In this document: one piece after another, positions 1 through 64,000 of the stretch
Numbering within the stretch: position 1 is the first letter of the stretch
How the letters are laid out: every line of letters begins with the position of its first letter
Source of the DNA: Escherichia phage BAU.Micro_ELP-22
DNA length: 64,000 nucleotides
Direction: 5' to 3' (one strand)
Sequence record: OR699282.2
Made by a program: the position numbers and the translations under genes
Notes under the pieces: model-generated
What the model was told of the DNA's origin: nothing
The model's input: the letters and a program-made list of their open reading frames with translations, nothing else
The model's database searches: none

Positions 1-1
1 G

Positions 2-160
2 TTCAAACATCTAAATTATTTTTGTAAAGTTGATCGAGATGTTCATGTACACTTCCCGAAAATTGGAGCCGATTTGGGCGGCGGTAACTGGAACGTTATC
101 AAAGAAATCATTGATCACCGACTGGTCAATGCAGAAAAACACTTATACATTCTAAAATAA
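2..160 (+). CDS. 3' end of an upstream gene (partial, product unknown)
   Basis: Frame open from window edge to TAA at 158-160; no start codon inside the window. Confidence 0.3.
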   Translation, partial: FKHLNYFCKVDRDVHVHFPKIGADLGGGNWNVIKEIIDHRLVNAEKHLYILK

Positions 161-179
161 ACAAAAGGACTTGACAAAA

Positions 180-488
180 ATGACTATGACCGTTAAACTA
201 CTAAACATCAATAACATTGGCCCAGTACTAGCAGTTCTACAAACCGATTCTGCTGAAGCTGTTGTAGTTAACTACCCAGCACAACTAGGGACTGACGAAA
301 ATGGTGAAATCATTCTTCGTGATTATCTAGAGTTTGTTAGTATGGAGAAAAATGTTATTTTTTATAAATCCAACATTATTAGTGTTAGTGATGCAAACCC
401 TGCATTAGTTGATGCTTATGTGGATGCTATTAAAGCAATCGAAAACACTCCAAAAGTTTTCGTTCCTGAGAATAAAATCATTCTATAA
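180..488 (+). CDS. hypothetical protein
   Basis: ORF-track start at 171 is TTG; first in-frame ATG is at 180 (MTMTVKL...), with AAGGA upstream. Confidence 0.45.
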   Translation: MTMTVKLLNINNIGPVLAVLQTDSAEAVVVNYPAQLGTDENGEIILRDYLEFVSMEKNVIFYKSNIISVSDANPALVDAYVDAIKAIENTPKVFVPENKIIL

Positions 489-500
489 TAGAGGTATATA

Positions 501-878
501 ATGGCTGCTAATGACGTTAAAGTAAAAACTATCCAAGCTATCGTAGTACTGAAAGATTCTACACCATCCCCTAAAGAATTAGTAATGGCTGGGATGACTA
601 TGTTACATCAATACAACCCTGAATCACCTAACTATGTTCAAGAATACGAAGCTAAGAAGTTTAAAGAACATTGGCAGTCATGGATTAAAGATAATGAAAT
701 GGAGCAGGTAGTTTATGCTGCTGATGACATTTTCGAACTGGAACAAATTGAATATCTAGCTGGTCAGCAATCAGTACCATTGAGCATTTTCGGTAATGGT
801 GAAGAAGTTCTGGTATTGGGACCATTCACTGCTGATGATATCATTCACTTACTGAGTAATTGTAAGAAAATTGAATAA
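501..878 (+). CDS. hypothetical protein
   Basis: ATG start 12 bp after the previous stop; no recognisable motif. Confidence 0.45.
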   Translation: MAANDVKVKTIQAIVVLKDSTPSPKELVMAGMTMLHQYNPESPNYVQEYEAKKFKEHWQSWIKDNEMEQVVYAADDIFELEQIEYLAGQQSVPLSIFGNGEEVLVLGPFTADDIIHLLSNCKKIE

Positions 879-1094
879 AAATTCGAAACTGTCAGGTTAC
901 CGTAACAACACGTTGAAGTACAATGATATTAAGTACTGGGTTGATCCTTACTTAAATAAATCATTGTTAATGTACAGAGATAAATCACGAGATCTATATG
1001 GAATATATGTTACTCAGTTAATATATATAATAGATTCCGAGCATTTTACTCCATTGGTATACCTGTACTGCTTGTATAATTCAAAATAACTATT

Positions 1095-1139
1095 AGCACC
1101 TCTAAATAATGTATATAAACATTAATGAGGTGCTTTTTT
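1095..1139 (+). promoter_or_regulatory. hairpin (8-bp perfect stem AGCACCTC/GAGGTGCT, 24-nt loop, then T-tract) overlapping the SD of the downstream gene
   Basis: Inverted repeat 1095-1102 / 1127-1134 followed by TTTTTT; stem 2 contains the GAGG SD for the ATG at 1140. Confidence 0.4.
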
Positions 1140-1931
1140 ATGTCTTACGATTATATGGGTGGAAACCCTGATGCTCCTAACTTTGACCATCGTGAAAAAC
1201 TGAAAGATGTTATCACTCAAATGTTGGGTGCTGGGGCCGTTGAGGTAGAAATTACTGATGGTCAATTAGAAATTGCAATTGATAATGCGGTATCGAATTA
1301 CAGAGCGTGGAGTTCTGCTTCTAAAGAAGAAGCATTTTTAAATATGAAATTTTATGATTCACAATCTGTATATATGCTACCAACTGAAGTTGAAATTGTT
1401 AAAAAGATTTATCGTTATGGTAATGGTTACTTAAGTTCTGGTAGTGGGAACTCAGTAGATCCGTTTTCTCTAGCATTCACCAACACTTACTTATTGACTT
1501 CAGCACGAAATGCAGGTGGATATGATCTAACTACATATGATTTTAGTTTTCAGTTCCAAGAACTGGTAGGTCGTATGTTTGGTCGTGATATTATATTTCA
1601 ATTTAACCCAATGACCAAAAAATTAATTATAGATCGTGATATTCGCGGTACTGAAGAAGTACTATTACACGTATATCATAATATTCCTGAACCATTGTTG
1701 TTTCAAAGACAGCAAAGTTATCCTTGGCTACGTGATTGGGCATTGTCTGAAGCCATGATTATGTTGGGTCGTAACCGTGCCAAATTTGCTTCTCTTCCAG
1801 GTCCACAGGGAACGTTTTCTATGGATGGTGATACATTACGTAATGAAGGATTACAACTTCAGGAACAGCTTAAAGAGCGTTTGAAACGTTATCAAGATGG
1901 TGCTGAACCACTAGGTATGATTATTGGTTAA
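1140..1931 (+). CDS. hypothetical protein (possible virion protein by position)
   Basis: ORF 1125-1931; ATG at 1140 preferred (GAGGTG 8 nt upstream); no recognised motif. Confidence 0.45.
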   Translation: MSYDYMGGNPDAPNFDHREKLKDVITQMLGAGAVEVEITDGQLEIAIDNAVSNYRAWSSASKEEAFLNMKFYDSQSVYMLPTEVEIVKKIYRYGNGYLSSGSGNSVDPFSLAFTNTYLLTSARNAGGYDLTTYDFSFQFQELVGRMFGRDIIFQFNPMTKKLIIDRDIRGTEEVLLHVYHNIPEPLLFQRQQSYPWLRDWALSEAMIMLGRNRAKFASLPGPQGTFSMDGDTLRNEGLQLQEQLKERLKRYQDGAEPLGMIIG

Positions 1932-1940
1932 ATTAAAAAA

Positions 1941-1962
1941 GACTCCTATATGGAGTCTTTTT
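1941..1962 (+). terminator. rho-independent terminator
   Basis: GACTCC-tatat-GGAGTC stem-loop followed by TTTTT. Confidence 0.55.
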
Positions 1963-1971
1963 CACATTATG

Positions 1972-1980
1972 TGATATAAT
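1972..1980 (+). promoter_or_regulatory. extended -10 element TGnTATAAT
   Basis: GTGATATAAT; the same 10-mer recurs at 14314-14323 and 40171-40180. Confidence 0.4.
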
Positions 1981-2007
1981 GATAATATTAATCTTAAGGA
2001 ACCTAAC

Positions 2008-2277
2008 ATGAATAACAACATAGATGCAATGTATAACAAATATAGTTGTGGTGCACCTACATTAGATTATGAGTCAACTGAAAAATTCTGGAAATTTTTA
2101 AAAGAATCAATCGTTGATGTTTTCGGTAGAGATCGAATAAACGCGTGGGCGAGTATATGTCGTGATGATAATGGAGAAACATTCTACATCACTTATGTTA
2201 CTATATATTATGGGAGCGAGTTTATAGTTCAATTACTTGAATGTTTAGTAGGAAAGGATTTAGTAGTACTTATATAA
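2008..2277 (+). CDS. hypothetical protein
   Basis: 89-aa ORF with ATG start; no motif. Confidence 0.4.
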   Translation: MNNNIDAMYNKYSCGAPTLDYESTEKFWKFLKESIVDVFGRDRINAWASICRDDNGETFYITYVTIYYGSEFIVQLLECLVGKDLVVLI

Positions 2278-2295
2278 TATACATGGAGAAGTATT

Positions 2296-2922
2296 ATGGA
2301 AAGACAAATAATTGCAATTAACGGTACTATTGGAAGTGGTAAAGATACTTTTGGAGAAACTTTTATTAATAATGGTTACACCAGAATGTCATTTGCAACT
2401 AATCTTAAAGATTCCGTTGCTGCTATTTTTGGATGGGATCGTGAAATGCTTGAAGGTTCAACTAAGGAAAGTCGTAAGATTCGTGAAGAACCGGACCAGT
2501 ACTGGTGTGATAAGTTAGGTCGTAGTGATGTATCCCCTCGATGGGTATTGCAGAATTATGGTACTAATATTTTGCGTAAGTATTTTCATAATGATATTTG
2601 GGTATTCAGTTTAGAAAAATCAATGCAAGAAATAGATGGAAATATCATCATCACTGATTGCCGTTTTCCAAATGAATTAAAAATGATTAGATCGCAAAAT
2701 GGGACTATTATTGAAGTTCAACGTGTTCTACCACATTGGTATGGTTTGGCGGCCTCTTATAATAAAGGGGATATTAATATTAAACCAGTTGAACTAGAAT
2801 CAGTACACGAATCTGAGTGGGCTTGGATTGGCATAAACAATCCTGATATAATTGTACAGAATAACAGTACTATTGATGATTTACATAAAAAAGCAATGGA
2901 CATTATTTATTCTAATACATAA
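2296..2922 (+). CDS. P-loop nucleotide kinase, dNMP-kinase-like
   Basis: N-terminal Walker A GTIGSGKDT; size and layout resemble phage deoxynucleoside monophosphate kinases; GGAG SD 7 nt upstream. Confidence 0.5.
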   Translation: MERQIIAINGTIGSGKDTFGETFINNGYTRMSFATNLKDSVAAIFGWDREMLEGSTKESRKIREEPDQYWCDKLGRSDVSPRWVLQNYGTNILRKYFHNDIWVFSLEKSMQEIDGNIIITDCRFPNELKMIRSQNGTIIEVQRVLPHWYGLAASYNKGDINIKPVELESVHESEWAWIGINNPDIIVQNNSTIDDLHKKAMDIIYSNT

Positions 2923-3016
2923 ATTATAAACAATAAGGACTGGACAATTAAATCCTTCAATAAATAAGACTATACGAATATATTTCGAATAACCAATTAT
3001 TTTTGGAGGATTTAAT

Positions 3017-5680
3017 ATGGCAGGAGATCTACTCTCACCTGGCGTTTCCATTTCAGTAACTGATGAAAGTATGAGTACCGCTGCTGCTCCTGGCACTGTA
3101 CCACTATTTGTAATCGCTACTGCTGAAGACAAACTTGTCCCAGGAAGCAGTGCAATAGCTGCGGGAACTACTAAAGCAAACGCTGGAAAACTACAGCTTC
3201 TAACATCACAAAAAAGCTCACTTGATACCTATGGTACACCAATTTTTCAAATGAATAACGGTTCTGTTGTTCAAGGTGATGAACTAAACGAATATGGCCT
3301 ACATGCAGTATATTCTTATCTAGGCATTACTAACCGTGCATATGTAATTCGTGCTGATATCGATCTAGCACAACTAGCACCAAGTGCTGAAGCACCAACT
3401 GGCCCAGTATCCAATGGTACTTTGTGGTTTGATACCGCACAATCACAAGTAGAAGCGTATGTAGCGAAGAAAGATAGTCCAAGCAGTTTTTATGATTGGC
3501 AACTTAAGCCAGTAACTATTGTAAGTGCTGAAGAAGTTGAAGATGTAAGTCTAGTAGGTTTAAATGTTGATGATTTAGTTCTACGTTACAAACCAAGCAA
3601 TGGTCAGATGCTAATGTATAAACGTTCTGCTTCTGGGCTAGTGCAAATGGAAACTTATCTATCACCAATTAACAAAGTTCCAGTTGGCTCAACTGTAGAA
3701 AAAGGTAACATTTGGATTCGTGATGGTTACACCCAAAATGGTTCAAACTATTTTGGTACTCGTTTTGTTATTAAACGTTATGCATCCCTAACTCAAGTTT
3801 GGAATATTGTACCAGCATATACTGGTAATTCATTCCAAGAAATTGAAGCGAAAAGTGGTGTACTAAACAATAGTTATATCGCATCTCGTTTTGATGAAGA
3901 TAGTAAGAGTTTCTCTTTCTATATTCAAAGTGCAAAACTAACAACAATTAGTGCTCCTGCTTTGCCACTTGGTGAAACTATTATTGAACAAGCAGGTGCT
4001 GATAGTTATATGACTTTTGTTTATTTGAATAAATCAGTTAAAGTACTAGCAGTTCCACAAGGCGGTGTTATTAATACCCAAACTATCATCAATAATCTAA
4101 ATGCAAATGCTGAAATTATTAACGATGGTTTTAAATTTAAACGTGAAACTAATGGTGGTTTAGTTGTTTCCAATACAAAAGGTTACAGTTTCAAAATCAC
4201 ACAAAGTGGTGATGATATTTTTGCTGAATCTGAACTACAAAAACTAACAGTAGATAGTAACAACTACTCTCTAATTAACGTGAATAACTTCCGTGTTAGT
4301 TATTCAGTACCACGTAGTGTAGCAAAAGAAGGAACTCTCTGGTATGATTTCGGGAACTCCGATAATCTAACTGTAACTATGTATGTTGCTGATGTTGCTA
4401 ATGATGAATGGGATCTAGTACAAGAAGAAAACAAATATGTACAAGTTGATGAACCAGCGGCTGACCGTTTAATTTGGGTTTGTCCTTTGTCTCAAGGCAT
4501 TGATGGTTATGATTTCTATCGTAACGTTGATGGTGAATGGGTTAAACTTGACAGTACTGATCAAAGTACACTAAATGGTATGATTTTCCAAGACTTTAAT
4601 TTCCCAAGCCAAGTTCCTGCTGCGGCATTGTATCAAAATGGTATGCTTGCAGTTGACCTAGGTAACACTGAAGGTGTTGTTAAGAAAATGGTTAATGGTC
4701 AATGGGAAGTTGTTAGTGGTGTAAGTCTTGATGGTGCTGGCCTATTTGGTCGTGCTGCACAACGTCAACTAGTAGTTGAAGCACTAGCTGCTGTTATTAT
4801 TGGTAATGATGACATTCGTTCTGAATTTATTGATTTTAACCTAATTTGTGTACCTGGTTACGTTGAAACACTTGATGAATGTGTAACTTTAAACACTGAT
4901 CGTAAAGAAACTGCATTTATTGTTACTGACGTTCCAGCACGTTTGAATCCAACTGGAAACGGTAGTGCTGTACAACAATGGGCTACTAATGCTAACAATG
5001 CACCAAGCAACGGTTCAGTTGGTCGTACAACTGCTTATGATTATGCTGCTCAGTATATGGGTTGGTGTCTAAGTACTAACGTTGATGGTGAAGAAGTTGC
5101 AGTTCCTGGTAGTACTATTGCAATGCGTACATATGCATACAGTGATAGTGTTAGTTATGTATGGTATCCACCTGCTGGTACAACTCGTGGTGTTGTAACA
5201 AACGCTGCAAGTACTGGTTTTATCAACAGCGAAGGTGAATATCAACCAGTAGTATACAACCAAGGTCAACGTGACGTTATGTATACTAACAACATTAACC
5301 CAATTGCAATGCGTCCTAACCGTGGTTTGCTTGTTTATGGAGATAAAACTCTATCTGCTAATCAAACTTCTGCACTAAGTCGTGTTAACGTTGCTCGTTT
5401 AGTTGTTTATATTCGTCGTCAACTAGAAATTATTTCCGAACCATTCCTATTCCGTTTGAATACTCCAAGTACTCGTCAGGAATTTAGTGGTGTAGTTAAT
5501 AGCTTCTTGGCTGAAATTGTTCAACAACAGGGTCTTTATAACTTCGCAGTGGTTTGTGATGAAAGTAACAACACCGCAGAGCGTATTGACCGTAATGAAC
5601 TTTGGATGGATATTGCAATTCAACCAACTAAGAGTATTAACTTCATTTACGTACCAATCCGTATCGAGAAAACTCAATAA
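3017..5680 (+). CDS. tail sheath protein (large, 887 aa)
   Basis: N-terminal MAGDLLSPGVSISVTDES... and C-terminal ...RLVVYIRRQLEIISEPFLF... have the character of contractile tail sheath proteins; sits directly upstream of tube-like genes; strong SD. Confidence 0.75.
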   Translation: MAGDLLSPGVSISVTDESMSTAAAPGTVPLFVIATAEDKLVPGSSAIAAGTTKANAGKLQLLTSQKSSLDTYGTPIFQMNNGSVVQGDELNEYGLHAVYSYLGITNRAYVIRADIDLAQLAPSAEAPTGPVSNGTLWFDTAQSQVEAYVAKKDSPSSFYDWQLKPVTIVSAEEVEDVSLVGLNVDDLVLRYKPSNGQMLMYKRSASGLVQMETYLSPINKVPVGSTVEKGNIWIRDGYTQNGSNYFGTRFVIKRYASLTQVWNIVPAYTGNSFQEIEAKSGVLNNSYIASRFDEDSKSFSFYIQSAKLTTISAPALPLGETIIEQAGADSYMTFVYLNKSVKVLAVPQGGVINTQTIINNLNANAEIINDGFKFKRETNGGLVVSNTKGYSFKITQSGDDIFAESELQKLTVDSNNYSLINVNNFRVSYSVPRSVAKEGTLWYDFGNSDNLTVTMYVADVANDEWDLVQEENKYVQVDEPAADRLIWVCPLSQGIDGYDFYRNVDGEWVKLDSTDQSTLNGMIFQDFNFPSQVPAAALYQNGMLAVDLGNTEGVVKKMVNGQWEVVSGVSLDGAGLFGRAAQRQLVVEALAAVIIGNDDIRSEFIDFNLICVPGYVETLDECVTLNTDRKETAFIVTDVPARLNPTGNGSAVQQWATNANNAPSNGSVGRTTAYDYAAQYMGWCLSTNVDGEEVAVPGSTIAMRTYAYSDSVSYVWYPPAGTTRGVVTNAASTGFINSEGEYQPVVYNQGQRDVMYTNNINPIAMRPNRGLLVYGDKTLSANQTSALSRVNVARLVVYIRRQLEIISEPFLFRLNTPSTRQEFSGVVNSFLAEIVQQQGLYNFAVVCDESNNTAERIDRNELWMDIAIQPTKSINFIYVPIRIEKTQ

Positions 5681-5687
5681 AACACTA

Positions 5688-5712
5688 AGGGAACCTTTTG
5701 GTTCCCTTTTTT
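5688..5712 (+). terminator. rho-independent terminator
   Basis: AGGGAACC-tttt-GGTTCCCT then TTTTTT, immediately after the sheath stop. Confidence 0.65.
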
Positions 5713-5759
5713 ATTGATTAAAATTAAATACCTTTATATTGATGTTATAAAGGAACATT

Positions 5760-5885
5760 ATGGATATGGAAGAAATACTAAAAAAAACAATACAAGATGT
5801 CAGTAAAATAGTTTTAACTCAGTTGGAATCAGTACACATACTAAATATATTTTTAAAAAATTTGGAAGATTGTCGGTATAATTGA
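5760..5885 (+). CDS. possible small protein (41 aa)
   Basis: ATG preceded by AAGGAA at 5-6 nt spacing, inside a 380-bp gap between sheath and tube genes; below the ORF-track size cutoff. Confidence 0.25.
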   Translation: MDMEEILKKTIQDVSKIVLTQLESVHILNIFLKNLEDCRYN

Positions 5886-6075
5886 AAAATACGAAGTATA
5901 CACAAATGGAAAATGGTCTATATCAGTAAACTATATTGACCACACTAAACGAAAAAGATACTTATATTGTGTTAATATTAATTGGTTCCCTGTTGATGAC
6001 ACTTTAGTTAATTAAAAATATACTTCCAGATAGATAAATAATATAAAGATGTCATTCCATAATAGGAGAATATAA

Positions 6076-6762
6076 ATGGCTACAATGCTTGATCGATATG
6101 GCGTACCGCTCGCTGGCGGTGGTCGTATCTCTATGAAACAACCAAAAGCAAAATACAAATTTCGTGTTATTTTCTTTGGTTTTGGTACTAATGATGATGG
6201 TAATATGATTACACTAGACACCAATACAGTTGGGGCAGTATCTGTATCACATGAAAATGTCACTGTTCATAGTTACAACAGTTCTGCACACTATAAAGGT
6301 AAGTACACTTGGGATACAATTGATGTTGCTTTCCGTGACTCAGTAGGTAATGCTTCTGCTAAAGCACTATACAACCAAATGCGTAAAGAATTCAACTACT
6401 ACAGTCAAGAATCTCGCATGACTGATTCACAATTTAAATTCGAAATGTGGATTCAAGAACTTGATGGTTCTAATAGTGAAAATACAACAAACTTGTTTGA
6501 AGGAACATTGAGTACTTGGGTATGTCAAGGTTGCTTTATTGAATCCAGCAACTTTGGTGATTGGGATTATTCCTCAAGTGAAGCACAAGTTATTTCAATG
6601 ACTGTTCAACCAGATGGTTGTGCTAAATTGGGTCCAAATGGCGAAGCGTTCGGTGATGAAGTTAGTGGCTTCGGTAATCCATCAACTGCTACCTCTATTT
6701 CTGGTGCACAAACTAATATTAGTAGTACTACTCTACCAGATAGTAACTTCTACGAAAATTAA
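6076..6762 (+). CDS. tail tube-like protein, paralog 1
   Basis: Follows the sheath gene; shares YGVPL..RSM.QPKAKYKFRVI and FRDSVGNASAKAL blocks with the next ORF; AGGAGAA SD. Confidence 0.5.
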   Translation: MATMLDRYGVPLAGGGRISMKQPKAKYKFRVIFFGFGTNDDGNMITLDTNTVGAVSVSHENVTVHSYNSSAHYKGKYTWDTIDVAFRDSVGNASAKALYNQMRKEFNYYSQESRMTDSQFKFEMWIQELDGSNSENTTNLFEGTLSTWVCQGCFIESSNFGDWDYSSSEAQVISMTVQPDGCAKLGPNGEAFGDEVSGFGNPSTATSISGAQTNISSTTLPDSNFYEN

Positions 6763-6783
6763 TTTTATTTAAACTTAATATAT

Positions 6784-6811
6784 AGCCTCGAATCTATTCG
6801 GGGCTTTTTTT
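6784..6811 (+). terminator. rho-independent terminator
   Basis: AGCCTCGAA-tcta-TTCGGGGCT stem (one G-U pair) followed by TTTTTTT. Confidence 0.55.
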
Positions 6812-6857
6812 ATGCTAAATAAAGTATAATGCCTTATAAAATAAAAAAGAGGTTGCT

Positions 6858-7634
6858 ATGGCAAATAACATGATTAATAAATATGGCGTTCCTTTACCAT
6901 CGGGGCGTAATCGTTCAATGCTACAACCGAAAGCAAAATACAAGTTTCGTGTTATTGTGTATAATTTCGGTACTGATATAGATGAACGTGATCACATCGC
7001 ATTAGATGTTGATAAAATTGATAGACCTACTGTAACATTTAGTACTCATAAACTATATCAATTTACTACTAATACTTCCTATATAGGTAGTCATGATTGG
7101 GAACCAATTACAATATCTATCCGTGATTCAGTTGGTAATGCATCAGCAAAAGCATTATCACGCCAATTACAAAAACAACTTGACTTTCAACGCAGAATAA
7201 CTTCAAGAAGTGACCAAGATTATGGTTCTTATAAATTTGGTTTGGTTATACAGATGTTGAGTGGACGTAACTCAGATGATACACTAGGAAATCTAGGAAG
7301 AGATACTCTAGTAGATGCTGCAACTGCTGCAACAAATAATTCTGGCTTAGTAAATGCAGTAGATCAATTTATTGGTGGTTCTTCATATAACAGTGCTGGT
7401 GTTATGGAATACTTTGTTTTAACCGGATGTGTTATTCAAAACATATCATACGATTCATTAGATTATAGCTCAAGTTCTCCAGTTGAAATGGTAGTGACTA
7501 TCAAACCAGATAATTGTATACAATTTGATAATATTGAAGAAATGTATAGTACCAGAATTAATTCACTTTTACCTGAAAATGTCAATCAAGGTTTAGATAT
7601 CATTGATCGTGTTTTTGGTAGTGTAGGATTTTAA
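6858..7634 (+). CDS. tail tube-like protein, paralog 2
   Basis: Paralogous to 6076-6762 (shared N-terminal and central blocks). Confidence 0.5.
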   Translation: MANNMINKYGVPLPSGRNRSMLQPKAKYKFRVIVYNFGTDIDERDHIALDVDKIDRPTVTFSTHKLYQFTTNTSYIGSHDWEPITISIRDSVGNASAKALSRQLQKQLDFQRRITSRSDQDYGSYKFGLVIQMLSGRNSDDTLGNLGRDTLVDAATAATNNSGLVNAVDQFIGGSSYNSAGVMEYFVLTGCVIQNISYDSLDYSSSSPVEMVVTIKPDNCIQFDNIEEMYSTRINSLLPENVNQGLDIIDRVFGSVGF

Positions 7635-7645
7635 GGAGATAATGA

Positions 7646-9753
<2,108 letters not shown>

Positions 9754-9780
9754 CTTAAACGACCTTATGGAGTTATTAAA

Positions 9781-10317
9781 ATGAATAGATTACAACAAAT
9801 CCTAACTGAAAAGAAACCAGTTTATGAATACCGAGTTAAGTTTGCAGTTGAACCAACACCTGAACAACTTAGTAAAGTAACACAGCGACTAATGGATCGC
9901 TATGATGCGTTTGAAATTGGAGCACTAAAGAAAACAATTTTTATGGAAAAACCATTAGATTTCTATGAATTAGATTGTGGTGAAATTTGGATGTTTGACT
10001 TTAAATGTCATCGTGGCGTTCAATCAAATGTACTAATGTATGAAATTGGCAATTTACTAAGCATGACAGAAGCATTGATTCGTGTTCGTAGTAAAGATGA
10101 ACCTCGTCAAATTGAAATGACTGATTTGGAAGATGATATCGATTTTGATGATGTTGATGAACCAGTTATTGGAGTGGATTTTGGCAAACCAGAAGACAGT
10201 TATGACTTAGCTGGACAACAACGTGCAGACACTGCCGTTGATGATGCAATTGAAGCATCGAAAAAAGACAATAAATACTCTCAATATATGAGTGCTGGTT
10301 TTGGTAAAAAGGATTAA
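9781..10317 (+). CDS. hypothetical acidic protein
   Basis: ATG start; acidic DDIDFDDVDE stretch. Confidence 0.4.
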   Translation: MNRLQQILTEKKPVYEYRVKFAVEPTPEQLSKVTQRLMDRYDAFEIGALKKTIFMEKPLDFYELDCGEIWMFDFKCHRGVQSNVLMYEIGNLLSMTEALIRVRSKDEPRQIEMTDLEDDIDFDDVDEPVIGVDFGKPEDSYDLAGQQRADTAVDDAIEASKKDNKYSQYMSAGFGKKD

Positions 10318-10320
10318 CAC

Positions 10321-10863
10321 ATGAGTATACTTAATGAAATGTTAGATTATGAAGACAATGAGTTAAATGAAGCTCGTCCTTATAGTCGTTCACAAAGTGC
10401 AGTTGATAGTGCAAAAGGAAAAGTAAAAGGCTTTTTTGGTAGTGGACAGATTGAACAAGGTGCACAAGAAGTTGGTGCTGAAGCCAACCGCTTATGGGCA
10501 GAGTTTAAACGTTATGTTGGACGTAAATATGGTAAAGCTCAACCATCAGTACCTTACGCTGATGTGGCACAGTTTTTTAAAGGTAACAATCTTGATATTA
10601 AACATTTAGGGAACAATCCTCGTCGTTCTTTTACACCAAAAGATGTAGGTACTGCTCTATTAAATGCTGCTCGTGATATAATGAATGACTACCGTGACCA
10701 ACAAGGTGGCGAAGAAAGTTCAGAATCACAACCATCACAATCGACCTCAACTGAGCAACCAGCACAACAAGAACAACCAAAAGCACAAGGTTCCAGTATC
10801 CCTGATGCTCTACAAAAATTAAGTCCAGAGCAACGCGACCAACTGTTACGTATGCTTTCTTAA
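10321..10863 (+). CDS. hypothetical protein
   Basis: ATG 4 bp after previous stop; Q/E/S-rich tail ending ...QLLRMLS. Confidence 0.4.
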   Translation: MSILNEMLDYEDNELNEARPYSRSQSAVDSAKGKVKGFFGSGQIEQGAQEVGAEANRLWAEFKRYVGRKYGKAQPSVPYADVAQFFKGNNLDIKHLGNNPRRSFTPKDVGTALLNAARDIMNDYRDQQGGEESSESQPSQSTSTEQPAQQEQPKAQGSSIPDALQKLSPEQRDQLLRMLS

Positions 10864-10876
10864 GGAGAATCAACAC

Positions 10877-12394
10877 ATGGATAATTTTTTCAGTACTGAA
10901 ACTACCACAGTTCCTAATGGATATGTATATACGTCACATACTGGTGCAAAATATGTATTTCTTGAAGGATTCTGGTTCAATGACAATAATATGTTAATGG
11001 TAGACCCTAGAAAATACCCATCCATGTACGCAAGTGCTCGACAACAGATTGTCGAGCACAATCTAGCTTCAAATGAATATAAGATTGGTAACAAATATAT
11101 TGTTGAAGGTAAAGAGTGTACATTTATTGGTGAAAACCGTTTCAATTCAAAAGATGGAATTCTATTAACTGAAAGTGAATTCATCACTGAATTAATGGCA
11201 GATGATCATCGAGTATATAATGTTTCTAAAGAAACACTACAAAAAGAATGGAATGCATTAAAATTTTACATTCTTCCACCATATGCTGATGATATATCAA
11301 TTCCAGCAGGTATGGAAGTAAGTGGTTTTAAATTTGTTCCAAAGAATCACCGTTTTGTTGATATGAAATCAGGCCGAGCAGTTGATCCAGCAATGACCCG
11401 TAAACTATCAGATGAAGGTATGCGTATTGCTCGTCAGTTAGCTTCTAAAAATAAACTAATTCCAATCAAATCAACCTTAGTACAAGGCAATACACGTTGT
11501 GAGTGGAATGGTAAAGAATTTTGTGATAATGATGGTAATGTAGTAATTCCAGAACAAAATGCACATGCAATTATTAATGCATATCAGCAATTTGTTAAGA
11601 ATAACCCAAGTGATTTTCCAACATTAACTGGTGAACAAGAACATAGTGAGCAACGTTTTGGTTCAGGTGAAAAGCCACAACAAGCTTCACAACCTGCTAA
11701 ACAGCCAGTATTTGCAACTAAAGAATCAATTAATGAAGCAGATGAAGAAATTGAAGAATTTGAAAGCATTACTGTTCCTGACGGTTATAGAATGACTTCT
11801 TCTAAAGGAAAAACATACGCTAAGAAAAATAACTTGTGGTATGATATCGAAAGTAAAAAGCAACTTAACACAAGTGCTTCTAAAAGTGTTGAACGAGCAG
11901 CACAGCGTGATATTTTCCGTCATAACAATTCCGGTGCTATGAAAATCGGTACAAAAGTTAAATCCAAACAAGGCAAAGAATATTCGTATGTTGGTGGTGA
12001 CAGATTCATTAGTGCTGATGGTAAGTTTATACCAAAAGCAACTGCTGCTAAATTACTTGCCAAATATGAACAAGATAAAGAAGTTAAAAGTGATGAAACA
12101 CCTGAAGTAGACTCTGGTACTGAGCAAATTCAATCAAAAGAAGAACCTAAGAAAGAACCAGAATCTGAACAAAAACCAGACGAAGTTTCTGAACCAGAAA
12201 CTAAATCTGAAACAATTGCTGGTGATGATGTACAATCATTAGCTTCTAAAATTAAAGAGTCACCTTATGCTAAAAAAATCACAGTACTACTAACTCGTGG
12301 TGATGAGGTTTCTCTACTTGCTGCTGACATTTTACTTTCAGGTAAAAAGGATGAAACAGTGCAAATTTTAAAATCATTAAATAATAATGATTGA
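10877..12394 (+). CDS. hypothetical protein with two tandem homologous domains
   Basis: TVPNGYVYTSHTGAKY... and TVPDGYRMTSSKGKTY... open two ~80-aa repeats; AAGGAG SD. Confidence 0.45.
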   Translation: MDNFFSTETTTVPNGYVYTSHTGAKYVFLEGFWFNDNNMLMVDPRKYPSMYASARQQIVEHNLASNEYKIGNKYIVEGKECTFIGENRFNSKDGILLTESEFITELMADDHRVYNVSKETLQKEWNALKFYILPPYADDISIPAGMEVSGFKFVPKNHRFVDMKSGRAVDPAMTRKLSDEGMRIARQLASKNKLIPIKSTLVQGNTRCEWNGKEFCDNDGNVVIPEQNAHAIINAYQQFVKNNPSDFPTLTGEQEHSEQRFGSGEKPQQASQPAKQPVFATKESINEADEEIEEFESITVPDGYRMTSSKGKTYAKKNNLWYDIESKKQLNTSASKSVERAAQRDIFRHNNSGAMKIGTKVKSKQGKEYSYVGGDRFISADGKFIPKATAAKLLAKYEQDKEVKSDETPEVDSGTEQIQSKEEPKKEPESEQKPDEVSEPETKSETIAGDDVQSLASKIKESPYAKKITVLLTRGDEVSLLAADILLSGKKDETVQILKSLNNND

Positions 12395-12416
12395 TAACTA
12401 AAAGGATTTATTTAAA

Positions 12417-13397
12417 ATGGCTAAAAAAATTAATGAAGCACAAGTTAAAATCGATATCGCAGGTTTAGAATCTGATGATTTGGAAACTCTATCACGTATG
12501 TTAGCTCTTGCTGGTCAAGCTGAACGTCAAGACCCAGTAGTTGCTGCTCCAGTACCATCTATGGGGTCTATGACTCCATCTCTTCCACCTATTGCTCCAC
12601 TAGATCTCGATTCTATTGGTGCTGAAGAAGAAATTGGTGGAATTGAAACTTCAGTTGAAGACCCACTAGCAGCGGCAGTTGATGATCTTTCCGCTGATGT
12701 TGGTGATTTTGGTGCTGACACAGATGAAGTTAGTATGGATGCTGAATTTTCAGAACCAGGTGTAGAAGGTGAAGAAGATTTTTCTCTTGACCTTAGTGGT
12801 CAACCTCAACTAGAATCAGTTGAAGAAGACGATGAGGAAGAAGAGGAAATTATTGAAGAAGAATTCGATTTTAGTCGTATGCTATCCCTTGCTGGTATTA
12901 ACGAAGAAGAAGACGAAGATTTTTCCGTAGAGGGTAATCCTGCTACCGATAAAGAAATGAAAGATACCCAATTTCTACCAGATCTAAGTATCTCTGAAGA
13001 TGAAGAACCATCTAACAGTACTGATTATGGTCCATATGAAACAGAAGCTGATGCCGTTCGTGATGGTCAACTAAAGACTAATGGTGTTGAAGGTGACCAT
13101 TTTGTTGTAATTGCAAAAGGCAATCAATTTTATTGGAGACGTGTTGTAGATGAAGATCTTGACAATCGTCCAGAACCTGAGTATTATGATAATGAAGGGA
13201 ACGAAAATCGTGTTCATAAATTTGAACCAAAATTCCCAGGCACTGCATTAGGAGATAACCCACTAAATGTTAATGAAAGTGAAGAAGATGATTCACCTGA
13301 AGGTAACATTGACTTGGAAGATGATTCTGATGAAGAAGTAGAAGATATTTTTGAAAGTCTCCAAGAAAAATACAAGAAATTTTTAGGAGACAAATAA
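12417..13397 (+). CDS. highly acidic low-complexity protein
   Basis: Long D/E runs (EEDDEEEEEIIEEEFDF); repeated SRMLxLAG motif. Confidence 0.45.
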   Translation: MAKKINEAQVKIDIAGLESDDLETLSRMLALAGQAERQDPVVAAPVPSMGSMTPSLPPIAPLDLDSIGAEEEIGGIETSVEDPLAAAVDDLSADVGDFGADTDEVSMDAEFSEPGVEGEEDFSLDLSGQPQLESVEEDDEEEEEIIEEEFDFSRMLSLAGINEEEDEDFSVEGNPATDKEMKDTQFLPDLSISEDEEPSNSTDYGPYETEADAVRDGQLKTNGVEGDHFVVIAKGNQFYWRRVVDEDLDNRPEPEYYDNEGNENRVHKFEPKFPGTALGDNPLNVNESEEDDSPEGNIDLEDDSDEEVEDIFESLQEKYKKFLGDK

Positions 13398-13398
13398 T

Positions 13399-13794
13399 AT
13401 GCAATATAATTATCGTGAACTAGTTGAAGCGTTAGACGAAATTACCGGAAGAGATGAAGACGAAAGTTTTTCAGTTGAAGTTGAATCCGATGTTGTAGCA
13501 GTTGATGTTCTTAAGGATATTACCAAATGTCTTATTGATATTGTTGATAAGATTAAATCTGGTGAAGACCAAAAAGAAATTGTAGATAAACTACAAAAAG
13601 CCTGTGACATTTTGTCTGACATTCGATATAATGATGAAAGTACTGAAGTTGCTGATGAAGAAGTGTTGGAAGCCATTGCAGGTTGTTTTGGAACTGAAGG
13701 TATGGGACCAACAATTGACAAAGAAGGCGTACAACACTATAATGAGCCTGGTGCACCATCTTATGCTGCACGTCAAGGTTTTGTTGGAGACTAA
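13399..13794 (+). CDS. hypothetical acidic protein
   Basis: ATG 2 bp after previous stop. Confidence 0.4.
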   Translation: MQYNYRELVEALDEITGRDEDESFSVEVESDVVAVDVLKDITKCLIDIVDKIKSGEDQKEIVDKLQKACDILSDIRYNDESTEVADEEVLEAIAGCFGTEGMGPTIDKEGVQHYNEPGAPSYAARQGFVGD

Positions 13795-13797
13795 TAT

Positions 13798-14178
13798 ATG
13801 TTTCCAGAACCATCACATAACAGTACTGAATATCAAAATAATGTACTTTCCAAAGTTAGGGAAGTACATGAATCAGATTCAGAAATAACAGACCGTATGC
13901 TTCTGATGTCAATTTTTGAAAATTTCAGAACTGGCGGTGGTTTACGTCTTAGCAAGTTTGGGTATGGAATTTGTAAAGAAAATAATCTTTATGAATTTAC
14001 AAAAATCCCCTTGCAAAGAGAATTTAAAAGTTCTATAATGTTTACATCACTTGACAGAATATGTACTTCACCTTATTATGTTGAAGGTCAGTACATATAT
14101 CTGACAGATGCAATGATAATAACTGAATTAACATTGTGTTGTGATGATTTTAAACAGTTATTTTCTATTCATATGTAA
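13798..14178 (+). CDS. hypothetical protein
   Basis: ATG start; no motif. Confidence 0.4.
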   Translation: MFPEPSHNSTEYQNNVLSKVREVHESDSEITDRMLLMSIFENFRTGGGLRLSKFGYGICKENNLYEFTKIPLQREFKSSIMFTSLDRICTSPYYVEGQYIYLTDAMIITELTLCCDDFKQLFSIHM

Positions 14179-14201
14179 GAAAAATGAATTAAAAATAAAT
14201 G

Positions 14202-14229
14202 TTGACAAGATAGAATGATGTGATACAAT
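14202..14229 (+). promoter_or_regulatory. sigma70-type promoter P1 (TTGACA, 16 nt, TGaTACAAT)
   Basis: -35 TTGACA 14202-14207; extended -10 at 14221-14229. Confidence 0.6.
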
Positions 14230-14295
14230 AAGCATCAGACATAAAGTTTTCAAGCGACACAAGATGTGAGTTTGAAAAAAAAAGAAAAAAAGTGA

Positions 14296-14323
14296 TTGAC
14301 AAGTTGAAACGATGTGATATAAT
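14296..14323 (+). promoter_or_regulatory. sigma70-type promoter P2 (TTGACA, 16 nt, TGaTATAAT), a tandem copy of P1
   Basis: -35 14296-14301; -10 TATAAT 14318-14323 with upstream TG; flanks align with P1 (GTTGACAAG...GATGTGATA). Confidence 0.65.
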
Positions 14324-14492
14324 GTTCACATCAAGACAGCAAAGAGATTTACCTTTTAAACACACGGATGATTCATGAAGTAACAAAGGAACTGATAAGT
14401 TAAATTATTTTAACACAGTTCCTTTACTTTTGCCCACGGATTGGCTATAATAGAAACTTAAACGATTTTATCCAACAAAAGGAAATATATAC

Positions 14493-15818
14493 ATGACTAC
14501 TCAAAACGATATCCTGAACGTTAAACTGACTCCAAAGAAAGCTAAAGAAGCAATGGCACTAGCTGACATGATTCAAGATAGCCTGATGATTTGGGGTAGC
14601 CCAGGTATCGGTAAGTCTGCAATCGCTCGTCAATACGCTGATGAAAATTACCCACTGCGTAAAGATAACGTAGCTAAAATCGAGTTCATGAAACAACAAA
14701 TCGAAGCTGACCCTGAAAATGCTGATCAGCTACGTCGTGAACTGGCTGCATTTGAAGCAAAACTAATCGACCAAGATACTAACTTTATCGATTTCCGTTT
14801 GTCTCAAATCGAACCAAGTGACCTTCGCGGTATTCCAGTACCAGAGAAGCTTTTCCGTAAAACTGACGGTTCTCTTCTGAAAGAATCTGAGCTTGCCGAA
14901 GCAAAAGATTATGTAGCTGAAACTGCGGTAGTATGGGCTGCACCTAAAGTTCTGAAATTGTCCGAAGATTGGAAAGGTGTTATTCTGTTTGACGAAATTA
15001 ACTCTGCAATGCCTATTGTTCAGGCAGCGTCTTATCAGCTAATCCTCGACCGTTGTGTTGGTGAGATGAAGCTACCTAAGACTGCACTGATTCTTGCAGC
15101 AGGTAACCGTGAAACTGATGGCGGTGTAACTTTCTCTCTTGCTACACCACTGCGTGACCGTATGACTCACATTGAGATGATTCCTTATCATCAAGATTGG
15201 ATTAACGATTATGCGATTGCAAAACGTTTGAACCCAGCAACTGTTGCGTTCATCAACAACACTGGTTCTAAGTACTTTAACACACTTAGTCCACAAGATC
15301 CTTCTCACAGTGGTGGTACTTCTCCACGTTCATGGGAAGCAGTAGCACGCTACGAAGATCTCAAGAAAACTAAGACAATTGATAAAGAAGTGTTCCGTGC
15401 AATGATTGCTGGTCGTGTTGGTGAAGGTGTTGCAACTGAATACATTGAGTACGTTGAGAACGTTGCTAAACTACCAGATACTATGTCTATTCTGTCTGGT
15501 GAAATCAAAGAAATCGACGCAACGCTGGATATTTCTGCGAACTACTTTATCACTCTGAACTTGGTTTATAAAATTATCGACCTGTTCAATGAGAAGCAAG
15601 AACAACGTCTACCAGTGGAAGAATGGGGTAAACTGTGTAACAACTTCATCACCTTCCTAGACCATAACTTCTCTGCAACTCAAGCAGAACTGGCAGTACT
15701 GGCAATTCGTACCATCACGCTTCATAAGGTTGCGATTTCCATTAAAGATGTACCAGCGTTTAAAGATTTCATCGCTAAGTACTCTGATCTTGTACGTAAA
15801 GCACGCTCTCTTGGCTAA
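14493..15818 (+). CDS. MoxR-family AAA+ ATPase
   Basis: Walker A GSPGIGKS (14595-14618); Walker B ILFDEINSA; MoxR-like blocks RLSQIEPSDLRGIP and ALILAAGNRETDGG. Confidence 0.8.
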   Translation: MTTQNDILNVKLTPKKAKEAMALADMIQDSLMIWGSPGIGKSAIARQYADENYPLRKDNVAKIEFMKQQIEADPENADQLRRELAAFEAKLIDQDTNFIDFRLSQIEPSDLRGIPVPEKLFRKTDGSLLKESELAEAKDYVAETAVVWAAPKVLKLSEDWKGVILFDEINSAMPIVQAASYQLILDRCVGEMKLPKTALILAAGNRETDGGVTFSLATPLRDRMTHIEMIPYHQDWINDYAIAKRLNPATVAFINNTGSKYFNTLSPQDPSHSGGTSPRSWEAVARYEDLKKTKTIDKEVFRAMIAGRVGEGVATEYIEYVENVAKLPDTMSILSGEIKEIDATLDISANYFITLNLVYKIIDLFNEKQEQRLPVEEWGKLCNNFITFLDHNFSATQAELAVLAIRTITLHKVAISIKDVPAFKDFIAKYSDLVRKARSLG

Positions 15819-15833
15819 TTAACAAAGAGTTGT

Positions 15834-15870
15834 TGACAAGAAGGATGCCTAATGGTATCCTTCTTTTATC
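15834..15870 (+). promoter_or_regulatory. intergenic TTGACA box overlapping a weak hairpin (possible internal promoter or attenuator)
   Basis: GTTGACAAG at 15833-15841; AAGGAT...ATCCTT stem then T-rich tract; -10 candidate TATCCT is weak. Confidence 0.3.
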
Positions 15871-15892
15871 TTAACTAAACGAGGAAATATAC

Positions 15893-17317
15893 ATGTCAGA
15901 TAACAAATCTACTTCAAGATTCAATGAAGTATCTCCGGCACTCCAGAAAGAATGTCAAGAACGTCTGGTTCTGGCTCGTACATCTTTGATGTTAACTGCA
16001 CCATTCTTTGGTGTACTCGCTTCACGTTTACGTCCAGTTCCTAATAATACATGGTGTCGTACTCTAGCAGTGGATGGTAAACATCTATTCTACAACGTAG
16101 AATTTGTAATGGGCATTCAAGACCCATCTAAAAAGAAAGAATATGAAGAAGCTATTCGTGAAAAGCACCCTGAAGTTACAGACGAACAATTAAAAGAAAT
16201 GACTGAAGGTTTGACTGATGAAAACCTTGTTGCTGTAATTTGTCATGAAATTCTACACTGTGCTTACGATCACTTCCTTCGTCGTGGTATGCGTGATCCG
16301 CAACGTTATAACCGTGCAGCGGATTATGCCATTAACCAAATCATCGTTCGTGAGAAAATTGGAAAAATCCAAAGTTCATGGTTGTATGATAAAAAATATG
16401 AAGGTATGACCGCAGAAGAGATTTACATTCTTCTTGAAGAAGAAGAACAAAAAGAAGATGGTGAAGGTGAAGGTCAACCACAAAGTGGTGGTGGCGAAGG
16501 TGAAGGTAAAAATCGCGGTACTTTTGGCGATATTAAAGATGGTAAGGGTAAACCAAAAGGTACTACCATTGACCAGCATGACGTTCCACAAGAAGGTCAA
16601 GAGGGTGGTTCAAGTGAACAGCAAAAACGTGATTACATGGATGATTTCAAAACAGCAATGATGAATGCTGCTCGTGCAGGTGGTACACCAGCAGAAATCG
16701 CTCGTATGATTAACAACTTTAAAGAACCAAAGATTGACTGGCGTTCAAAACTTCAACGTACACTTCGTAGTTGGTTGAAGTCTGATGCAACATATCAAAA
16801 TCCGAATCGTCGTTCTTGGGGTGCAGGTTTTGGTTCTAATGGTTCATTCTATGGTAATCCAATTTACCCAGGGATGAAACCAGATGATGATATTGATATT
16901 GCGATTGCACTAGATGCTTCTGGGTCTATTTCTGAAGATATGCTTCGTGATTTCATTAGTGAAGTTCTTGGCATCACTAAACAATTCAAACAGTTTAAGA
17001 TTCGTATCATGACTTTTGATACTGAAGTTTATACTGTAAAGGATTACAAAACTGGCGAAGAACGTAAGATTCTGGAATATCCAGTAAAAGGTGGTGGTGG
17101 TACTGACTTTGAAGCAGTATGGGTTCATATGAAGAACGACAACTACAAGCCTAAACAGCTTGTAATGTTTACTGATGGTGAACCGTGGCAGTCATGGGGT
17201 GATCCAAACTACTGTAAAACACTGTTCGTGATTCACAGTAACCCAAATAAAGTTGCACCATTTGGTGAGACTGTACACTACGAATATGAAGCTGATAAAA
17301 AGCGTCAACGTAGTTAA
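15893..17317 (+). CDS. VWA-domain protein with an N-terminal HExxH (metallopeptidase-like) domain
   Basis: HEILHCAYDH in the N-terminal half; complete MIDAS in the C-terminal half (DASGS ... GGGTD ... FTDGEP). Confidence 0.75.
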   Translation: MSDNKSTSRFNEVSPALQKECQERLVLARTSLMLTAPFFGVLASRLRPVPNNTWCRTLAVDGKHLFYNVEFVMGIQDPSKKKEYEEAIREKHPEVTDEQLKEMTEGLTDENLVAVICHEILHCAYDHFLRRGMRDPQRYNRAADYAINQIIVREKIGKIQSSWLYDKKYEGMTAEEIYILLEEEEQKEDGEGEGQPQSGGGEGEGKNRGTFGDIKDGKGKPKGTTIDQHDVPQEGQEGGSSEQQKRDYMDDFKTAMMNAARAGGTPAEIARMINNFKEPKIDWRSKLQRTLRSWLKSDATYQNPNRRSWGAGFGSNGSFYGNPIYPGMKPDDDIDIAIALDASGSISEDMLRDFISEVLGITKQFKQFKIRIMTFDTEVYTVKDYKTGEERKILEYPVKGGGGTDFEAVWVHMKNDNYKPKQLVMFTDGEPWQSWGDPNYCKTLFVIHSNPNKVAPFGETVHYEYEADKKRQRS

Positions 17318-17329
17318 GTACTAAATAAT

Positions 17330-17360
17330 GAGAACGGAATTTTCCGTTCTCTTCTTTTAT
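17330..17360 (+). terminator. rho-independent terminator
   Basis: GAGAACGG-aatt-CCGTTCTC stem followed by TTCTTTTAT. Confidence 0.65.
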
Positions 17361-17362
17361 AA

Positions 17363-17392
17363 GTGGGACAACTTATAAAAATATGATATAAT
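17363..17392 (+). promoter_or_regulatory. sigma70-type promoter (GTGGGACAA, 16 nt, TGaTATAAT)
   Basis: -35-like GGGACA 17365-17370; TG 17384-17385; TATAAT 17387-17392; same architecture at 63127-63154. Confidence 0.5.
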
Positions 17393-17411
17393 AGTTAATG
17401 TACCAATATAC

Positions 17412-17672
17412 ATGGAGAGTATTAAAATGGAACAAGAAAATAATCAAATTCAACTAACCCTTCTAGACCTAATCAATGCTGCAAAAATCATGGAAGCTGC
17501 TGTTGCACGAAACACCTTTAAAGTTGAAGAACTTGTCGAGGTTGCTCCAGTTGTATCTAAATTTGTTTCTTTTGCAAATGTCGCTCTTGAAGATATTAAA
17601 GCACAAGAAGATGCAGCTAAAGAAGAAGCTGAATCACAAGATAGTGAAACTCAAGAAGATAAAGGAGAATAA
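17412..17672 (+). CDS. small acidic hypothetical protein
   Basis: ORF from ATG 17412; the ATG at 17427 has a GGAG SD 9 nt upstream and may be the real start. Confidence 0.4.
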   Translation: MESIKMEQENNQIQLTLLDLINAAKIMEAAVARNTFKVEELVEVAPVVSKFVSFANVALEDIKAQEDAAKEEAESQDSETQEDKGE

Positions 17673-17674
17673 TT

Positions 17675-18331
17675 ATGGCAGCTATTCGTCATGTTGGTGT
17701 AATGCGTAATACAGGTTCTCGTGTTTTTGTTGTTTGGCGTTCACTACCAGATGATCCTGAACACTGCCTTATCGTTTATCGTGATTCACTACCAGAAGCA
17801 TATGTTCACGCAGTAACTGATATTGTTATGGGTCATGGTCAATCTAATATTGATTTGTGGGAAGTAATGCATAAAATTGGTTATCTCGATGGACGCAAAA
17901 TGCTAGATGTTCTACACAACATGCAGCATCTACGTCGCGTTCGTACTTGTGACATTGATATGCACACTGGTGGTAATAATAAAATTTCTCTTGATGTTCT
18001 AAACAAAGCATTAGATGAGAATCAAGCGAAAGTACAAGAAGATGGTAAAGTAAAAGACTTTAACCCATTCAATCCACAAGAAGCAGACACTAAAGTAGAA
18101 GAAGCTACTATTGTAGAAAAACTTCTCTCTGATGCACAAAAATTTGAACAACTGGCTAAAGAACATTATGAACGTGCATACAATTTAGAGCCAAGCTTGC
18201 GTCCGCAAACACAAGTTGTTGAACAACCGAAAGATAGTAAAACAATTTATCTAGAAATTCCAGAAGGTATTTCACAGACTAAAGCTATTGAGAAAGTAAA
18301 ACAACTATTTGCAGAACGTAAAGCAAAATAA
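17675..18331 (+). CDS. hypothetical protein
   Basis: ATG 3 bp after previous stop. Confidence 0.4.
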   Translation: MAAIRHVGVMRNTGSRVFVVWRSLPDDPEHCLIVYRDSLPEAYVHAVTDIVMGHGQSNIDLWEVMHKIGYLDGRKMLDVLHNMQHLRRVRTCDIDMHTGGNNKISLDVLNKALDENQAKVQEDGKVKDFNPFNPQEADTKVEEATIVEKLLSDAQKFEQLAKEHYERAYNLEPSLRPQTQVVEQPKDSKTIYLEIPEGISQTKAIEKVKQLFAERKAK

Positions 18332-18334
18332 AAT

Positions 18335-18928
18335 ATGAAAAAGAATGAATTAGATGAAGCAATTAAAGGTTTATCTAATGTATGTTTTAGTGGCGGGGCA
18401 GCAGGTGCTGACCGCCTTTTTTCTATCTATGCAAAAAATAATGGATTTGAAGTTATTAATTTTTCATTCAAAGGTCATGAGCATAGTGTAGATGAAAGTA
18501 CTATATTAGAAATACCATCCAATATTCTATCTGATATTTCTATATTAAATCAACTAAACATTGCATGTTACTCGTTGCAGCGAAAAGTGCCAAAGCCTGG
18601 TTCTTATGTTTACAACTTACTTGCAAGGAATAGTTATCAGATACTTAATACAGAAAGAATATATTGTATTGCAAATATCACATCACCAACTAAGGTAAGT
18701 GGTGGTACTGCATGGGCAGTACAGATGTATATGGATTCAGTTGAAAATCCTGAAATTTATTGTTATGATATGAATTCACGTTCAGTATTTTATTTCGATA
18801 CAGTACTGAAAGAGTTCACACAAACATTCGTCGTTCCAGCACCACATGGTAACTGGACTGGTATTGGTTCACGCAATGCCACAGAAAAACATATGGAACA
18901 TTTTATTACATTTTTCAAGGAAGAATAA
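18335..18928 (+). CDS. Rossmann-like protein with GGAxGxD motif (SLOG/DprA/YpsA-like)
   Basis: N-terminal FSGGAAGADRLF; stop overlaps the thymidylate synthase start. Confidence 0.4.
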   Translation: MKKNELDEAIKGLSNVCFSGGAAGADRLFSIYAKNNGFEVINFSFKGHEHSVDESTILEIPSNILSDISILNQLNIACYSLQRKVPKPGSYVYNLLARNSYQILNTERIYCIANITSPTKVSGGTAWAVQMYMDSVENPEIYCYDMNSRSVFYFDTVLKEFTQTFVVPAPHGNWTGIGSRNATEKHMEHFITFFKEE

Positions 18929-19857
18929 TGAAACAACTACAAGAACTATATCAAAAAATTCTAGATGAAGGCGTAGAAAGCGTTGACCGTACTGGTGTTG
19001 GAACAATCAAACTTATCGGTCAACAAATGCGTTTTGACCTTAAAGATGGTTTCCCAGCAGTGACGACAAAACGTCTAGCTTGGAAAGCAATGACTTCAGA
19101 ATTACTATGGTTTATTGAAGGTTCCCATGATGAGCGTCGCCTTTGTGAAATTTTGCATGGAACTCGTGATACAGAAAAGAAAACTATTTGGACAGATAAT
19201 TACCTAAATCAAGGCGTTGCTCTTGGTTATACTGATGGTGAGTTAGGTCCAGTGTATGGTAAGCAATGGCGTGAATGGGAAGATTATAAATTTAGTTCCA
19301 GTACTGAAGAAATTCAAGAATTAAAAGATAAAGGATACAAAGTTATCGATTATACTGGTTCACATGGTGTTGTTATGAAACGTACAACTGACCAATTACA
19401 GGAACTAATCAATGGTATAAATTCCGATCCATATGGTCGTCGCCATATTCTAAGTGCATGGAACGTTGGTGAGCTTGATGATATGACGTTGCCACCTTGT
19501 CATAGCTTTGTACAATTTTGTGTAGTACAAGGGAAACTAAGCTGCATTCTACATCAAAGATCCGCTGATCTATTTTTGGGAGTTCCATTTAATATCAGTA
19601 GTTATTCACTACTAACTCATATGATTGCACAAATTACGGGTTTAGATGTTGGTGAATTTATTTGGAATGGTGGTGATTGCCACATTTATAAAAACCACGT
19701 TGAACAAGTAAAAGAACAACTACAGAGAAAACCTCGTGAATTACCTGAATTATGGCTTGATCCTACAATTACTAATATTGAAGATTTCACAATGGATTCT
19801 TTCAAATTAATGAATTACAATCCAATGCCAACAATTAAAGCACCGATGGCTGTATAA
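18928..19857 (+). CDS. thyA: thymidylate synthase
   Basis: Hallmark blocks LGPVYGKQWREW, LPPCHSFVQF (catalytic Cys), QRSADLFLGVPFNISSYSLL, GDCHIYKNH; reading frame uninterrupted. Confidence 0.9.
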   Translation: MKQLQELYQKILDEGVESVDRTGVGTIKLIGQQMRFDLKDGFPAVTTKRLAWKAMTSELLWFIEGSHDERRLCEILHGTRDTEKKTIWTDNYLNQGVALGYTDGELGPVYGKQWREWEDYKFSSSTEEIQELKDKGYKVIDYTGSHGVVMKRTTDQLQELINGINSDPYGRRHILSAWNVGELDDMTLPPCHSFVQFCVVQGKLSCILHQRSADLFLGVPFNISSYSLLTHMIAQITGLDVGEFIWNGGDCHIYKNHVEQVKEQLQRKPRELPELWLDPTITNIEDFTMDSFKLMNYNPMPTIKAPMAV

Positions 19858-19864
19858 AAGAAAA

Positions 19865-19890
19865 GGGAGAACTGATGTTCTCCCTTTTTT
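19865..19890. terminator. bidirectional rho-independent terminator between convergent genes
   Basis: GGGAGAAC-tgat-GTTCTCCC flanked by AAAA upstream and TTTTTT downstream. Confidence 0.7.
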
Positions 19891-19891
19891 A

Positions 19892-21856
19892 TTATCTAAT
19901 TGTTACCAATGTTCTTCCGTCGAAACGTACATCAGGTGTTGAAGGTATACTGAACACTACGTTAGTGCCGTTAAACGTCACGCTATCGACCTCAACACGA
20001 GTATAGACACCAGGACTAACCTGTTCCTGTATCTCTGCTGTGACGATGTTTGAGGCTGTTACAGTAAGGGTGTAGTAGTTACCACTTAAGACCCAAGATG
20101 AAATGGTAAAAGCATCGGTTCTCACTGAACCTGAACCAATTGGAACCCATTGACCTTGAACTTTTTGCATTGAAGTACGCTCGGTATTGGAGTATGCAAT
20201 CATACCATCAACGCCAACAGAGTTATCAATAGTAGCTAGTACTGGTAATTGGATACCATATCTATTAAAACGTGTTCTTATAGTTCCATTATCATAGATA
20301 CTTACATCAGCATAATTACCCATTGATAGTTTTAAATCAGAACTAACTAATTGGATTGTACTTTGATTAGTAGCACTTTCTAATGTAATTATACCATTAG
20401 CTAATAGATTTATATTTTTAAATTTATTAGTTGTTCCATTAAAATTAGTATTAGCTGTAAAAGTACTAACACCATTAACTGTAATGGTATCTGATGCAGC
20501 ATCACCTAATGTGGTATTACCTTGAATGTTCAAATTACCACTAGCAGTTATATTACTAGCTGATGTATCCCCAGTTAATGTACTTGTACCATCAACAACA
20601 ATATTACCATGAAACGCACTTTCGCCATTTTTAAATTCAACTTGAACTTTATTCATTGAACTAAATGAAATAATATTACTACTAGCACTTAATCCCACAT
20701 TAGTATTAGTTGCATTATCAAATCTTAGTACTGGCGTTGATGCAGGTGTTGATGTTGATTGATATAATGTTAGTGTTGAATTATTAATTCGAACACGTTC
20801 TGTACCAGCAGTACTGAACCCAATTGCGTCATCGGCTGGATGAAATATACCAGTATTAGCATCGGACCACTTAGTTGGGTCATTACCTGGGTTATTCGTT
20901 GGGTCAAACGGATTATTGTTAAATGTCAATGCTGGTGCTGCTGCACTTCCATACACCACCCCAAAACGCCCAGAGCCGTCTGTTCCATCATTATACATGG
21001 AATCACCAGTTCTACGTAAACACTCAATCACAACGTTATCTATGGATGTTTGAACGGTCCCTGCGTTTGTCCTAAATTGACGATGATTTGCAATCATTAC
21101 AGTATTGTCATATAATACTGAAGCAGCGGAAATGCTTGTTCTTGACTGGCGTAGACGTATGTTTTTATCTTCAGTTATAATAATCCAATCACCATCTGAT
21201 AGTGCGGTTTGGTTCATTGGAACACCTGAAGCAAATGGTTTGGTTAAGTCAGCATCTGTTGCTAAATTTTTAAGACCATCATGACCAGTACTCGGAATAG
21301 ATGCAGGAATAATTCTAGCGAAAGCGTATGTTACTAGTTTAGCACCAGATATATTTGGATTAGAGTCAACATAATATAAAATTTCAATCCAATTACCTTG
21401 TCCAGTTGGATTTGTAGGAGTAAATGTAACAGGACTTGTTTGTGGATTATTTGCTTCATAATGGGCTTGTGCGGCATCCATAATACCACGAACAACATAA
21501 TAATCACCATTTAGTGATGCTGCTGGTGCTGGTAGTGGAGTTTGTGCTAAAGGTGGATCAATATCATCTGGAATAGGATTATATGTACCAACAAATTGTA
21601 AACCACTAGTTACTGAATCTGGTAATTGGGAAGTAAGAAGTTTACCATTTGCATCTAAGTTTGCAAAACGGCGATATGCCATCGTACCATCTTCAAAATC
21701 CAGAACACCTTCAAACGATTTCCATTCCTTATTGTATCTAATCATCCCTGATCTTATTACATCAGCGGTTTCTTTTGATGGTGCTTTCGGTAACTCTAAA
21801 AAAGATTTACTATCAATAATTACACCACCATCACCTCTAATTCGATTTATACTCAT
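19892..21856 (-). CDS. tail fibre protein
   Basis: 654 aa, Thr/Ser/Asn/Gly-rich fibrous composition; GAGGAAA SD. Confidence 0.55.
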   Translation of the reverse strand: MSINRIRGDGGVIIDSKSFLELPKAPSKETADVIRSGMIRYNKEWKSFEGVLDFEDGTMAYRRFANLDANGKLLTSQLPDSVTSGLQFVGTYNPIPDDIDPPLAQTPLPAPAASLNGDYYVVRGIMDAAQAHYEANNPQTSPVTFTPTNPTGQGNWIEILYYVDSNPNISGAKLVTYAFARIIPASIPSTGHDGLKNLATDADLTKPFASGVPMNQTALSDGDWIIITEDKNIRLRQSRTSISAASVLYDNTVMIANHRQFRTNAGTVQTSIDNVVIECLRRTGDSMYNDGTDGSGRFGVVYGSAAAPALTFNNNPFDPTNNPGNDPTKWSDANTGIFHPADDAIGFSTAGTERVRINNSTLTLYQSTSTPASTPVLRFDNATNTNVGLSASSNIISFSSMNKVQVEFKNGESAFHGNIVVDGTSTLTGDTSASNITASGNLNIQGNTTLGDAASDTITVNGVSTFTANTNFNGTTNKFKNINLLANGIITLESATNQSTIQLVSSDLKLSMGNYADVSIYDNGTIRTRFNRYGIQLPVLATIDNSVGVDGMIAYSNTERTSMQKVQGQWVPIGSGSVRTDAFTISSWVLSGNYYTLTVTASNIVTAEIQEQVSPGVYTRVEVDSVTFNGTNVVFSIPSTPDVRFDGRTLVTIR

Positions 21857-21943
21857 TTAAATATTTCCTCAGAATAGATTTATATGATGTATTTATTTTA
21901 GTTAAAAGAAAAGGCCAAGCATAGACTTGACCTTAATATGTTA

Positions 21944-23680
21944 TTAAACTACAGAAACTCCACTCATTGAAGGTGGAACGATTTGTTCAGCAATTAATAA
22001 TAAATTAGTTACTGTAAACTTACCACCATGTGACATTAACGTAATAGGTGTTCCATTAGTTACTAGGTTACCATTTTCATCAACACTTAAAAATGTATTA
22101 AATGAAATAGTATCAACCGTGATAGTTGGTGTTCTAACTTGATTGATATTATTAAATTGAGTATTTGTAAAATTAATAGCAAAACTCATATTAGACGAAC
22201 TAGTAGTCCATGTACCGTATATATTTAATTTGAAATTTAGAGAGGAATTGAAATTATAAACATTTAACTTATTACTTGTTGTATTGAAGAAACTATCTAG
22301 TGTTCCACTAGTGGGTGTGAATGATTTAAGTATTTGAATTAAATTTTGTTCAATTCCATCAGTGAATTGTATATTTAAGTTTGAATAATATAATTCTCTT
22401 TTTCGACGAATTAGGTTAGTAGTATTATTACCATTAACAAATAATCCAGTACTATCTGATGTTAATATATTACCAGAGGTATTACTGATTTTAGATGAAA
22501 TTACATTAGCGTCAATAGATATACCATTTCCCGCAGTATATGAGGATGGCCCAGATGGAACATACAACCCATTTACGTCAGTTGTTAACGTATTTCCTGG
22601 CGTTGTGCTTATTTTAGTTGAAATTGTTTCAGAACTAATAGATATACCAGTACCACCAACGTAATTTATTCTTGTATTAGGTACAAATAATCCAGTACTG
22701 TCAGTAGATAGTATATTACCAGAAGTAGAACTAATTTTAGTACTGATTACTTCACCACTGATAGAAACACCGGAACCAGCACTATAAGATACTGAATTAT
22801 CAGGCACAAATAAACCATTACTTGTAGAAGATAGTATGTTTTCTGATGTCGGGTCAACCTTCACACTTATTACATCATCACTAATTGAAATTCCATTTCC
22901 TCCATTATAAGTAATTGAGCTATTAGGTACGAATAATCCATTAATATCTGATGTTAGTATATTACCAACAGTAGAACTAATTTTAGTACTTATTTGGTCA
23001 TCACTAATAGTAATGCCAGTACCAGCATTATAAGTTATCGAATTATCCGGCACGAATAGACCAGTACTATCAGTTGTAAGGATATTTCCTAAAGATGTGC
23101 TTATTTTTGATGATATAATATTATTATCTATTTTAATACTTTCACTACCTGTATATGTTACGGTATTATCAGGTACATATAAACCATCTTCGGCAATCGT
23201 GAGGATGTTACTAGGTGATGTACTGATTTTAGTTGAGATAGTATTATCACTTATTGATACACCCGTGCCACCAGAATACACAATTGAGGTATTAGGTACA
23301 TATAAACCATTAGCATCAGATATCAGAATATTTCCAGAATTTAAACTCACTTTAGCAGATATAACATTTGTATTAACATCTATACCATTTCCAGCTACAT
23401 AACTTACAGTATTATCAGGAACATACAAACCATTAGAATCATTACTAAGAATATTGCCTTGTGTTGAACTTATTTTTGTGGATATTAAATTAGAAGATAT
23501 TGATATACCAGTTCCACCTTGATAGTTAATAGTATTATCTGGAACATATAAACCATCACTTTCATGAATTAAAATATTTTTATTTTTAGTACTAATATCA
23601 GGCACTGGTATCTTGCCTATTAGTTCGCCGTCATAACTGATATCACCATTTACAATAATATCTGTTCTTATATTATACAT
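21944..23680 (-). CDS. tail fibre protein with about eleven tandem ~35-aa repeats
   Basis: Repeats of ...ISTKISSTxGNILTxDSxGLFVPDNSxxYxxGxGISIS...; ORF-track start 23704 is TTG, first ATG with SD at 23680. Confidence 0.55.
   Translation of the reverse strand: MYNIRTDIIVNGDISYDGELIGKIPVPDISTKNKNILIHESDGLYVPDNTINYQGGTGISISSNLISTKISSTQGNILSNDSNGLYVPDNTVSYVAGNGIDVNTNVISAKVSLNSGNILISDANGLYVPNTSIVYSGGTGVSISDNTISTKISTSPSNILTIAEDGLYVPDNTVTYTGSESIKIDNNIISSKISTSLGNILTTDSTGLFVPDNSITYNAGTGITISDDQISTKISSTVGNILTSDINGLFVPNSSITYNGGNGISISDDVISVKVDPTSENILSSTSNGLFVPDNSVSYSAGSGVSISGEVISTKISSTSGNILSTDSTGLFVPNTRINYVGGTGISISSETISTKISTTPGNTLTTDVNGLYVPSGPSSYTAGNGISIDANVISSKISNTSGNILTSDSTGLFVNGNNTTNLIRRKRELYYSNLNIQFTDGIEQNLIQILKSFTPTSGTLDSFFNTTSNKLNVYNFNSSLNFKLNIYGTWTTSSSNMSFAINFTNTQFNNINQVRTPTITVDTISFNTFLSVDENGNLVTNGTPITLMSHGGKFTVTNLLLIAEQIVPPSMSGVSVV
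22460..23600 (-). repeat. in-frame tandem coding repeats (~105 bp unit, about 11 copies)
   Basis: Periodic peptide repeat visible in the translation of 21944-23680. Confidence 0.6.
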
Positions 23681-23700
23681 ATATTTTTCCTTATAATGAA

Positions 23701-23728
23701 ACAAAAAAAGGTCAACTATTGTTGACCT
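23701..23728 (-). terminator. rho-independent terminator (minus strand)
   Basis: AGGTCAAC-tatt-GTTGACCT with a T-tract on the minus strand. Confidence 0.55.
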
Positions 23729-23735
23729 TTATTAA

Positions 23736-24515
23736 TTAACGTATACGTTCAGGAATATCAATACCTTCATATACCCAAATTGCAGCTTGTTGTGCTTTAT
23801 AAATTGCATCAGGATCTAAATCATCAACCGCATCAATTGCAGAACACTGTTTATCACATTCGGTAAACAATTGCTCAATCATTGCAAATGCTTCAGTATA
23901 TAGTTGTGTCATTTCAGCAGCAGATAATTTAACAATTGCATCATCAAGAAAAATAGAAACACTTTCAGAGCCTGAAGTGACTTGTGTATAATAATTAAGA
24001 AGCATTTGACGACCAGACATATCAGTACTGTAACGATGACCATTGAACATATAACCAGAATTCATACGATTTGTACGTTCTGATATAGTTCTTGCTTTTA
24101 AATCAGCTTTAACATCTGCTATTGGCATATCAATATAATGATATGTTTTAAGAACAGTTAGTGCTTTATATTCTTCGGTAGCGTCTTCTAAAAATTCAAC
24201 AATAGGTTGATTTTCATCTTTTAATTTAATAAACTCCAACGGTTGTTCAATAGCATTAACATTTCCAACATTTTTATACACTAACCACCAAAAACCTTCT
24301 TCTTTTCTAACAGCATCATTAGGTTCTACTGGGGAACCATCTTTACTTGAAATACCATAAAGAGTTCTAATATCACTATAAAGATAACGATAGGTTTGTG
24401 GATCTTCTGGTGTTGCACCAGGACGTTCTTTAAGTCCTTTTACACCAATTGGATTGGAAATAATGTTTCCCAATTCATAATTTTCTTTTGAATTTCCTTT
24501 CACATATGTGAACAT
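23736..24515 (-). CDS. hypothetical protein (within the fibre locus)
   Basis: ATG start with GAGGT SD; no motif. Confidence 0.4.
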   Translation of the reverse strand: MFTYVKGNSKENYELGNIISNPIGVKGLKERPGATPEDPQTYRYLYSDIRTLYGISSKDGSPVEPNDAVRKEEGFWWLVYKNVGNVNAIEQPLEFIKLKDENQPIVEFLEDATEEYKALTVLKTYHYIDMPIADVKADLKARTISERTNRMNSGYMFNGHRYSTDMSGRQMLLNYYTQVTSGSESVSIFLDDAIVKLSAAEMTQLYTEAFAMIEQLFTECDKQCSAIDAVDDLDPDAIYKAQQAAIWVYEGIDIPERIR

Positions 24516-24579
24516 ATAACTACCTCACTTGTTATGATGGTGTCACCCAAAATGAGTGACACCTTTATTATTATAATTA

Positions 24580-27500
24580 TTAAGCTGTACGTTGTGCAAT
24601 AAACATATCTGCTACTGGACTCACACCGTCATAAATGACTTGGTAAATGGTCACACTACCAGCAGTTTTGTTTAGAGTTCCATCAACAACCGCATAAGTA
24701 CCGTCAGTAGTAAAGTTTCTATTACCTGTTGCATCTTGTTTTACATAAATGTATACTGAAGATGCTTTACCACCACCAATTAGACCAGTGATTGGTGCTA
24801 GAGTTGTATCTTGATCTAGAGTGATAAAGTATACGTTGCTAGTACCGTCTGGGGTCCAAGTACCAGTTGGTGCGATAACAGAAGAAGTTACTTGATTAGG
24901 AATAACATCATATTTTTTAGTAGTTACTGTTGTAGTAGTTAGGTCAGCATTAGTAGTTGTTAATTGACCAGTTACAGTTACATCTTTATCAAATACCGCA
25001 TTTTCTTTGAAAGAAGATGTTGCATTGACAGTTAATGTATCAGCAGCAGCGTCACCTAAAACAACACTACCATTTGCAGTCATTAAACCAGTAACAGTTA
25101 AAGTACCACCGATGGTTGCTGCTCCAGTAACAGATGCACTAGCAAGTGTTGCTGCACCAGAAGTAGTAATGGTAGTTACTGAAGTTGCTGCTAGGGTTGC
25201 AGTACCTGTTGCAGAAATATCACCACCAACAGTTAGGTTACCAGAAGTAATTCCAACGGTTCCAGTAATGTTAGCACCACTTGACATTGTTACTGCACCA
25301 CCAAATGAACCAGTAGTAGTTACTTCAAGGGTGTTCCCTTTTAGTAGACCAGTTGCAGTAATACTTGTACCTGCGGTAATGCTAGTACCAGCAGCAACAC
25401 TGTTGGTTGCAGTTAATGATTTAACAGCTACATCAGAGTTTGCTTGGTTTAGTGTTGCGTTTAGAAGACCAGTTACTGTAAAGTTACCGTTGTTAACTAC
25501 GTTACCATTGATTGTTAAGTTGTTGTTTTGTGAACCAACATCACCAATAGTTGCTGATTTGGAAATCAACTCTGCACCAGAAGTAATGTTACCCGCTGCA
25601 CTAATAGTGTCAGCCGCAACAACTGCATAAGGTTCAATTGTTTGACCACTAACGTCAATATCAGCGTTGATACCACCATCTACACGCAAGGAGCCTGCAA
25701 TGTAAGTATTAGGGAAAATCTGAACTGTCTCTGGTTGATCACCAATTTTAGTACCAATAATAACATCAGAACCAGTTTTAACTGCACCAGAGGTTGTTAG
25801 AGAACCTAAAGTTGTAGCACCAGTTACGCCTAATGTTCCACCAATTGTTGCGTTATTGGTAACTGCTAATGCAGCACCTTCACCATTAAGAGCGATTGAT
25901 GGAGCAGATACTGCACCAGTTACGCCTAATGTTCCACCAATTGTTGCGTTGCCATCTGAATGTAGAGTTGTAGCTACAGAAAGACTGTTAGCAACTACAT
26001 CAGTACTAGCTAAATCCAATGCACCTGGGGTTAATGTACCAGTAATGTTAACATTATTACCAAAGGTTGCTGCACCAGTCACATCTAGTGTAGTACTAAA
26101 TGTACCAGAGGTTGCAGAGATTGCACCTGAATCTAGTGATCCAACAGTTGCTTTACCAGTTACACCTAAAGTTCCACCAACAGTTCCATTTGTGGTTACA
26201 TCCAATGTACCAGTACTTAGTTCTTGTGCGGTTACCTTACCGGATGCAGTAACAGTTGAAGTGGAAACGCCACCAGTTAGAGTACTAGCACCAGTAACAC
26301 TTAATGTGGTTGCAGCAGTTACGCTATTTACGCTAAGATCAGCACCGGATAAGTCCAAACCACCTTCAGGAACAAATACACCCTTAACAGTTAGTTTTTG
26401 TACTGTACTATCACCTGTTACATCCAAGGTAGAAGCAGTTAAACCACCATTCATACTTGCTGCACCAGTAACACCTAGTGTAGTGGTTACAGTAGCACTA
26501 TTAAGTGTTGAACTACCAGAAATATTAGCACTAGGAGCAGTAATAGTTCCAGAATCAACTTGTATACCACCTGCAACAACCTGAATTCCACCAGCATTAA
26601 CTGTTAGTTTACCAGCAGTATTCAATGTATTTGAAACTGTTGTTGCACCAGTTAAAGTTGTAGTACCAGTTACACCTAAGTTACCAGAAATAGATGGACT
26701 ACCTGTAATATTACCAGTAGTTAGTATCAAATCAGTACCTACGGTAGTGGAGCCAGTACTTTCTAGTGTTACACCAACGATGTTTGCAGAACTTAGGTTA
26801 ATAGTACCATCAACAGTTAAGTTACCTTGAACGGTTGCATCACCTAGAGAAGTTAATGTCTTCACAGACACATCAGTTGTGCTAAGATCAATAACACCCG
26901 CAGTTAGTGTTCCAGATACTGCTAAATTACCAGTAATCGCGGTATTTTTAGTAATGGATACATTTTCTGCCGCTGAAGTAATAGAACCAACAGTAAGTAC
27001 ACCACCAACAGTTGCGTTATTAGTTACATTTAGAGCAGTTCCAACACCAGATAGTGTTGCTGACCCACCAGTAATTGCACCTGAGATTGAAGCTGTTGCT
27101 GCTGAAACATCACCAGAAACTACTGCATTTGTTGCATTTAGAGCAGACACTGTTACTTCAGTACTTTGAACTTTAGGTAGAACGTTGATACCTTCTGCAC
27201 TACTAACTGTAATAATACCAGTACTTGTTATAGATTTAACAGATACATCAGCACCACTTAAATCAACTGTACCAGAAACAACAAGATCTCCACCAATATT
27301 TGCTCCAGCGGTAGTAGTAATGGATTTTGCACTTACATCAGTTGTGCTCAAATCAATTGCACCTGGTGTTACTGTACCAGAAACTGTTAGGTCACCAGTA
27401 ATAGATGTATTATTGGAAATAGATACACCATCAACGTTACTAATTGTTGGGGTTTCTACAGAAACTGCTTTAACTTTACCTGAAGAAGTTACGTCAGCTA

Positions 27501-30105
27501 CGGTAGATGCACCAGTAACATTCAAATTAGTAATATTTGCAGTTGTTGAACCAAGGGTTGCAATAGTTGCATCAGTACTTTGAAGTTTAGGTAGAACACT
27601 ACTAATTGTGGATTCATTACTAACAATTGCACCAGTACTAGTTAAAGATTTGACAGTAACATCAGCCGTAGTAAGATCTACTGTACCATTAACAGTTAGG
27701 TTACCACCAATAGTTGCACCAGCAGTAGTAGTAATGGATTTAGCATTAACATCAGTTGTTGCTAGATCGATAGAGCCTGGAATAACTGCACCAGTAACGG
27801 TTAGGTCACCAGTTACATTTGTATTATTGGAAATAGTGACACCACTTGCATTTGAAATGGTTGGGGTAACCAACGATGCAGTTGTAGTTTCACCAGTTAC
27901 AGTTAAAGTTGACCCAACTAGAACAGATGAGCTTGAGTAAATTGTACCCAAATTAGCAGATCCGGAAACAGTTATATCATCAGCATTAACAGTAGTTGCC
28001 GTTATGGTAGTACTATTAAGTACTGGAAGTACGTTAGCATTAACAAGATCATTACTTTTAACAATACCAGAAGTAGTTAATGATTTAACATTAAGGTCGG
28101 CTGCTGATAAATCAAAAGAGCCTTGAACTACTAAATCACCACCAATAGTTGCACCAGCAGTAGTAGTGATTGATTTAGCATTAATATCGGTAGTGCTCAA
28201 GTCTAGAGAACCAACAGTTAAGCTACCAGTAATATCAACATTTTCTGTAAAGTTAGTATTACCACTAATAGTTGGTGCAGTCAGAGTTGTTGCACTAATA
28301 TTAGTACCGTTAATTGTTTGCCCACTTACAGTTCCACTCGCAGTGATAGTAGGAGCCGTTACTTCAGTAGATGCACTAATTGTTGGTGCAGATACAGAAG
28401 TTGTACCAGTAATAGAACCAGAACTTACTGAACCAGCGGATAATGCACCAGAAAGAGTTGCAGTTGTACCAGCAATATCACCAGTAACAGTTAGTTTAGC
28501 ACCCACGGTAGTGTTACCAGTACTTTCAAGTGTTGCACCTTTAATATTTGCTGCCGCGACAACAGAATTAGGTGTTAGATCCTGACCACTAACATCAACA
28601 GTTAGTCCAGTTACTGTTCCAGTAAATTCAACATCATTAAGAATTGCTTTACCACCAACTTGTAGGAATGGTGTACCTGGAGCTTGTGTTTCGTTACCAG
28701 TAATAGTTAGGTAATCTAGTTTGTTTAGACCGTTACCAGTAATACCATAAGTGGAAAGAGAAGCGTTACCGAAAGTTGCTGTTTTAAGAACGTTCAATGT
28801 AGAAGGAGAAACAACTTCTGATTGAACTTCGTTAGGTAGAATAACTGTTGGGCGTTGACCTGGTGCAGTATATCCAAAACCTAGTTTCACTGCCGCATCT
28901 TGACTATTTTGACCTAAGCTGATAGCTTTAAAGGATGCAGTACTGTTATAACCAGTAATATTAGAACCAAGAGTAACACCACCAACTAATGAAGTTACAC
29001 CAGTAACGTTCAAAGATACTGCATTGATATCGTCTAGTTGGAACGTTCCACCAAGAAGTCCAGAAACATTAATGTTATTAAAATTAGCAGTACCAGTACT
29101 TTCGATATTTGGAATAGTTGCAGTTCCGGTTACTTCAAAGTCCGCAACTTTAGTTTTGCCTTTTTGAACTTCTAATAGTGGTGTGTCTGGTGATTGTGTA
29201 TTGTTACCAGAAACTGTTAGATAATCTAATTTGTTTAGACCATTACCAGTAATACCATAAGAAGATAATGACGCATTACCAAAAGAAGCAGAGGTCAATA
29301 CTGTCAAGTTTGCAGGTGACATTAGCTCGGACTGAATTTCGTTTTGTAGAATAACAGTTGGGCGTTTACCAGGAGCAGTGTAAGGGAAGCTTAATCTGAA
29401 GGTTTGTGATTCAGAGTTAGAACCAATACGAATGTCTTTAAAAGTAGCAGTACTGTTAATACCAGTTACGTTAGCACCGAAAGTTACTGCACCTTGTTGG
29501 TTAGATGCACCAGTAACGTTCAATGTTACTGCATTTAAGTCAGATAGATTAAACTCACCACCAAGTGTACCACTAATTGTCACATCTTTAAATGTAGCAG
29601 TACCAGTACTACTAATATCTGTTGTACTTACATTAGTAATTTCTGCGGTATTAGCAGTAATTTTATCAAATGCAGCAGTAGTCCCAACATCAGCAGTAAT
29701 ATTACCTTTAAATGCTGTTGTTTCAGCAACTTCTAAGTTTTTAACTTTAGTTGCTTGTAGAGTGGTTGTACCAGCAGTTTGTGTAAAATCAGAACCAACT
29801 GATACAGTACCGTTAAAGGTAGCGTTTGAATTAATTGTTGCTGTATCAGACCCGACAACTGCACTACCGATTGTAGTATTACCCTCAACACCAAGACCAC
29901 CAGAAAGTGTTGCTTTGCCACCTACATCTAAAGTAGATGTAATATTGGCAGTTGATGATTCAATGGCAGTAAAAGTTGCATTTGCAAAAGTTACAGTACC
30001 ATTTACAGTTAGGTTATTATTGAAAACAGCATTTCCTTTGACTAAAAGATCCTTACCAACCGTACCAGCACCAGTAATATCTAAGTCAGTTTTTATTGAG
30101 TACAT
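24580..30105 (-). CDS. giant fibrous protein (1841 aa), probable tail fibre
   Basis: Thr/Gly/Ser/Val-rich beta-rich repeats; GGAGGG SD; internal duplications at two scales. Confidence 0.65.
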   Translation of the reverse strand: MYSIKTDLDITGAGTVGKDLLVKGNAVFNNNLTVNGTVTFANATFTAIESSTANITSTLDVGGKATLSGGLGVEGNTTIGSAVVGSDTATINSNATFNGTVSVGSDFTQTAGTTTLQATKVKNLEVAETTAFKGNITADVGTTAAFDKITANTAEITNVSTTDISSTGTATFKDVTISGTLGGEFNLSDLNAVTLNVTGASNQQGAVTFGANVTGINSTATFKDIRIGSNSESQTFRLSFPYTAPGKRPTVILQNEIQSELMSPANLTVLTSASFGNASLSSYGITGNGLNKLDYLTVSGNNTQSPDTPLLEVQKGKTKVADFEVTGTATIPNIESTGTANFNNINVSGLLGGTFQLDDINAVSLNVTGVTSLVGGVTLGSNITGYNSTASFKAISLGQNSQDAAVKLGFGYTAPGQRPTVILPNEVQSEVVSPSTLNVLKTATFGNASLSTYGITGNGLNKLDYLTITGNETQAPGTPFLQVGGKAILNDVEFTGTVTGLTVDVSGQDLTPNSVVAAANIKGATLESTGNTTVGAKLTVTGDIAGTTATLSGALSAGSVSSGSITGTTSVSAPTISASTEVTAPTITASGTVSGQTINGTNISATTLTAPTISGNTNFTENVDITGSLTVGSLDLSTTDINAKSITTTAGATIGGDLVVQGSFDLSAADLNVKSLTTSGIVKSNDLVNANVLPVLNSTTITATTVNADDITVSGSANLGTIYSSSSVLVGSTLTVTGETTTASLVTPTISNASGVTISNNTNVTGDLTVTGAVIPGSIDLATTDVNAKSITTTAGATIGGNLTVNGTVDLTTADVTVKSLTSTGAIVSNESTISSVLPKLQSTDATIATLGSTTANITNLNVTGASTVADVTSSGKVKAVSVETPTISNVDGVSISNNTSITGDLTVSGTVTPGAIDLSTTDVSAKSITTTAGANIGGDLVVSGTVDLSGADVSVKSITSTGIITVSSAEGINVLPKVQSTEVTVSALNATNAVVSGDVSAATASISGAITGGSATLSGVGTALNVTNNATVGGVLTVGSITSAAENVSITKNTAITGNLAVSGTLTAGVIDLSTTDVSVKTLTSLGDATVQGNLTVDGTINLSSANIVGVTLESTGSTTVGTDLILTTGNITGSPSISGNLGVTGTTTLTGATTVSNTLNTAGKLTVNAGGIQVVAGGIQVDSGTITAPSANISGSSTLNSATVTTTLGVTGAASMNGGLTASTLDVTGDSTVQKLTVKGVFVPEGGLDLSGADLSVNSVTAATTLSVTGASTLTGGVSTSTVTASGKVTAQELSTGTLDVTTNGTVGGTLGVTGKATVGSLDSGAISATSGTFSTTLDVTGAATFGNNVNITGTLTPGALDLASTDVVANSLSVATTLHSDGNATIGGTLGVTGAVSAPSIALNGEGAALAVTNNATIGGTLGVTGATTLGSLTTSGAVKTGSDVIIGTKIGDQPETVQIFPNTYIAGSLRVDGGINADIDVSGQTIEPYAVVAADTISAAGNITSGAELISKSATIGDVGSQNNNLTINGNVVNNGNFTVTGLLNATLNQANSDVAVKSLTATNSVAAGTSITAGTSITATGLLKGNTLEVTTTGSFGGAVTMSSGANITGTVGITSGNLTVGGDISATGTATLAATSVTTITTSGAATLASASVTGAATIGGTLTVTGLMTANGSVVLGDAAADTLTVNATSSFKENAVFDKDVTVTGQLTTTNADLTTTTVTTKKYDVIPNQVTSSVIAPTGTWTPDGTSNVYFITLDQDTTLAPITGLIGGGKASSVYIYVKQDATGNRNFTTDGTYAVVDGTLNKTAGSVTIYQVIYDGVSPVADMFIAQRTA
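27050..28280 (-). repeat. three to four tandem ~135-aa coding repeats inside the giant fibre gene
   Basis: Recurring G(S/A)IDLSTTDV(N/S)AKSITTTAGAxIGGxLxVxG...DLSxADVxVKSxT. Confidence 0.55.
28640..29640 (-). repeat. two tandem ~165-aa coding repeats (~500 bp each) near the N-terminus of the giant fibre
   Basis: DNA around 28690-29160 and 29200-29630 aligns by eye; peptide blocks FGNASLS(S/T)YGITGNGLNKLDYLT and YTAPG(K/Q)RPTVIL repeat. Confidence 0.6.
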
Positions 30106-30194
30106 TTATACCCTCCATTATAACCTTGTTAATATGTATATATTTAGTTTTATTATGCTGTTATCCAACAATTAATATGTTATTTGACAAAAGC

Positions 30195-30240
30195 AAATAT
30201 AATAAAAAACCAGACTTATTTAGAACAAGTCTGGTTAATT
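30195..30240. terminator. hairpin with T-tracts on both strands, just after the 30244-31140 stop
   Basis: AACCAGACTT-9 nt-AAGTCTGGTT. Confidence 0.55.
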
Positions 30241-30243
30241 TTT

Positions 30244-31140
30244 TTACTTACCAGAGATTACAATCTTACCACTGAAAGAAATATCAGAAGTGAAGATTAC
30301 ATCACCAGTACTACTAATTTGTGTATCAGTCACTACCAATTCAAATGGAGATGACGCAACACTCCCAGGTGTTTTATTTGCATAAATTGAAATATACAAA
30401 TTATCTGGTGTTTGATTGTGTTCAGATGCAGGAATAGTGATTGTAAAATCACCAGCACTAGAAACCCAATCTGCTTGGTTTACCAATTTACTATAAGGTA
30501 CTGTCATTGTTGTTGCTCCTATAATGTTTACTTTAACACTTGCATAATCTGTGATTTGACCAATCACATCAATTGTTATATCCCCAATACCACTAACTGT
30601 TACTGTGGTTTGGAATACTGATTCCAATGCAACATTACCTGGGTCACCTTGTAGTTGGATCATAATATCAGAACCTCTACCATGAACTGATTCTGGTAGT
30701 GTGTAAGTATAATGATCAGTAGTATCTGGTACTAATGTAAATGCAGAAACAGGAACTATTTCAGTAGTTACATATGAACTATCAGTCCCAGGTGAGCTAC
30801 CTTTAAATGGTTTCCAAATACCAAGATCTTTAATATAAATTTGAAGAACATTAGTACTATCAACCAAAAAGTAAACGTCACCATCTAGACCGATTGAATC
30901 GGATGGTGCTGTTGTTCCACGTAAGATACCAGAACTACCACCACCACTGTGTGCGTTTAAATATCCCAATGTAACCAAGTGTGTGTTTGCAGTTGGTTCA
31001 CCTGCTGAAATTGGAAGAAGTTGTGTTCCTGAGTAGTTTTGAATTTGCACAACACTACCATTTGTGGTAATCTGTGCACCATTCTTCCCAAGAATGAAGG
31101 ACTTCTTCATGGTTCCTTCTAAATTAGAAAAAACTGCCAT
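30244..31140 (-). CDS. receptor-binding protein (short) sharing an N-terminal domain with the adjacent tailspike
   Basis: N-terminus MAVFSNLEGTMKKSFILGKNGAQI... parallels MAVFSNFEGTMQPKFILGKKGASI... of 31157-33298. Confidence 0.5.
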   Translation of the reverse strand: MAVFSNLEGTMKKSFILGKNGAQITTNGSVVQIQNYSGTQLLPISAGEPTANTHLVTLGYLNAHSGGGSSGILRGTTAPSDSIGLDGDVYFLVDSTNVLQIYIKDLGIWKPFKGSSPGTDSSYVTTEIVPVSAFTLVPDTTDHYTYTLPESVHGRGSDIMIQLQGDPGNVALESVFQTTVTVSGIGDITIDVIGQITDYASVKVNIIGATTMTVPYSKLVNQADWVSSAGDFTITIPASEHNQTPDNLYISIYANKTPGSVASSPFELVVTDTQISSTGDVIFTSDISFSGKIVISGK

Positions 31141-31156
31141 TTTAATATAATCTCCT

Positions 31157-33298
31157 TTATGGTAGGGTTATGTAAGTTACGGGTTGGGCAGCTTTTAATG
31201 CTGCACCAGCGGCAGTTGCTGTTATGATAGGATCTGCAATATCAATTCTATATACGTTGTTTACAACATACACTGCACGAGTTATATACGTTCTCAAATC
31301 ACCACCATTTTCACCAGCACCGGATATAATGATCTCAGTACCAGCAGCTTTTGCATATTGGTTTTCACCCCATGACACACCCAATGCTTCTATGTATGTT
31401 TGTCCTACTACCGTTTGTCTAATTGTGTCATATTTTCCGAAAAAAGAACCACCAACAGTTACAATATATTTTCCACCCGATTGTTTATGAATAATCGTGC
31501 CTTCAGAGAAATAGCGTCCCCCAGGAAAAGTATCGTATGGAATATAATATTGCTCAACTACAGGTATCAGTACTGGGCCACGGTGACCTGTACCATCGAT
31601 TGCAGTTGTAACTTTAAAGTTATTAGATGATTGGTCTATTCTGTCTACATACATTTTAGAAAAACTATATTTTGAAACATTACAATCATCTTGAACAACA
31701 CAGTTAGTCCAATTAGTATAAGTATATTTAGAGCGAGTATAGATACCACCACCTTCGCCTTCGGTAGAGAGGTGTTGACCAATTACATCTAATTCTTTAG
31801 TTCTAATATCACTAAATTTAGATGATGATGGCAAACCACGCCAAAGGATTTTAGAACAGGTGATATTGCTCAATTCTGTATTATTTAACCAATTATCAGA
31901 ACCGGAAGTATAAACAAGTATAGAAGACTCTGGAATATAGAGATTAGAAATTTTAAAGTTTCTAGGTGGTCCAGCAAAACGACCAGAAGTTACACCCCAG
32001 TTTATTGAAACCATTCTATTTGTGATAGAAGGATCATTAAGCAAATGACCAGTCAACCCATCAATAATGAATTCTTTCGAACCATAAGTTATAACACCAG
32101 CAGTGGTTAATCCAGTACCAACAGAAACTAAAGATGATGGATAAACTTCATTATTAAGTATTTTAAAGTCCATTCCTAATTCAACGTGGATACATTGTCT
32201 AACATTATATAGTCTGTTATTTTTAATAACAAAGTTTCTGACATATTGTGTATCTGGTGCATCTAAACCATAAGGTCCAGAACCAGCAACGCCAATACCA
32301 ATACCCCAGTTTGAAAGTGGGATTGGAGCGTTAGAACCATCAACGTTTTCAATTACGTTTCCTTCAATCACAAAACCATCAGGATAATGTGAGTTAATTA
32401 CGTTTAGTTCAATTGCATCACCATAGATATCATGAATATGGTTATATGAATATCTACCAACCTTCATTTTCTCACCAGTACCTTGTTGAAGAACACCATA
32501 CTTACATTGGGTCATTTCATTAAAGCAAAAATCTATTGTTCCTGGTTGTGTCATACCTTGCATTAAAAATGCAGCAGTACTTGTGATGTTTATAAATTTA
32601 TTAAAATAAAACTTACCATCTCCACCGAAGAATTTTAAATAACATCCAGTAAGTGTTGCAAATTGTATTTGGGAATTAATAACGGATACCATAGTACCAC
32701 CATTACCAGTAATAGTTCCCCCAAACCAAGTTACATCTTCCAGGTATATTGCAGTTTTGATACGGTAATTACCACCAGCCTGAATTTGGATTTTATTTTC
32801 TTTAGCATAAGCAGCACATAAATTTACAGCAGCAGTGTCATCAGTTTCGCCATCACCTTTAGCACCAAATTCTTCTGGTGTTATATAAAACTGTGCCTGT
32901 TGAACTGTACCTCCAGTAATAAGTCCGATGAAATCTCCACCATTTTTACTGGATAGAACTTTTTTATTAATGTATAATGATTTTACCCATGTACCATTGC
33001 TTTTTGCAAAAATATCAACAATACCATCTTCATCAATTTGAAAATACGTATTATTGTTCTTTCCTATATCATCTGTAGGTGGTACAACACCAAATAATGC
33101 ATTAGGGTTATCTTCAAGATATTTTACGTTAACTGCTGAATTAGGGTCAGATGAAGTTCCTACCTTCAGTGGTAGGAACTGTTCTCCTAGATAATCTTTT
33201 ATAGAAACTGAATCATTGATAAAATTTATTGAAGCACCTTTTTTCCCCAATATGAATTTGGGCTGCATAGTTCCTTCAAAATTAGAAAATACTGCCAT
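31157..33298 (-). CDS. tailspike with a pectate-lyase-fold polysaccharide depolymerase domain
   Basis: Signature EEFGAKGDGETDDTAAV typical of right-handed beta-helix glycanases; N-terminal domain shared with the neighbour. Confidence 0.7.
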   Translation of the reverse strand: MAVFSNFEGTMQPKFILGKKGASINFINDSVSIKDYLGEQFLPLKVGTSSDPNSAVNVKYLEDNPNALFGVVPPTDDIGKNNNTYFQIDEDGIVDIFAKSNGTWVKSLYINKKVLSSKNGGDFIGLITGGTVQQAQFYITPEEFGAKGDGETDDTAAVNLCAAYAKENKIQIQAGGNYRIKTAIYLEDVTWFGGTITGNGGTMVSVINSQIQFATLTGCYLKFFGGDGKFYFNKFINITSTAAFLMQGMTQPGTIDFCFNEMTQCKYGVLQQGTGEKMKVGRYSYNHIHDIYGDAIELNVINSHYPDGFVIEGNVIENVDGSNAPIPLSNWGIGIGVAGSGPYGLDAPDTQYVRNFVIKNNRLYNVRQCIHVELGMDFKILNNEVYPSSLVSVGTGLTTAGVITYGSKEFIIDGLTGHLLNDPSITNRMVSINWGVTSGRFAGPPRNFKISNLYIPESSILVYTSGSDNWLNNTELSNITCSKILWRGLPSSSKFSDIRTKELDVIGQHLSTEGEGGGIYTRSKYTYTNWTNCVVQDDCNVSKYSFSKMYVDRIDQSSNNFKVTTAIDGTGHRGPVLIPVVEQYYIPYDTFPGGRYFSEGTIIHKQSGGKYIVTVGGSFFGKYDTIRQTVVGQTYIEALGVSWGENQYAKAAGTEIIISGAGENGGDLRTYITRAVYVVNNVYRIDIADPIITATAAGAALKAAQPVTYITLP

Positions 33299-33312
33299 TA
33301 TGACATCCTCCC

Positions 33313-34428
33313 TTAAATATTATCTTGAATCGGTTGGATAGGAGCTTGCCATGAAAGAGTACAAATAATTTCCATTTTTCCATAAGGACTGTTGTTAACA
33401 GAATCGTTGAATACACATGAAATAATTTCATCAACATCGGATGCTGCATGATTAGTTTCATTAACAATAAAACGCATCTGACGATTGATATCAAAGTAGG
33501 AAGTTGGTGCAATTACCGTCCCGCCAATATCTTCTTGTGCTTCACCACCAAAACGTACAAACATATCAGTTACTGGAAGAGAATAAGGTTGTATAACGTT
33601 TACATCAATATTAGAAACTACATATCCAGCAGGACATGTACCAATAACTAATAGTGCGTTAGTCCATGAGCTATCTATGGTATTTCTAATAGAAATTGTA
33701 TCTTTACCTGGTGCACCTGGTTCGCCTTGTATACCTTGAATACCTTGCTGACCTTCTTTACCACGGAATAGAATACCATCACTCCACTCTTTTGAAGGAG
33801 GGGTAGTTGTAGTTACTTCATCAACATAATATAGTTTTCCATCAGTGTTGTTATAAAAACAATAATCAACTGGAAGATTTTCAATACTTGGAAATTGATC
33901 ACCACTGCTATCAATATGGAAACGACCACGCGGACCTTGTTCACCACGGAAAGGTATACCATCACTCCAAGTAGCAGTTACACTTTGATAGAAATAAAGT
34001 TTACCATCTTGAGTATTATAAAATGTATAGTTATTAAAAAGACCAGTTGTTGGGAAAGTAGTTCCAGCACTATCAATGTGGAACGGCTTACCCGCTTCAC
34101 CCGTATCACCTTTACCAAACTCAACACTAATCCATGTACTTGTCGGATCTTGTGCATCATTTGATTTAAAGTATAGAGTACTGGTATTGTTAGCCAAGCT
34201 TAAGTAGCACCACCCAAGTGGTTCACCAACTTTAAATTGTTCGGAAGGAATTTCAAAACCAATCTCATTAGGATAAAAGTTTTTACCATTCTCGCCATTC
34301 TGTCCTACAACAAGACCTAAATCTTGAATTGTGTTATCTGCATAGGTTACAATTAAATGCCCAGCACCATTAATAACTAGACTTTTGATGCCGGAGTTAT
34401 TACATGAACCATTAAATGAAATTGTCAT
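33313..34428 (-). CDS. tail fibre protein with short collagen-like Gly-X-Y runs
   Basis: RGEQGPRG and GKEGQQGIQGIQGEPGAPGKD; ORF-track start 34464 is TTG, first ATG with AAGGGAAA SD at 34428. Confidence 0.5.
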   Translation of the reverse strand: MTISFNGSCNNSGIKSLVINGAGHLIVTYADNTIQDLGLVVGQNGENGKNFYPNEIGFEIPSEQFKVGEPLGWCYLSLANNTSTLYFKSNDAQDPTSTWISVEFGKGDTGEAGKPFHIDSAGTTFPTTGLFNNYTFYNTQDGKLYFYQSVTATWSDGIPFRGEQGPRGRFHIDSSGDQFPSIENLPVDYCFYNNTDGKLYYVDEVTTTTPPSKEWSDGILFRGKEGQQGIQGIQGEPGAPGKDTISIRNTIDSSWTNALLVIGTCPAGYVVSNIDVNVIQPYSLPVTDMFVRFGGEAQEDIGGTVIAPTSYFDINRQMRFIVNETNHAASDVDEIISCVFNDSVNNSPYGKMEIICTLSWQAPIQPIQDNI

Positions 34429-34538
34429 AATATTTCCCTTGTATGAGTTAATGTCATATACCAATATTTATCAGTACAAAATACATTTCGTTATCATTAA
34501 TAAATAAATGAAAGTTCACTACTAAAAGGGCTTAAACA

Positions 34539-35036
34539 ATGGCATTAAGATCAAAAGACTTTCTCTTCAGAAGAAAAACAAAAGATGGTTCATGGCAAGA
34601 TTTTCCTGAATCTGATAGCTGGTATCCAGCTAACTTGGATTATCACTGGAATGAACAAACGTTACCACTCGCAAGTGGTGGCTACTATGGCTGTACTACA
34701 GGTTTACATACTATTTCATTTACACTACGTAATTTTATTGGTAGAATTTATGTATTAGCTACATTAGCTAGTAATCCTACTGATGATGATTGGTTTCCAA
34801 TTAAATTCACTGAAAGTTGTAATTATTATCTTGAATTTACTGATATGGTTATTTTAAATCCAAATGGTGGGGATTTAATTAGACAACAAGGAACTACCGG
34901 AACATTTGCTGAAACAGTAACTGGTAATTTTACTTACCTTAAAGTTGGTATAGACCGTGATTATATTAGTAAGTATCCATCAGATGTCCAAAAAAGTTTA
35001 GCTGGGAAGTTAGAACAAATTTTAATTAACTACTAA
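34539..35036 (+). CDS. hypothetical protein
   Basis: ATG start, divergent from the fibre block. Confidence 0.4.
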   Translation: MALRSKDFLFRRKTKDGSWQDFPESDSWYPANLDYHWNEQTLPLASGGYYGCTTGLHTISFTLRNFIGRIYVLATLASNPTDDDWFPIKFTESCNYYLEFTDMVILNPNGGDLIRQQGTTGTFAETVTGNFTYLKVGIDRDYISKYPSDVQKSLAGKLEQILINY

Positions 35037-35045
35037 GGATTAGAA

Positions 35046-35654
35046 ATGAAATTAGAAACAGAACAACCAAAACTATTTGTTAAAGGTCATGTCCTAATTA
35101 CTGACGTTACTGATCCATCAAATCAAAAAATCGTTTTAGATAAATCTAACGCTATTCACCCTGAAAATATGAGTACTGCCATTGCTAATGCGTTAGCATA
35201 TAATCAAGACAGTACTGGTATTCCTATTGGTTCTATTAGCGAGATGCGTTTTGGTAATGGTGGTACAGTAGTTTTAAGTACTGGTCGTGTTACTTATAAA
35301 AAACCACGTGTTACATCATTCGGTGGTTTGTATTCACAAACATATTTGAAAAAAATCAACCCACGAATTACGGCAGGTATTGATTCACAATACAATAATA
35401 TTACAACTGTACATATACCAGGACAGTCCTATACTGATATTGTATGTATTTGTACTCTAGGGTTAGGTGAACCATCCGACCAAGGTGTAAGCTCAGGGAC
35501 AAGCATGGATGGAACTTATGTATTTGATGAATTGGGATTGTACACGGATGGCGATAGTGGTATTCCTTTAACCCATATCATTTTTCACCCAGTTGAGAAA
35601 AGTGCAAACCGTGTCTTACAAATTAAATACACAGTTCGTGTACAATTACAATAA
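35046..35654 (+). CDS. hypothetical protein (possible baseplate or fibre accessory)
   Basis: ATG start; position only. Confidence 0.4.
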   Translation: MKLETEQPKLFVKGHVLITDVTDPSNQKIVLDKSNAIHPENMSTAIANALAYNQDSTGIPIGSISEMRFGNGGTVVLSTGRVTYKKPRVTSFGGLYSQTYLKKINPRITAGIDSQYNNITTVHIPGQSYTDIVCICTLGLGEPSDQGVSSGTSMDGTYVFDELGLYTDGDSGIPLTHIIFHPVEKSANRVLQIKYTVRVQLQ

Positions 35655-35666
35655 TGGGGACATATA

Positions 35667-36767
35667 ATGAGTGTTAATTATACAATTTATAGAAGTAATG
35701 GTAGTGTTTATGCTACCATTCCAAATAATGTTATTTTAGGACCAAACCAACCCGGAAGTAACCCAGTTCCGTTAAATTTAGTTGGTAGAAATAAAGTAAG
35801 TTACGGTCAAGCATGGAATGAAAACTTTTTACATTTAGTTGAAAATTTCAGTTCAGCATCTGCACCACGTGGCAACGTCAATGGTCAACTTTGGTATAGA
35901 AACACTGGTAGTACTGGTGAGTTATTGATATCATTAGTTGATAATGCTAGACAACCTGCTGATATGGTAAGTGAAGCTGAATGGGCGTCTATCCCTATGA
36001 TTACTGTTTTTAACACAGTACCTGATGGTGAAAATAGTGTTATGGGTCGTATGGTATTAACTAGTAACGGTGATTCTCTTCGTGTGTTAATGAAAAACAA
36101 AGAATGGCGTGAAATTCAAACATCTAGACCAGAAAACAAAGAGTATTCATCATTATTAGATATTAACTATGATAATGGTAAAAAATATATAGAGTTCACA
36201 CAAAGTAATAGTACTAAACCGATTGCGTATTTTAACTTAGGTGGTACTTCACAAGTAGATACAAATAACTGGACAACATTAACTAATGGTACTGGTGTCT
36301 TTGAATTTGGTAGCAACTATTTCTATGAATTAAAAATTATGATTAGAGAAGTAAATGATTCTTCTGGTGAGATAGTTTCTCTTCCATACAATTCCAAAAC
36401 CTTTTTTATAAAAGGGCAATTTTATGTAGATAATCAAGGAACTTTTGTTCCTGGTTCGGTGGGGGCAAGTCAAATGCCAGACCCACGTAGGATTACACAA
36501 TTAGAATCCATTAAAGATGTTATTACCAGTAGTCGCCCAAACTGGGACGTAAATATTGTTATTAATGGTGTAGATCCATCTATCCCAAATCCTAATGGAA
36601 CATCTAAAGCTGATTATGAAAATTGGGTTATCAATTCTCTAAACTCAAATAAAAATTTAGGTTTTCGAGTTGATGGTAGTATTAGTAATCTAACTGCTGG
36701 TGAATCCGTTAAACTACAAGCATCCGTGTTGTTAAATATTACAGGTATTCCGATTATTGGAGTATAA
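35667..36767 (+). CDS. hypothetical protein
   Basis: ATG start; no motif. Confidence 0.4.
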   Translation: MSVNYTIYRSNGSVYATIPNNVILGPNQPGSNPVPLNLVGRNKVSYGQAWNENFLHLVENFSSASAPRGNVNGQLWYRNTGSTGELLISLVDNARQPADMVSEAEWASIPMITVFNTVPDGENSVMGRMVLTSNGDSLRVLMKNKEWREIQTSRPENKEYSSLLDINYDNGKKYIEFTQSNSTKPIAYFNLGGTSQVDTNNWTTLTNGTGVFEFGSNYFYELKIMIREVNDSSGEIVSLPYNSKTFFIKGQFYVDNQGTFVPGSVGASQMPDPRRITQLESIKDVITSSRPNWDVNIVINGVDPSIPNPNGTSKADYENWVINSLNSNKNLGFRVDGSISNLTAGESVKLQASVLLNITGIPIIGV

Positions 36768-36800
36768 AAAAAAAGGAGCCACACGGCTCCTTTTTGTTTT
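36766..36800. terminator. bidirectional rho-independent terminator
   Basis: AAAAAAAA-GGAGCC-acac-GGCTCC-TTTTTGTTTT between convergent genes. Confidence 0.7.
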
Positions 36801-37263
36801 AATATCTATATGGTAAACTGTTGACAAACTGTGTACCTTCACGTATACTTTCCCATAGTGAGTAAAAATCTTTCATTAAGTTTGTGTTAAGTAAAGTATT
36901 TTTAGCACCAGGGTGTAATGGTTTAGGCCAAGAACCAATTCTAACCCAAGCATAACCAGAGCTTTCATGATTTAAAGTTGGTACAAATTCATTCTCAACT
37001 ACAATAACAAATGAATAATATTTAAATTTACCATTTTTTGTACAAAATACATCAAACGGTATAATATCAATAATGTTAGGTATTGAGTTGCCCAACTCTT
37101 CTTTAATTTCTCTCATCAGACCTTGTAGTGGTGTTTCGTTATGTTCAAGCTTTCCACCAACAAATGCCCAGTTGTTAGAATAGGTACTTCTTTCAGAACG
37201 CAAGTTTAACATCATATGTCCAGTACTTTTTGATAAAAATATAGCACCAACCGCTTCATTCAT
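36799..37263 (-). CDS. Nudix hydrolase
   Basis: Canonical Nudix box GGKLEHNETPLQGLMREIKEELG (Gx5Ex7REUxEExGU); AGGAGG SD. Confidence 0.8.
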   Translation of the reverse strand: MNEAVGAIFLSKSTGHMMLNLRSERSTYSNNWAFVGGKLEHNETPLQGLMREIKEELGNSIPNIIDIIPFDVFCTKNGKFKYYSFVIVVENEFVPTLNHESSGYAWVRIGSWPKPLHPGAKNTLLNTNLMKDFYSLWESIREGTQFVNSLPYRY

Positions 37264-37276
37264 AACAACACCTCCT

Positions 37277-38620
37277 TTATTTGTCAGTGAAAGTTATTTT
37301 CCAATATCCCTGACGATACACAGGCATGATACTTTTATGCCATTTAAATTTGTCATTATATCTATAATAACCATTGTCTTCTTTATTATAAATGTAATTT
37401 CGTACAGTAGATGGTTCAATTAATTGTGCACCGTCATTTGTAATTTTAAACAAATAATTTGATGGGATTTCGGTTTCTTTATAAATGATGTTATGTATAC
37501 TGTTATTTACATAATATTGTTCAGGTAATGCACTTGAAAGTACTGAATCTTTCTGCACAAACCCATGTATAGTGTAATCAACAGTATAATTGGTATTATC
37601 AAGCTGTACTATAATTTTGTTGGCATCTTCATTTTCACCATACGACGCTATATGACCTTTTAGTGGGTTGTCTTCTTCAATAGATTGTTGAAATTTAATC
37701 CCTACTTTTTTGTCATCAAAATTTGGTTCTAGATATTTAAGATATTTTTCCCATGAATATATTCCACCGTTGGGAGAAACCGCAGATAGCGATTGGCTAA
37801 CCAAGGTAAGTTGGTATGTATCAGGTAAATTATACTTGGAATTAGTAATTTCTTCAACTTTAATGCATAAATTCTTGGGTGTAAAAACATCTGTTATTAT
37901 ATCTGAATAATTTCCCATTTCAAAATCAAATTCGTCACGAGCACCTTTAATATTTGTAGTAATCTGTTGGATTAATTTGGGTTTTTCAACAATAGCTGGT
38001 AAAGAAAACCATATTGTCGTTTCAAATGTTAAAACCATTATATCCAAATCTGGGTCAGTTCCTTGTGGAAAACCACGAGTAGAAAACTGACAATCTATTA
38101 GTTCAACATCACTAAGCGATGTCCAATCTAACGGGTTATCAGATAATTGAAGTTGTATACTAGGTGCAAACAAAGTTGAGATTTGTTCGAATAATTCCAT
38201 TTTAGTTTGAGTTTGAGTTACCCAAATATTCAAATCAAACGTAAAAGTCCAAGGTACTGGGTTATGTCTTACAATTTTGTATTGTGTGTCAAGATCTTTT
38301 GTGTACTCATTAATAGCAGGGGACTTGTTAGACCCCATTACTATAGTTTCGTTGGCATTAGAACGAATATTTTTACGATCCAACTTTAGTTGATTAACAC
38401 TTATGGTCATTATAGGTGCTGATGGGAGAACATTTTCACTATTCCCATTTATAATTGCTGCTGCCATTCTTGAAATATCGGCATAGCGACATGGAACCTT
38501 TTTGTATTTTGGGTTTCCATTAGCATCAATACCATTTTGTACTTGAAATTCACCAAAAACTCTGATAAGATGTTTCAGTACTCTGCGAAATTGACCGTCA
38601 TAATAATAATCTATTTTCAT
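37277..38620 (-). CDS. hypothetical protein
   Basis: ATG start overlaps the upstream stop (ATGA). Confidence 0.45.
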   Translation of the reverse strand: MKIDYYYDGQFRRVLKHLIRVFGEFQVQNGIDANGNPKYKKVPCRYADISRMAAAIINGNSENVLPSAPIMTISVNQLKLDRKNIRSNANETIVMGSNKSPAINEYTKDLDTQYKIVRHNPVPWTFTFDLNIWVTQTQTKMELFEQISTLFAPSIQLQLSDNPLDWTSLSDVELIDCQFSTRGFPQGTDPDLDIMVLTFETTIWFSLPAIVEKPKLIQQITTNIKGARDEFDFEMGNYSDIITDVFTPKNLCIKVEEITNSKYNLPDTYQLTLVSQSLSAVSPNGGIYSWEKYLKYLEPNFDDKKVGIKFQQSIEEDNPLKGHIASYGENEDANKIIVQLDNTNYTVDYTIHGFVQKDSVLSSALPEQYYVNNSIHNIIYKETEIPSNYLFKITNDGAQLIEPSTVRNYIYNKEDNGYYRYNDKFKWHKSIMPVYRQGYWKITFTDK

Positions 38621-40110
38621 TCTGTGTCCTTATGTATGCGATAAACAGTATTAGGCTTAACTGCGTCATGTAATGGAACTTTGTTATCACTATTTACAAA
38701 CTGTGTAAGTGCTAAGTCTGCACCTTCCCACGGTTTTCTTCCACCATAATCAAAAATAACCCATGAATTCTTAGTTGCATTGAATTCCCATAACGTAACT
38801 GGAGTATAATCGGTGCGATAGAAATAGTCACCATCTACTGCATCAGTTGGGAACATATTTCCTTCAGGGACTGTACCTCGTGCTGGTGGAATTTTAGGAC
38901 GATAATCTTGTTGCGAATCAATATTACCATATACACAATTGGACGTGAATGGTTCATTGACATAAGTTACCTTTGGTTCCCCCCACTTGTCATCATTATA
39001 CTGATAAATGTGTGGTTCTTTATAAAAAATACAAAAATCTTCCACATCTTCTGGTGGAACATCACTGGTAGTATATTCTACATCACAATTTAACCATTTT
39101 TTAGCACTTTTATCATATTGATACAACGTATAACCTGTCACATCTGCGTCATTTTCTTTAAAGAAGAAGTCACCATCCATTGGTTTTCTGGGAAAGATGG
39201 TTCCACGCTTGACTTCCACAGAAATCCATGTATCATTAACAAACTCTTTGAGTACTGGGTATGTTTTTTTCAAAAAATACATTCCATTGGCAGGTTCTTC
39301 TGGAAAATCATAACCGTTAAGCATATATTTTGATAAATCTACTGTATCAGGTCGATCATCATACAAATGTTCATTTGTATAATGAATATAGGGTACTTCA
39401 TCATCAGCTTGCATGATGATACGGTTCATGATATCCATTTCATTGCCATAGTTACTGTTTTCCGACGAACCATCATCGGTATTTCCATTACCATTATTAG
39501 GGTCATCTGGATTATCAGGATAATTATTGTTACCGAGTAAATCGGAGTACTCAGGTGAGTCGGTTAGCGGTTTAACTCTAAGTTTATAAATGTGATGTTG
39601 CCACGTAACCGAGTATCCCTCAGATGTACGAAATGCATCTTGGACGACATAGAAGCGGTTTAGACCTGTATCTTTACCCAATACATCAAAATCACGTAAA
39701 TTTGGTAGTTCTATCACATCCCCTGGCATGATTTTTCTACCTAAACGCTGCATCATTGTATTATAATGGATTGTGATGTCCATAGTGTTGAAATTAAAGA
39801 ACAATCCTGGGATTTTCAAGTCTGGAGTTGCTTCTTGAACTTGATAGACACAACTAAGTGTGATAGCTTCAAGGTTGTAGTTTCTGTTTGGTGTGTCACC
39901 AAAAATTAAATCGCCAATACTTGACACAACTGATCCTGAAGATGTATAATCACCTCCATAGGATAAGTCAGTGTTGTCAGCAACTTGTTTTGGACCGACA
40001 TATGCATAAAGCCACATGTCAACTCCACCAATGTTGTATTGTTCAGCAATGGCAGAATCAATGAACTTGTAATCATTGGTTCTACCTTTTTTCCACATTC
40101 TATATGTCAT
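38617..40110 (-). CDS. hypothetical protein
   Basis: ORF-track start 40122 is TTG; first ATG with GGAGA SD at 40110; D/N/G-rich low-complexity segment. Confidence 0.45.
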   Translation of the reverse strand: MTYRMWKKGRTNDYKFIDSAIAEQYNIGGVDMWLYAYVGPKQVADNTDLSYGGDYTSSGSVVSSIGDLIFGDTPNRNYNLEAITLSCVYQVQEATPDLKIPGLFFNFNTMDITIHYNTMMQRLGRKIMPGDVIELPNLRDFDVLGKDTGLNRFYVVQDAFRTSEGYSVTWQHHIYKLRVKPLTDSPEYSDLLGNNNYPDNPDDPNNGNGNTDDGSSENSNYGNEMDIMNRIIMQADDEVPYIHYTNEHLYDDRPDTVDLSKYMLNGYDFPEEPANGMYFLKKTYPVLKEFVNDTWISVEVKRGTIFPRKPMDGDFFFKENDADVTGYTLYQYDKSAKKWLNCDVEYTTSDVPPEDVEDFCIFYKEPHIYQYNDDKWGEPKVTYVNEPFTSNCVYGNIDSQQDYRPKIPPARGTVPEGNMFPTDAVDGDYFYRTDYTPVTLWEFNATKNSWVIFDYGGRKPWEGADLALTQFVNSDNKVPLHDAVKPNTVYRIHKDTE

Positions 40111-40152
40111 GATTGTCTCCAAAATAAATCGGGTATATCTTTATTTACCTTG

Positions 40153-40180
40153 TAGACAAACCGTAAGAATGTGATATAAT
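40153..40180 (+). promoter_or_regulatory. sigma70-type promoter (TAGACA, 16 nt, TGaTATAAT)
   Basis: -35-like 40153-40158; TG 40172-40173; TATAAT 40175-40180. Confidence 0.55.
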
Positions 40181-40220
40181 GTTTATTAATTAGAGTGACG
40201 TGAATCACATAGGAGAATAC

Positions 40221-42509
40221 ATGAATCTTACTCAATTGTTCAAAAAAAGCGACGAACTGGCAACATCTCTAGGTCATACATTCTTGACTATTGACCACGT
40301 AAGTGCCACAGTACTGACTATTGATAGCATCAAGAACGTATTTGAAGATATGAACATTGATGCAGACAAACTGCACAACCGCCTGATGAACTATCTTAAA
40401 AATACAACAGTTCCACATGCACCAAAAAGTGTTAAAGATGAAGACGCGAATCGCACTTCACTTCTAGTGAATCGCGTTGTACATGAGCTTTCTAAAAAAT
40501 CAGTTATTGAACAACTAAAAAGTGATGATTTTTCGATTGATGCATATTTTGTTCTATTCGAATGTCTGTCTTTCCCTAACACAGCACTAGAAGCTGCGTT
40601 AAAAGAAGAAGGTGTTAGCTGTACTGAAGCTGCACGTGCATTACAGAAACATGTTGAGTCACTTGATAAGGGTATCAACTTACAAAGTATTAATGACGAA
40701 CCGATTGGAGATAAAAAAGTGGCCCAACAGCAGCAATCATCTAAACAAAAAGGTTTGGAAGACTATACAACGAATCTAACTGCTCTTGCAAAAGAAGGCA
40801 AACTAGATCCTATGATTGGTCGCCAGAAAGAATTGTCTGCATTGATTGAGACTCTTGCTCGCAAAACCAAAAAGAATGCTATTCTCACTGGTGAAGCTGG
40901 TGTAGGTAAAACACAAATCATCGACGGGCTTGCACAAGCTATTGCTGATGGTAACGTACCTGAACACTTGAAAGACGTTGAAATTCTTTCACTAAATGTT
41001 GGTGCATTGACTGCTGGTACTAAGTATCGTGGTGAGTTTGAAGAACGCATCGACAATTTGCTAAAAGAACTAAAGAAACGTGAAAATACTATTGTTTTCA
41101 TTGATGAAATTCATATTATGGTTGGGGCTGGTTCCGCAAGTAATGGTTCTATGGACATGAGCAATATGCTTAAGCCAGCACTTTCACGTGGTGAGATTCG
41201 TGTAATTGGTGCAACAACATATGATGAATATCGTAAAAATATCGAGAAAGATAGTGCATTAACTCGTCGTTTTATGAAAATTGACGTAGTTGAGCCGACA
41301 ATTGATGAAACTCGTGCAATTGTTAATGGTTTGAAACCAACGTATGAAAAATTCCATAATGTTGAGTTCACATCTGATGCAATGGATGCTGTAATTTCTC
41401 TCAGTGATAAATTCCTGAAGAATAAGCACTTCCCAGATAAAGCAATTGATCTAATGGATGCTGCTGCGGCTAAAGTTCGTTCACGTGACAACAATAGTAA
41501 GCTTATTACTGCCAATTTGATTCAAGAAGTTGTTGCTGGTATTGCCAATTTGGATATCAACGTGGTTGCATGTACTGAAAGTGATCGTATGCGTAATCTA
41601 CCAGATGCACTACGCTCACGTGTATACGGTCAAGAGGAAGCTATTCAAAAATTAGTTGATAACGTGATGGTAGCTCGTGCAGGACTGCGTGACAAATCTA
41701 GTGTTCAGGGTGCATTTATGTTTGTTGGACCATCTGGTACTGGTAAAACAGAAATTACCAAAGCATTAGCAGACGCAACTGGTGCGGAACTCATTCGCTT
41801 TGATATGTCAGAATTTTCACAAGAACATACTGTTTCTAAACTAATTGGTTCACCTCCAGGTTATGTTGGTCATGATTCTGGTAACGGTTTACTGTTGGAT
41901 AAAATTGAGCAGTTCCCTAATGCAGTACTGTTACTTGATGAAATTGAAAAAGCAGATCGTAAAGTACTACTAACCTTCCTACAGGTTTTGGATGAAGGTC
42001 GTCTGACTGGTTCTCAAGGTAAAACTGTATATTTTAATAACGTAACTGTTATTATGACTACAAACCTTGGTGCGGCTGATTCAACAAAGCGTAGCATTGG
42101 TATGAGCGGTAGTGACACTGCACAGGACAAGGCAATTAAAGCATTCTTGCCACCAGAGTTTATTAACCGTATTGATAGTATCGTTACGTTTAAAGACCTA
42201 AGCAGTGAAGCTATTGACAGCATCATTGATAAGTTCATGGGTGGTTTGAATGAACAAGTCAAAGACCGTAATGTTAAAGTTACATTGACAAAAGCTGCAC
42301 GTGAATGGCTTGCGAAAAATGGGGTAAAAGTTGGTATGGGTGCACGTCCAATGAAACGTACCATTGAACAAAACATTCGTGTGCCACTAGCTAAAGAAAT
42401 GTTGTGTGGTTCACTTGTGAATGGTGGTAACATTACATTTGATGTTATTGATGGTAAAATCGGTATTAAGCCGAAACGTACCAAAGCTGTAGATAAAGCA
42501 CTAGTATAA
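40221..42509 (+). CDS. ClpA-like double AAA+ unfoldase
   Basis: D1 Walker A GEAGVGKT and Walker B IVFIDEIH; D2 Walker A GPSGTGKT and Walker [10 protein letters not shown]; C-terminal [13 protein letters not shown]; IGM tripeptide in the D2 loop; ORF-track start 40200 is GTG, ATG with AGGAG SD at 40221. Confidence 0.85.
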
Positions 42510-42546
42510 AAAAAAGAAAAGGAGAGCATTATGCTCTCCTTTTTTA
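42508..42546. terminator. bidirectional rho-independent terminator
   Basis: A-run, GGAGAGC-attat-GCTCTCC, then TTTTTTATT between convergent genes. Confidence 0.7.
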
Positions 42547-45500
42547 TTACTTAACTAATAATATATTTTTAATATCATTACCACTAACTTGTAGACTATC
42601 AGTGTATACTGAAAGATCTATAGTGTAACTATTTTGTGTGTAACGTTTTAACATATCATAATTACCTAAATTAATTCCATTGAAAGAATATGTAGTATTA
42701 AGTTTAAAATCATGTTCTGCACTATACATTACACCACGGAGTAAATTATTTGCATTTCTAACTTCAACTTTTTCATATCCAATCGATATAATATCATTCA
42801 TGTTCGCGGCTGAACCGGATAAAACATTATTTCTAATACTATAAGGACTTATTGATTTAGGTTGAGAAACATAGGTTGTATTTTCTTCACTAATGGTTGT
42901 GATGTTAGTAACAGTACCCCCAACAACACCGATATACATACCGTCAACCATTGGGAATCCATAAACCCATATCCCTTCATTATTTCTAAACGGTTGAATA
43001 ACACTTGAATCATATTCGATAACGTTGATTTCTAAACTATCAGTCATTTTAGTTCTTGCCAATTCACTAAGAACTCCCGCACCCGTAATTGGTAAGTTAT
43101 AACCGTTATCGATAGTAATTCCATCAACATCAAATATTTCATTGGAGATTATCCAAACGTCAACGTCATCTGGTGTTATTCCGTCATTGTACTTACCACC
43201 ATTTAAAGTAGTATCGTAGAAAACATCATAATTAATTACATCAATGGTGTAATTTCTATTTTGTTCATACAATTTAATACCATTCTTGACAAATTCAGGG
43301 TCAGCAAATGTTCTAACACGAACAATGTTCAATGCTAGAGGCTGTACTGGCTCATTTTGTTGTGCAAGAGTGATGTTATCATAACGGAGAACTGCACCAG
43401 TACTCTCATCAATCAATTCAATCGTTTCCTTACCTGTATTTCTTACAGTGAATAGGATCGGAGTTGTATTGTTTTTGATGTTAGATACACGCAAGATTGT
43501 TTCCCATGTGTGATTTTGATATCTCACAAAATCTTCACCATCAGGAGTGAAAATCATCACCTTATCACCATCAGATAGGTCATTGTCAACTATTTCTGCT
43601 TCAGTTAAGCTATTAATAGATCTCACACGATAGAAATATTTTTCATCAAACTTCGATGTTGTTTTATTAATATCATTTTCAATCTTAGCATATGAAGGAA
43701 TACTTACAATTGCTTCTGTATGTTTATATGGATTGATAATTGCCATACCTTCAGTTTGATATCTGCTGTTATCACGTAATTGTACAAGAGATACATTGTC
43801 AAACCCATATCCATCAACTGTAAATCTAATTTGTCCAACATCACGCCCAGAAGGGTTTATGTCAGATATATCCACAATATAAGGATCAACTTCATCATCT
43901 TTAACTTCCCATTTTATTGAAGAAGTTTGAGATTCCAATGCTAGGTTATCAAATGCATTCATATCATTGAAGTACTTAGCTTCAGTAATACTATCAAGTA
44001 TATATTGATAATCAGAATACATTGGATTATTTTGATCTAGTGGTAAATCATCAAGATTTATTTCAGCTAGTTCAACCATTTCACCATTTGTGATAAAATA
44101 ATCTTCCATGAAATCATCAATACTTTGTTCATCAGGTATACTTTGATATACACCGTTAACATTTAAGTAAACATATTTTCGTGGAATCATTGTAATTGCA
44201 TAGATATCAATTGGGGTCTTACTAAGAATCTCTTCAGCTTTTTCGTACTTATCAGTAGCGTCTTTGTCGAATAACCCTCTCATACCTGCTAATACGTGAA
44301 TAGCATCAGTATAGAAACGGGTATCACCACCTACTTCATCATAACGATAAACATATACACCATACTCAACTTCAAGTTTAACTTTTACTTCATAGTCTGA
44401 TGCGTCAGGATTTTTATCTTTAATTAATGAAATGTATTTTTGATACAATTCACTGCTTATTTCAAAATATCCATAGTTATAATCATTACTAGAAGAAAAG
44501 CCTAATGGAAGTCTAGTACTAGGATTGTCATTATAAGTAAGTCCACTAAATCCACATCCAACTTCATCGTGAATTTTCTCATCACTTATATCTTTATAAA
44601 GTTTCAAACGGTTTGCCAATGTGTTATACTGAACATATTGTCTAAGGTCAGTAAACATATCGTTATGCGTTGATTCTTTATAAACACGTTCCAATGTAGC
44701 AGTGAATTCATCAGTTGCTTCTAAATCTTCCGCATGGTCTTTATACCACTGGTTAACGCCATATGCTGTTCCTAGTGTTACATCCAATTCTGGATAGTAG
44801 ATTTGCATTTGATAAGCAATAAGAAGATCGAAAGTTTCTTCACTATATTCTGGGAAAGAATATATATAACGTTGTAATTCATAGTTACTAACAGCATCCT
44901 TTTCATTGGATTGATATTTGTTATTAACACTTACTAATTCATTTATGCTTGCCAAATCTTCATTTGGTTTACACTGAATATTATCATAATGCATAATAAT
45001 ATCAATTTCTTGGAATCTTCTATTTGGTGTAACGAAATCACTTGGTAGTGAACCTACCTGTTCCCATTTTTGGGTAATTTCATTAAATTGAGCGTACTCA
45101 TAATCCCAAATATCTTTTTCAGTTTTGATCCAAGAACTGTCAACGAAAATATATCCATTAGGATCTAAATCATTACATAGACCTTTTATTAAATCATCAT
45201 CAGATGTCTTTTGCTCTATTTGTGAACGAATTTTAGTTCTATAAGGTTTAACTTCTTCAAAATATTCAACAATTTGATTAATCAAATTATCGTTTGAATA
45301 GTTTTGAACTAATGATTGTTCCAAACCAACAATATAGATATATGATGTTTTAAATACCCAATCCACAACACTTTGTTCAACATGTACATATTTGACCATA
45401 TCAAAAACAATTTCGCTTTGATGTAAATCGAAAGAATTTTTGAGTAAAGCTAGTGCTTTACGAACGTTGATTTCACGATTGCTTAGTGAACCATTATCAT

Positions 45501-48500
45501 TATGAACACTATAATCTGCGTAAAGCATATCATTGAGTTCAACTGTACTGTTTTCACGACCAATCGCTTTCCAATAAATTGAATCGCGTGATTGTGATTT
45601 AATATACAATGTCCAAATGTTTTCACTATCGGTAACTCTGATAATATCGCCAACTTGGTAGTTTTTAGTATTAGCATCTTCTAAGCTTGACTCTTGAGTA
45701 TAAGTCGTGTTACTATCATATCCAACATCATACCAATCAGCATATGACCAGTACTGAGTCATGTCTAATGAGGTTCCTAGTGATTCAACATAATCAGATT
45801 GTTTAATCATTTTATGTTGTCCCTCACCTTTGTTTTCTAACGTTATAGTAACAACACTACCCGCGTTTGCTGGACTATTCATTAACTGAATATATCCATT
45901 TTCGTCGAAGTGAATAAAATAAACAGCACTAGAAGTTAATGGATTTGGTAGATATCCACTAGTACTTAAAATAACAGCGTCATTTTCTTTAAATTTATCA
46001 CTTTCAACTGCAATAACTAATTCATTATTGTAAGACAACACACGGAAAGAAACTTCATTAGGGTTAACTTCAGTGGTTTTAACATTAAACACATCTTCCA
46101 TAACAACACTATTAGTGGTTATGTTTTGTGACCTATAATAATTATTAGCACTTTCTACAAAGTTTCTACGAGCTTCTATAACATTTTGGAACCAAGTTTT
46201 GTTTGATCCTAAACCGTTATCAACATCTGGATATAATAAATTAATCACAGAACCTGATTCAGTTGTTTCTTGACCAATTAGTGAGTTCCACATTGAATCC
46301 CAAATTAGTGGGTTAAAGTTATAGCTGTCACCTTCTTTACATAGTTGATACTGGTCATGTTTAACAACTTCAGTACTATCCATGTAATAAGAAACAGTTA
46401 AAATACTGGTATCATCATTCACTTTAAATTGCATATTACTAAGAATAAACGAGTTTTCATTTATTGGAGCGAACCAAGGAATGTTTAGCTGTGTTGGATC
46501 TTTAATAATACGAGCAATGTCAGTACATGATTTCGTTCTGGTATGTAGTGGTGGTACATAAATTGTATCACGTACCCAGAAATAGTATTTTGTCACATAA
46601 CTATCAGTTGAACTATCATATTCCAAAAATGTACTATAATTATCTTCAAGTGCAGTTCCACTTGGTAGATACATAGTATTATTTTTGTTTTTCTTAGCAA
46701 CATCTTTACAGTATTTGTCCCAGTTATATGGCTCAACTGGTGAACAAACCCACTCTAACACATCAATGGTACTATGTGGCAACAAACGGCCCCAGTTGTA
46801 ACGTTTGTATTCATTGGTTGCATCAATATCAACATTACCGTCTGCGTCATAAATTGCACGAGTATAATCCAAATAAAATGCAGTGCTAGTGTTCCACCAT
46901 ACTTGACCAACTTTATCAGCACCCCAAGCCTGGATTAACTCTCCATTACTATTATACTGTGCAGGATCAACTGGTGAAGTATATGTTACGTTTTGCATAG
47001 CCGCACCTGGAATAACACCATTAATTGGGTCATAAACATTTAGATATAGCTCAGTAATGTTAGTACGTTCATCATATGTCGTTGGACGATCAAATAAAGT
47101 ACTTTGTGGTGCTTTAAAACTATATTTCTTGTCAATGTAAGCTTGACGTTCATCAGTACTGGCAAAACGTGATACATAACGATACAAACGTGGACGTGTA
47201 TCTGGATCAGTAAATTCAATATCAATAGAAGTGTCAAATGGAACTACCATAACTTTAGGATCAGAACCAGCAGTATAATATTGACTTTCTACTGTTAAAG
47301 TATCTGGCATAAAGTTAGTTTCATCAACAAAATAATAATAATCACCATCTTCAAGTGGTACATTATCAGTTAAAGTTACTTTACAAAATTGTTCAGCATA
47401 CACATCGGTATTTTCAATAGGTGTTATAGAAACCATTTGCACATTAGTATCAACCAATTCAAAAATGTTCCACAAACCATTACCGTCTTTAAACATCCAC
47501 ACAGATTCAGGATTTTCACCTTTACCATTAGTATAAGTTATGCGGTCATTATATGCAGTACTGAAATCTTTTGTTGTGTACGATACTTCATCCAATGTTA
47601 CTGGACCAATATCTGGAAGTTGGATGTTTTCACTTCTTCCACTACGCATTGGGAATGAGAACTTACCATTTGGACGTGTAATCCAACGAGGATCTTTACC
47701 TTGCTCACCGAAGTATACAATATGATTACCATTACCATTTGAAGTTGCATTTACATCAAAAGAAACCATTTGAGGTTGTTGTTTAAATTGGTCATTGATT
47801 AGTTTAAATTGAAGGTTTTTCTTACCATCAATATTACCATATGTACCAATTTTAAATGCCCATTCTTGTAATGCTTTATATTCATCAGTGTCATATGATT
47901 TAGAAACACGAAGTACACGTTCTAAAACTTGGTTAGTACCTTTATCGTGAATGAATCCTTTATAGAAATCAACACGACTAACATCACTACTAATCATACG
48001 CTGTAGATAATCACGAGATTGATAACCAATCAAATGGTTTGACAACTCTTGTAATTGTACATCACTTACTGGAGTTTCACTATCATAATAATGTTGGAAA
48101 TCCGACACTAATTTTTCAAATGATGGTAGTGTTCCAGCTTCCAAGATAATAAATCCAGGAGCTTGTAGGCGACCAGTCCATGAACCAGTAATATATCCAT
48201 ACATTTTAATTAGTTCTTGAATAGAACCATATGTTGGCTGATAAATGTAATCACCAAAAATAGTTTTATCATCAAAAATAACAGCATGTTCATATGAACA
48301 CAAACTTAAACGAATCAATGCAATGCGTTTATTAGATTCTAAAGTTCTAACAGTGAAGATATTTCCAATACGAGAAGTTTCAATTTCATATTGGCGAATA
48401 CCTTGGTTATTATCATCAAGTAATGACCATACACCACCATTATTTTGCGTAATAGATTGTACTGAACCAAAGTCTGCCCCAAATTTAGCGTTTGCAGCAC

Positions 48501-51500
48501 TTGGGGTACAAGAAATAAATTCACCAGTTACTAGAGAATTCTGACTCCAGATCACGAAATCTTTAGCAATAGTGTTCCAATCTTGTTGAGCACCACTATC
48601 ATTTACATCTTCAAAAATCCAACCATGTTCTTTAAGATATTCACCATATCCACAAATAAAAGTATAAACTTCTTGGTAACTATTGAAAACTTTACCATAT
48701 TCAATTGAAGCTTCAGACTTCCATTCATTATAATGAACAACATTACGGTTTTCCAATTTAAGAGTTACTTTTCTACCATTTTTTACTGGAAGTTTATATT
48801 TAAATTTAGCACCAACTAGATCATATCCATCAATCTGATATGCACTACCATTCCAAGTAATTTTGATCGCACTCATTTGCTCATCACGGATATTATTAGA
48901 ACGAACAAGACCAATGGTTTGGTTTTCTTGTGAAATAAGACCGAAAGATTTAGCATTGAATGTTAGCTGATCTGCTTTAGTAAATCCTCCAATTTTATGA
49001 CCAACATTTATATAAGAAGAACGAACTACATCCCCATACTTGGTAGTAATATTTTTATTTTGATACATCAAATGGTCACTTACAAACATTTGATAACCAA
49101 TTGTTCTTGTGCTATTTTCACCATGAACTACTGTATTTTTATCAAAATTAATACGCTTACGTGTATCACCATAAAGGAATTGTGAACCATCAGTGAATAC
49201 TTCTTTTAAGTTATCGTTGCGGGTATCCCAGAAATAGTTAGCAAATTGTGCTGGTTTAGCTTTATACAAAAGCATCATTTGGTCATATGCAAACAATGTA
49301 GTGTTCATGTATGTAAATTCCATGTCACCCATATCACCATATGTCCAAGGTTCTGCTCTATGATTTAAAGATCCAGACACTAAACCTAAAATTTCAGGTG
49401 CAATATATTCAACCACACAAATATCAATACCAGAAGATGTTTTATTTCCAGTTTTTGTAATTTTGAATGGCTGTACACCAAATCTTTTATATTTGTCATA
49501 TTGACCACGACGATCACCAAATAAAATAGTTCCAGTACTGCTATCGCCAATAGTTCCGTCAATATCCCAAAGACCACTAGGAACTAAATCACCTTGCTCA
49601 TTCATAACAAGTGCTTCATATACATATACAACATCACTATCACGTTCACCAACTTGAACAGCCGTTGGTTCGTATTCTTGGTTCCACCAAGTTGGACGTT
49701 GTGTAAAGCCAAACATTTCCCACGGATGGGTAGCTGGGCGATATGTACCATATTGGTCAGTGTAAATGGCACGCCATGAACCACGTGCAGGAATTTCAGT
49801 ACTTTGACCATTAACTACATAATAAGTGCCAGTATAGTTCCAAGTTCTCCAATTGTTAGGATCATAATCATGTGTACTATTACTGATACCATTAGTTGCG
49901 GTGAAGTTAATGTATCCACGTAGTAATAATGTTTGTTTCTCTTCAGCACTATATTCAGTTTTAGTGAAATATGGTGTAGGGAAAAGGTCATCACTATTCA
50001 ATACTGGTACGTAATCAACATCTTTGAATTTATTATCAATACTATTAAAAATTCTATTTTCTAATTCATATACAACATCATCCATTTTATCAACACCATT
50101 GATAACACGGTATGCTTTGGAAATAATACCAGTATGACTGATGTTATAACAGCTTGGTTTACTACCAGCAGTGAGGAATGTCGCTTTTTCTGGTACATAT
50201 GCTTGAAGAATACCTAAGAACTGTGGTGTTGGTGGTATAAATGCACGAATGAATCCAGAAGTACTTCCAACATTATCATAATAGAATGGGAATGAACTAT
50301 CACGTCCCATATTAATAGTAGTTAAAATTGCATCAACAATGTTTGCAGCACTATTTTGTAAAAAGTCTGATGGATTTTCATCATACATACGAAGCATTTG
50401 TGTATTAAATTTATTAATGAATCTAAAATATTCAGATTGCATAAACATAGTTGCTTCAAACAAATCAATATCTTCATTTGCAGTATGTGCCATCAATGGA
50501 AGCATAGATGCTTCATTTTGGATAATTTTAGTACCTACGCCATTATTAACCAATCCTTTAGCCAAACGTTCTTCATAGTCATTGAAATCATCAGAAGAAC
50601 CACGTGTAATGTTCTTTTGAATAATATCCTGAAAATGTAAAGTGTAGTCACCTTGGTTAATGTATATAATATTAGAATTATATGGGTTATTTTGTAGGTT
50701 GATTGGAACTTCATATGCACCTAATTCTTTATTAGGAGTTACAGTACTGCTATAAGTTCTAATTTGAATAACAGAATCTTCATCCAATTCTACAGTACTA
50801 TCTAGAGTGATGCTTTGTACTTGACCTTTTGAAACATTTTTGGTATATTTGGACACATCAACACCATCAACCACAACTTCAATAATATCAGAATCATTAT
50901 CTAAAACTTTTTGTGCCAATTCGAATGTATGGTCATATTTTACAATCTGAACACCATCACCAGTAATTGGATGCCAATCTAGATAAGTTTCACGGTCAGC
51001 TTTATAGTACTGATATGTTCTATCAACTTCAATAACATATGCATACATACCATCAACTGGTTCTTTAAAAACTTCCATATCATAAACAGTACTGAATACA
51101 CGATACATATCAGTACGTTGGACTTGTGGAGTTTGTTTTACAAATTGTTTAGAGTACTCTTCTGAACGAACCCAATCGGTTTGAAGATTCATTTCATTAT
51201 TTTCATCAATAATGTTATAATAGTATAAACCATCAATTTCAACTTCTTTTCCAAGATGGTCATAGGTATAACGTTGGGATTGTAAAAAGTTTTCATAAAT
51301 GTAATAATTATAATCACCAAGTTCAATGTTATATCCATATACACTATCAGTTGCATAGTTGTAATTTATTTTAAAACCAAACAACTCTGAACCTTTAAAG
51401 TTACTTGATGGATATGTAGTACTGTTGTCAAGTTTGATACCATTACGATCATAAAGTTGGAATTTAGGGAATACGTTAACACTAGTTTTTGATTGTGCAC

Positions 51501-52548
51501 GAACCCACAAAGATCCATTCCAGTACATAGAACTATTACCATACTCATTACCTTTAGTGATTAGAACAACATCACCATCTTGAGGTTCACCACTTGGGCG
51601 TGATTCGGTTTCTTCTTCTGGATCTAGTGCTAAACCATAAACACGAGTACCATCTTGCATTTTTTTCACATATACATTATAAATTCTATTGTTTTCACCA
51701 TTGTTACCAATACTGGTGAATAGAATACGCATTCCATCTTGCGGAATAATACCATCAATACGTATACCACTATTAATATCTTTTTGAACGATATCTTCAG
51801 GTTTAATAATATCAGAGAACAGATCAACAGTTCCACGGAATTTTGTACCGTAGTTAATTAGCTCAATATTTTTATTATATTCAATAATTGGTGCACGTGC
51901 ACGAATAAAACGTGAATCTTGCATTAATTCTTCAGTTAATATTGAGCCATCTTCTAATGTTTCACCTAAAGTATACCAAAAGTTTTGTAGTGACCATGTA
52001 TTACCATTAAGTGCTCCACGTTCCATTACAATGTAATCAGGTGAAGTAATATTATAAGAGTTTTTAGTATCCCAAAGATATGAGCTAAAATTGTTCATTT
52101 TATTTGGGTTAATAGCTGGAGTCCATGCATAAAACTTACCGTTGAACAAACGGCTTTCATTATCGGTTAGTGCTCCATAATGATTCATGTATCCAACTAG
52201 ATCATCATAAAATTGAATTGAACGAATTGTCGAATCATCATTTTTTGAGACGTAAGCAGTGGACAACTGATAAAGTTGACGTGCTACAGTACTTTCATGT
52301 AAGAAGATATTACCAGCAGCGGCAGGAGAACCCATATCACCAATATAGCCGTCAACTAATTCGTTTTCAGCCGGATTAAACCATTGTTGAATAACATCAT
52401 CACTGACTTTTTGAATATCTTCTAAGCCTTGCATCCACTCAGGCAATCTTTTAATAAAAAGCTTCTTCTGTACTGCTTCAGCCATCTGTGTAGGTTGAAA
52501 CTTAAAATTATTAGTCATTTTTGGACTCCATATAATTCGTTCATTCAT
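42547..52548 (-). CDS. giant protein (3333 aa), probable baseplate or tail component
   Basis: Uninterrupted 10 kb frame directly downstream of the baseplate-J-like gene; alternative ATG at 52518 has a GGAG SD. Confidence 0.65.
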   Translation of the reverse strand: MNERIIWSPKMTNNFKFQPTQMAEAVQKKLFIKRLPEWMQGLEDIQKVSDDVIQQWFNPAENELVDGYIGDMGSPAAAGNIFLHESTVARQLYQLSTAYVSKNDDSTIRSIQFYDDLVGYMNHYGALTDNESRLFNGKFYAWTPAINPNKMNNFSSYLWDTKNSYNITSPDYIVMERGALNGNTWSLQNFWYTLGETLEDGSILTEELMQDSRFIRARAPIIEYNKNIELINYGTKFRGTVDLFSDIIKPEDIVQKDINSGIRIDGIIPQDGMRILFTSIGNNGENNRIYNVYVKKMQDGTRVYGLALDPEEETESRPSGEPQDGDVVLITKGNEYGNSSMYWNGSLWVRAQSKTSVNVFPKFQLYDRNGIKLDNSTTYPSSNFKGSELFGFKINYNYATDSVYGYNIELGDYNYYIYENFLQSQRYTYDHLGKEVEIDGLYYYNIIDENNEMNLQTDWVRSEEYSKQFVKQTPQVQRTDMYRVFSTVYDMEVFKEPVDGMYAYVIEVDRTYQYYKADRETYLDWHPITGDGVQIVKYDHTFELAQKVLDNDSDIIEVVVDGVDVSKYTKNVSKGQVQSITLDSTVELDEDSVIQIRTYSSTVTPNKELGAYEVPINLQNNPYNSNIIYINQGDYTLHFQDIIQKNITRGSSDDFNDYEERLAKGLVNNGVGTKIIQNEASMLPLMAHTANEDIDLFEATMFMQSEYFRFINKFNTQMLRMYDENPSDFLQNSAANIVDAILTTINMGRDSSFPFYYDNVGSTSGFIRAFIPPTPQFLGILQAYVPEKATFLTAGSKPSCYNISHTGIISKAYRVINGVDKMDDVVYELENRIFNSIDNKFKDVDYVPVLNSDDLFPTPYFTKTEYSAEEKQTLLLRGYINFTATNGISNSTHDYDPNNWRTWNYTGTYYVVNGQSTEIPARGSWRAIYTDQYGTYRPATHPWEMFGFTQRPTWWNQEYEPTAVQVGERDSDVVYVYEALVMNEQGDLVPSGLWDIDGTIGDSSTGTILFGDRRGQYDKYKRFGVQPFKITKTGNKTSSGIDICVVEYIAPEILGLVSGSLNHRAEPWTYGDMGDMEFTYMNTTLFAYDQMMLLYKAKPAQFANYFWDTRNDNLKEVFTDGSQFLYGDTRKRINFDKNTVVHGENSTRTIGYQMFVSDHLMYQNKNITTKYGDVVRSSYINVGHKIGGFTKADQLTFNAKSFGLISQENQTIGLVRSNNIRDEQMSAIKITWNGSAYQIDGYDLVGAKFKYKLPVKNGRKVTLKLENRNVVHYNEWKSEASIEYGKVFNSYQEVYTFICGYGEYLKEHGWIFEDVNDSGAQQDWNTIAKDFVIWSQNSLVTGEFISCTPSAANAKFGADFGSVQSITQNNGGVWSLLDDNNQGIRQYEIETSRIGNIFTVRTLESNKRIALIRLSLCSYEHAVIFDDKTIFGDYIYQPTYGSIQELIKMYGYITGSWTGRLQAPGFIILEAGTLPSFEKLVSDFQHYYDSETPVSDVQLQELSNHLIGYQSRDYLQRMISSDVSRVDFYKGFIHDKGTNQVLERVLRVSKSYDTDEYKALQEWAFKIGTYGNIDGKKNLQFKLINDQFKQQPQMVSFDVNATSNGNGNHIVYFGEQGKDPRWITRPNGKFSFPMRSGRSENIQLPDIGPVTLDEVSYTTKDFSTAYNDRITYTNGKGENPESVWMFKDGNGLWNIFELVDTNVQMVSITPIENTDVYAEQFCKVTLTDNVPLEDGDYYYFVDETNFMPDTLTVESQYYTAGSDPKVMVVPFDTSIDIEFTDPDTRPRLYRYVSRFASTDERQAYIDKKYSFKAPQSTLFDRPTTYDERTNITELYLNVYDPINGVIPGAAMQNVTYTSPVDPAQYNSNGELIQAWGADKVGQVWWNTSTAFYLDYTRAIYDADGNVDIDATNEYKRYNWGRLLPHSTIDVLEWVCSPVEPYNWDKYCKDVAKKNKNNTMYLPSGTALEDNYSTFLEYDSSTDSYVTKYYFWVRDTIYVPPLHTRTKSCTDIARIIKDPTQLNIPWFAPINENSFILSNMQFKVNDDTSILTVSYYMDSTEVVKHDQYQLCKEGDSYNFNPLIWDSMWNSLIGQETTESGSVINLLYPDVDNGLGSNKTWFQNVIEARRNFVESANNYYRSQNITTNSVVMEDVFNVKTTEVNPNEVSFRVLSYNNELVIAVESDKFKENDAVILSTSGYLPNPLTSSAVYFIHFDENGYIQLMNSPANAGSVVTITLENKGEGQHKMIKQSDYVESLGTSLDMTQYWSYADWYDVGYDSNTTYTQESSLEDANTKNYQVGDIIRVTDSENIWTLYIKSQSRDSIYWKAIGRENSTVELNDMLYADYSVHNDNGSLSNREINVRKALALLKNSFDLHQSEIVFDMVKYVHVEQSVVDWVFKTSYIYIVGLEQSLVQNYSNDNLINQIVEYFEEVKPYRTKIRSQIEQKTSDDDLIKGLCNDLDPNGYIFVDSSWIKTEKDIWDYEYAQFNEITQKWEQVGSLPSDFVTPNRRFQEIDIIMHYDNIQCKPNEDLASINELVSVNNKYQSNEKDAVSNYELQRYIYSFPEYSEETFDLLIAYQMQIYYPELDVTLGTAYGVNQWYKDHAEDLEATDEFTATLERVYKESTHNDMFTDLRQYVQYNTLANRLKLYKDISDEKIHDEVGCGFSGLTYNDNPSTRLPLGFSSSNDYNYGYFEISSELYQKYISLIKDKNPDASDYEVKVKLEVEYGVYVYRYDEVGGDTRFYTDAIHVLAGMRGLFDKDATDKYEKAEEILSKTPIDIYAITMIPRKYVYLNVNGVYQSIPDEQSIDDFMEDYFITNGEMVELAEINLDDLPLDQNNPMYSDYQYILDSITEAKYFNDMNAFDNLALESQTSSIKWEVKDDEVDPYIVDISDINPSGRDVGQIRFTVDGYGFDNVSLVQLRDNSRYQTEGMAIINPYKHTEAIVSIPSYAKIENDINKTTSKFDEKYFYRVRSINSLTEAEIVDNDLSDGDKVMIFTPDGEDFVRYQNHTWETILRVSNIKNNTTPILFTVRNTGKETIELIDESTGAVLRYDNITLAQQNEPVQPLALNIVRVRTFADPEFVKNGIKLYEQNRNYTIDVINYDVFYDTTLNGGKYNDGITPDDVDVWIISNEIFDVDGITIDNGYNLPITGAGVLSELARTKMTDSLEINVIEYDSSVIQPFRNNEGIWVYGFPMVDGMYIGVVGGTVTNITTISEENTTYVSQPKSISPYSIRNNVLSGSAANMNDIISIGYEKVEVRNANNLLRGVMYSAEHDFKLNTTYSFNGINLGNYDMLKRYTQNSYTIDLSVYTDSLQVSGNDIKNILLVK

Positions 52549-52563
52549 TTGATTTATTTATGA

Positions 52564-52590
52564 TATAAAAAAGGCGTTCCGAAGAACGCC
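52564..52590 (-). terminator. rho-independent terminator with UUCG tetraloop (minus strand)
   Basis: GGCGTTC-cgaa-GAACGCC; T-tract on the minus strand; lies between the J-like gene and the giant ORF. Confidence 0.55.
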
Positions 52591-52597
52591 CGTTATA

Positions 52598-55500
52598 TTA
52601 AGAACCGATATTAATATTACTTTTAGCTAGTGAGTTAACAATTTGAACATTTTCAACAGATGCAGTACTCAAAAATATTTGGTCTGAACGTGAAGGGATT
52701 TCAAATAGAGAGCCAAATTTTGAATTTGGATTTTGTGCAACTATAACAATGGTACTAATATGCCTACCTAACTGTGAGTGTATGTAAGTACACAAATCAG
52801 TATAATAGAAACTTTCACCGAAATCCCAGTTATCAACATTGAAGTATTCATTAGTTAATGCTATGACATTTTGACGAATTTCATCATCACTCATTGTGCT
52901 GTTTGGTAATTTCACTACTTTAAAATCAGCTTTGTAATCTTCAGCAGCACTGTTGCCAAATAAAGGTAAGTACTCAGCACTATGCCAAATAATACTATCA
53001 CTAATGACTATTTTTTGTTCAACATCTTTGAACATATCTTTCAATTCAACAGATGTAGGTGGTTTAGGAATACTACCAACAGCATTATTTTTCAACCAAA
53101 CGTCAACTTCAGTTTTATATGAATTGGTTAATACATACATATCAATTAAGTTTGTTCTACTAGGATCAATGCGATTGTCGTCAGGTGCATAGTGTTTCCA
53201 ATGGAAGTCTATACTAGTACGTGCATTAGTTTTAACAGTGTACTGTGAAGTAACATCTTTGTATCCATAATAATCTAGCTTCTGATTCTCGTCAGCATTA
53301 GTTCCCATGTTATTAATTGCACGATAAAAAGCCAATTCAGGACTAACAGTGCCAGTATCATCGGAATAAGTTAAATTACTAATTAGCTGTCCTAAACGAT
53401 CATTGTTATTACCAACTGTTTGTTCAATAAAATAATATTTACCATCATAGTTAAAACCAACTAAAAATCCAGAACCTTTACTATATAATCCACTCAATGT
53501 GGTTGAACGAATTGCGTTATTTCTAACAAATTCAGTTCTTTTATATGCATTCGGCTCTGCCAAGGCTTGTTCCATTGTATAAGACCACGATGAATCAAGA
53601 AGTGTGAAGGTATCATTTGGTAACGACAGTACTGATATAGTGAAATCACTATTTTCCTGAAATACCAAAATACCACCATATTTTAATGCATCGGTTCCAG
53701 TCCAAGTAGGAACAATTTCTTTAAATTGGTTTGGTTCCAATGGTATACCATTACTATCTACTTTCCTAGATGTAACAATAACACGAGAACCATCTAGATA
53801 GCCATTCTCTTGTTGAATTGTGTCATAAATTTGAAAATCTATATTACTTGTCAATCCTGAATTACTACTACTAGTAGTGTTAGATGATAAAATTTCAATC
53901 TTATCACTTTGAACTGTACCAGTACTAATATCAGTAATTTTTTTAGATGATACAAAGTAAAATCTTACTTTTTCTCCACCCACAAAAATATATTCAATAC
54001 CGTTAGCATCAAATTCCCAAGTTTCTGCTGTATATTTTACATTAATTATAATTAAAACTTCATTGCCATTATATACAATAGTATCATCGTTGGTACTTAC
54101 TTCAATAGGAACCCATGATGTCGTTTCTTTGTCATGTACAATAACAAAATCAGTTTTTTTATCTAGCATAGCAGAAATTGCTTGAACTTCAACCGAGTTA
54201 AATCTAGTTCTATATGGTAAAATGTACTCTATGGCTTGCATTCCACTTGGAACCGATGTACTCAGTACATAAAATCCATTATCCAATACACTAACTACAC
54301 TAGCCCATATAGTAGTTCCAGAATTAGAAAATTTAATTAGAGTACCAACCTGATATGAACCATAAACTGTACCAGATGAACCCAAAATTCTACCATATGT
54401 GTTAGTTGTATAATTTGAATTGTATACCGGAGTCCATGCTTGTTGTATTTCAATACCAATTGTATTTGATGGAAACGCTTGGTAACGTTGTATTACCGCA
54501 TTTTCACCAATCAATGGTTGAATATTGTCAATAACAATACTAGCATTTGTTTTTGTAGTTGGTAGCAATAATGACCTATTAAATTGTGTGTTTTCTTGAT
54601 ATAATGCACCATCATCACTAAAAACATCGGTATTTTGATACTTACCAGTAGGATCATTAATATCAATAAATCTTGATTGTCCACTATAAATTCTATTAAT
54701 AGCTTTAGATTTAAGTACAGTATTGCCTAAACTAAGTGGTGCAATATTATAATCTTCACCATTGACAAAACGGTTTTGTGTATAGTACATTTGTGGTGCA
54801 CGTGCTTTAATCTGCTCAATAGTCTCTGCACTTTGTGCACGGTCGGACTCATATTGTAATGAAAAACGTATATCCAATGTACTAGATTCATAACTTGACT
54901 GTGTTTTTGTACGATATGTATATTTTACGCTTTTGTTTTGAATTTCAGAAGTTTTAATGTTATATGTTTTACCATTACTAACACGATACCATACGCGGAA
55001 CGTCCCACGGGGAACAACACCACTTCTTGAGTCTGGATACTTAATTGTTATTTGATCTTTATCACGAGTAGTAACAGCAAAAATTGTTTTTAATTGACGA
55101 TTAACAGTGTTATATGCAATACTTTCCATTGATGGAACTTTTGTCCATTTGGTACGAACAATACCATCTTCATTTATTTCTTGAACCCATACATCAGTTT
55201 CGTTGATATTATCAACGTTAATATCTTGTATACGGTTCTCTTCACGGATAGCATATTGATAATCTTGATATGTCAATGTACCTTGTACGAAATATACAAA
55301 AAAACCAGTATTTGGTGAGCTAAATCCATTACCATCATTTTGATAAACAATATATTTTTGCTCTTGTGGTTCTGGATGTCGTTCTTCAACACCAACAGAC
55401 GTAATATCAGGATTCACTACTTCAAATGTCATAGATTCACCATTGACAGTTGCAATAAATGGAATACTGGGTGCTGTCATTGGGATTGTGTTCATTCGAT

Positions 55501-56059
55501 ATAGTTGACGGGAGACACCATTAACATCAATACGCTTGACTGGATTACCAAATTGGTTAGTACTGACAAATGAACTGTTCATTACTAGAATGAAGTTTTC
55601 ATACCAGTTAGCATCCATCGGGTCATTCCAACGAATGATTTTATCTTTTAATGATTCATTAAAACTATTACGAACATCTTGGTTTGTTTTAATTTCGGTT
55701 AATTTAGCAACTGCACGACCTGGATATGAGCGGCGTGGTGAGTAAGAAATCATTTTAGCTAGTTTTAGTACTGATGCACGACGAGTTGCAGTATCTAAAA
55801 AGTTTTCACGTGTGTTCAAATCCATACGAAATGCCAAGTTCTGCCCTAGCATAGAAATCGTATCTAAAATAAAAATAAACTGGTCGTTTTCGATCCAGTC
55901 GTTGAATGAGTCTGGGTAAGTTGCACGTAGATAATCAATCATACTCTGACGGATAGTATCGAAGTCATAAGCTGTAAGATTGATTTTATAAAAACTTTCA
56001 TATACTTGAGTCCAATCCTCACCAGCGTATAAATTTGATTGCCTTTTTTGTTGTGACAT
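52598..56059 (-). CDS. baseplate wedge protein, baseplate-J-like
   Basis: N-terminal pattern YDFDTIRQSMIDYLRATYPD...RENFLDTATRRASVLKLAK resembles baseplate-J family N-termini; synteny with a gp25-like gene. Confidence 0.55.
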   Translation of the reverse strand: MSQQKRQSNLYAGEDWTQVYESFYKINLTAYDFDTIRQSMIDYLRATYPDSFNDWIENDQFIFILDTISMLGQNLAFRMDLNTRENFLDTATRRASVLKLAKMISYSPRRSYPGRAVAKLTEIKTNQDVRNSFNESLKDKIIRWNDPMDANWYENFILVMNSSFVSTNQFGNPVKRIDVNGVSRQLYRMNTIPMTAPSIPFIATVNGESMTFEVVNPDITSVGVEERHPEPQEQKYIVYQNDGNGFSSPNTGFFVYFVQGTLTYQDYQYAIREENRIQDINVDNINETDVWVQEINEDGIVRTKWTKVPSMESIAYNTVNRQLKTIFAVTTRDKDQITIKYPDSRSGVVPRGTFRVWYRVSNGKTYNIKTSEIQNKSVKYTYRTKTQSSYESSTLDIRFSLQYESDRAQSAETIEQIKARAPQMYYTQNRFVNGEDYNIAPLSLGNTVLKSKAINRIYSGQSRFIDINDPTGKYQNTDVFSDDGALYQENTQFNRSLLLPTTKTNASIVIDNIQPLIGENAVIQRYQAFPSNTIGIEIQQAWTPVYNSNYTTNTYGRILGSSGTVYGSYQVGTLIKFSNSGTTIWASVVSVLDNGFYVLSTSVPSGMQAIEYILPYRTRFNSVEVQAISAMLDKKTDFVIVHDKETTSWVPIEVSTNDDTIVYNGNEVLIIINVKYTAETWEFDANGIEYIFVGGEKVRFYFVSSKKITDISTGTVQSDKIEILSSNTTSSSNSGLTSNIDFQIYDTIQQENGYLDGSRVIVTSRKVDSNGIPLEPNQFKEIVPTWTGTDALKYGGILVFQENSDFTISVLSLPNDTFTLLDSSWSYTMEQALAEPNAYKRTEFVRNNAIRSTTLSGLYSKGSGFLVGFNYDGKYYFIEQTVGNNNDRLGQLISNLTYSDDTGTVSPELAFYRAINNMGTNADENQKLDYYGYKDVTSQYTVKTNARTSIDFHWKHYAPDDNRIDPSRTNLIDMYVLTNSYKTEVDVWLKNNAVGSIPKPPTSVELKDMFKDVEQKIVISDSIIWHSAEYLPLFGNSAAEDYKADFKVVKLPNSTMSDDEIRQNVIALTNEYFNVDNWDFGESFYYTDLCTYIHSQLGRHISTIVIVAQNPNSKFGSLFEIPSRSDQIFLSTASVENVQIVNSLAKSNINIGS

Positions 56060-56123
56060 AATTTATTCCTTTAAATCAGTAAAGTACTAGTTCAGTACTG
56101 GGAATTATATATAGAAATATTTA

Positions 56124-56156
56124 TTCAAAAAGAAAAGCACTCCGAAGAGTGCTTTT
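56124..56156 (-). terminator. rho-independent terminator with UUCG tetraloop (minus strand)
   Basis: GCACTC-cgaa-GAGTGC with flanking A/T runs. Confidence 0.55.
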
Positions 56157-56160
56157 GTAA

Positions 56161-56556
56161 TTATAAAGACGATACTGAATATGTTGCCATTCTGTTATTA
56201 CTTCTTGCATCGAATACAATAGTAAGTTCTTCTAATGTATCCAATACTACGTACTGTAATACAATATTCATTTGGTATCCATATTCTATTCTTGAAATTT
56301 GCAATTTCTTAAGATTTAAGCGTGGATCTAAGCTAATTATTCTACGGGCATCTGCTTCCAAAAGGTTGATAGTATTATAACCTTCCAATTCAAACAGCAA
56401 ATCCCATGCAATAAAACCATAGTCAGCATCAAATGCTCTTTCGCCTTTTTTTGTATTGAAATGATTCATTAAATCTTGGCGAACCAATTCACTATCATAC
56501 AATGTTTCAGTTCTACCCACTACTGGGGTAGAAAAACCTTTAAAAACAACTGCCAT
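56161..56556 (-). CDS. baseplate wedge protein, gp25-like
   Basis: 131 aa; KGERAFDADYGFIAWDLLFE block of the kind found in gp25-family proteins, by recollection only; AAGGAAA SD. Confidence 0.55.
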   Translation of the reverse strand: MAVVFKGFSTPVVGRTETLYDSELVRQDLMNHFNTKKGERAFDADYGFIAWDLLFELEGYNTINLLEADARRIISLDPRLNLKKLQISRIEYGYQMNIVLQYVVLDTLEELTIVFDARSNNRMATYSVSSL

Positions 56557-56571
56557 TGACTATTTCCTTTA

Positions 56572-57060
56572 TTATACGGATTCAACAATACGTGCCATCT
56601 TTTCCGCTCTTGAAGTGGTTTGTTTATACCATGTACTATCACGCAATTCCTTACCAGCAGTTTTATAATCAGCCTTACCTAATGCGGTCATTGCTTTTTT
56701 AAATTTTAAAACTTTGGTTTTGCCCATCTGGAATACCATCAACCATAATACACGTTGAACCTGTACAGGTGCGGTCATACCAAATTGTTCATAAATTGAT
56801 TTTGCATCATTGTACGCAGTTTGAGCATCTTTAAGAAGAAGTTGGTCAGCTTGTGCTTCTGTTAAACCATTCTTGAAATTTTCACCAGGTAAAACTAGGT
56901 GACCATAGCCAATAGTATCAAGACCTAAGCTGTCTTTATATACCCAAAACTTATCATTTTTAAAATAACCAAGTTTTTTCTGATAAGCAATAGTTCCTTC
57001 AAATTCTTTAATTTCCTTAAAAAATTGCTCATCTGTATTTTTAATTTCCCATTTACTCAT
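56572..57060 (-). CDS. GH24 (T4-lysozyme-type) lysozyme
   Basis: EFEG...YKDSLGLDTIGYGH...LWLMVFQMGKTKVLKF...STWYKQTTSRAEKM matches T4 lysozyme blocks, with catalytic Glu/Asp/Thr positions conserved. Confidence 0.85.
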   Translation of the reverse strand: MSKWEIKNTDEQFFKEIKEFEGTIAYQKKLGYFKNDKFWVYKDSLGLDTIGYGHLVLPGENFKNGLTEAQADQLLLKDAQTAYNDAKSIYEQFGMTAPVQVQRVLWLMVFQMGKTKVLKFKKAMTALGKADYKTAGKELRDSTWYKQTTSRAEKMARIVESV

Positions 57061-57076
57061 AAAGATATCCTCGTTT

Positions 57077-57084
57077 TATTTATA
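57077..57084 (-). promoter_or_regulatory. T4-type late promoter box TATAAATA (minus strand)
   Basis: Exact TATAAATA 16 nt upstream of the lysozyme ATG, followed by GAGGA SD. Confidence 0.5.
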
Positions 57085-57096
57085 GTACTAAAATAT

Positions 57097-59760
57097 TTAT
57101 TGACATGCCTCTAAACGACGAGCCATTAACTCAGCACGGCGAGTAGTTTGGCGATACCAAGCTGAATTACGTATTTGAGCAGCAGCTTGTTTATAATTAC
57201 CTTTAGCTAATTCAGACAACATAGTTTTAAATTTAAGTACCCCACCTTTACCCATCTGGAATACCATTTGGCATAGTACTTGTTGAGCCAAATAAGGTGT
57301 TTTCATGTTGTATGAAGCATAAATTGATTTAGCATCATATATAGCTTTACTACTATCACGAACTAACATATCGTTGGCTTGCTGTTCAGTTATTCCATCT
57401 GAAAAGTTTTCACCACTAATAATTAAGTGACCATAACCAATAGTTGGATACCCACGACTATCCAAATAACGCCAGAATTTACCATTACGATAATATCCTT
57501 TTGCTTGTTGGTATTGTAATGTACCTTCATATTCTTTTAATTCAGAAATAAATTGTGCATCACCTGGAACAACTTTCCAATCGATTGCAGTTTTATCAAC
57601 ATTTCCAATATTATAGGTAGGTTGCTCCACCGGAGTTGTTGAAGCTCCACTTCTCTGTGTTCTTCTCCTACGAGGCACATGACGAGAACCACGTTGAGAA
57701 TATCCAGTACCTATCGTTTTGATTTTTGTTGTAACTACCAATTCATCACTATCAACTGAAGGTTGTACAACTGCTTTTGGAGCAGATTGATTAGTTGCTT
57801 GACCACCAATTAATGTTTTATTCGCCGCATCAGACCCTGTTCCTGTTTGTGAAGCATAAAATAATCCTGGGTCAACAGAACCACTGAATCCAAGAACATT
57901 TGCTGATGTAACACGAATTTCAAACTGTATGACACCATTTGCTTTTCCAACAACTTGACCTTTTTGAACAACATCTTTGTTTAATAAATCAGATTGAATA
58001 TTATAAAAAATAGATTTATATCCAGACTTATGTTGTATTAAAAGAGCACCATTAGTAATTACTACCACACCACCATCTGGTGCAACTACATCACCTTTAC
58101 ATTGTATTTCCCAACCTGAACGGTCTGCCTTTCCTCCACTTTGTGTTGGAACACCTTTCCCCCAGTAACCATATTGTCGAATAGTGCCGCTACATGGCAT
58201 TAACATATGTAAACCTTCATATGTAATACTATATCCAGTCATCCCAGGATCAGATGTCATCAAATCTTGTGATTGAACTTGTTCAGTTTCTGATGTATAG
58301 TTAACAAACTGAACAGCTTCAGTGTCTTGTGCTACGGGTAATTCTGGTGATACATCATTTGCTGGTTGTGGTTGTACTGGTGATTCACTAGAACCACTTC
58401 CACCACCTTGTCTTGGTGGTTCAACATAACTACCATGATTTTCAGCGTTAACCCATGCAGCAATATCATGAATGTGTTCATTAAGACCAGCAGATGGTGT
58501 TCTAAAGTTTGGTGCAGTAAATTCAGCAGTACCGCTATTACCACCACTATTAACTGTTAATGTTTGACCACCACCACTAATAATTGCTGATGATGATCCA
58601 ATTAGGTTTGCAGATGTTGCGGCAGAAATAGAAGCATTTGAACCAGCCGTAATATCAGTACTGCTACCACTTTGCATACGTAATGATGCAGCAGTAACTA
58701 AACGAAGGTCTGCCCCAGAATTAACAACAACTTGTCCACCAACTTTTGCATCAAGAGCACCAATTAGATCTAATTTAGTATTTGCACCAACTCGTGCATT
58801 GAAATCTTGTCCGGTTTCAATATTATATGAACGTCCAGCAGTAATATTAATATCTTGACCAGCACGAATATTAATATTCTTATCACAGTGCATGTCAATA
58901 TCACCTTCACCAGTGAATTTTATACGTGCAGTTCCATCACGGTTAATTAAAAGAACATCACCAGTAGCTTCTGATAAAAGAAGTTGTGCACCACTACGTG
59001 TTTTTATTACGACACCTTCATTTTTACGAGAACCAACACGTGTATCGTTTACTGGGTTATTAAATTGTGTATCTTGATATCCATCTGGGTCTTGATCCCA
59101 CGTTGGTGCTGTTAATTCCTCTTCAGTATATCCATCATCAATAATAAAACTATTACCACGTGGCGAAGACATACCATATACAGTACTGGTGGTTTGTCGA
59201 GTACTACTACGATTCGCCAACCCAGCTTCTTCGTCATATAAAAGGTTTTGCTTTTTAAGACCTGCGATAATTGGAACGTTAGCATATTTGTCTTGCATAT
59301 CGGTAGTGATAGTGTTACGATCATAGTCAGTAACAGGAAGTGGCATATCAGTTCCACCATAATTACTTACTTCAGTTGCCATACCTGGAACCATAGTATT
59401 CATACGCTGGTCATATACACAACCAATCCAATATGCTTGGAATGTACGGGCTTGTGCAAAAATTACAACAACTGTACACCCTACGTCTGGTGGTACTGCC
59501 CAAAAACCGTATCCTTTTGGATATTGACCATATGCATCAGCACTTGGAATACCTGGTGTTTTACCAGCAAAAGGAGACATGTAAGATGCTTCTATCCATG
59601 ATTCTTTTGAGTTTTTATCACTTTGAGAACCTTGTATCCAAACTTTCAGTTTTCCTGATTTAGTTGGATCTCTGTTATCCATAACAGTTGCTAACTGCGG
59701 ATAAGATGGGTCAAAACGACCCAACTGCTGTTGTGCATACTTTTTACTTGTATCTGCCAT
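57097..59760 (-). CDS. baseplate central spike protein with C-terminal GH24 lysozyme domain
   Basis: Central NINIRAGQDINITAGRSYNIETGQDFNARVGANTKLDL-type beta-helical repeats; M23/LytM-like region lacking obvious HxxxD and HxH; C-terminal YEGT...YLDSRGYPTIGYGH...CQMVFQMGKGGVLKF...SAWYRQTTRRAELM. Confidence 0.75.
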   Translation of the reverse strand: MADTSKKYAQQQLGRFDPSYPQLATVMDNRDPTKSGKLKVWIQGSQSDKNSKESWIEASYMSPFAGKTPGIPSADAYGQYPKGYGFWAVPPDVGCTVVVIFAQARTFQAYWIGCVYDQRMNTMVPGMATEVSNYGGTDMPLPVTDYDRNTITTDMQDKYANVPIIAGLKKQNLLYDEEAGLANRSSTRQTTSTVYGMSSPRGNSFIIDDGYTEEELTAPTWDQDPDGYQDTQFNNPVNDTRVGSRKNEGVVIKTRSGAQLLLSEATGDVLLINRDGTARIKFTGEGDIDMHCDKNINIRAGQDINITAGRSYNIETGQDFNARVGANTKLDLIGALDAKVGGQVVVNSGADLRLVTAASLRMQSGSSTDITAGSNASISAATSANLIGSSSAIISGGGQTLTVNSGGNSGTAEFTAPNFRTPSAGLNEHIHDIAAWVNAENHGSYVEPPRQGGGSGSSESPVQPQPANDVSPELPVAQDTEAVQFVNYTSETEQVQSQDLMTSDPGMTGYSITYEGLHMLMPCSGTIRQYGYWGKGVPTQSGGKADRSGWEIQCKGDVVAPDGGVVVITNGALLIQHKSGYKSIFYNIQSDLLNKDVVQKGQVVGKANGVIQFEIRVTSANVLGFSGSVDPGLFYASQTGTGSDAANKTLIGGQATNQSAPKAVVQPSVDSDELVVTTKIKTIGTGYSQRGSRHVPRRRRTQRSGASTTPVEQPTYNIGNVDKTAIDWKVVPGDAQFISELKEYEGTLQYQQAKGYYRNGKFWRYLDSRGYPTIGYGHLIISGENFSDGITEQQANDMLVRDSSKAIYDAKSIYASYNMKTPYLAQQVLCQMVFQMGKGGVLKFKTMLSELAKGNYKQAAAQIRNSAWYRQTTRRAELMARRLEACQ

Positions 59761-59773
59761 AATATTTTATTCC

Positions 59774-62023
59774 TTAATCAACTATACTATCGTGACGTTT
59801 GAGTGCACGAATTACAATTGCAGCTTGAATTTGTTGTGTAAAAGAACCACCTGCACCAAAATCATGAACAATTTTATTAACACGATAAATTGTTTGGTTA
59901 AATGTGGTTGGTGTATTAATATCCAAAACACCAGTGTTATCATTTATTGATATTACTGGTTGTAATTTTAGTAATAGATACGCTTCAGATGTTATATAAT
60001 TTGCTACATGATAATCATCTGGGTTAATTTCCATATCTTCACCATTAATTACTTGTTCTAGATATTGTAAGTAAGAGTAATCACTCCACCCTAACCAGTA
60101 CGGGTCACCTACTACACGCATATCGAGTTTACACAAAAAAGGTCTATTGTAATAGTTGTCACGTATTTTACGTCTATCCATTTCATATGTGCTGCTGTTA
60201 TCGTTTAACGAAGCGGATAAAGTTGTTTCATTGTTAGTTGCTTCGGTTGGCATTGTGAACACTTCACCATAACGGTGACCAACACCATCAGTGCCACCAT
60301 CGTTTTCTTCATAAGTGGTTACATAATCTTCAATATATTGAGGTAAAACATTGACTTGATAGTTATTATAACGGTCTTGTTCTTCTGCGTTACCAACCTG
60401 CATTTGATTTTTTGCTAAAGTTTCAACTTCAGTTAACAATTGTTGTTGGGCTTGTGTTAACATCCCTCCTAAATCACGAGTTACACGTAAATCACTTGTT
60501 TTTGCCCATGCGTCTGGTATACTATTGTATTGTACACCTTGAATATTGAGTTCTTGGGATGTATGTGTACCTGCATGGTTCGCTACATCTTGTATCGGAC
60601 CAGGGTTACGTGTAGTGGCTACGAAAAATTGCTGATCAAATTTCAAATCCAAATCAAGTATCTCACTATTAAGCCCACTAAATTGATAATTATAAGTTTT
60701 CATGTTTATTTTTGGTTTTTGATCATTAGGATCTACGTATTTTTCTGCGTTCTCAAAAAAGTACTCAAATGTGAAATTTTCAGGTTGTAAATCCGATTCA
60801 TGAACAATATCACCTATTTTAAATCTAACAATATAAAAAATTACTTTATAAACAGAAGTATTACGATAATTATCAAAACCAACGTATTGTTTAACTGGTA
60901 TAATGTTTACAAATTGACGCACACTAGTACTATCATCGGCTTGTACAGTACATGTATCAATAACGTCATCAATAATTCGAGATATAGGAGTACTTGGGTT
61001 CCATGAAAAGTTTTTAGAACCTTGTGCACCACTTTTAGTTGTTCCGGCCTCTGCCATTTGTTTAGAATCATAGTTTATAAACAAATCTTGCAAATCAGGT
61101 GCTACTTTAAATTCGAAAAATTTACCTTCGGATAATTCACCAAATTTATATCTAAGATAACCATATTGTTGGTCAGCCATCTGATTTAATTTATCTTCTA
61201 AATCAAAGCAGAAGTCACCAAAGTTTTCAGCAGTACAATTGAATGGTTCTTTTAAGGTCCATTCAATGTTATCAACTAAAGCTGCTCTATTATGAACTAA
61301 GTTCATAGTATACATCATAGTACTACCACTTTGTGAAGCACTTGCAGTAACACTATTAATTTTAACTGACCAGCGTCTTGTTGTTTCTGGGATAATTTCA
61401 GGTATTCCATTTTTATTAAAGCCAATAAACTTTAATTCCAAGATCAATGGCAAGTCCATAAATTTATGATATCTAAGTTTGTTACTTAACGAAATTAATT
61501 CATCATATAGACTCATACTATTATTTTCAGACATATTAAGTACTGCTGTATTAAAACAATAGTTTGTTGTCATTCCTGGTGTTGAAGGTCCAGCTTGTGT
61601 CATTTGTACACTAGTGATATTATATTTGCCAGTAACACCACTTTCTGATATCACATGTCGTTGCACTTCTGCATCTGGGTAAAGCCAAAAGTTTTTAAAA
61701 TCATCTTTATCTAAGGCAAATAAACAAAAGTGCCAAGTTGGGTTATCATATTTCAATAATTTATTGTCATACGGTATTACAAACTGACTTAAATCGAGAT
61801 CTTCATAAACTTGATCAACACTAGCACTTTGTTTTGGTAATGATACTACATTACTTACATTTGCTTTGTAATTATTTTTTGTAATAGTTTTTACATCATT
61901 TTGTAATGTATTTGCTGTAGCTTTCAAACTATCAAGTGCATTAGATGTGGTGGTTTTAGCCTTACCAGTAATACTTGTAATATCATTTTGAAAATTATCA
62001 ACTGTACTTCGTAAATCTGCCAT
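59774..62023 (-). CDS. hypothetical baseplate protein (possibly hub-associated)
   Basis: 749 aa directly upstream of the spike gene; ATG with GGAG SD; position only. Confidence 0.4.
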   Translation of the reverse strand: MADLRSTVDNFQNDITSITGKAKTTTSNALDSLKATANTLQNDVKTITKNNYKANVSNVVSLPKQSASVDQVYEDLDLSQFVIPYDNKLLKYDNPTWHFCLFALDKDDFKNFWLYPDAEVQRHVISESGVTGKYNITSVQMTQAGPSTPGMTTNYCFNTAVLNMSENNSMSLYDELISLSNKLRYHKFMDLPLILELKFIGFNKNGIPEIIPETTRRWSVKINSVTASASQSGSTMMYTMNLVHNRAALVDNIEWTLKEPFNCTAENFGDFCFDLEDKLNQMADQQYGYLRYKFGELSEGKFFEFKVAPDLQDLFINYDSKQMAEAGTTKSGAQGSKNFSWNPSTPISRIIDDVIDTCTVQADDSTSVRQFVNIIPVKQYVGFDNYRNTSVYKVIFYIVRFKIGDIVHESDLQPENFTFEYFFENAEKYVDPNDQKPKINMKTYNYQFSGLNSEILDLDLKFDQQFFVATTRNPGPIQDVANHAGTHTSQELNIQGVQYNSIPDAWAKTSDLRVTRDLGGMLTQAQQQLLTEVETLAKNQMQVGNAEEQDRYNNYQVNVLPQYIEDYVTTYEENDGGTDGVGHRYGEVFTMPTEATNNETTLSASLNDNSSTYEMDRRKIRDNYYNRPFLCKLDMRVVGDPYWLGWSDYSYLQYLEQVINGEDMEINPDDYHVANYITSEAYLLLKLQPVISINDNTGVLDINTPTTFNQTIYRVNKIVHDFGAGGSFTQQIQAAIVIRALKRHDSIVD

Positions 62024-62034
62024 ACGTTACTCCA

Positions 62035-62349
62035 TTAGCCTATGTTTCGAGTACCATTAAGATAATTCTGTACTCTTTGATTTGCTGGTATTCTAATTGT
62101 TACTCCACTTTTAAAATTATATATAGGATCTTCTCCTAGTATGTCTGGATTTAACAATGCGAAAATATAATATAAGCGTTCATTACCATACATTTCGTAT
62201 GCTAAACGCCAAGGTTGATATTCATATTTCAATGGGATCTCATAAAAATCATCAGTATCAGCCGGAACAATATCACGTGGTAAATTATACCCAAGATACC
62301 ATGTTTGTTTCACCTTAGCGTAAGGTGAGTATTGACTATAGTTGGACAT
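62035..62349 (-). CDS. hypothetical protein
   Basis: Start overlaps the upstream stop (TAATG). Confidence 0.4.
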   Translation of the reverse strand: MSNYSQYSPYAKVKQTWYLGYNLPRDIVPADTDDFYEIPLKYEYQPWRLAYEMYGNERLYYIFALLNPDILGEDPIYNFKSGVTIRIPANQRVQNYLNGTRNIG

Positions 62350-63080
62350 TAAATGAATCCTCCTTTACGTAATAGTTCACCACGTTTGAATGCATTGAGG
62401 TTGAACGTTTTAGTCATATAATCCGATGTTGGTTGTTCTTCAAGTTGTAACATAACTGAGATTTTTTGTGGAACCCAAACTTCATCTTGTGGGTTCATAT
62501 ATCCAGTACTTCTAAGTTGTTCGAAGAATTTTCTACTATCCATGTCGGATAAATTAAAAGTACTATCGCTACTATTCAACGGAACTTGAATATAAGAAAC
62601 ATCATTTGGGTAAGTAAAATTATAAGATTTTAAAATAACAGGAATATCATTATATGTATAACGACCATATCCACTTAGAAGTAAGATTGGTGGTGGTGCA
62701 CCTGCAATTGCGAGTTCGGGGTTATTAGCCGAAGCAGCTTGTCTACCAAAATCCATCAACGAAACAGAACGTATAAAATGAACACATGCCAACGCATACA
62801 TAGCTTCTGCTGCGGTATTCGCATAAAATTCACCCTGAATCGTGAAAACTGTATTAGTAGTGTTCTTATAGTTGTTATAGTTACTGTTAGTATGTATAGG
62901 GGACTGTGTTTCATACTGAATTGACCTTTGTTCAGTAATTGTTGGTGTTACAGTCCAAACCAACCCATTAGTTGGACGCAGAAACGAAAGTAGAGTTGGT
63001 TCGGAGCTATCTCCAAAATCACCATATACATAGTTAGCACCTGCGGCTTTAGGTCGTAATCGAATTCTACGATCAATCAT
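62349..63080 (-). CDS. hypothetical protein
   Basis: ORF-track start 63170 is TTG; first ATG with GGAGAA SD at 63080. Confidence 0.4.
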   Translation of the reverse strand: MIDRRIRLRPKAAGANYVYGDFGDSSEPTLLSFLRPTNGLVWTVTPTITEQRSIQYETQSPIHTNSNYNNYKNTTNTVFTIQGEFYANTAAEAMYALACVHFIRSVSLMDFGRQAASANNPELAIAGAPPPILLLSGYGRYTYNDIPVILKSYNFTYPNDVSYIQVPLNSSDSTFNLSDMDSRKFFEQLRSTGYMNPQDEVWVPQKISVMLQLEEQPTSDYMTKTFNLNAFKRGELLRKGGFI

Positions 63081-63126
63081 CTTTTTGATTCTCCATAATA
63101 AGGGAACATTTGATGTATTTATACGT

Positions 63127-63154
63127 GGGACAAACTGCTTTTTGGTGCTATAAT
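63127..63154 (+). promoter_or_regulatory. sigma70-type promoter (GTGGGACAA, 16 nt, TGcTATAAT)
   Basis: GGGACA 63127-63132; TG 63146-63147; TATAAT 63149-63154; palindrome GGTACAAGGATTGTACC at 63164-63180 follows. Confidence 0.5.
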
Positions 63155-63211
63155 AACATTGATGGTACAAGGATTGTACCTATTGGATTTAAACATGGAG
63201 AGTAAAATACA

Positions 63212-64000
63212 ATGACAAATAGACCAAAGCGTAAAAAGTATCTCAATAATGCTGATTTACTTCGTGAAATACAAAAAAGTAAAATTTCATATTGCTGGTT
63301 ATTAGACAAATCATATAGTATGTATGATTATATTGTTTTTCATGAGTCAGAAATTACTGCTGAGTTACTAGAAAAAGCTAAGGCAGCACGAATTAAACGA
63401 CTGAACAATGAAATGCTTGATAGTATTCGTGAAAAGGAAAATATGAGTGCTAAAAAAGCTAAAGAATATGCAGATGAACACAATTTAGTTATCACTGACG
63501 TTCCAATTGATGAAGTTGTTATTCGTGTTATTACAGATGAACATATTCCACCAGATACTAGAGTTAACTTTGAACCATTCAAGCATTATATTGTAGATAA
63601 TGAAGGTATTCTCTATGAAGTTTGTCGTTCTCACTGGAAAGGCGACCTTGAAACTGGTGAATTCAGTACTGTTCATGGTAAAATTACAAATGAACTTGGG
63701 AAGATGTTCATTAAACTTGCAGAGGAAATCTCACACAAATCTAATTACAGAAACTATACATACTTAGATGAAATGATGGGTGATGCAAGAATACAATTAG
63801 TTAAAAACGCACTTCTCTTTAAAGAGAGCATTCTTTATAAAAAAGATAAACCAGCAGTTCAGCTAAATCCTTTCTCTTACTATACATCATTCGTAAACAA
63901 TAGTTTTCGTTCTATATTGAATAGTGAGAAAAATGTTCGAAATATACGTGATGATTTACTTGAAATGCATGGCTTTACGCCATCACATACACGTCAAATT
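63212..64000 (+). CDS. gp55-like late-transcription sigma factor (5' part; runs off the window)
   Basis: Frame open from ATG 63212 to the window end, not in the ORF track because no stop is present; KKYLNNADLLREIQ, GKMFIKLAEEISHKSNYRNYT and NPFSYYTSFVNNSFRSI resemble T4 gp55 regions. Confidence 0.55.
   Translation, partial: MTNRPKRKKYLNNADLLREIQKSKISYCWLLDKSYSMYDYIVFHESEITAELLEKAKAARIKRLNNEMLDSIREKENMSAKKAKEYADEHNLVITDVPIDEVVIRVITDEHIPPDTRVNFEPFKHYIVDNEGILYEVCRSHWKGDLETGEFSTVHGKITNELGKMFIKLAEEISHKSNYRNYTYLDEMMGDARIQLVKNALLFKESILYKKDKPAVQLNPFSYYTSFVNNSFRSILNSEKNVRNIRDDLLEMHGFTPSHTRQI

Follow-up and report, generated by a model that had tools for sequence, protein, structure and literature searches.

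For T4, the ways in which a phage controls its DNA precursors have been charted in detail. Among the proteins of the SLOG superfamily, whose families were reportedly defined by Burroughs et al. in 2015, LOG and PpnN (YgdH) are N-glycosidases with nucleoside 5′-monophosphates as substrates. ThsA is activated by 3′cADPR; for YpsA, a link to NAD or ADP-ribose has only been proposed. A GxD motif is present in non-catalytic DprA and YpsA too, which weighs against inferring catalysis from it. This motif, in the form GxD/E, is the signature of the YpsA-like clade (PMC6459960), and viral SLOG domains have been classed as nucleotide-processing or nucleotide-sensing (PMC9503650). A precedent for phage chemistry of this type comes from DmtZ, the dNMP N-glycosidase/phosphodeoxyribosyltransferase of Z-genome phages (PMC12884076). 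DmtZ and DNPH1 are Rossmannoid, act on dNMPs, and lie beside nucleotide-pool genes, making them functional analogues of the mechanism that we propose below. However, they belong to a sister superfamily, NDT/DrHyd, with its Glu nucleophile and thus differ from SLOG proteins.

Here, we describe a phage SLOG protein encoded immediately before thymidylate synthase. Our literature search found no experimental work on members of its family. Combining motif, fold, and gene-neighborhood analyses, we asked how this protein compares with the described systems and which role best explains its position.

A four-gene unit ending in thymidylate synthase

The window, which is the whole 64,000-nt stretch of DNA that was analyzed (GC content of 34.9%), belongs to an Asteriusvirus, a PBECO4/121Q-like jumbo coliphage (99.5% identity). 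Surrounded by structural genes, positions 17363–19888 form a single unit consisting of an extended −10 promoter and four close-packed plus-strand genes with hairpin terminators on each side. The gaps between the genes are 2, 3, and −1 nt, and the SLOG stop codon and ThyA start codon have one base in common (GAATAATGAAA, a TAATG junction). An earlier note on this DNA had named the promoter, the four ORFs, and the TAATG junction as parts of one unit; each of these elements was found again, and the promoter, tiny gaps, and flanking terminators together predict one operon at 17363–19888. About 25 Asteriusvirus genomes match this stretch at 98–99.7% identity, and the module is kept in RaK2, GAP32, and BF, down to ∼50% protein identity. 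Because of this conservation, we regard the four genes as real. For the window itself, the result is modest: the gene cluster is conserved and already annotated, and the phage genus is known.

In the promoter (17363–17392, plus strand), located by a promoter scan, 16 nt separate GTGGGACAA, in which GGGACA serves as the −35-like hexamer, from the extended −10 element TGaTATAAT. The core GGGACA-16 nt-TGaTATAAT (17365–17392) is the top promoter-like site of the region, with 10/12 matches plus the TG. The window contains two copies of the full motif GTGGGACAA...TGnTATAAT vs. 0.00 expected from shuffles, and the promoter is kept at the equivalent position in seven related loci. The second copy, at 63125, lies upstream of a gene for a gp55-like late sigma factor; therefore, we infer a pre-late promoter class, by which 17363–19888 is predicted to be a self-contained pre-late transcription unit.

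Upstream, a hairpin terminator at 17330–17351 (9-bp stem with five G-C pairs followed by TTCTTTTATA, scoring on both strands) ends the MoxR and VWA-metallopeptidase genes and insulates the unit. Downstream, the unit and the convergent tail-fiber gene (19892–21856, minus strand) have a hairpin terminator in common at 19861–19888. Its stem is 12 bp long and was scored for the minus strand; direct reading shows that a T run comes after the palindromic stem on the plus strand as well (GGGAGAACtgatGTTCTCCC TTTTTT). In total, the scan returned 8 terminator-like sites vs. 1.7 expected. A search for tRNAs in and around the unit found none, and for riboswitches or small RNAs in or near it, there were only sub-threshold Rfam matches, on the terminator hairpin.

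The first gene in the ORF list of the unit (17412–17672, plus strand) encodes a small acidic protein of 86 aa as called (pI 4.2; 20 D+E vs. 8 K+R). A Shine–Dalgarno-like GGAGAG at 17414–17419 lies inside the ORF as called, and the leader ACATGGAGAGTA is identical at both promoters of the class described above. These two features suggest that the ORF truly begins at 17427, giving a protein of probably 81 aa. The protein is conserved among Rak2-like phages and belongs to a family of unknown function (phrog_13789, 2.4e-37); no family was found for it in Pfam, NCBIfam, or PADLOC. The second gene (17675–18331, plus strand) encodes a 218-aa protein that occurs only in Rak2-like phages and is composed of a small N-terminal beta-barrel, weakly matching SH3/KOW-like barrels, followed by long helices. 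In length, it resembles the kinase encoded ahead of SLOG in other phages. We considered and rejected a diverged dNMP kinase: the protein has no P-loop and no kinase-seed match, and the weak barrel match is its only one. For both genes, no enzyme fold and no family of known function were found. The earlier description of a “nucleotide-metabolism operon,” therefore, fits the SLOG and ThyA genes but not genes 1 and 2.

The fourth gene (18928–19857, plus strand) encodes ThyA, a long-form thymidylate synthase of 309 aa that aligns end to end with the Pfam profile (PF00303, 4.3e-101; 338 bits vs. a cut-off of 24.3). It also scores above the cut-offs of the NCBIfam equivalog NF002497 (340.4 bits vs. 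327) and of TIGR03284 (324.8 bits vs. 108). Comparison with E. coli ThyA by phmmer (9e-81) aligned the catalytic residues. In the numbering and with the roles of the E. coli enzyme, the identical residues are Cys146, H147, the phosphate clamp R21/R126/R127/R166, Y94, E58, D169, H207, Y209, and the dUMP-specifying Asn177, the position of which is Asp in dCMP hydroxymethylase. W83 is replaced by Y. The match to the thymidylate synthase family (E. coli 2tsc; long form as in L. casei 1lca; T4 td) is full length, with every checked catalytic or substrate-binding residue in common. An insert of ∼33 aa at residues 119–151 proved to be no oddity, as it sits at the small-domain site of long-form enzymes; the long-form L. 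casei protein aligns with phage ThyA in one stretch.

By these features, the fourth gene is a predicted canonical, intron-free dUMP-methylating thymidylate synthase (EC 2.1.1.45). The full-length profile alignment bears out the earlier statement that the td frame is uninterrupted; the contrast drawn with T4 td, which has an intron, is true but trivial. Nothing ties the unit to noncanonical bases, a possibility that had also been raised: ThyA has all of the dUMP-methylase residues, including the dUMP-specifying Asn.

A circularly permuted YpsA-like SLOG protein

The third gene (18335–18928, plus strand), the stop codon of which overlaps the ThyA start, encodes a protein of 197 aa with the loop FSGGAAGADRLF at residues 18–29. 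It belongs to the SLOG superfamily and, within that, to the YpsA-like branch with circular permutation. The whole chain lies within one fold as a single domain. Its motifs are SGGAxGxD (19–26), R98/N99/Q102, GGTxW (123–127), and GIGSR (176–180). The protein has the three-layer Rossmannoid fold of Smf/DprA and LOG, upholding the Rossmann-like character ascribed to it earlier, and glycine-rich loops of the nucleotide-binding SGGxxGxD and GGT types. The YpsA-like GxD/E signature is present, with G24-A-D26 invariant, and the C-terminal placement of the GSR strand-helix marks the circular permutation. Across 55 family sequences, S19, G20, A22, G24, D26, G123, and T125 are invariant, and in an alignment of 74 sequences, G20, G21, G24, D26, G124, and T125 are 100% conserved. 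Thus, active-site-like invariants stand in two independent family samples (55 sequences and 73 IMG/VR sequences).

The cpYpsA (PF12694) and YAcAr (PF10686) families have the same SLOG Rossmannoid fold, and cpYpsA has the same permuted order, running from the glycine-rich GxD loop to the GSR strand-helix. Matches of these families to the phage protein and its homologues are weak and fall below the Pfam gathering scores. With the phage protein as query, YAcAr scored 20.2 bits (E of 5e-4) vs. a cut-off of 28.2, and PF12694 gave no match at an E of 1 or better; cpYpsA scored 19.5 and 17.5 bits (E of 8.5e-4 and 3.6e-3) on homologues P0214 and P0228 vs. a cut-off of 26.2. Neither single-sequence nor family-profile searches found a solved structure related by sequence. 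Structure 3imk, the cpYpsA crystal structure from Syntrophus aciditrophicus (“putative molybdenum carrier protein”), is only 20% identical to the phage protein, which has an extra beta-hairpin region at ∼141–170.

Like the phage protein, LOG and PpnN have two glycine-rich loops and, ahead of the GGT loop, a helix that carries an Arg, and their substrate class is the one suggested by the phage gene’s neighbors. However, they are not permuted, and the phage protein lacks their PGGxGTxxE motif with its catalytic Glu. At the corresponding position 130, matched by motif register and not by superposition, 62 sequences have Q, five have T, two have E, and two have V. B. subtilis YpsA (2nx2) and the ThsA SLOG sensor have the GxD/E signature in common with the phage protein, whereas the latter is permuted, standalone without an effector domain, and phage encoded. 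Of the Thoeris ThsA-type arrangement, the effector (SIR2, TM, or Macro) and TIR partner are absent, and no PADLOC defense-system model matched the SLOG unit.

Gene neighbors of the SLOG family

The SLOG family numbers ∼2,700 clusters at 50% identity. Unlike cpYpsA, it is almost wholly viral and has dNMP kinase or ThyA as characteristic neighbors. We sampled 73 IMG/VR loci, 18 Rak2-like and 55 from other phages. ThyA lies one or two genes 3′ of the SLOG gene in every Rak2-like locus (18/18). In GAP32 and BF, an ORF of 114–117 aa stands between the two genes, and direct SLOG–ThyA coupling is therefore limited to part of the lineage.

Outside the Rak2-like group, a T4 gp1-type dNMP kinase gene lies within 4 kb of the SLOG gene at 36/55 loci. 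It is directly 5′ of SLOG at 27/55, mostly overlapping the SLOG start (by −4 nt in 11 loci), and the kinase–SLOG pair stays while the genes on both flanks vary. Our window has its own T4 gp1-type dNMP kinase gene (2296–2922, plus strand; phrog_139, 2.6e-49; PF21448), the product of which is 42% identical to the Phosso and L002 kinases (tblastn). It lies 15 kb upstream of the SLOG gene, and the next gene encodes the tail sheath (3017–5680; Phage_sheath_1C). The window, therefore, keeps the kinase-then-sheath order without SLOG in between, suggesting relocation of the SLOG gene between dNMP enzymes. In two T4-like loci, dCMP deaminase is one gene away from SLOG. Kinase adjacency may partly reflect synteny passed down in a single clade of T4-related huge phages, as sheath and gp13-like genes recur nearby.

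Other contexts point elsewhere. In the 2,942-aa protein P0210, a fused SLOG domain directly precedes a NADAR domain, and SLOG is an internal domain of giant virion proteins in crAss-like phages and an N4-like phage (including the Pylas virion RNA polymerase). NAD-salvage genes (NAMPT and NMNAT-Nudix) lie near SLOG in two loci, L006 and L007, and Flavobacteriaceae homologues are partnered with WYL regulators. A 300- to 309-aa neighbor in Flavobacteriaceae, considered as a thymidylate synthase on account of its length, had no phmmer match to that enzyme and is a WYL-WCX regulator. Among the best 150 family representatives, we recognized no SLOG–kinase fusions; the fusions present involve His_Phos_1, NADAR, and regions without a known family. 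We also rejected the idea that SLOG converts the dNMP pool of a GC-rich host for an AT-rich phage: SLOG-bearing loci span 24% to 66% GC.

A candidate role in DNA-precursor supply

We see an even chance that the SLOG protein is a (d)NMP-handling factor that serves the dTTP branch of DNA-precursor synthesis, which is the best overall explanation of these observations. Because its relatives adjoin a dNMP kinase in other phages, a role in DNA-precursor supply is probable, and from its loops and neighbors, we infer that the protein binds or processes (deoxy)nucleoside monophosphates. In such a role, a 5′-phosphorylated (deoxy)ribonucleotide would be held by the glycine-rich loops SGGAxGxD, GGT, and GIGSR at helix N termini, with further contacts from R98 and R180 (invariant or near-invariant), Q102, and W127. 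The protein would act in the dTTP branch alongside ThyA here and, in other phages, alongside the gp1-type dNMP kinase, and the overlap of its stop codon with the ThyA start would coordinate production of the two proteins. One possibility is an N-glycosidase or phosphodeoxyribosyl-transferase by which a particular (d)NMP is removed or recycled, with LOG, PpnN, and DmtZ/DNPH1 as models; another is a noncatalytic nucleotide-sensing partner of ThyA or the dNMP kinase. Of the earlier suggestion that the protein may process nucleotides, the link to nucleotides is strengthened independently by the dNMP kinase pairing in other phages; the protein may or may not be catalytic, and the LOG Glu is absent. 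A broader proposal, which we think doubtful, is that the family forms a new phage enzyme class that cuts or transfers the (d)NMP base, edits the dNMP pool with the kinase and ThyA, and in some phages, is delivered within an injected virion protein. An injected SLOG domain would act from the first minute, for example by destroying a toxic or signaling nucleotide made by the host.

A serious rival, albeit one that we hold to be unlikely, is a counter-defense enzyme or sponge directed at immune signals made from NAD (cADPR isomers or other ADP-ribose derivatives), which it would bind or cleave, ThyA adjacency being incidental. The family’s place in the YpsA-like clade with its GxD motif is consistent with this, as are the SLOG domain immediately before NADAR in P0210, the SLOG domains inside probably injected giant proteins, the NAMPT and NMNAT-Nudix genes, and the pre-late promoter class. 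Cellular members also have WYL regulators, a typical feature of defense islands, as partners. Moreover, the Aravind group has predicted such a function for viral YpsA-like SLOG domains, with viral SLOG domains present in 31% of jumbo phages (PMC9503650, PMC7824862). However, the dominant neighbors at the 73 IMG/VR loci are dNMP kinase and ThyA, and in 73 neighbor proteins from the 25 loci without kinase or ThyA, a Pfam scan detected neither Macro nor NADAR nor Nudix domains. The overlap of SLOG with ThyA, and elsewhere with the kinase, suggests co-function, and PADLOC gave no match.

Simple inheritance of gene order in late or structural regions would leave SLOG with an unrelated role, such as a virion-associated or assembly-linked nucleotide binder, and we judge this improbable. 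Structural genes do flank the unit on both sides, in other phages the kinase and tail sheath genes have SLOG between them, with a gp13-like gene close by, and SLOG domains occur within giant virion proteins. Virion mass spectrometry of phAPEC6 detected ThyA (three peptides), the 218-aa protein (one peptide), and the MoxR ATPase (PMC7247149), but so few peptides from soluble enzymes often, in our judgment, reflect carry-over. The kinase–SLOG pair survives a change of both flanks, the SLOG gene has shifted between two dNMP enzymes, and the promoter belonging to the unit is sigma-70-like, not late, and of the class found at the late sigma factor gene. Very improbable, in our view, is the role implied by the RefSeq and PHROGs label, that of a DprA-like recombination mediator that binds ssDNA and loads the phage recombinase. 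The protein matches the “DprA-like” phrog_768 (1.3e-26), UvsY, UvsW, gp46/47, or ligase genes adjoin SLOG in a few T4-like loci, and Iyer et al. propose DprA-like SLOG proteins as additional ssDNA binders in jumbo phages. However, the query has no match to Pfam DNA_processg_A (PF02481), even at an E of 1. In DprA/Smf, GSR precedes SGxAxGID, whereas the phage order is reversed by circular permutation, and the phage protein is a single domain with the SAM and winged-helix domains absent. LOG and cpYpsA structures score equally or higher, and the pI is 5.75 (family median of ∼6.8). The context of DprA is competence and recombination genes; that of the phage family is nucleotide enzymes, with dNMP enzymes dominant.

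Under the precursor-supply reading, the SLOG family would be a widespread extra player in phage nucleotide metabolism, tied repeatedly to the dTTP branch through dNMP kinase, thymidylate synthase, and dCMP deaminase. The label “DprA-like recombination mediator,” which is being propagated, is probably misleading, and this holds under the precursor-supply and immune-signal readings alike. If the protein is a dNMP N-glycosidase or transferase, DmtZ-type chemistry would reach a second superfamily and thousands of phages. If it instead senses or destroys an NAD-derived immune signal, its coupling to precursor enzymes would join immunity evasion to nucleotide supply.

Organization of the four-gene unit

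Over a 2.6-kb stretch, the sequence shares 99.5-99.7% identity with Escherichia phages JP4, UB, and PBECO4 and 98-99% with 121Q, slurp01, and phAPEC6, and we therefore place the window in Asteriusvirus (Rak2-like jumbo myovirus, ∼350 kb). Positions 17363-19888 form an insulated four-gene unit amid structural genes: a MoxR-type ATPase and a DUF2201 metallopeptidase-VWA protein lie 5′ of it, convergent tail-fibre genes lie 3′, and hairpin terminators flank it (17330-17351 and 19861-19888). On the plus strand, the unit encodes an acidic protein (17412-17672; pI 4.2), a 218-aa protein (17675-18331), the SLOG protein (18335-18928; FSGGAAGADRLF at residues 18-29), and ThyA (18928-19857), separated by 2, 3, and -1 nt, where the negative value reflects the TAATG at which SLOG and ThyA overlap. 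ORF listing, direct reading, and a promoter scan thus recovered the promoter, the four ORFs including the small acidic one, and the TAATG junction described in the earlier note. In RefSeq, the first two genes are hypothetical, the third is labelled "DprA-like DNA recombination-mediator protein," and the fourth is thymidylate synthase. Neither an Rfam family nor a tRNA was present in or around the unit. The 474-aa ORF on its 5′ side (15893-17317) combines a DUF2201_N metallopeptidase (HEILH motif) with a DUF2201 VWA-like domain and is paired with the MoxR-type AAA ATPase (14493-15818), the pair being N4 gp24/gp25-like; its "HNH endonuclease" label in RefSeq and PHROGs appears to be an annotation error.

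The top-scoring promoter-like site in the region is GGGACA-16 nt-TGaTATAAT (17365-17392, plus strand), whose position is conserved in seven related loci. Two copies of the pattern GTGGGACAA...TGnTATAAT lie in the 64 kb, compared with zero in 100 shuffles. The second copy (63125-63154) shares the 16-nt spacer, the upstream TTTATAnGTGGGACAA, and the leader ACATGGAGAGTA, and the gene after it (63212-64000) encodes a gp55-like late-transcription sigma factor (phrog_12791, 5e-148). The pattern suggests a phage-specific pre-late promoter class, and the true start of the acidic ORF is probably 17427.

ThyA (309 aa) matches PF00303 across the whole profile (4.3e-101), passes NCBIfam equivalog cut-offs, and aligns with E. 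coli ThyA at 9e-81, keeping R21, E58, Y94, R126/R127, C146, H147, Q165-R166-S167, D169, N177, H207, and Y209 as well as the C-terminal KAPxAx tail. Asn at 177 is the mark of an enzyme that acts on dUMP, not dCMP, and nothing in ThyA indicated a hydroxymethylase or a modified base. An insert of ∼33 residues (119-151) falls where long-form thymidylate synthases have their small domain; the Lactobacillus casei enzyme aligns with the phage protein in a single stretch. The td frame is uninterrupted, as had been noticed from the sequence. The acidic protein matched only a PHROG of unknown function, and the 218-aa protein occurs in Rak2-like phages only (70 matches). Because neither upstream gene can be assigned a function, the "nucleotide-metabolism operon" of the earlier note is demonstrated for two of the four genes only, those for SLOG and ThyA. 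The 218-aa protein was rejected as a kinase, having no P-loop.

Data on phAPEC6 are reminiscent of old, disputed reports of T4 thymidylate synthase and DHFR as baseplate components. Mass spectrometry of phAPEC6 virions yielded three peptides of ThyA (gp259c), one of the 218-aa protein (gp262c), and six of the MoxR ATPase (gp265c) (PMC7247149). The phAPEC6 SLOG gene (MK817115, L095) is intact, with a product 100% identical to ours, and is annotated as two small fragments, gp261c and gp260c; because of this split, the SLOG protein was undetectable by those proteomics.

Fold and family of the SLOG protein

A Pfam search with the SLOG protein returned only YAcAr, below threshold (E 5e-4), its PHROG match was phrog_768 "DprA-like" (1.3e-26), and sequence searches of solved structures, including with the family profile, gave no match. 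AlphaFold models the protein with very high confidence (pLDDT 96.8), and the model's sole high-probability Foldseek match is 3imk, which we take to represent Pfam cpYpsA ("circularly permutated YpsA SLOG family"); two SLOG homologues match the cpYpsA model below threshold. The SGGAxGxD motif is N-terminal and GIGSR is C-terminal, the opposite of the order in DprA, which indicates a circular permutation. The protein also carries GxD/E, the signature of the YpsA-like clade (PMC6459960). Its precise place is the cpYpsA/YAcAr branch of that clade, and the SLOG-type (Rossmann-like) fold first proposed for the third ORF was right. The protein falls short of DprA membership in motif order, domain content, and Pfam model, and of LOG membership in the catalytic Glu (position 130 is mostly Q). 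Residues S19, G20, A22, G24, D26, A77, R98, Q102, G123, T125, A128, G176, I177, G178, and R180 are invariant in a 55-homologue alignment, and G20, G21, G24, D26, L95, R98, Q102, G124, T125, W127, and G178 are 100% conserved in 73 independent IMG/VR sequences.

The family comprises 2,715 representatives (50% identity) at E ≤1e-3 and 712 at ≤1e-30, most of them standalone proteins of 176-210 aa. It is overwhelmingly viral: cellular members are rare (29 loci in 185,579 bacterial and archaeal species scanned), and annotated phages that carry it include Rak2-like jumbo phages, Atu_ph07, Phosso, Cr30, huge metagenomic phages, and crAss-like phages. Some homologues have a ∼110-aa C-terminal extension with no Pfam match (representatives P0072, P0084, P0093, and P0096; Phosso, L014:3983-4897).

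Neighbouring genes

Neighbouring genes were compared with seed proteins after ORF calling in 79 IMG/VR loci. All 18 Rak2-like loci have the order MoxR, VWA, acidic ORF, 218-aa ORF, (∼100-aa ORF), SLOG, (∼114-aa ORF), ThyA, the bracketed ORFs being present in some loci only. Because the window has neither, the direct SLOG-ThyA junction is restricted to part of the lineage. In other Rak2-like genera, the ∼100-aa ORF overlaps the SLOG start (GAP32, L010:3706-4014; same positions in BF and RaK2), and the ORF before ThyA is 114-117 aa long in GAP32 (L010:4595-4948), BF, and CBB (phrog_22463, unknown function).

Among the 55 non-Rak2 loci, 36 have a T4 gp1-type dNMP kinase within 4 kb of SLOG. The kinase is directly upstream in 27 of these, usually overlapping the SLOG start (-4 nt in 11 loci; also -1, -10, -11, -16, -22, -25, and -34). 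Genes on both sides of the pair are variable, and the pair recurs in four look-ups outside IMG/VR. In the window, the dNMP kinase gene (2296-2922) is followed directly by the tail sheath gene (2296-5680 together), whereas other huge phages have the same order with the SLOG gene between the two. The SLOG gene thus adjoins one dNMP enzyme or another, by lineage. In two T4-like loci, dCMP deaminase is one gene away. Deaminase, thymidylate synthase, and dNMP kinase follow one another on the pathway to dTDP, and it is mainly on this account that we infer a dTTP-branch role for the SLOG protein.

Candidate ligand and alternative readings

In the model, the three Gly-rich loops (20-26, 123-125, and 176-180) are placed at the N-termini of helices or immediately ahead of them; with R98, R180, Q102, and W127, they may make up a binding pocket whose ligand is a phosphorylated nucleotide, which would be a (deoxy)nucleoside 5′-monophosphate of the dTTP branch. 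By analogy with LOG and PpnN, which cleave or transfer bases within the same superfamily, the protein could cleave or transfer the base; DmtZ, a phage dNMP N-glycosidase/transferase of a sister superfamily, is a precedent (PMC12884076). Alternatively, it could sense the nucleotide and modulate partner enzymes. We give an even chance to the reading that it binds a dTTP-branch (d)NMP and then either acts on the base or senses it. The earlier suggestion that the protein may process nucleotides gains from the kinase/ThyA linkage, with processing and sensing both kept as candidates.

Other contexts point to ADP-ribose-type signals. The SLOG domain of the giant protein P0210 is followed by a NADAR domain, and NAMPT and NMNAT-Nudix genes also occur in both dCMP-deaminase loci. 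On Flavobacteriaceae chromosomes (L096-L117; Flavobacterium, Paenimyroides, and Myroides), a WYL-WCX regulator (∼300 aa) follows the SLOG homologue in 21 loci, a pairing that persists where flanks differ and looks like a WYL-regulated conflict module, as in defence-type modules. ORFs of 68-82 and 191-197 aa sometimes lie between, and the smaller is fused to the SLOG protein in L116 and L117. The Aravind group found viral SLOG domains, mostly of the YpsA-like clade, in 31% of jumbo phages, with sporadic fusions to guanylate-kinase-like domains, and predicted that they degrade or sense cADPR-like signals (PMC9503650; PMC7824862). However, Macro, NADAR, and Nudix domains were all absent from a Pfam scan of 73 neighbour proteins in the 25 loci that have neither kinase nor ThyA; the scan picked up sheath, capsid, UvsY, UvsW, ligase, gp46/47, and deformylase. 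We regard action on such signals as somewhat improbable.

It is quite unlikely that the adjacencies are pure synteny or reflect a virion role, and a DprA-like function, with motif order, domain content, and Pfam model all against DprA membership, is very improbable. SLOG domains with all motifs (HSGGAVGSD, NLLRRN.FQV, GGTGWAVQM, and FAGIGTREIT) do sit inside giant virion proteins. One occupies approximately residues 981-1144 of a protein annotated "virion RNA polymerase" in the N4-like Klebsiella phage Pylas (NC_049444, 42467-42958; L012:5001-5492), another belongs to a ∼4,300-codon gene with in-frame TAG codons in crAss-like cr113_1 (L015:4001-4477), and further giants among the representatives reach 2,474-4,050 aa (P0210, P0216, P0241, and P0249). 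Over a 196-codon stretch of the cr113_1 gene (L015:3953-4540), TAG occurs four times in frame, as would be expected if that phage recodes TAG. The 368-aa homologue P0166 joins SLOG to a histidine-phosphatase (His_Phos_1) domain.

Dozens of genomes already have the cluster annotated, its ThyA is of the ordinary kind, and viral SLOG domains have been described before as a category; we consider it unlikely that the family constitutes a new class of phage enzymes that edit dNMPs. What is added here is the exact placement of the SLOG protein, cpYpsA-like rather than DprA, the strength of its dNMP kinase/ThyA linkage and the positional difference between lineages, the SLOG domain in giant virion proteins, and a WYL-linked cellular branch.

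Follow-up and report, generated by a model that had tools for sequence, protein, structure and literature searches.

The row of fibre-like genes on the minus strand of Escherichia phage BAU.Micro_ELP-22 (positions 19892-34464 of the 64,000-nucleotide stretch analysed here, hereafter the window) raises the question of what these 14.5 kb contribute to the virion, and which of the encoded proteins would meet the host. The first-pass annotation had described six fibre, spike or receptor-binding genes in a row, and had taken them to suggest a branched or multivalent adsorption apparatus and a broad or capsule-dependent host range. All six ORFs are real, lie on the minus strand and had been correctly placed and sized as ORFs, but two of the starts were mis-set (586 aa becomes 578 aa, and 383 aa becomes 371 aa) and a gene had been missed. 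With this additional 259-aa DUF4376 ORF at 23736-24515, there are seven genes in the row, all on the minus strand.

The phage is an Asteriusvirus, a 121Q/PBECO4-like jumbo coliphage (a jumbo myovirus with a contractile tail), and is 95–99% identical to deposited genomes across the locus, which lies within the tail and baseplate gene region. The cluster is an already known fibre/tailspike module, ordinary for the 121Q/PBECO4 group. It is not a discovery, because the locus is in GenBank for many Asteriusviruses and its core is covered by the virion proteomes of relatives. We think it probable that the module combines a conserved core with two accessory genes that re-use the attachment ends of core proteins. 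The core, syntenic in Pectobacterium phage CBB, consists of the genes for the 371-, 298-, 1841-, 259- and 654-aa proteins, five virion proteins with homologs in other RaK2-like genera. The accessory genes encode a 713-aa colanidase tailspike and a 578-aa knob fibre. The analysis itself established gene content, homologies, the sharing of modules and the polymorphism of gene presence and absence, and the presence of the core in virions is taken from published relatives; docking sites, the pairing of proteins with receptors and the role of a chaperone are what we infer.

The seven genes are arranged in four minus-strand units bounded by terminators: 371-713-298, 1841-259, 578 and 654 (by protein length). 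Unit 1 ends in an intrinsic-terminator-like hairpin on the same strand (30208..30236; a 13-bp stem, then a T-run), and the G17 and UE-S1 records annotate a terminator at the equivalent position. A hairpin scan placed the minus-strand terminator of unit 2, which holds the giant fibre and DUF4376 genes, at 23707..23730, and another after the knob fibre gene at 21911..21934, also on the minus strand. The former doubles as the upstream junction of the knob-fibre cassette. The latter, aligned to the intergenic region of 121Q and G17, is the counterpart of the single terminator at the 'empty' site in these two phages, and AAGGTCAA is the opening sequence of both junction hairpins. The locus ends at a minus-strand hairpin (19861..19888; a 12-bp stem, then a T-run) that is convergent, shared with the thymidylate synthase gene, and an annotated terminator in G17 and UE-S1. 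We claim no promoter: sigma-70-like sites were not above the number in shuffled sequence (56 vs 63), and the T4 late motif TATAAATA was depleted (2 found vs 10.4 expected).

Divergent from the locus, on the plus strand at 34539..36767, are three virion-protein genes of 165, 202 and 366 aa, identified from the 121Q annotation (gp575-577) and PHROGs. Counterparts of these neighbouring genes (phAPEC6 gp250c and gp251c, CBB_230 and CBB_231) have been detected by mass spectrometry (MS). Downstream of the three is a gene whose product resembles the sheath completion protein gp15 of T4.

The first gene of unit 1 (33313..34428, minus strand) encodes a conserved virion protein of 371 aa. The TTG start of the 383-aa ORF is spurious; initiation at the ATG at 34428, after the ribosome-binding site AAGGGA, agrees with the 121Q annotation and with a PHROG match that begins at residue 13 of the long ORF. 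The match is to PHROG 13565, 'tail protein' (E=2.3e-220). Homologs include 121Q gp574, phAPEC6 gp253, CBB_228 and RaK2 ORF062, with full-length identity of 67% to RaK2 ORF062 and 57% to CBB_228; MS detected the proteins of phAPEC6 (65.6% coverage) and CBB (44%). The protein has GXY runs of 3, 3, 3 and 7 triplets with beta-hairpin modules between them, and a Cys-rich C-terminal domain. Its earlier description as a collagen-like fibre is weak, as the Pfam Collagen score of 16.3 bits is below the cut-off of 27.2, no GXY run exceeds 7 triplets, and an extended collagen triple-helix (GXY)n region was not found. A role of the GXY segments as a short trimeric linker is still plausible, because a one-triplet deletion in the RaK2 homolog preserves the register. 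The 371-aa core protein is probably trimeric, with short collagen-type linkers. Sequence and profile searches of the PDB with this protein gave nothing significant, the profile search returning only sub-threshold WW-like and lectin matches.

At the other end of the unit is the gene for a 298-aa conserved virion protein (30244..31140, minus strand), in which residues 1-110 (nt 30811-31140) form a docking module and the remainder contains two Ig-like beta-sandwich domains. The N-termini of the 298-aa and 713-aa proteins are 39% identical (E=7e-20). When 1.84 billion proteins were searched, the docking module was found at the head of proteins of 113-141, about 290, 705-780 and 1218-1366 aa, and the payloads of the larger ones were beta-helix, BNR/sialidase-like, CBM5/12 or S74-chaperone domains. 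The 298-aa protein is probably a short appendage made of the docking module and two Ig-like domains. Searches of the PDB with its sequence and profile found nothing significant. That it is a short receptor-binding protein, as had been proposed, is unproven, and it is conserved over its full length across genera with differing hosts.

Between these two genes, at 31157..33298 on the minus strand, lies the gene for the 713-aa protein, the only protein of the locus with a depolymerase signature. Residues 1-105 (nt about 32984-33298) are the N-terminal docking module, and residues 96-712 are a colanic-acid depolymerase body of the Phi92 gp150 type. Using phmmer, residues 96-712 matched chain residues 11-623 of PDB 6E0V (Phi92 gp150) with E=1.8e-235, and the protein matched PHROG 6117, 'colanic acid degradation', with E=4.4e-264. 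Pfam PF12708, the signature of a pectate-lyase-like right-handed beta-helix, scored 24.2 bits, under the 27-bit cut-off, and the beta-helix fold is implied only through the homology to 6E0V. The identification as a depolymerase tailspike held up, and by homology the protein is a predicted colanic-acid depolymerase. Its body is about 57% identical to Justusliebigvirus tailspikes, and records of that genus annotate the matching proteins as 'colanidase tailspike'. In Phi92 and the Justusliebigviruses, as here, the colanidase accompanies several other fibres. The attachment domain is different, however: homology to the Phi92-type proteins begins only at residue 96, and what precedes it is, unlike in Phi92, a copy of the module of the 298-aa protein of the RaK2-like clade. 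The colanidase gene seems to have arisen by joining a copy of the docking module of the 298-aa protein, at about residue 96, to a depolymerase of the Phi92 type. In RaK2-type Klebsiella jumbo-phage genomes, the 713-aa protein matched only through its N-terminal module, in the ORF061 homolog. Capsule-dependent host range does not follow from this enzyme, since its predicted target is colanic acid, and the gene carries an internal deletion in JP4, which is viable, and is split in JNE01. Homologs of the colanidase and the knob fibre in phAPEC6 are either unannotated or absent from the genome, that of the colanidase being unannotated.

Unit 2 begins with the gene for the 1841-aa protein (24580..30105, minus strand), for which the designation as a giant fibre was borne out by a match to PHROG 4549, 'tail fiber protein' (E=2.8e-226), by its C-terminal similarity to the phiTE fibre and by internal repeats. 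The protein has a high content of Thr, Gly, Ser, Ala and Val, and parts of its sequence recur: residues 141-338 resemble 316-507 (49-65% identity), and modules of about 140 aa recur within 612-1001. Its N-terminus, MYSIKTDL, is invariant across genera, from the coliphages through CBB. At the C-terminus, the tip (residues about 1657-1838, nt about 24592-25137) also occurs in myovirus tail fibres, matching the phiTE tail fibre 9CUY_g (E=2.4e-29) as well as tail fibres of the rV5, phAPEC8 and CR8 types. The label 'long tail fiber proximal subunit' (T4 gp34) is not supported by the sequence. A phmmer search of all PDB chains with E up to 1 returned phiTE 9CUY_g only and no gp34 chain, and the RaK2 paper notes that a gp34 structure, 5NXH, is present in the PDB. 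Homologs of the giant fibre have been seen by MS (phAPEC6 gp256, CBB_226).

The giant fibre gene is followed, after a 64-nt gap with no terminator, by the gene for the 259-aa protein (23736..24515, minus strand), which matches PHROG 17968, 'virion structural protein', and has a Pfam DUF4376 domain at residues 135-236 (37.3 bits vs a cut-off of 25). CBB has the same arrangement, with CBB_226 (giant fibre) and CBB_225 (DUF4376), and RaK2 lacks both genes. The DUF4376 proteins of Alteromonas phages V22 and A5 act as chaperones or caps for tail fibres, and their genes directly follow the fibre genes. V22 gp27 and A5 gp9 are similar to the 259-aa protein in size (about 200-260 aa), in having DUF4376 in the C-terminal half and in the position of their genes immediately downstream of a fibre gene, but the partner here is an 1841-aa fibre. 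By analogy, the 259-aa protein is predicted to be a chaperone or tip-cap partner of the giant fibre, co-transcribed with it. Its association with the fibre may be stable rather than transient, because mature CBB virions contain the homolog in abundance (68.5% MS coverage of CBB_225).

The second accessory gene, at 21944..23680 on the minus strand, encodes a knob-tipped repeat fibre. The TTG start of the 586-aa ORF, at 23704, falls in the T-tail of a terminator hairpin. The ATG at 23680, after the ribosome-binding site AAGGA, gives a protein of 578 aa, and the UB and CRJP21 annotations carry the identical N-terminus. The earlier reading as a repeat fibre was correct: there are ten repeats in register (nt about 22391-23620), with a spacing of exactly 41 aa nine times and a DNA period of 123 nt, followed by an Sf6-type tail-needle knob (nt about 21983-22411). 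The knob was identified by Pfam Phage_tail_NK (PF16532; 95.6 bits vs a cut-off of 27, residues 432-574) and by PDB 3RWN and 4K6B (E about 2e-27). The C-terminal 143 residues thus match the knob family of Sf6 gp9 and HS1 well above threshold, but here the knob sits on ten beta-rich 41-aa repeats in a jumbo myovirus, and not on a gp26-type needle of a podovirus. No coiled-coil needle like that of P22 gp26 was found. The N-terminal 430 residues are the ten repeats, rich in Ser, Thr, Asn, Gly and Ile, and the composition of the fibre (about 2% Ala, 2% Glu and 7% Leu) is unlike a coiled coil. Knob-bearing proteins are scattered among T4-like, Vi1-like and other myoviruses.

The knob fibre begins with MYNIRTDI, and the motif MYxI+TD occurs in the window only here and in the giant fibre, a likeness of eight residues only. 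The knob fibre combines a giant-fibre-like N-terminal peptide, ten 41-aa repeats and an Sf6-type knob. Its cassette is inserted at a terminator hairpin and is missing from 121Q, G17, JP4, UE-S1, JNE01 and fEgEco12. UB and CRJP21 have the same type of fibre with 7 repeats instead of 10, the PBECO4 homolog matches over the full length, and the ten-repeat allele was found in no record of the phage collection. A recent expansion of the repeats is rejected, as DNA identity between the units is only 45-76%. For the same reason, the 7-repeat alleles are more likely in-register deletions.

The last gene of the locus (19892..21856, minus strand) encodes a 654-aa multi-domain protein, assigned by homology as a conserved virion protein. 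Residues about 390-530 are fibre-shaft-like and resemble the N-terminal region of the giant fibre, and at the C-terminus a hairpin with an Ig-like module shows homology to the body of the 298-aa protein. The protein is probably a short fibre with a distal module related to the 298-aa body. Nothing significant was found in sequence and profile searches of the PDB. Its description as a fibre is plausible, and conservation over the full length across host genera fits a structural or adapter part better than a host-range cassette.

Evidence from relatives indicates that most of these proteins are virion components. CBB_224 to CBB_228, the homologs of the 654-, 259-, 1841-, 298- and 371-aa proteins, were all detected in virions by MS, as were phAPEC6 gp253 and gp256, in a 'virion' proteome that also holds thymidylate synthase and an ATPase and is not fully specific. 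The main text of Hua et al. 2017 on 121Q contains no mass spectrometry behind the 'structural protein' labels of that phage, and a search of the JP4 supplementary files for locus tags of the cluster found none.

Comparison with relatives, proposed earlier as a check for cassette exchange, revealed such exchange in three genes only, those for the knob fibre, giant fibre and colanidase. The loci of 121Q (gp569-574), PBECO4, CRJP21, UB, G17 and phAPEC6 (gp253-258) have identical gene order and protein identity of 95-100%. The giant fibre is 99-100% identical to that of 121Q and G17, and the 654-aa protein is 100% identical to that of PBECO4. The locus differs from those of its relatives in being a mosaic of a 121Q-type giant fibre and a PBECO4-type knob cassette. 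Elsewhere in the group, the giant fibre occurs as two copies in tandem (JNE01, fEgEco12) or in longer forms (1959 aa in UB; 2129 aa in JP4 and CRJP21).

These comparisons bear on whether the 371-, 298- and 654-aa proteins are host-range determinants. Their sequences are conserved from end to end, including the C-termini, at about 50-67% identity, although the genera compared have hosts as different as Escherichia, Klebsiella, Cronobacter, Pectobacterium, Erwinia, Yersinia and Salmonella; identity to the RaK2 homolog is 67% for the 371-aa protein, with the other two at about 50%. This conservation fits structural or adapter parts better than host-range cassettes. A stricter form of the argument is that all three are baseplate or peripheral structural or adapter parts, which would leave contact with the host to the colanidase, giant fibre and knob fibre. 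We found no C-terminal cassette exchange of the three within the genus and detected no lectin or enzyme fold in them. However, the docking module of the 298-aa protein carries enzymatic or carbohydrate-binding payloads elsewhere, suggesting a peripheral, host-facing position, and in some homologs of the 654-aa protein the C-terminus has been exchanged or lengthened (total lengths of 756 to about 1100 aa, 72-73% coverage). Ig-like domains, moreover, often mediate weak glycan binding. We regard this stricter form as a serious possibility that falls somewhat short of an even chance.

A rival assignment concerns the giant fibre. Whiskers form rings on the sheath (and capsid) of 121Q, phAPEC6, fEgEco12 and CBB, and the giant fibre with its DUF4376 partner, perhaps together with the knob fibre, could make these long 'hairy' structures instead of baseplate tail fibres, with the six short baseplate fibres formed by a shorter protein such as the 654-aa protein. 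In electron microscopy (EM) of close relatives, the only fibres seen at the baseplate are six short ones (about 29 nm in CBB), and there are whiskers about 119 nm long that end in a small globule. A crude estimate at 0.054 nm per residue, the value for T4 gp34, gives about 99 nm for the 1841-aa protein, 84 nm for CBB_226 and about 35 nm for the 654-aa protein and CBB_224. RaK2 lacks the giant fibre and DUF4376 genes, and the CBB paper states that whiskers were then undescribed in other published RaK2-like phages; the papers on whiskers name no proteins that form them. On the other hand, the giant-fibre tip is common to annotated baseplate-type or lateral tail fibres in rV5-, phAPEC8-, CR8- and phiTE-like phages, GAP32 has a giant-fibre homolog and whiskers were not reported for it, and 121Q and PBECO4 have other candidates, among them large arrays of RCC1-like paralogs. 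We consider this assignment rather unlikely. A touch more doubtful is its full version, in which the giant fibre and DUF4376 protein are the sheath whiskers, the knob fibre is a second, optional whisker mounted through the same docking peptide, and the 654-aa protein forms the real baseplate fibres. A search of the available literature for cryo-EM of Asteriusvirus tails later than phAPEC6 found no study.

The virion structure described for RaK2 offers a further comparison. RaK2 and PhiKp24 (Alcyoneusvirus) belong to the same clade as this phage, and RaK2 has syntenic homologs in ORF062 (371-aa protein), ORF060 (654-aa protein) and ORF061 (298-aa module). RaK2 differs in that the giant fibre, DUF4376 gene, colanidase and knob fibre are all missing at the syntenic locus. 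That the six or seven proteins here form one branched long fibre like that of RaK2 and PhiKp24, giving a broad, capsule-type-dependent host range, is improbable: such an apparatus has been shown experimentally in this clade and two protein pairs have N-terminal modules in common, as is characteristic of docking systems for several RBPs, but RaK2 encodes its branched fibres (gp098 and gp526-534, of which seven are depolymerases) in other parts of the genome, with only ORF060-062 at the syntenic locus, there is one depolymerase here and not seven or more, the CBB paper notes that CBB and GAP32 lack counterparts of the RaK2 tailspikes, EM of Asteriusviruses shows short and unbranched baseplate fibres, and JP4 is viable without most of the colanidase and has a narrow host range (3/68 isolates).

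Of the adsorption apparatus proposed at the outset, then, the multivalent part is plausible, and reasonable because at least three distinct distal domains are present; the branched part is unsupported, since EM of relatives shows six short baseplate fibres. Returning to the module of conserved core and accessory genes, the virion would strip colanic-acid slime by means of the enzyme and touch the cell surface through several different fibre tips.

In practical terms, the locus can serve as a map when jumbo coliphages are developed for phage therapy. The map sorts conserved from exchangeable parts (the colanidase, the knob fibre, and the copy number and length of the giant fibre), marks two reusable attachment modules as possible grafting points for new receptor-binding payloads, and flags the DUF4376 gene as a probable chaperone gene needed for expression of the giant fibre. 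The locus also supplies a testable candidate for the long whiskers; if the whisker assignment is true, it would link genes to a virion structure that lacks an explanation and define a set of adhesins mounted on the sheath. Both accessory receptor-binding genes were apparently built by re-use of the attachment ends of core proteins, and these add-on genes neatly illustrate how existing attachment modules may be re-used.

The first-pass annotation had described six minus-strand ORFs in a row at 19892-34464. The ORF listing bore out all six and their positions, but the row has a seventh ORF, and two of the starts were wrong. The additional ORF (259 aa, 23736-24515, minus strand) lies between the 586-aa and 1841-aa genes and scored above the Pfam threshold for DUF4376. 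For the 586-aa ORF, the TTG start sits within the T-tail of a terminator hairpin; judged from sequence context, the true start is the ATG at 23680, which follows an AAGGA ribosome-binding site and gives a predicted protein of 578 aa beginning MYNIRTDI, in agreement with the annotation of UB and CRJP21. Similarly, we place the true start of the 383-aa ORF at the ATG at 34428, and the resulting 371-aa product fits both the 121Q annotation and the PHROG match.

By megablast, we assigned the locus to Asteriusvirus, the genus of 121Q/PBECO4-type jumbo coliphages. UB aligned over 98% of its length (95.6% identity), and 121Q, slurp01, SP27 and others covered 88% at 98-99% identity. The 24 kb downstream was 99.8% identical to SHEFM2K, SP27, CRJP21 and PBECO4. 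The locus is enclosed by the tail region, with sheath, tube and neck genes upstream and, downstream, genes for a T4 gp15-like sheath completion protein, a 3333-aa virion protein, a gp6-like wedge, a gp25-like protein and a lysozyme hub. The 3333-aa ORF (42547-52548, minus strand) adjoins the baseplate wedge gene and is the homolog of 121Q gp582, CBB_236 and phAPEC6 gp245, a 382-kDa protein detected with 17 peptides by mass spectrometry. In 121Q, an HNH endonuclease gene (gp584), remarked in its record to be "associated with group I intron", lies between the gp6-like and gp25-like genes; because there is just ~100 bp at that site in the window (56059-56161), we regard the window as carrying the endonuclease-free allele. 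Beside the locus, the thymidylate synthase gene measures 1554 nt in UE-S1 (913-2466 of its record) versus 930 nt in the window and 121Q, a difference that points to an insertion or fusion in the UE-S1 gene. There were no tRNA genes in the 64-kb window.

Cassette exchange among relatives, raised in the first-pass annotation, applied to part of the locus. The knob fibre (578 aa), the giant fibre (1841 aa) and the colanidase tailspike (713 aa) vary within the genus, in the presence and repeat number of the first, the length and copy number of the second, and loss of the third. In contrast, full-length conservation at ~50% identity marks the 654-aa and 298-aa families, whose members occur in phages named for Escherichia, Cronobacter, Yersinia, Erwinia, Serratia, Salmonella and Klebsiella. 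The RaK2 version of the locus has only three genes: ORF062, to which the 371-aa protein is 67% identical; ORF061, whose 115 aa are equivalent to just the N-terminal module that the 298-aa protein carries; and ORF060, which corresponds to the 654-aa protein without residues 371-526. Giant fibres in the genus are 1841, 1959 or 2129 aa, with two tandem copies in JNE01 (2120 and 1628 aa; 5422-16809 of its record) and fEgEco12 (1906 and 1644 aa; 4543-15347). The members of each pair have a common MYSIKTDL N-terminus, and their C-terminal tips are of two different types. The allele set of the window is a mosaic, its giant fibre being of the 121Q type and its knob cassette of the PBECO4 type.

From the Phi92 literature, we take the Phi92 tailspike gp150 to be a colanic-acid degrader. 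Residues 96-712 of the 713-aa protein match the solved structure of this colanidase tailspike (PDB 6E0V, E=1.8e-235) and are ~57% identical to Justusliebigvirus genes named "colanidase tailspike". Degradation of colanic acid by Phi92 gp150 is likewise taken from PMC12210895 and from the names of the Justusliebigvirus records. Phi92-type colanidases align to the 713-aa protein from residue 96 on, but not before. Instead, its first ~105 residues are common to the 298-aa protein (39% identity, E=7e-20). We used this docking module as a query against 1.84 billion proteins; it occurred N-terminally in proteins of 113-141 aa (which consist of nothing else), ~290 aa, 705-780 aa and 1218-1366 aa. In the larger ones it is followed by a beta-helix, BNR/sialidase-like, CBM5/12 or S74-chaperone fibre payload. 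Because it heads such varied proteins, the module appears to act like a generic docking adapter. Many long fibre-like proteins also contain its residues ~65-110 internally, as a hairpin repeat. A colanidase with this N-terminus was found in Asteriusvirus only, and we infer, with good support, that the colanidase, which together with the knob fibre makes up the accessory genes, took its attachment end from a core protein. In JP4, the colanidase gene (18336-18941 of its record) is cut to 201 aa, retaining the docking module and the last ~50 residues; this phage lysed 3 of 68 clinical E. coli isolates. The colanidase gene of JNE01 is split.

The 578-aa protein has ten in-register 41-aa repeats (DNA period 123 nt), followed by a tail-needle knob of the Sf6/HS1 type (Pfam, 95.6 bits; PDB 3RWN and 4K6B, E about 2e-27). 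This knob fibre turned up only in PBECO4, CRJP21, UB and the window, and has ten repeats in the window versus seven in the others. Since the repeat units are only 45-76% identical to one another as DNA, they look old, and the shorter alleles look like in-register deletions. The N-terminus MYNIRTDI resembles the MYSIKTDL that is invariant in giant fibres from the coliphages through CBB, and neither motif occurs in other ORFs of the window; from eight residues only, we infer that the knob fibre likewise took over its attachment end from a core protein. There are terminator-like hairpins after the 298-aa, 259-aa, 578-aa and 654-aa genes, and G17 and UE-S1 annotate terminators at matching sites, except after the knob-fibre gene, which is absent from both. 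The two hairpins bordering the knob gene both start with AAGGTCAA, and the "empty" site of 121Q and G17 has one hairpin beginning AAGGTCAA. This arrangement fits a knob gene that would be a self-contained, moron-like insertion at a terminator. Motif searches of the window found no promoters, and the T4 late-promoter core TATAAATA occurs twice in the 64 kb compared with ~10 copies expected from shuffles. Despite this scarcity, the syntenic segment of 121Q encodes a gp55-like late sigma factor (gp591).

The 1841-aa protein is a strongly repetitive fibre (19% Thr, 12% Gly) with clear internal duplications and a match to the PHROG "tail fiber protein". Its C-terminal tip is homologous to the phiTE tail fibre (9CUY_g, E=2.4e-29) and to tail fibres of the rV5, phAPEC8 and CR8 types. 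A PDB search recovered no T4 gp34 chain, leaving no sequence support for the "long tail fiber proximal subunit" label used in databases. The DUF4376 proteins of Alteromonas phages V22 and A5, whose genes lie immediately downstream of the fibre gene, serve as tail-fibre chaperones or transient caps. The 259-aa gene has the same arrangement, and its product is predicted to be a probable giant-fibre chaperone.

The AF2 model of the 654-aa protein was multi-domain (pLDDT 69), with C-terminal domains predicted to be Ig-like sandwiches and no enzyme fold detected; a shaft-like segment resembles the N-terminal part of the giant fibre (BLAST E=8e-9). That of the 298-aa protein (pLDDT 77) has the N-terminal module and then two Ig-like sandwiches; by hhalign, the 298-aa protein is homologous over residues 78-184 to the 654-aa protein over residues 542-625 (probability 85%, E=5.8e-6). 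The 371-aa protein has four short GXY runs (up to 7 triplets) interspersed with conserved beta-hairpin modules, and then a Cys-rich C-terminal domain. It scored below the Pfam Collagen threshold, and no PDB relative was found.

Most of these proteins have homologs detected in virions, which speaks against the possibility, raised in the first-pass annotation, that the majority are not virion components. The syntenic homologs of the 371-, 298-, 1841-, 259- and 654-aa proteins in Pectobacterium phage CBB (CBB_228, 227, 226, 225 and 224) were all detected in purified virions, with 13, 5, 10, 16 and 22 peptides, respectively. Mass spectrometry of phAPEC6 virions detected the giant fibre (gp256) and, at 65.6% coverage, the homolog of the 371-aa protein (gp253). 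The phAPEC6 locus (MK817115, 3931-16754) encodes a 654-aa homolog that is 98.9% identical and is otherwise 98.8% identical as DNA, but the GenBank record leaves gp254, gp255, gp257 and gp258 unannotated. The published proteome could therefore not have reported these four, and their absence from it is uninformative. The same list includes a thymidylate synthase (gp259c) and an ATPase (gp265c), with homologs in the window at 18928-19857 and 14493-15818 (both plus strand), indicating either non-structural carry-over or packaged enzymes.

In electron micrographs, phAPEC6, fEgEco12 and CBB have six short fibres at the baseplate, and also long whiskers in rings on the sheath and on the capsid (~119 nm with a small terminal globule in CBB). 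The giant fibre is a reasonable, if rather unlikely, candidate for the whisker. Using a per-residue scaling factor for T4 gp34, we crudely estimated lengths of ~85-100 nm for the giant fibre and ~35 nm for the 654-aa protein. RaK2 has neither the giant fibre nor its DUF4376 partner at the syntenic locus, and the CBB paper describes whiskers as undescribed in other RaK2-like phages published by then; together with the length, these points make the candidate reasonable. However, the tip domain is of the baseplate tail-fibre class, GAP32 has a giant-fibre homolog and no reported whiskers, and there are rival candidates such as RCC1-like paralog arrays. The capsule-dependent host range proposed earlier is overstated, since the enzyme targets colanic acid and JP4 is viable without most of it. 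A branched apparatus as in RaK2 or PhiKp24 is unsupported: there is one depolymerase and there are no confident branching domains, the branched fibre of RaK2 is encoded elsewhere in its genome, and the six short baseplate fibres count against it.

The cluster of fibres and spike was correctly recognised and is real, and it is already known, with near-identical annotated loci and supporting virion proteomes in public records. Added here are a missed gene for a predicted chaperone, two start-codon corrections, a division of the genes into core and accessory, two shared attachment modules, a cassette junction at a terminator and a ten-repeat knob allele. The best reading of the locus is a multivalent adsorption set, in which the colanidase would strip colanic-acid slime enzymatically, alongside fibre tips of several kinds: that of the giant fibre, the knob, and the Ig-like modules found in the 654-aa and 298-aa proteins.

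Follow-up and report, generated by a model that had tools for sequence, protein, structure and literature searches.

The fibers of a phage determine what it is able to touch and infect, and the Asteriusvirus jumbo phages are under proposal for therapy against E. coli. Among the closest described counterparts of the protein analyzed here is the tail needle knob of the podoviruses Sf6 and HS1. The homologous knob is an obligate trimer in solved structures, and that of Sf6 contacts L-glutamate through E146, K200, S248, and D250; in P22 chimeras, the Sf6-type knob conferred no host specificity and the L-glutamate site was dispensable (Leavitt et al. 2013, PMC3741392). Homologs of this knob also occur in non-P22-like, large virulent phages, at the C-terminus of proteins of unknown function whose N-terminal extensions reach 143 aa at most (PMC3741392). 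A literature search combining "needle knob" with Asteriusvirus returned no paper.

We analyzed a 64,000-nucleotide stretch of Escherichia phage BAU.Micro_ELP-22 (record OR699282.2; hereafter, the window), whose source is an Asteriusvirus, a 121Q/PBECO4-like E. coli jumbo myophage. A single minus-strand open reading frame (ORF) with an ATG start fills positions 21944..23680, coordinates that the initial annotation had given correctly, and in the ORF list it is complete, comprising 578 codons and a stop codon. The same ATG is the annotated start of three same-locus orthologs of 455 aa, in phages PBECO4 (AGC34683.1), UB (AXC36803.1), and CRJP21 (WIL00821.1), which are labeled "hypothetical" or "structural protein" (for CRJP21, the latter label is annotation only), and a Logan contig carries a called 578-aa product identical to that of the window. 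A Shine-Dalgarno-like AAGGA, read from the sequence, lies 7 nt 5′ of the ATG (23688..23692, minus strand). We rejected a longer frame from a TTG at 23704 as implausible, because that codon sits inside the T-run of the upstream terminator. Within its tail-fiber/structural gene cluster, the gene is flanked on both sides by terminator-like hairpins on the minus strand, one separating it from the upstream 259-aa gene (23707..23730; a 10-bp stem, then a T-run) and the other directly 3′ of its stop codon (21911..21934). The 27 nt 5′ of the gene contain no sigma-70-type or T4-late-type promoter, and no recognizable promoter was found in the interval that separates the ATG from the upstream terminator. 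A plus-strand 101-aa ORF at 23097..23402 was taken as a by-product of the repeats described below.

The gene lies next to that of an 1841-aa fiber, and the local order of genes is long fiber, DUF4376 protein, knob fiber, ~640-aa protein, and thyA. This order is the same in diverged relatives, which suggests that the gene is ancestral at the locus. About 30 Asteriusvirus genomes lack it: their records align with the cassette over its final ~80 nt only and, of the two flanking hairpins, retain only the one at 21911..21934. Given that phages with and without the gene alike infect O157:H7, its presence has no obvious link to host range. Virion proteomics of phAPEC6 and CBB either concerned a phage without the gene, as phAPEC6 is, or reported no knob-bearing protein. 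Queried with the protein, IMG/VR viral contigs yielded no relatives; in a 5.8-billion-protein database, the full-length query gave only 4 matches, swamped by low-complexity words, and the last 267 aa worked as a query.

The protein comprises three modules: a 24-aa N-terminus, a repeat stalk (aa 25–418), and a C-terminal Sf6-type knob. The stalk, rich in Ser, Thr, Gly, and Asn, is encoded at 22427..23608 (minus strand) by nine complete units of 41 aa (123 nt) beginning at aa 25, 66, 107, 148, 189, 230, 271, 312, and 353, followed by a tenth (aa 394–418) truncated after its first 25 residues. Unit length is exactly 41 aa throughout, with no insertions or deletions, and the anchor motif G[LI][FY]V recurs at aa 43, 84, and onward to 412 with a spacing of exactly 41. 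Residue identity at offset 41 is 0.50, compared with 0.139 ± 0.008 in shuffled sequences (n = 2000, taking the best offset per shuffle; z = 47), and TRF independently reports a period of 123 nt. The near-regular tandem repeat of the initial annotation is thus borne out by significant periodicity, and its consensus string was essentially right when set against the one we computed, ISTKISxTxGNILxxDSNGLYVPDNxIxYxGGxGISISxNx; its period of ~35 aa gives way to one of exactly 41, and its "about eleven" repeats to nine complete and one truncated. The knob domain, the true period, and the absence of the gene from most relatives had been overlooked in that reading.

Within the unit, N11, L13, G19, L20, V22, P23, and Y29 are invariant, and mean identity between units is 49% for protein and 58% for DNA (range 41%–75%); where residues are identical across units, the same codon is used in only 48% of cases. 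Because the unit DNA has diverged, TRF sees just 3.7 copies. A profile built from the units nonetheless finds multi-copy matches in independent proteins, one with 18 stretches (E = 2e-129).

At the C-terminus (21947..22411, minus strand), PF16532 (Phage_tail_NK) matches aa 424–566 with 95.6 bits against a cutoff of 27 (E = 3.5e-27), PDB sequences 3RWN/4K6B match with E~2e-27, and the PHROG "tail needle knob" family (phrog_1030) matches with E = 3.8e-69. AlphaFold2 (AF2) modeled aa 421–570 with pLDDT mostly 82–96 (76 in one 10-residue block), and in Foldseek this predicted knob superposes on the TNF-like jelly roll of 3RWN (E = 5e-15, TM normalized to the target 0.86, rmsd 1.7 Å over 143 columns), followed by PRD1 P5 and then TNF/C1q folds. 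E429, K484, S532, and D534 align with the four L-glutamate contacts of Sf6, residues that in Sf6 and HS1 hold the ligand at the interfaces between subunits; across the family alignment, each of the four is either invariant or conserved at 90% or above. Together with the tail-fiber/structural gene context, this trimeric type of knob supports the earlier designation of the protein as a fiber. The N-terminal 24 aa (MYNIRTDIIVNGDISYDGELIGKI; 23609..23680, minus strand) are conserved among 11 knob-fiber relatives ranging from 206 to 1811 aa, which fits a common docking segment, and we regard them as a putative virion-attachment segment. A further family, phrog_33322, matches aa 1–50 (E = 1e-8), and over ~12 aa the N-terminus weakly resembles that of the neighboring 1841-aa fiber.

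Comparison across related genomes confirmed that, as expected in the initial annotation, isolates can differ in repeat number. A single syntenic locus holds alleles of 2, 3, 7, or 10 units, with products of 250, 291, 455, and 578 aa whose lengths are exact multiples of 41 aa apart, or no gene; taken with the periodicity, this identifies a copy-number-polymorphic tandem-repeat protein. PBECO4, UB, and CRJP21 carry 7 units against 10 here, and outside the indels the PBECO4 and CRJP21 genes share 97.6%–99.3% DNA identity with the window; UB is equally close to the window over the stalk, and its knob region is about 80%–85% identical. Pairwise DNA alignment resolves the difference into two in-register gaps on the minus strand, one of 246 nt, or two units (23188..23433), and the other of 123 nt, or one unit (22886..23008), both present in the window and missing from the 7-unit alleles. 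The 246-nt junction falls in ATGGTTTrTATGTwCCTGATAATAC, common to units 2 and 4, and unit 2 of PBECO4 is a hybrid that combines window unit 2 with window unit 4; the 123-nt junction falls where units 5 and 6 match exactly over 11 nt, ATTAGTGATGA. Breakpoints thus lie in register and inside the best-conserved DNA stretches, and the shorter alleles carry hybrid units with crossovers in the stretches coding for GLYVPDN and ISDD. Such hybrids point to recombination, in register, between units that diverged long ago, and the extra units of the window are not recent duplicates of adjacent ones. From these alignments, unit number looks to change by occasional unequal recombination, so that of the two routes originally offered, "slippage or recombination," the junctions favor the latter, while the divergence of the units makes frequent slippage unlikely.

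The first 23–25 residues of the unit (VKISxxxGNxLxxxxDGLYVP) recur well beyond this locus, in hundreds of fiber-like protein clusters (381 at 50% identity clustering). This core has no Pfam or NCBIfam model, and NCBIfam has none for the fiber protein or either of its neighbors. The unit profile found nothing significant in the PDB, and a 26-aa core profile gave borderline single-copy matches to Milano gp124 (8FQC, E = 0.006) and 9RKV (E = 0.028). We set the gp124 match aside, as the motif there lies at the end of a tail-binding module and is of little help in understanding a stalk of many copies. The AF2 monomer model places two β-hairpins in each 41-aa unit in a regular pattern, with pLDDT of 40–55. 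The β-structured shaft proposed at the outset thus finds weak support in this low-confidence two-hairpin pattern, and no confident match to a solved structure was found.

Taking these observations together, we consider the gene product to be, in all probability short of certainty, a dispensable accessory fiber of the virion of an Asteriusvirus, most likely a homotrimer. By analogy with its solved homologs, the knob would trimerize the C-terminus, and the three chains may then form a thin β-structured stalk with two predicted β-hairpins per unit. The N-terminus would dock the fiber on the virion, with the baseplate or the fiber network as the probable site, and the knob may serve as an auxiliary adhesin or sensor in contact with the host surface. 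Unit number would set the length of the stalk and change through rare in-register unequal recombination; the 10-unit allele of the window may be the most complete form, with shorter alleles as its deletion derivatives. The knob, in turn, could be exchangeable as a module, as in UB a nearly identical stalk ends in a diverged knob.

Close homology to the Sf6/HS1 needle knob, along with a weak Foldseek match to the central spike knob of phi812 (E = 1.9e-4, TM 0.26), raises the alternative that the protein is a central tail needle or spike tip like Sf6 gp9, plugging the tail channel and touching or piercing the outer membrane. We regard this as highly improbable: about 30 Asteriusvirus isolates are viable without the gene, so the protein cannot be an essential plug or spike; PF16532 is its only match, with no N-terminal domain of the gp26/gp9 type and no coiled coil; and the phage is a contractile-tailed myophage with baseplate genes of its own. 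Another alternative is a role as a "hairy" whisker or decoration filament on the sheath and capsid, as in Rak2-like jumbo phages, that would entangle loosely with surfaces and not attach to the baseplate. Filaments of this kind have been documented for phAPEC6 and CBB with no gene assigned to them, and the protein is suitably thin, repetitive, and dispensable. But phAPEC6 bears hairs while lacking the gene, and the gene lies among baseplate-fiber genes and beside the 1841-aa fiber whose first ~12 residues are alike, and we therefore consider this role unlikely, though less so than that of a central needle.

Two further alternatives concern the repeat array. Were it a hypermutable contingency locus, frequent slippage between near-identical repeats would switch fiber length within a population, and both the differing unit numbers of close relatives and the in-register junctions could be read in that light. 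The units are far from near-identical, however, as their DNA identities, codon choices, and low TRF copy count attest, the extra units are not fresh neighbor duplicates, and three independently isolated phages keep the 7-unit allele unchanged, leaving very little room for such switching. There is similarly scant probability that the repeats form a monomeric solenoid, LRR-like or a β-helix, carrying the knob, rather than an intertwined trimeric stalk. The core GNxLxxxxGLF does resemble part of the LRR consensus and recurs every 24–25 aa in some relatives, and LRR designs appear among the matches of the 26-aa core profile; these matches, which we judged spurious, span 10–12 residues at ~5 bits per copy, and the spacing of hydrophobic residues before the Asn differs. 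Moreover, AF2 built no compact solenoid, its low confidence being as expected for a chain that requires partners, and the C-terminal domain belongs to a type that is an obligate trimer in solved structures (PMC3741392).

The gene is real but fairly ordinary, and its knob is of a known type; current concepts stand unchanged, with the protein a well-behaved member of the world of repetitive fibers. What the locus offers is a clean natural case of modular fiber engineering, in which the stalk varies in exact steps of 41 residues, the knob can be swapped at the stalk/knob boundary, and the whole cassette can be lost. A more ambitious proposal, which we put forward tentatively and think less likely than not, is that the core represents a large uncatalogued phage-fiber stalk repeat whose 41-aa form could build a trimeric stalk resembling a triple β-spiral and capped by a TNF-like knob. 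If true, the protein would be the jumbo-myophage counterpart of the adenovirus/PRD1 P5 fiber design, and the natural series of 0, 2, 3, 7, and 10 units would provide a ready test of how fiber reach tunes adsorption. A stalk repeat so widespread, with neither a family model nor a clear solved structure, is worth solving.

Set against the Sf6 gp9/HS1 needle, the fiber shares a homologous C-terminal ~145 aa at 40% identity, is likewise an elongated protein with the knob at its C-terminal tip, and keeps both the L-glutamate-contact residues and the universally conserved Arg (R516 here); the phosphate-binding Ser and Asn beside that Arg are not conserved (V515 and T517). Beyond the knob the likeness ends. 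The podovirus needle has an N-terminal plug and an α-helical coiled-coil shaft, whereas here a 24-aa N-terminus leads into ten 41-aa repeats that are probably β-structured, in a jumbo myophage for which the gene is dispensable. No other Pfam or PDB match was found upstream of the knob. P22-like needles (gp26/gp9) combine an N-terminal tail plug with a trimeric coiled-coil shaft in a short-tailed phage and are essential for the virion, and we rejected membership in that class in view of the repeat stalk, the jumbo myophage host, and the absence of the gene from ~30 relatives. The match to phrog_1030 extends over aa 258–577 and so takes in about four repeat units. Relative to the Sf6-knob homologs described by Leavitt et al., the present protein has a 423-aa extension, a regular 41-aa array, and a length series at one locus. 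Its overall design is similar to that of the adenovirus fiber, PRD1 P5, and reovirus sigma1, in which a thin repetitive stalk bears a trimeric TNF-like knob, and, after 3RWN, PRD1 P5 matches the knob structure best. In sequence, the latter half of the unit (NSITYxxGxGIxISxN) is reminiscent of the repeats of adenoviral shafts. A triple β-spiral has three intertwined chains in which every repeat makes a β-hairpin and a loop along the fiber axis; the monomer model, at pLDDT 40–55, predicts one hairpin and one loop per ~20 aa. At the sequence level, Adeno_shaft (PF00608) scores 13.7 bits against a cutoff of 30 in one stretch (E = 0.051), and the adenoviral fiber 8ON5 matches the unit profile without significance (E = 7.2). 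The period likewise sets the two apart, at 41 aa here compared with the ~15-aa pseudo-repeats of triple β-spiral shafts.

The sequence flanking the fibre gene shares 99.2% identity with Escherichia phage vB_Eco_slurp01 and ~98% with 121Q, SP27 and E9.1, all of them Asteriusvirus, 121Q/PBECO4-like jumbo myophages of ~350 kb. Read in gene orientation, the locus consists of a 1841-aa tail fibre (24580-30105, minus strand; phrog_4549, nine matched stretches), a 259-aa DUF4376 protein (23736-24515, minus strand; phrog_17968, "virion structural protein"), the fibre gene considered here, a 654-aa "structural protein", and thymidylate synthase, encoded on the strand opposite to the fibre gene. Elsewhere in the window, a 3333-aa ORF (42547-52548, minus strand) is followed on the same strand by a 1153-aa ORF; each probably encodes a giant structural protein of the jumbo phage.

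On the minus strand of its region the fibre gene is the sole ORF, with two candidate starts: a TTG, giving 21944..23704, and an ATG, giving 21944..23680. We assign the true start to the ATG at 23680, because it is preceded by AAGGA with 7-nt spacing, because the PBECO4, UB and CRJP21 orthologues are annotated from the same Met, and because gene calling on a public Logan contig yields an identical 578-aa product. The TTG, which we rejected, sits within the T-run of a terminator-like hairpin. A 101-aa ORF antisense to the repeat array (23097-23402, plus strand) most likely stays open by chance, the sequence there being AT-rich and repetitive.

The initial annotation described a fibre of about eleven tandem ~35-aa repeats. 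The repetition is real, but its unit is 41 aa and its copy number ten: an HMM self-scan resolved aa 25-393 into nine complete units, followed by a tenth that is cut short at its residue 25 (aa 394-418). Ten copies of the anchor G[LI][FY]V (aa 43, 84 and so on to 412) lie at a constant spacing of 41 aa without indels, and identity across the array at offset 41 is 0.50 (z = 47 against 2000 composition-preserving shuffles, whose best offset had mean 0.139 and sd 0.008). Within the unit consensus, ISTKISxTxGNILxxDSNGLYVPDNxIxYxGGxGISISxNx, residues N11, L13, G19, L20, V22, P23 and Y29 are invariant. TRF detected the corresponding 123-nt period in the DNA, yet with just 3.7 copies and 66% matches. 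Mean unit-to-unit identity is 49% for protein and 58% for DNA, and the codon is shared at only 48% of identical residues, so the repeats are old and their conservation is at the protein level.

Four length alleles occur at the same position, with the DUF4376 gene on one side and, on the other, the 654-aa gene adjoining thyA: 10 units in the window phage (578 aa), 7 in the phage isolates PBECO4, UB and CRJP21 (455 aa), 3 in P0152, from a 344-kb contig within an E. coli assembly (291 aa), and 2 in P0153, from 11 metagenomic contigs (250 aa). N-terminus and knob are common to all four, which differ in length by whole multiples of 41 aa, bearing out the suggestion that repeat number varies among isolates. 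Relative to PBECO4, the window allele has 246 nt and 123 nt more, as two in-register segments whose units are not near-copies of their neighbours. The indel junctions fall within the best-conserved unit DNA, at ATGGTTTrTATGTwCCTGATAATAC and at an exact ATTAGTGATGA. Unit-by-unit mapping revealed hybrids in the shorter alleles: window units 2 and 4 are joined in PBECO4 unit 2, window units 1 and 4 in P0153 unit 1, and window units 5 and 10 in P0153 unit 2. Read most simply, these alignments have the 10-unit allele as the most complete form and the shorter alleles as products of unequal recombination that deleted units. Slippage had been named as an alternative to recombination, which would make the array a hypermutable locus; the divergence among stalk units argues against this, since units sharing just 58% DNA identity point to occasional recombination rather than a slippage-prone contingency repeat. 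Recombination also seems to reach the knob. Compared with phage UB (knob-side region 21947-22460, minus strand), the stalk is 98-100% identical, and identity drops to ~80-85% exactly at the stalk/knob boundary, which indicates that the knob can be exchanged as a module via recombination at the last half-unit. In phage UB and in the 344-kb contig, the 1841-aa neighbour measures 1959 aa, so this tail fibre is also length-polymorphic; TRF found no DNA-level tandem repeat in its gene.

In 121Q, slurp01, SP27, E9.1, G17, phAPEC6, Sharanji and ~20 other records, the 259-aa gene is next to the 654-aa gene, and the fibre gene is dispensable on laboratory hosts. The cassette is flanked by two terminator-like hairpins (23707-23730 and 21911-21934, minus strand) that share AAGGTCAA...CCTT; gene-less genomes retain the second alone, keeping just the last ~80 nt of the cassette, where the downstream hairpin and leader lie. 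We recognised no promoter in the 27 nt that separate the fibre ATG from the first hairpin, and expression therefore probably depends on read-through or an uncharacterised phage promoter. The gene order long fibre, DUF4376 protein, knob fibre, ~640-aa protein and thyA is conserved in more diverged metagenomic relatives; their knob fibres include one of 206 aa with a single unit and another of 408 aa with four near-complete and two core-only partial units. The gene thus looks ancestral at this locus and lost from 121Q-type genomes. The DUF4376 protein lies directly upstream of the knob fibre in every case, the diverged relatives included, and stays there in genomes without the knob fibre; a role as an adaptor or in assembly is possible.

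No Pfam or NCBIfam model covers the stalk repeat, the sole Pfam hint being Adeno_shaft at 13.7 bits, far under its cutoff. A nine-unit profile searched against 1.84 billion representative proteins gave 381 matches at E<=1e-3, 94 at E<=1e-10 and 13 at E<=1e-30. Most stop at position 20-25 of the unit, so the widely shared element is a 23-25-aa core, xxVKISxxxGNxLxxxxDGLYVP. Fibre-like proteins of 200-3400 aa carry it repeatedly, at spacings of ~24, 41-43, 46-57 or ~100 aa. A smaller group of proteins has the rest of the unit, sxxYxxGxGISISxxx, as well. Against PDB sequences the 41-aa profile had no significant match, and the core profile gave borderline single copies, at E=0.006 in gp124, the tail spike of Agrobacterium phage Milano (8FQC), and at E=0.028 in 9RKV, from a putative tail fibre; matches to LRR designs were judged spurious. 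Neither search found a structure clearly related to a multi-copy stalk. The motif, ADVKLDPDPDNLLSATANGL (8FQC chain P1 aa 145-164; 9RKV chain M aa 144-163), lies in gp124 at the end of the N-terminal tail-binding module, and likewise in 9RKV. Among solved structures, these are the only ones in which the core's local conformation may be visible.

The N-terminus, MYxIK(T/S)(D/N)LxVxGxIxFxGxLxGxIPxPxIS, is common to 11 relatives of 206-1811 aa and is followed by stalk units and knob. The longest, P0005 (metagenomic, 1811 aa), joins the same N-terminus and knob through at least 18 units with several ~150-aa globular insertions between unit blocks. Among the other proteins of the window, the 1841-aa fibre alone has a matching start over its first ~12 residues, MY(N/S)I(R/K)TD (E=0.005 for one comparison); a shared docking mode is a lead, nothing more.

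At the C-terminus, aa 424-566 match PF16532 (Sf6-type phage tail needle knob; 95.6 bits, cutoff 27), and PHROG 1030 ("tail needle knob") covers aa 258-577 at 3.8e-69, a reach that already takes in several stalk units. An AlphaFold2 monomer model built from a 38-sequence alignment was confident at aa 421-570 (10-residue block mean pLDDT mostly 82-96, one block 76), and Foldseek placed this knob on that of Sf6 (3RWN) with a target TM of 0.86 and rmsd of 1.7 A, followed by PRD1 P5 and TNF/C1q-type trimers. The stalk was modelled with low confidence (pLDDT ~40-55; pTM of the model 0.36), yet its strands are strictly regular, with two hairpin-plus-loop elements per 41 aa: positions ~12-16 and 19-22 (NILTxD..GLFV), and 35-38 with 41 into positions 3-5 of the next unit (GISIS..xISTK). 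The beta-structured shaft proposed initially is thus weakly supported rather than proven.

We propose that the protein would form a homotrimeric accessory fibre, nucleated by the knob, in which the 41-aa units would build a thin beta stalk, their number setting its length, the short N-terminus would dock on the baseplate or fibre network, and the knob would contact the host surface. The domain assignments, the allelic series, its junctions and the dispensability of the gene are direct results; the proposal goes beyond them in the oligomeric state, the stalk fold, the position on the virion and the ligand. The modelled hairpins would be compatible with a beta-spiral-like trimer. A rival reading, a monomeric solenoid, is only weakly supported. 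Homology to a needle knob might suggest a central needle or spike, a role excluded mainly by the gene's absence from viable relatives. The protein could possibly form the sheath or capsid "hairs" of Rak2-like phages, although such hairs are present on phAPEC6, which lacks the gene. Host contact by the knob also has evidence against it: in P22 chimeras, an Sf6-type knob did not set host specificity and the L-Glu site was dispensable (PMC3741392), which argues against a receptor role.

Overall, this is in its biology a fairly ordinary phage fibre of modular build. The knob family and its occurrence in large virulent phages were already known (PMC3741392), and orthologues of the gene have been in GenBank since 2013 as hypothetical proteins. 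Our literature search found no paper on a stalk of regular 41-aa units, on variation of its length in exact steps at one locus, or on how widely the unmodelled core motif is distributed.

The closest known counterparts are the Sf6 (3RWN) and HS1 (4K6B) knobs, whose crystal-structure sequences match at E~2e-27. The Sf6-type knob holds three interfacial L-glutamates, and Leavitt et al. reported their contact residues, Sf6 E146, K200, S248 and D250, to be conserved in all non-P22-like homologues (PMC3741392). In sequence alignment to the PDB knobs these correspond to E429, K484, S532 and D534, each invariant or >=90% conserved across the 38-sequence family alignment. The universally conserved Arg of the family is R516, but its phosphate-binding neighbours are not conserved, as also noted for homologues outside the P22-like group (PMC3741392). 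The fibre knob resembles those of Sf6 and HS1 in sequence, fold and L-glutamate-contact residues, and differs from them in the phosphate-binding neighbours of the Arg.

Follow-up and report, generated by a model that had tools for sequence, protein, structure and literature searches.

The 64,000-nucleotide stretch of Escherichia phage BAU.Micro_ELP-22 analysed here (record OR699282.2; hereafter the window) carries on its minus strand an open reading frame at 24580..30105, which starts with ATG and encodes a protein of 1841 aa (180.3 kDa, pI 4.2). The translation is dominated by T, G, S, V and A, which together account for 62% of the residues, and cysteine is absent. Reading the sequence 5' of the ATG, we find a Shine-Dalgarno-like GGAGGG at a distance of 5 nt (30111..30116, minus strand), and a consensus scan places a terminator-like hairpin, with a 13-bp stem followed by a T run, 3' of the upstream gene (30208..30236, minus strand). 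The hairpin suggests that the fibre gene may begin its own transcription unit; the number of sites returned by the promoter and terminator consensus scan in this region was not above the expectation from shuffled sequence. Pfam and PHROG profiles identify the neighbours in the cluster as a pectate-lyase-like tailspike, a DUF4376 protein and a knob-tipped repeat fibre.

The preliminary description of this locus had called the open reading frame a fibre gene, and this is supported by homology to the phiTE fibre (see below), by a match to PHROG 4549 (tail fibre protein; E = 2.8e-226, 754.6 bits, 9 stretches) and by mass spectrometry of phAPEC6 virions, in which the orthologous Gp256 (180.38 kDa) was detected with 15 peptides (PMC7247149). 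The homolog CBB_226 was likewise detected in virions, with 10 peptides (PMC5259590). Among phage records, 62 contain a homolog, and in 27 of these the match spans 80% or more of the query; a protein database gave 24 clusters, mostly on contigs of ~350 kb. Full-length homology together with the alignment consensus at both ends, MYSIKTDLD at the N-terminus and ...VYDGVS..D.FIAQR at the C-terminus, places the protein in the giant fibre family of Asteriusvirus, CBB and GAP32. An NCBIfam search of the fibre protein returned no family, and PF26209, a Pfam tag precomputed on the homologs, was absent from our own Pfam scan even at E ≤ 1.

The segments of the protein, all on the minus strand, are as follows. 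The N-terminal region (aa 1-154; 29644..30105) is predicted to be beta-rich, and its MYSIKTDLD... start is kept in all orthologs and paralogs. Two tandem units, A1 (aa 155-324; 29134..29643) and A2 (aa 325-494; 28624..29133), are delimited by self-BLASTP, profile and alignment, with the C-terminal half of A2 aligning to phiTE. The linker or shaft that comes after them (aa 495-611; 28273..28623) starts with a 14-aa partial third copy of A and holds the motif FTGTVTGLTVDVSGQDLTPNSV, common to phiTE. DNA repeat families, self-BLASTP and profile then mark units B1 (aa 612-756; 27838..28272), B2 (aa 757-894; 27424..27837) and B3 (aa 895-1049; 26959..27423), and a half unit B4 (aa 1050-1122; 26740..26958) matches positions 1-73 of the unit-B profile with E = 1.5e-16. 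Self-BLASTP and profile also resolve a repeat pair C (aa ~1213-1325 and ~1326-1440; 25786..26469), of which the segment at aa ~1304-1415 (25861-26196) occurs in two copies in phages UB and JP4. The C-terminal region (aa 1657-1841; 24583..25137) is homologous to residues 612-792 of the phiTE fibre.

The self-comparison was made with 120-aa chunk queries; a whole-against-whole BLASTP gives the trivial self match only. We observe that A1 and A2 follow each other at a period of 170 aa and share 60% of their residues, with 101 invariant columns, a Smith-Waterman score of 517 against 43 ± 8 in shuffles (z = 61), a chunked self-BLASTP E of 4.6e-52 with composition correction on, and DNA that is 68.75% identical over 448 nt (E = 1e-44). 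Unit B is present in 3.5 copies (aa 612-1122) with periods of 145, 138 and 155 aa and identities of 45-55% (z about 24); its DNA is 68.5% identical over 639 nt (E = 4e-57), and one DNA repeat family consists of four in-register copies of 174 nt at spacings of 465, 414 and 435 nt. The two N-terminal units of the preliminary description are thus in tandem as it proposed, at a period of 170 aa and not ~165, its three to four middle units of ~135 aa correspond to the 3.5 units of 138-155 aa, and the diverged but recognisable DNA identity that it reported holds for both families. Three further repeats had escaped it, namely pair C (period 112-114 aa, identity about 40%, z = 14), a sub-repeat of lag 30-35 aa within unit B, and a hydrophobic periodicity of ~5.8 residues across regions N, B, C and D. 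Its view that duplication acted at two scales was correct as to repetition at several scales and understated as to their number, which is at least four (the ~6-residue beat, the 30-35-aa sub-repeat, the modules of 112-170 aa, and duplication of the whole gene in relatives). Tandem Repeats Finder reported short, low-score arrays only and did not detect the large units, which is to be expected of repeats with less than 70% identity. Searching a unit-A profile against 1.84 billion representative proteins returned only 11 clusters; the A module is confined to this fibre family, and the search offered no wider functional clue.

Although 62% of the protein comes from five residues, many short repeat families at 60-70% identity are probably compositional and shuffled units still score 70-120 in local alignment, we give next to no credence to the idea that the large repeats are T/G/S/V/A-rich low-complexity beta-strand sequence self-aligning by chance or convergence, since the actual units obtain alignment scores of 310-517 where residue shuffles obtain 43-81 (z = 24-61), composition-corrected BLASTP reaches E = 4.6e-52, the DNA is 68-69% identical over 450-640 nt (E = 1e-44 to 4e-57) and the register of unit A is exact across 170 aa. 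Shuffle controls refute a compositional origin for units A, B and C, and such an origin is a fair account only of the short repeat families. The protein therefore contains head-to-tail, in-frame repeats beyond what composition yields (z = 14-61, E down to 4.6e-52).

Antisense to the fibre gene, the plus strand carries seven open reading frames (25007-25630, 25856-26584, 26879-27169, 27185-27583, 27608-27940, 28166-28585 and 29432-30175), all in one shared frame. A stop in this frame can arise only where NNT precedes a Tyr or Gln codon, a context shown by all 32 of the stops found; their number equals that in codon-shuffled genes (32.2 ± 3.6), in which open antisense runs extend up to 551 codons against 281 observed. 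Additionally, the open stretches are not conserved in their boundaries, which fuse and divide freely from one ortholog to another. That codon shuffling reproduces the scarcity of stops makes the plus-strand frames artefacts of composition, as the preliminary description had held. It is extremely doubtful that one or more of them is a real overlapping antisense gene: they are long (96-247 aa), the frame at 29432-30175 has an ATG start and reaches 70 nt past the fibre gene, and three are annotated as CDS (hypothetical proteins) in PBECO4 (KC295538), but in that record the true fibre gene is cut by the record end and left unannotated, and the annotations of 121Q, UB, JP4, ph0011, UE-S1 and slurp01 hold no opposite-strand gene within the fibre gene.

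A comparison of repeat number among related phages, which the preliminary description had suggested, reveals that unit counts differ, with two or three A units and two or three C units. Ortholog lengths are 1827, 1834, 1841, 1959 and 2129 aa, and the expectation that duplication can change length is confirmed at the protein level (1827 to 2129 aa). The alignment gaps between orthologs that are 96-97% identical amount to exactly 170 aa and 112 aa. The UB ortholog (1959 aa) shares locus and termini with the window fibre, is 96-97% identical to it over shared columns and differs by an additional 112 aa, a third C unit, and an additional 6 aa. The JP4/CRJP21 ortholog (2129 aa), with the same identity, locus and termini, has both of UB's additions plus a third A unit of exactly 170 aa. 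Copy number is therefore polymorphic in whole-unit steps among close relatives (C count 3 in UB and JP4 vs 2 in the window fibre). Furthermore, counts with profile HMMs give three A units in the downstream paralog of JNE01 and in the metagenomic relatives P0002, P0011 and P0012, and one in P0023.

The extra units carry traces of how they were formed. In the middle A unit of JP4, nt 1-340 match the A2/A3 type with 87-100% DNA identity, nt 346-510 match A1 with 91-98%, and the parent switch at about nt 346 falls in the YGITGNGLNK block, the only stretch in which A1 and A2 reach 97% DNA identity. This hybrid, A2-type towards its 5' end and A1-type towards its 3' end, is the signature of unequal crossing-over. 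Similarly, aa 1310-1421 and 1422-1533 of the UB protein are 90-100% identical in DNA, and both ends of the duplicated segment lie in the block where the old C units are best conserved (aa 1301-1330/1413-1443 of the window fibre, 64.5% identical). Junctions within the best-conserved repeat blocks, as found in both JP4 and UB, are what unequal homologous recombination predicts. Taken with the extra A unit of JP4 and the extra C unit of UB and JP4, the hybrid middle unit sustains the earlier proposal of expansion by tandem duplication.

The differences in unit number could instead stem from deletions in the lineage of the window or from horizontal exchange of fibre segments, rather than from new duplications. 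The three-unit A arrays of the distant JNE01 downstream paralog and of P0002, P0011 and P0012 would fit this, as would the mosaic nature of fibre genes, the window joining a 121Q-type fibre to a PBECO4-type neighbouring gene. We nevertheless regard it as improbable. The C copies of UB are 90-100% identical in DNA against about 40% in protein for the old copies, which marks a recent duplication whichever lineage is ancestral, and the extra unit of JP4 is built from its own A1-type and A2/A3-type sequence (91-100% identical) with no imported diverged unit. Two A units are present in eleven 1841-aa genomes as well as in the more distant ph0011 and UE-S1, and two is thus the parsimonious ancestral state; for unit A a gain in JP4, as opposed to a loss in the lineage of the window, is probable and not proven.

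The original A duplication is old. In a tree of units, A1 units group with A1 and A2 with A2 across orthologs and paralogs, codons for identical residues agree at the third position at a rate of 0.67 where the baseline is 0.55, and relatives at ~35% identity likewise carry two A units; the A1/A2 duplication is older than the split of the whole phage clade. For unit B the grouping by position is not clean in distant relatives, and the tree is too noisy to date the B duplications. At the largest scale, two tandem copies of the whole fibre gene are present in fEgEco12, BF17 and JNE01. A paralog of the fibre gene is absent within the 64-kb window, in which tblastn gave the trivial self match only. 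Megablast returned a second matching "place" per relative genome.

We consider it very probable that the open reading frame is genuine and expressed, that its product is a 180-kDa fibre protein in the virion of a jumbo myophage of the genus Asteriusvirus (121Q/PBECO4/slurp01 group), and that it grew by in-frame tandem duplication and unequal recombination. The layout consists of a conserved N-terminal region, module A (2 x 170 aa), module B (3.5 x 138-155 aa), module C (2 x ~112 aa) and a conserved C-terminal tip domain. The modules would have been born by in-frame tandem duplication, the old ones being ancient, and the old repeats would then serve as homeologous targets for unequal recombination, which would gain or lose exactly one period and so keep both the reading frame and the structural register. 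Each added unit would probably make the trimeric fibre some 6-11 nm longer, and more units would thus mean a longer physical fibre. The hydrophobic beat of ~6 residues, which runs over most of the length, is typical of beta-helical fibre shafts.

Regarding the fold, the fibre of the Pectobacterium vequintavirus phiTE (PDB 9CUY/9MJN chain g, 793 aa) is homologous to the window fibre (HMMER against all PDB chains, E = 2.4e-29) and is the sole PDB match at E ≤ 1 (phmmer, all PDB chains). From the description in the paper, chain 9cuy_g appears to be the long fibre of phiTE and not its third, unmodelled fibre. The phiTE fibre has been described as trimeric, with an extended beta-helix (PMC11972413), of which only the N-terminal part was experimentally modelled. 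The A unit's C-terminal half and the linker align to phiTE residues 205-446, the linker motif FTGTVTGLxxDVxGxDLxPxSV is common to both proteins, and so are the C-terminal ~180 aa (phiTE residues 612-792). In contrast, phiTE has a single A-like domain, lacks the B and C arrays and is far shorter (793 vs 1841 aa). The window protein lacks an equivalent of the N-terminal helical "rip-cord" (residues 14-171) by which the phiTE fibre is anchored to wedge and sheath-initiator proteins; no alignment of the window fibre to phiTE residues 1-200 was obtained, and the window N-terminus has a beta-type T/G/V-rich pattern as in the shaft.

Other structural searches gave little. Searching the PDB with profiles of units A and B returned nothing credible, and AF2 monomer predictions of aa 140-520 and aa 600-1140, from alignments of 24 sequences each, were poor models (pLDDT 52.7 and 61.1). 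The sole Pfam match of the window protein is to Bactofilin (PF04519), with 18.2 bits and so below the cutoff of 27.9, and the homolog P0005 passes it with 42.5 bits, a mere hint of beta-helical rungs. A trimeric beta-helical fold is thus suggested by periodicity, composition, the sub-threshold Bactofilin match and the analogy to phiTE. The last ~110 aa of the fibre are also found in the Pectobacterium phages POP15, POP17 and POP18, and the C-terminal region is presumed to be the receptor-binding tip.

We infer that the gene product is attached at the baseplate. Hairs of 119 ± 10 nm and baseplate fibres of 28.6 nm have been described in CBB, where the hair gene is without assignment (PMC5259590). 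In electron micrographs of phAPEC6, CBB and fEgEco12 only short baseplate fibres are seen, which is hard to square with a baseplate fibre of ~100-120 nm. It is conceivable, though rather unlikely, that the protein forms not a T4-like baseplate half-fibre but the long (~100-120 nm), flexible hairs or whiskers that sit on both sheath and capsid in phAPEC6, CBB and fEgEco12, or a different long, flexible filament that catches flagella, with unit number tuning length. Scaling from phiTE (793 aa, predicted 512 Å) gives about 119 nm for 1841 aa, which matches the CBB hairs, but the scaling is approximate and extrapolates from a model that is itself predicted. phAPEC6 and fEgEco12 bear hairs plus short baseplate fibres, and the CBB_226 homolog is present in the virion; GAP32, however, has a homolog and is not reported to be hairy. 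Additionally, the only solved relative is the fibre of the flagellotropic phage phiTE, and SHEFM2K, with a fibre 99.6% identical to the window fibre at the protein level, is said to be flagellotropic in work cited by PMC11895373. Against these points, the hairs are spread over numerous positions (three rings on the sheath, and the capsid) and would need several attachment interfaces, the gene lies within a baseplate-type receptor-binding cluster, and other giant virion proteins are also candidates, such as that of the 3333-aa open reading frame at 42547-52548. Were this gene to encode the hairs, the filaments would capture flagella or entangle through the C-terminal domain common to phiTE, gain and loss of whole A and C units would be a fast, register-preserving tuning of hair reach, and a small open question of jumbo-phage morphology would be settled.

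The closest known counterparts are orthologs. 121Q gp571, phAPEC6 Gp256, slurp01 PSLUR01_00469 and the SHEFM2K fibre share 99.6-99.7% protein identity with the window fibre, its length of 1841 aa, its unit counts and its flanking genes, and the DNA of the gene is 98.9-99.4% identical to that of slurp01, 121Q and phAPEC6. In the gene itself the window phage shows no real difference from them; it differs in an extra knob-tipped fibre gene next door. A literature search found no paper on the module architecture of these fibre orthologs. The present case is a clean, fully sequence-documented one of the growth of a very long phage fibre, in which ancient duplications leave short conserved blocks that serve as recombination points for the gain and loss of whole units. 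It predicts a measurable order of fibre length, from the 121Q type through UB to JP4, and it defines natural module boundaries for the engineering of jumbo coliphage fibres considered for therapy. It also flags a recurring annotation error, the antisense "hypothetical proteins" of PBECO4.

Several GenBank records label the gene as gp34 of phage T4. T4 gp34, at 1289 aa, is a very long fibre protein with internally repeated structural domains, fragments of which are deposited in the PDB, and the two proteins are alike in being very long, internally repeated fibres. No gp34 homology was found among PDB chains at E ≤ 1, a search that covers the deposited gp34 fragments only, and Pfam and NCBIfam gave no gp34-type family in the fibre protein; the label "T4 gp34-like proximal subunit" is unsupported by any sequence test in this analysis. 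The identified neighbours (the DUF4376 protein, the knob-tipped fibre and the pectate-lyase-like tailspike) include no gp35/36/37-type partner.

That repeat number evolves by unequal recombination is a general phenomenon, seen in the receptor-binding proteins of phages and in the surface proteins of bacteria. The window fibre resembles these systems in its in-frame, head-to-tail units, its polymorphic copy number and its junctions in conserved blocks. It differs in having units of considerable size (112-170 aa) and age (identities of 40-60%), and recombination is therefore homeologous and apparently limited to short, highly conserved blocks. Overall, neither the gene nor its mode of evolution is new; this is an ordinary route for phage fibres, and it is well documented here.

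We found that the fibre gene is exactly one ORF (24580..30105, minus strand) with an ATG start preceded 5 nt upstream by GGAGGG, encoding a protein of 1841 aa (180.3 kDa, pI 4.2, without Cys) of which T, G, S, V and A make up 62%; a 13-bp terminator-like hairpin lies 3' of the gene upstream of it. The source genome is an Asteriusvirus jumbo myophage of ~348 kb, and DNA identity across the target region reaches 99.4% in slurp01 and 98.9% in 121Q, phAPEC6, Sharanji and SHEFM2K. The protein matches PHROG 4549 (tail fibre protein; E=2.8e-226), and the orthologous phAPEC6 protein Gp256 ('tail fiber protein', 180.38 kDa) is present in purified virions (PMC7247149), as is the CBB homolog CBB_226 (PMC5259590). 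The family spans 62 phage records, all from jumbo phages of the Asteriusvirus/CBB/GAP32/Eneladusvirus/Munch group. The 24 database homologs (P0001-P0024) bear the precomputed Pfam tag PF26209, with PF26208 in P0024, and neither family was returned by a local Pfam scan of these homologs. The neighbourhood is a receptor-binding-type cluster, with a pectate-lyase-like 'colanic acid degradation' tailspike (31157-33298, minus strand; PHROG 6117, E=4e-264) and a 298-aa virion structural protein (30244-31140, minus strand) upstream, and a 259-aa DUF4376 protein (23736-24515, minus strand) and a knob-tipped fibre gene downstream. No sequence test run supported the 'long tail fiber proximal subunit' (T4 gp34) label used in GenBank.

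We compared the fibre protein with itself by BLASTP, using 120-aa chunks against the whole protein, and observed clear off-diagonal lines in three regions. In aa 155-507 the offset is 170 aa (identity up to 65%, E=4.6e-52); in aa 612-1135 the offsets are 138, 145, 155 and 283 aa (identity 44-67%, lowest E 1e-35); and in aa 1205-1443 the offset is ~112-114 aa (~40% identity, E=3e-12). We set the boundaries of units A1 (aa 155-324) and A2 (aa 325-494), units B1 (aa 612-756), B2 (aa 757-894) and B3 (aa 895-1049) with a half-unit B4 (aa 1050-1122), and a C pair (aa about 1213-1325 and 1326-1440) accordingly. At the DNA level, A1 and A2 share 68.75% identity across 448 nt (E=1e-44), the B region matches itself at 68.5% over 639 nt (E=4e-57), and a repeat search recovered four in-register B copies spaced by 465, 414 and 435 nt. 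Composition does not explain these alignments, with Smith-Waterman scores of 517 for A, 310-339 for B and 192 for C against 43-81 for residue shuffles (z of 61, about 24 and 14, respectively). The preliminary description of duplications at two scales was thus right for the A and B units, and had overlooked the C pair, a sub-repeat of 30-35 aa within B and a hydrophobic periodicity of ~5.8 residues extending over regions N, B, C and D.

The same description had dismissed the plus-strand ORFs in this gene as antisense artefacts, and our analysis agrees. All seven such ORFs of at least 96 aa lie in one frame, which contains 32 stops, compared with 135 and 228 in the other antisense frames and about 119 per frame after mononucleotide shuffling. 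All 32 trace back to Gln (CAR) or Tyr (TAY) codons, or in one case to the gene's own stop, each with an NNT codon before it. In this protein Gln (2.0%), Tyr (1.0%) and His (0.05%) are rare. Shuffling codon order reproduces the count (32.2 ± 3.6 stops), with a longest open run of 224 codons on average and 551 at most, compared with 281 observed, and the open stretches fuse and divide freely across orthologs. In PBECO4 (KC295538, L006 3931-8607), whose record stops inside the fibre gene, the artefact has had a practical outcome: the sense frame, open for 1641 codons, is unannotated, and three antisense ORFs in the same stop-poor relative frame carry hypothetical-protein annotations.

Repeat number among relatives differs by whole A or C units. 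Annotated orthologs at the same locus have 1841 aa in 121Q and ten others, 1834 aa in ph0011, 1827 aa in UE-S1, 1959 aa in UB and 2129 aa in JP4, and the multiple alignment contains only two large indels, in proteins that are otherwise 96-97% identical: JP4 alone has one of exactly 170 aa, and it shares with UB another of exactly 112 aa. With unit profile HMMs, three A units were found in JP4 and in the JNE01 downstream paralog (aa 155-324, 324-494 and 494-664), and two in all others tested; among the 24 database homologs, three are present in P0002, P0011 and P0012 and one in P0023, with B-type units numbering about three to five. The middle A unit of JP4 is a hybrid, its first ~340 nt being 87-100% identical in DNA to the A2/A3 type and its last ~165 nt 91-98% identical to A1, as expected when A2 of one genome crosses over unequally with A1 of another. 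These exact indels and this recombinant unit uphold expansion by tandem duplication.

The parent switch in JP4 maps to the YGITGNGLNK block (aa 284-293 and 454-463; window ~29227-29256 and ~28717-28746, minus strand), the sole stretch in which A1 and A2 DNA is 97% identical. Because synonymous sites outside it are near saturation (third-position identity of 0.67 versus a baseline of 0.55), this block suggests either gene conversion or a strong constraint at the nucleotide level. Similarly, aa 1310-1421 and 1422-1533 of UB are 90-100% identical in DNA, and the ends of the duplication lie within window aa 1301-1330 / 1413-1443, the best-conserved block between the old C units. With both junctions in conserved blocks, old, diverged duplications act as templates for new ones that keep the register. 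The A1/A2 split itself is ancient; A1 units form one cluster and A2 units another across orthologs and both paralogs of other phages, and two A units are already found in ~35%-identity relatives (Salmonella, Erwinia and other jumbo phages).

Duplication also extends to the whole gene, as in fEgEco12, BF17 and JNE01 the locus has two full-length paralogs in tandem (L011 3163-13967, L012 2997-13783 and L013 3175-14562, respectively), of 1628-1644 aa followed by 1906-2120 aa, with a gap of ~140-150 nt. The window gene is the counterpart of the downstream copy, with which it shares 93-94% identity at the C-terminus; the figure for the upstream copy is 52-58%, and the divergent tip of that copy suggests a possible second receptor specificity. 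The evolution of fibres through repeats is already familiar and this gene is in GenBank many times over; we found no paper on its module architecture or copy-number polymorphism.

The knob-tipped fibre gene (21944-23704, minus strand; 586 aa from TTG, the true start likely being the ATG at codon 9, 'MYNIRTD') has ~10 tandem 41-aa (123-nt) units, 'ISTKISSTxGNILSxDSxGLFVPDNSxxYxxGxGISIS', and a C-terminal Sf6-type tail-needle-knob domain (PF16532, E=3.6e-27). Its slot lacks the gene in 121Q, slurp01, phAPEC6, SP27 and G17, and PBECO4, CRJP21 and UB (455 aa) carry a version ~370 nt shorter; because presence and length differ between phages, the window phage is a mosaic and this gene is also variable in repeat number. 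A 3333-aa ORF (42547-52548, minus strand), equivalent to 121Q gp582, is almost double the fibre gene in size. It probably corresponds to phAPEC6 Gp245 (381.9 kDa; detected by mass spectrometry in virions, PMC7247149) and is a further candidate for an unusual filament of the virion.

Finally, the only solved relative of the fibre protein is chain g of PDB 9CUY/9MJN from flagellotropic phage phiTE (E=2.4e-29), which has in common with it part of an A unit, a linker motif and the C-terminal ~180 aa. The phiTE long fibre is described as trimeric, with an extended beta-helix and a predicted length of 512 Å (PMC11972413), and we infer that chain g is this fibre. Profiles of individual units found nothing in the PDB, and AF2 monomer models of fibre segments were poor (pLDDT 52.7 and 61.1); fold and oligomeric state are likewise what we infer. 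The C-terminal ~110 aa (24583-24915, minus strand; aa ~1731-1841) are 42% identical to those of POP15, POP17 and POP18, Pectobacterium phages of ~153 kb, and are also common to phiTE. SHEFM2K has a fibre protein 99.6% identical to this one and is reportedly flagellotropic (as cited in PMC11895373). Judged from these sequence relationships, the tip may bind flagella.

Scaling by 0.65 Å per residue for phiTE, or by T4 gp34 at about 0.54 Å per residue, gives the rough figures of ~100-120 nm for the 1841-aa fibre, with an A unit adding 9-11 nm and a C unit 6-7 nm. Such a length would fit poorly with the baseplate fibres, which are short by EM in CBB (28.6 nm; PMC5259590) and likewise in phAPEC6 and fEgEco12. 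The estimate does agree with the 119-nm 'hairs' of CBB, which have no assigned gene (PMC5259590). This agreement and the flagellotropism reported for SHEFM2K underlie a less likely reading, in which the protein would form such hairs and serve in the capture of flagella. GAP32, which has a homolog yet is not reported to be hairy, weakens this reading.
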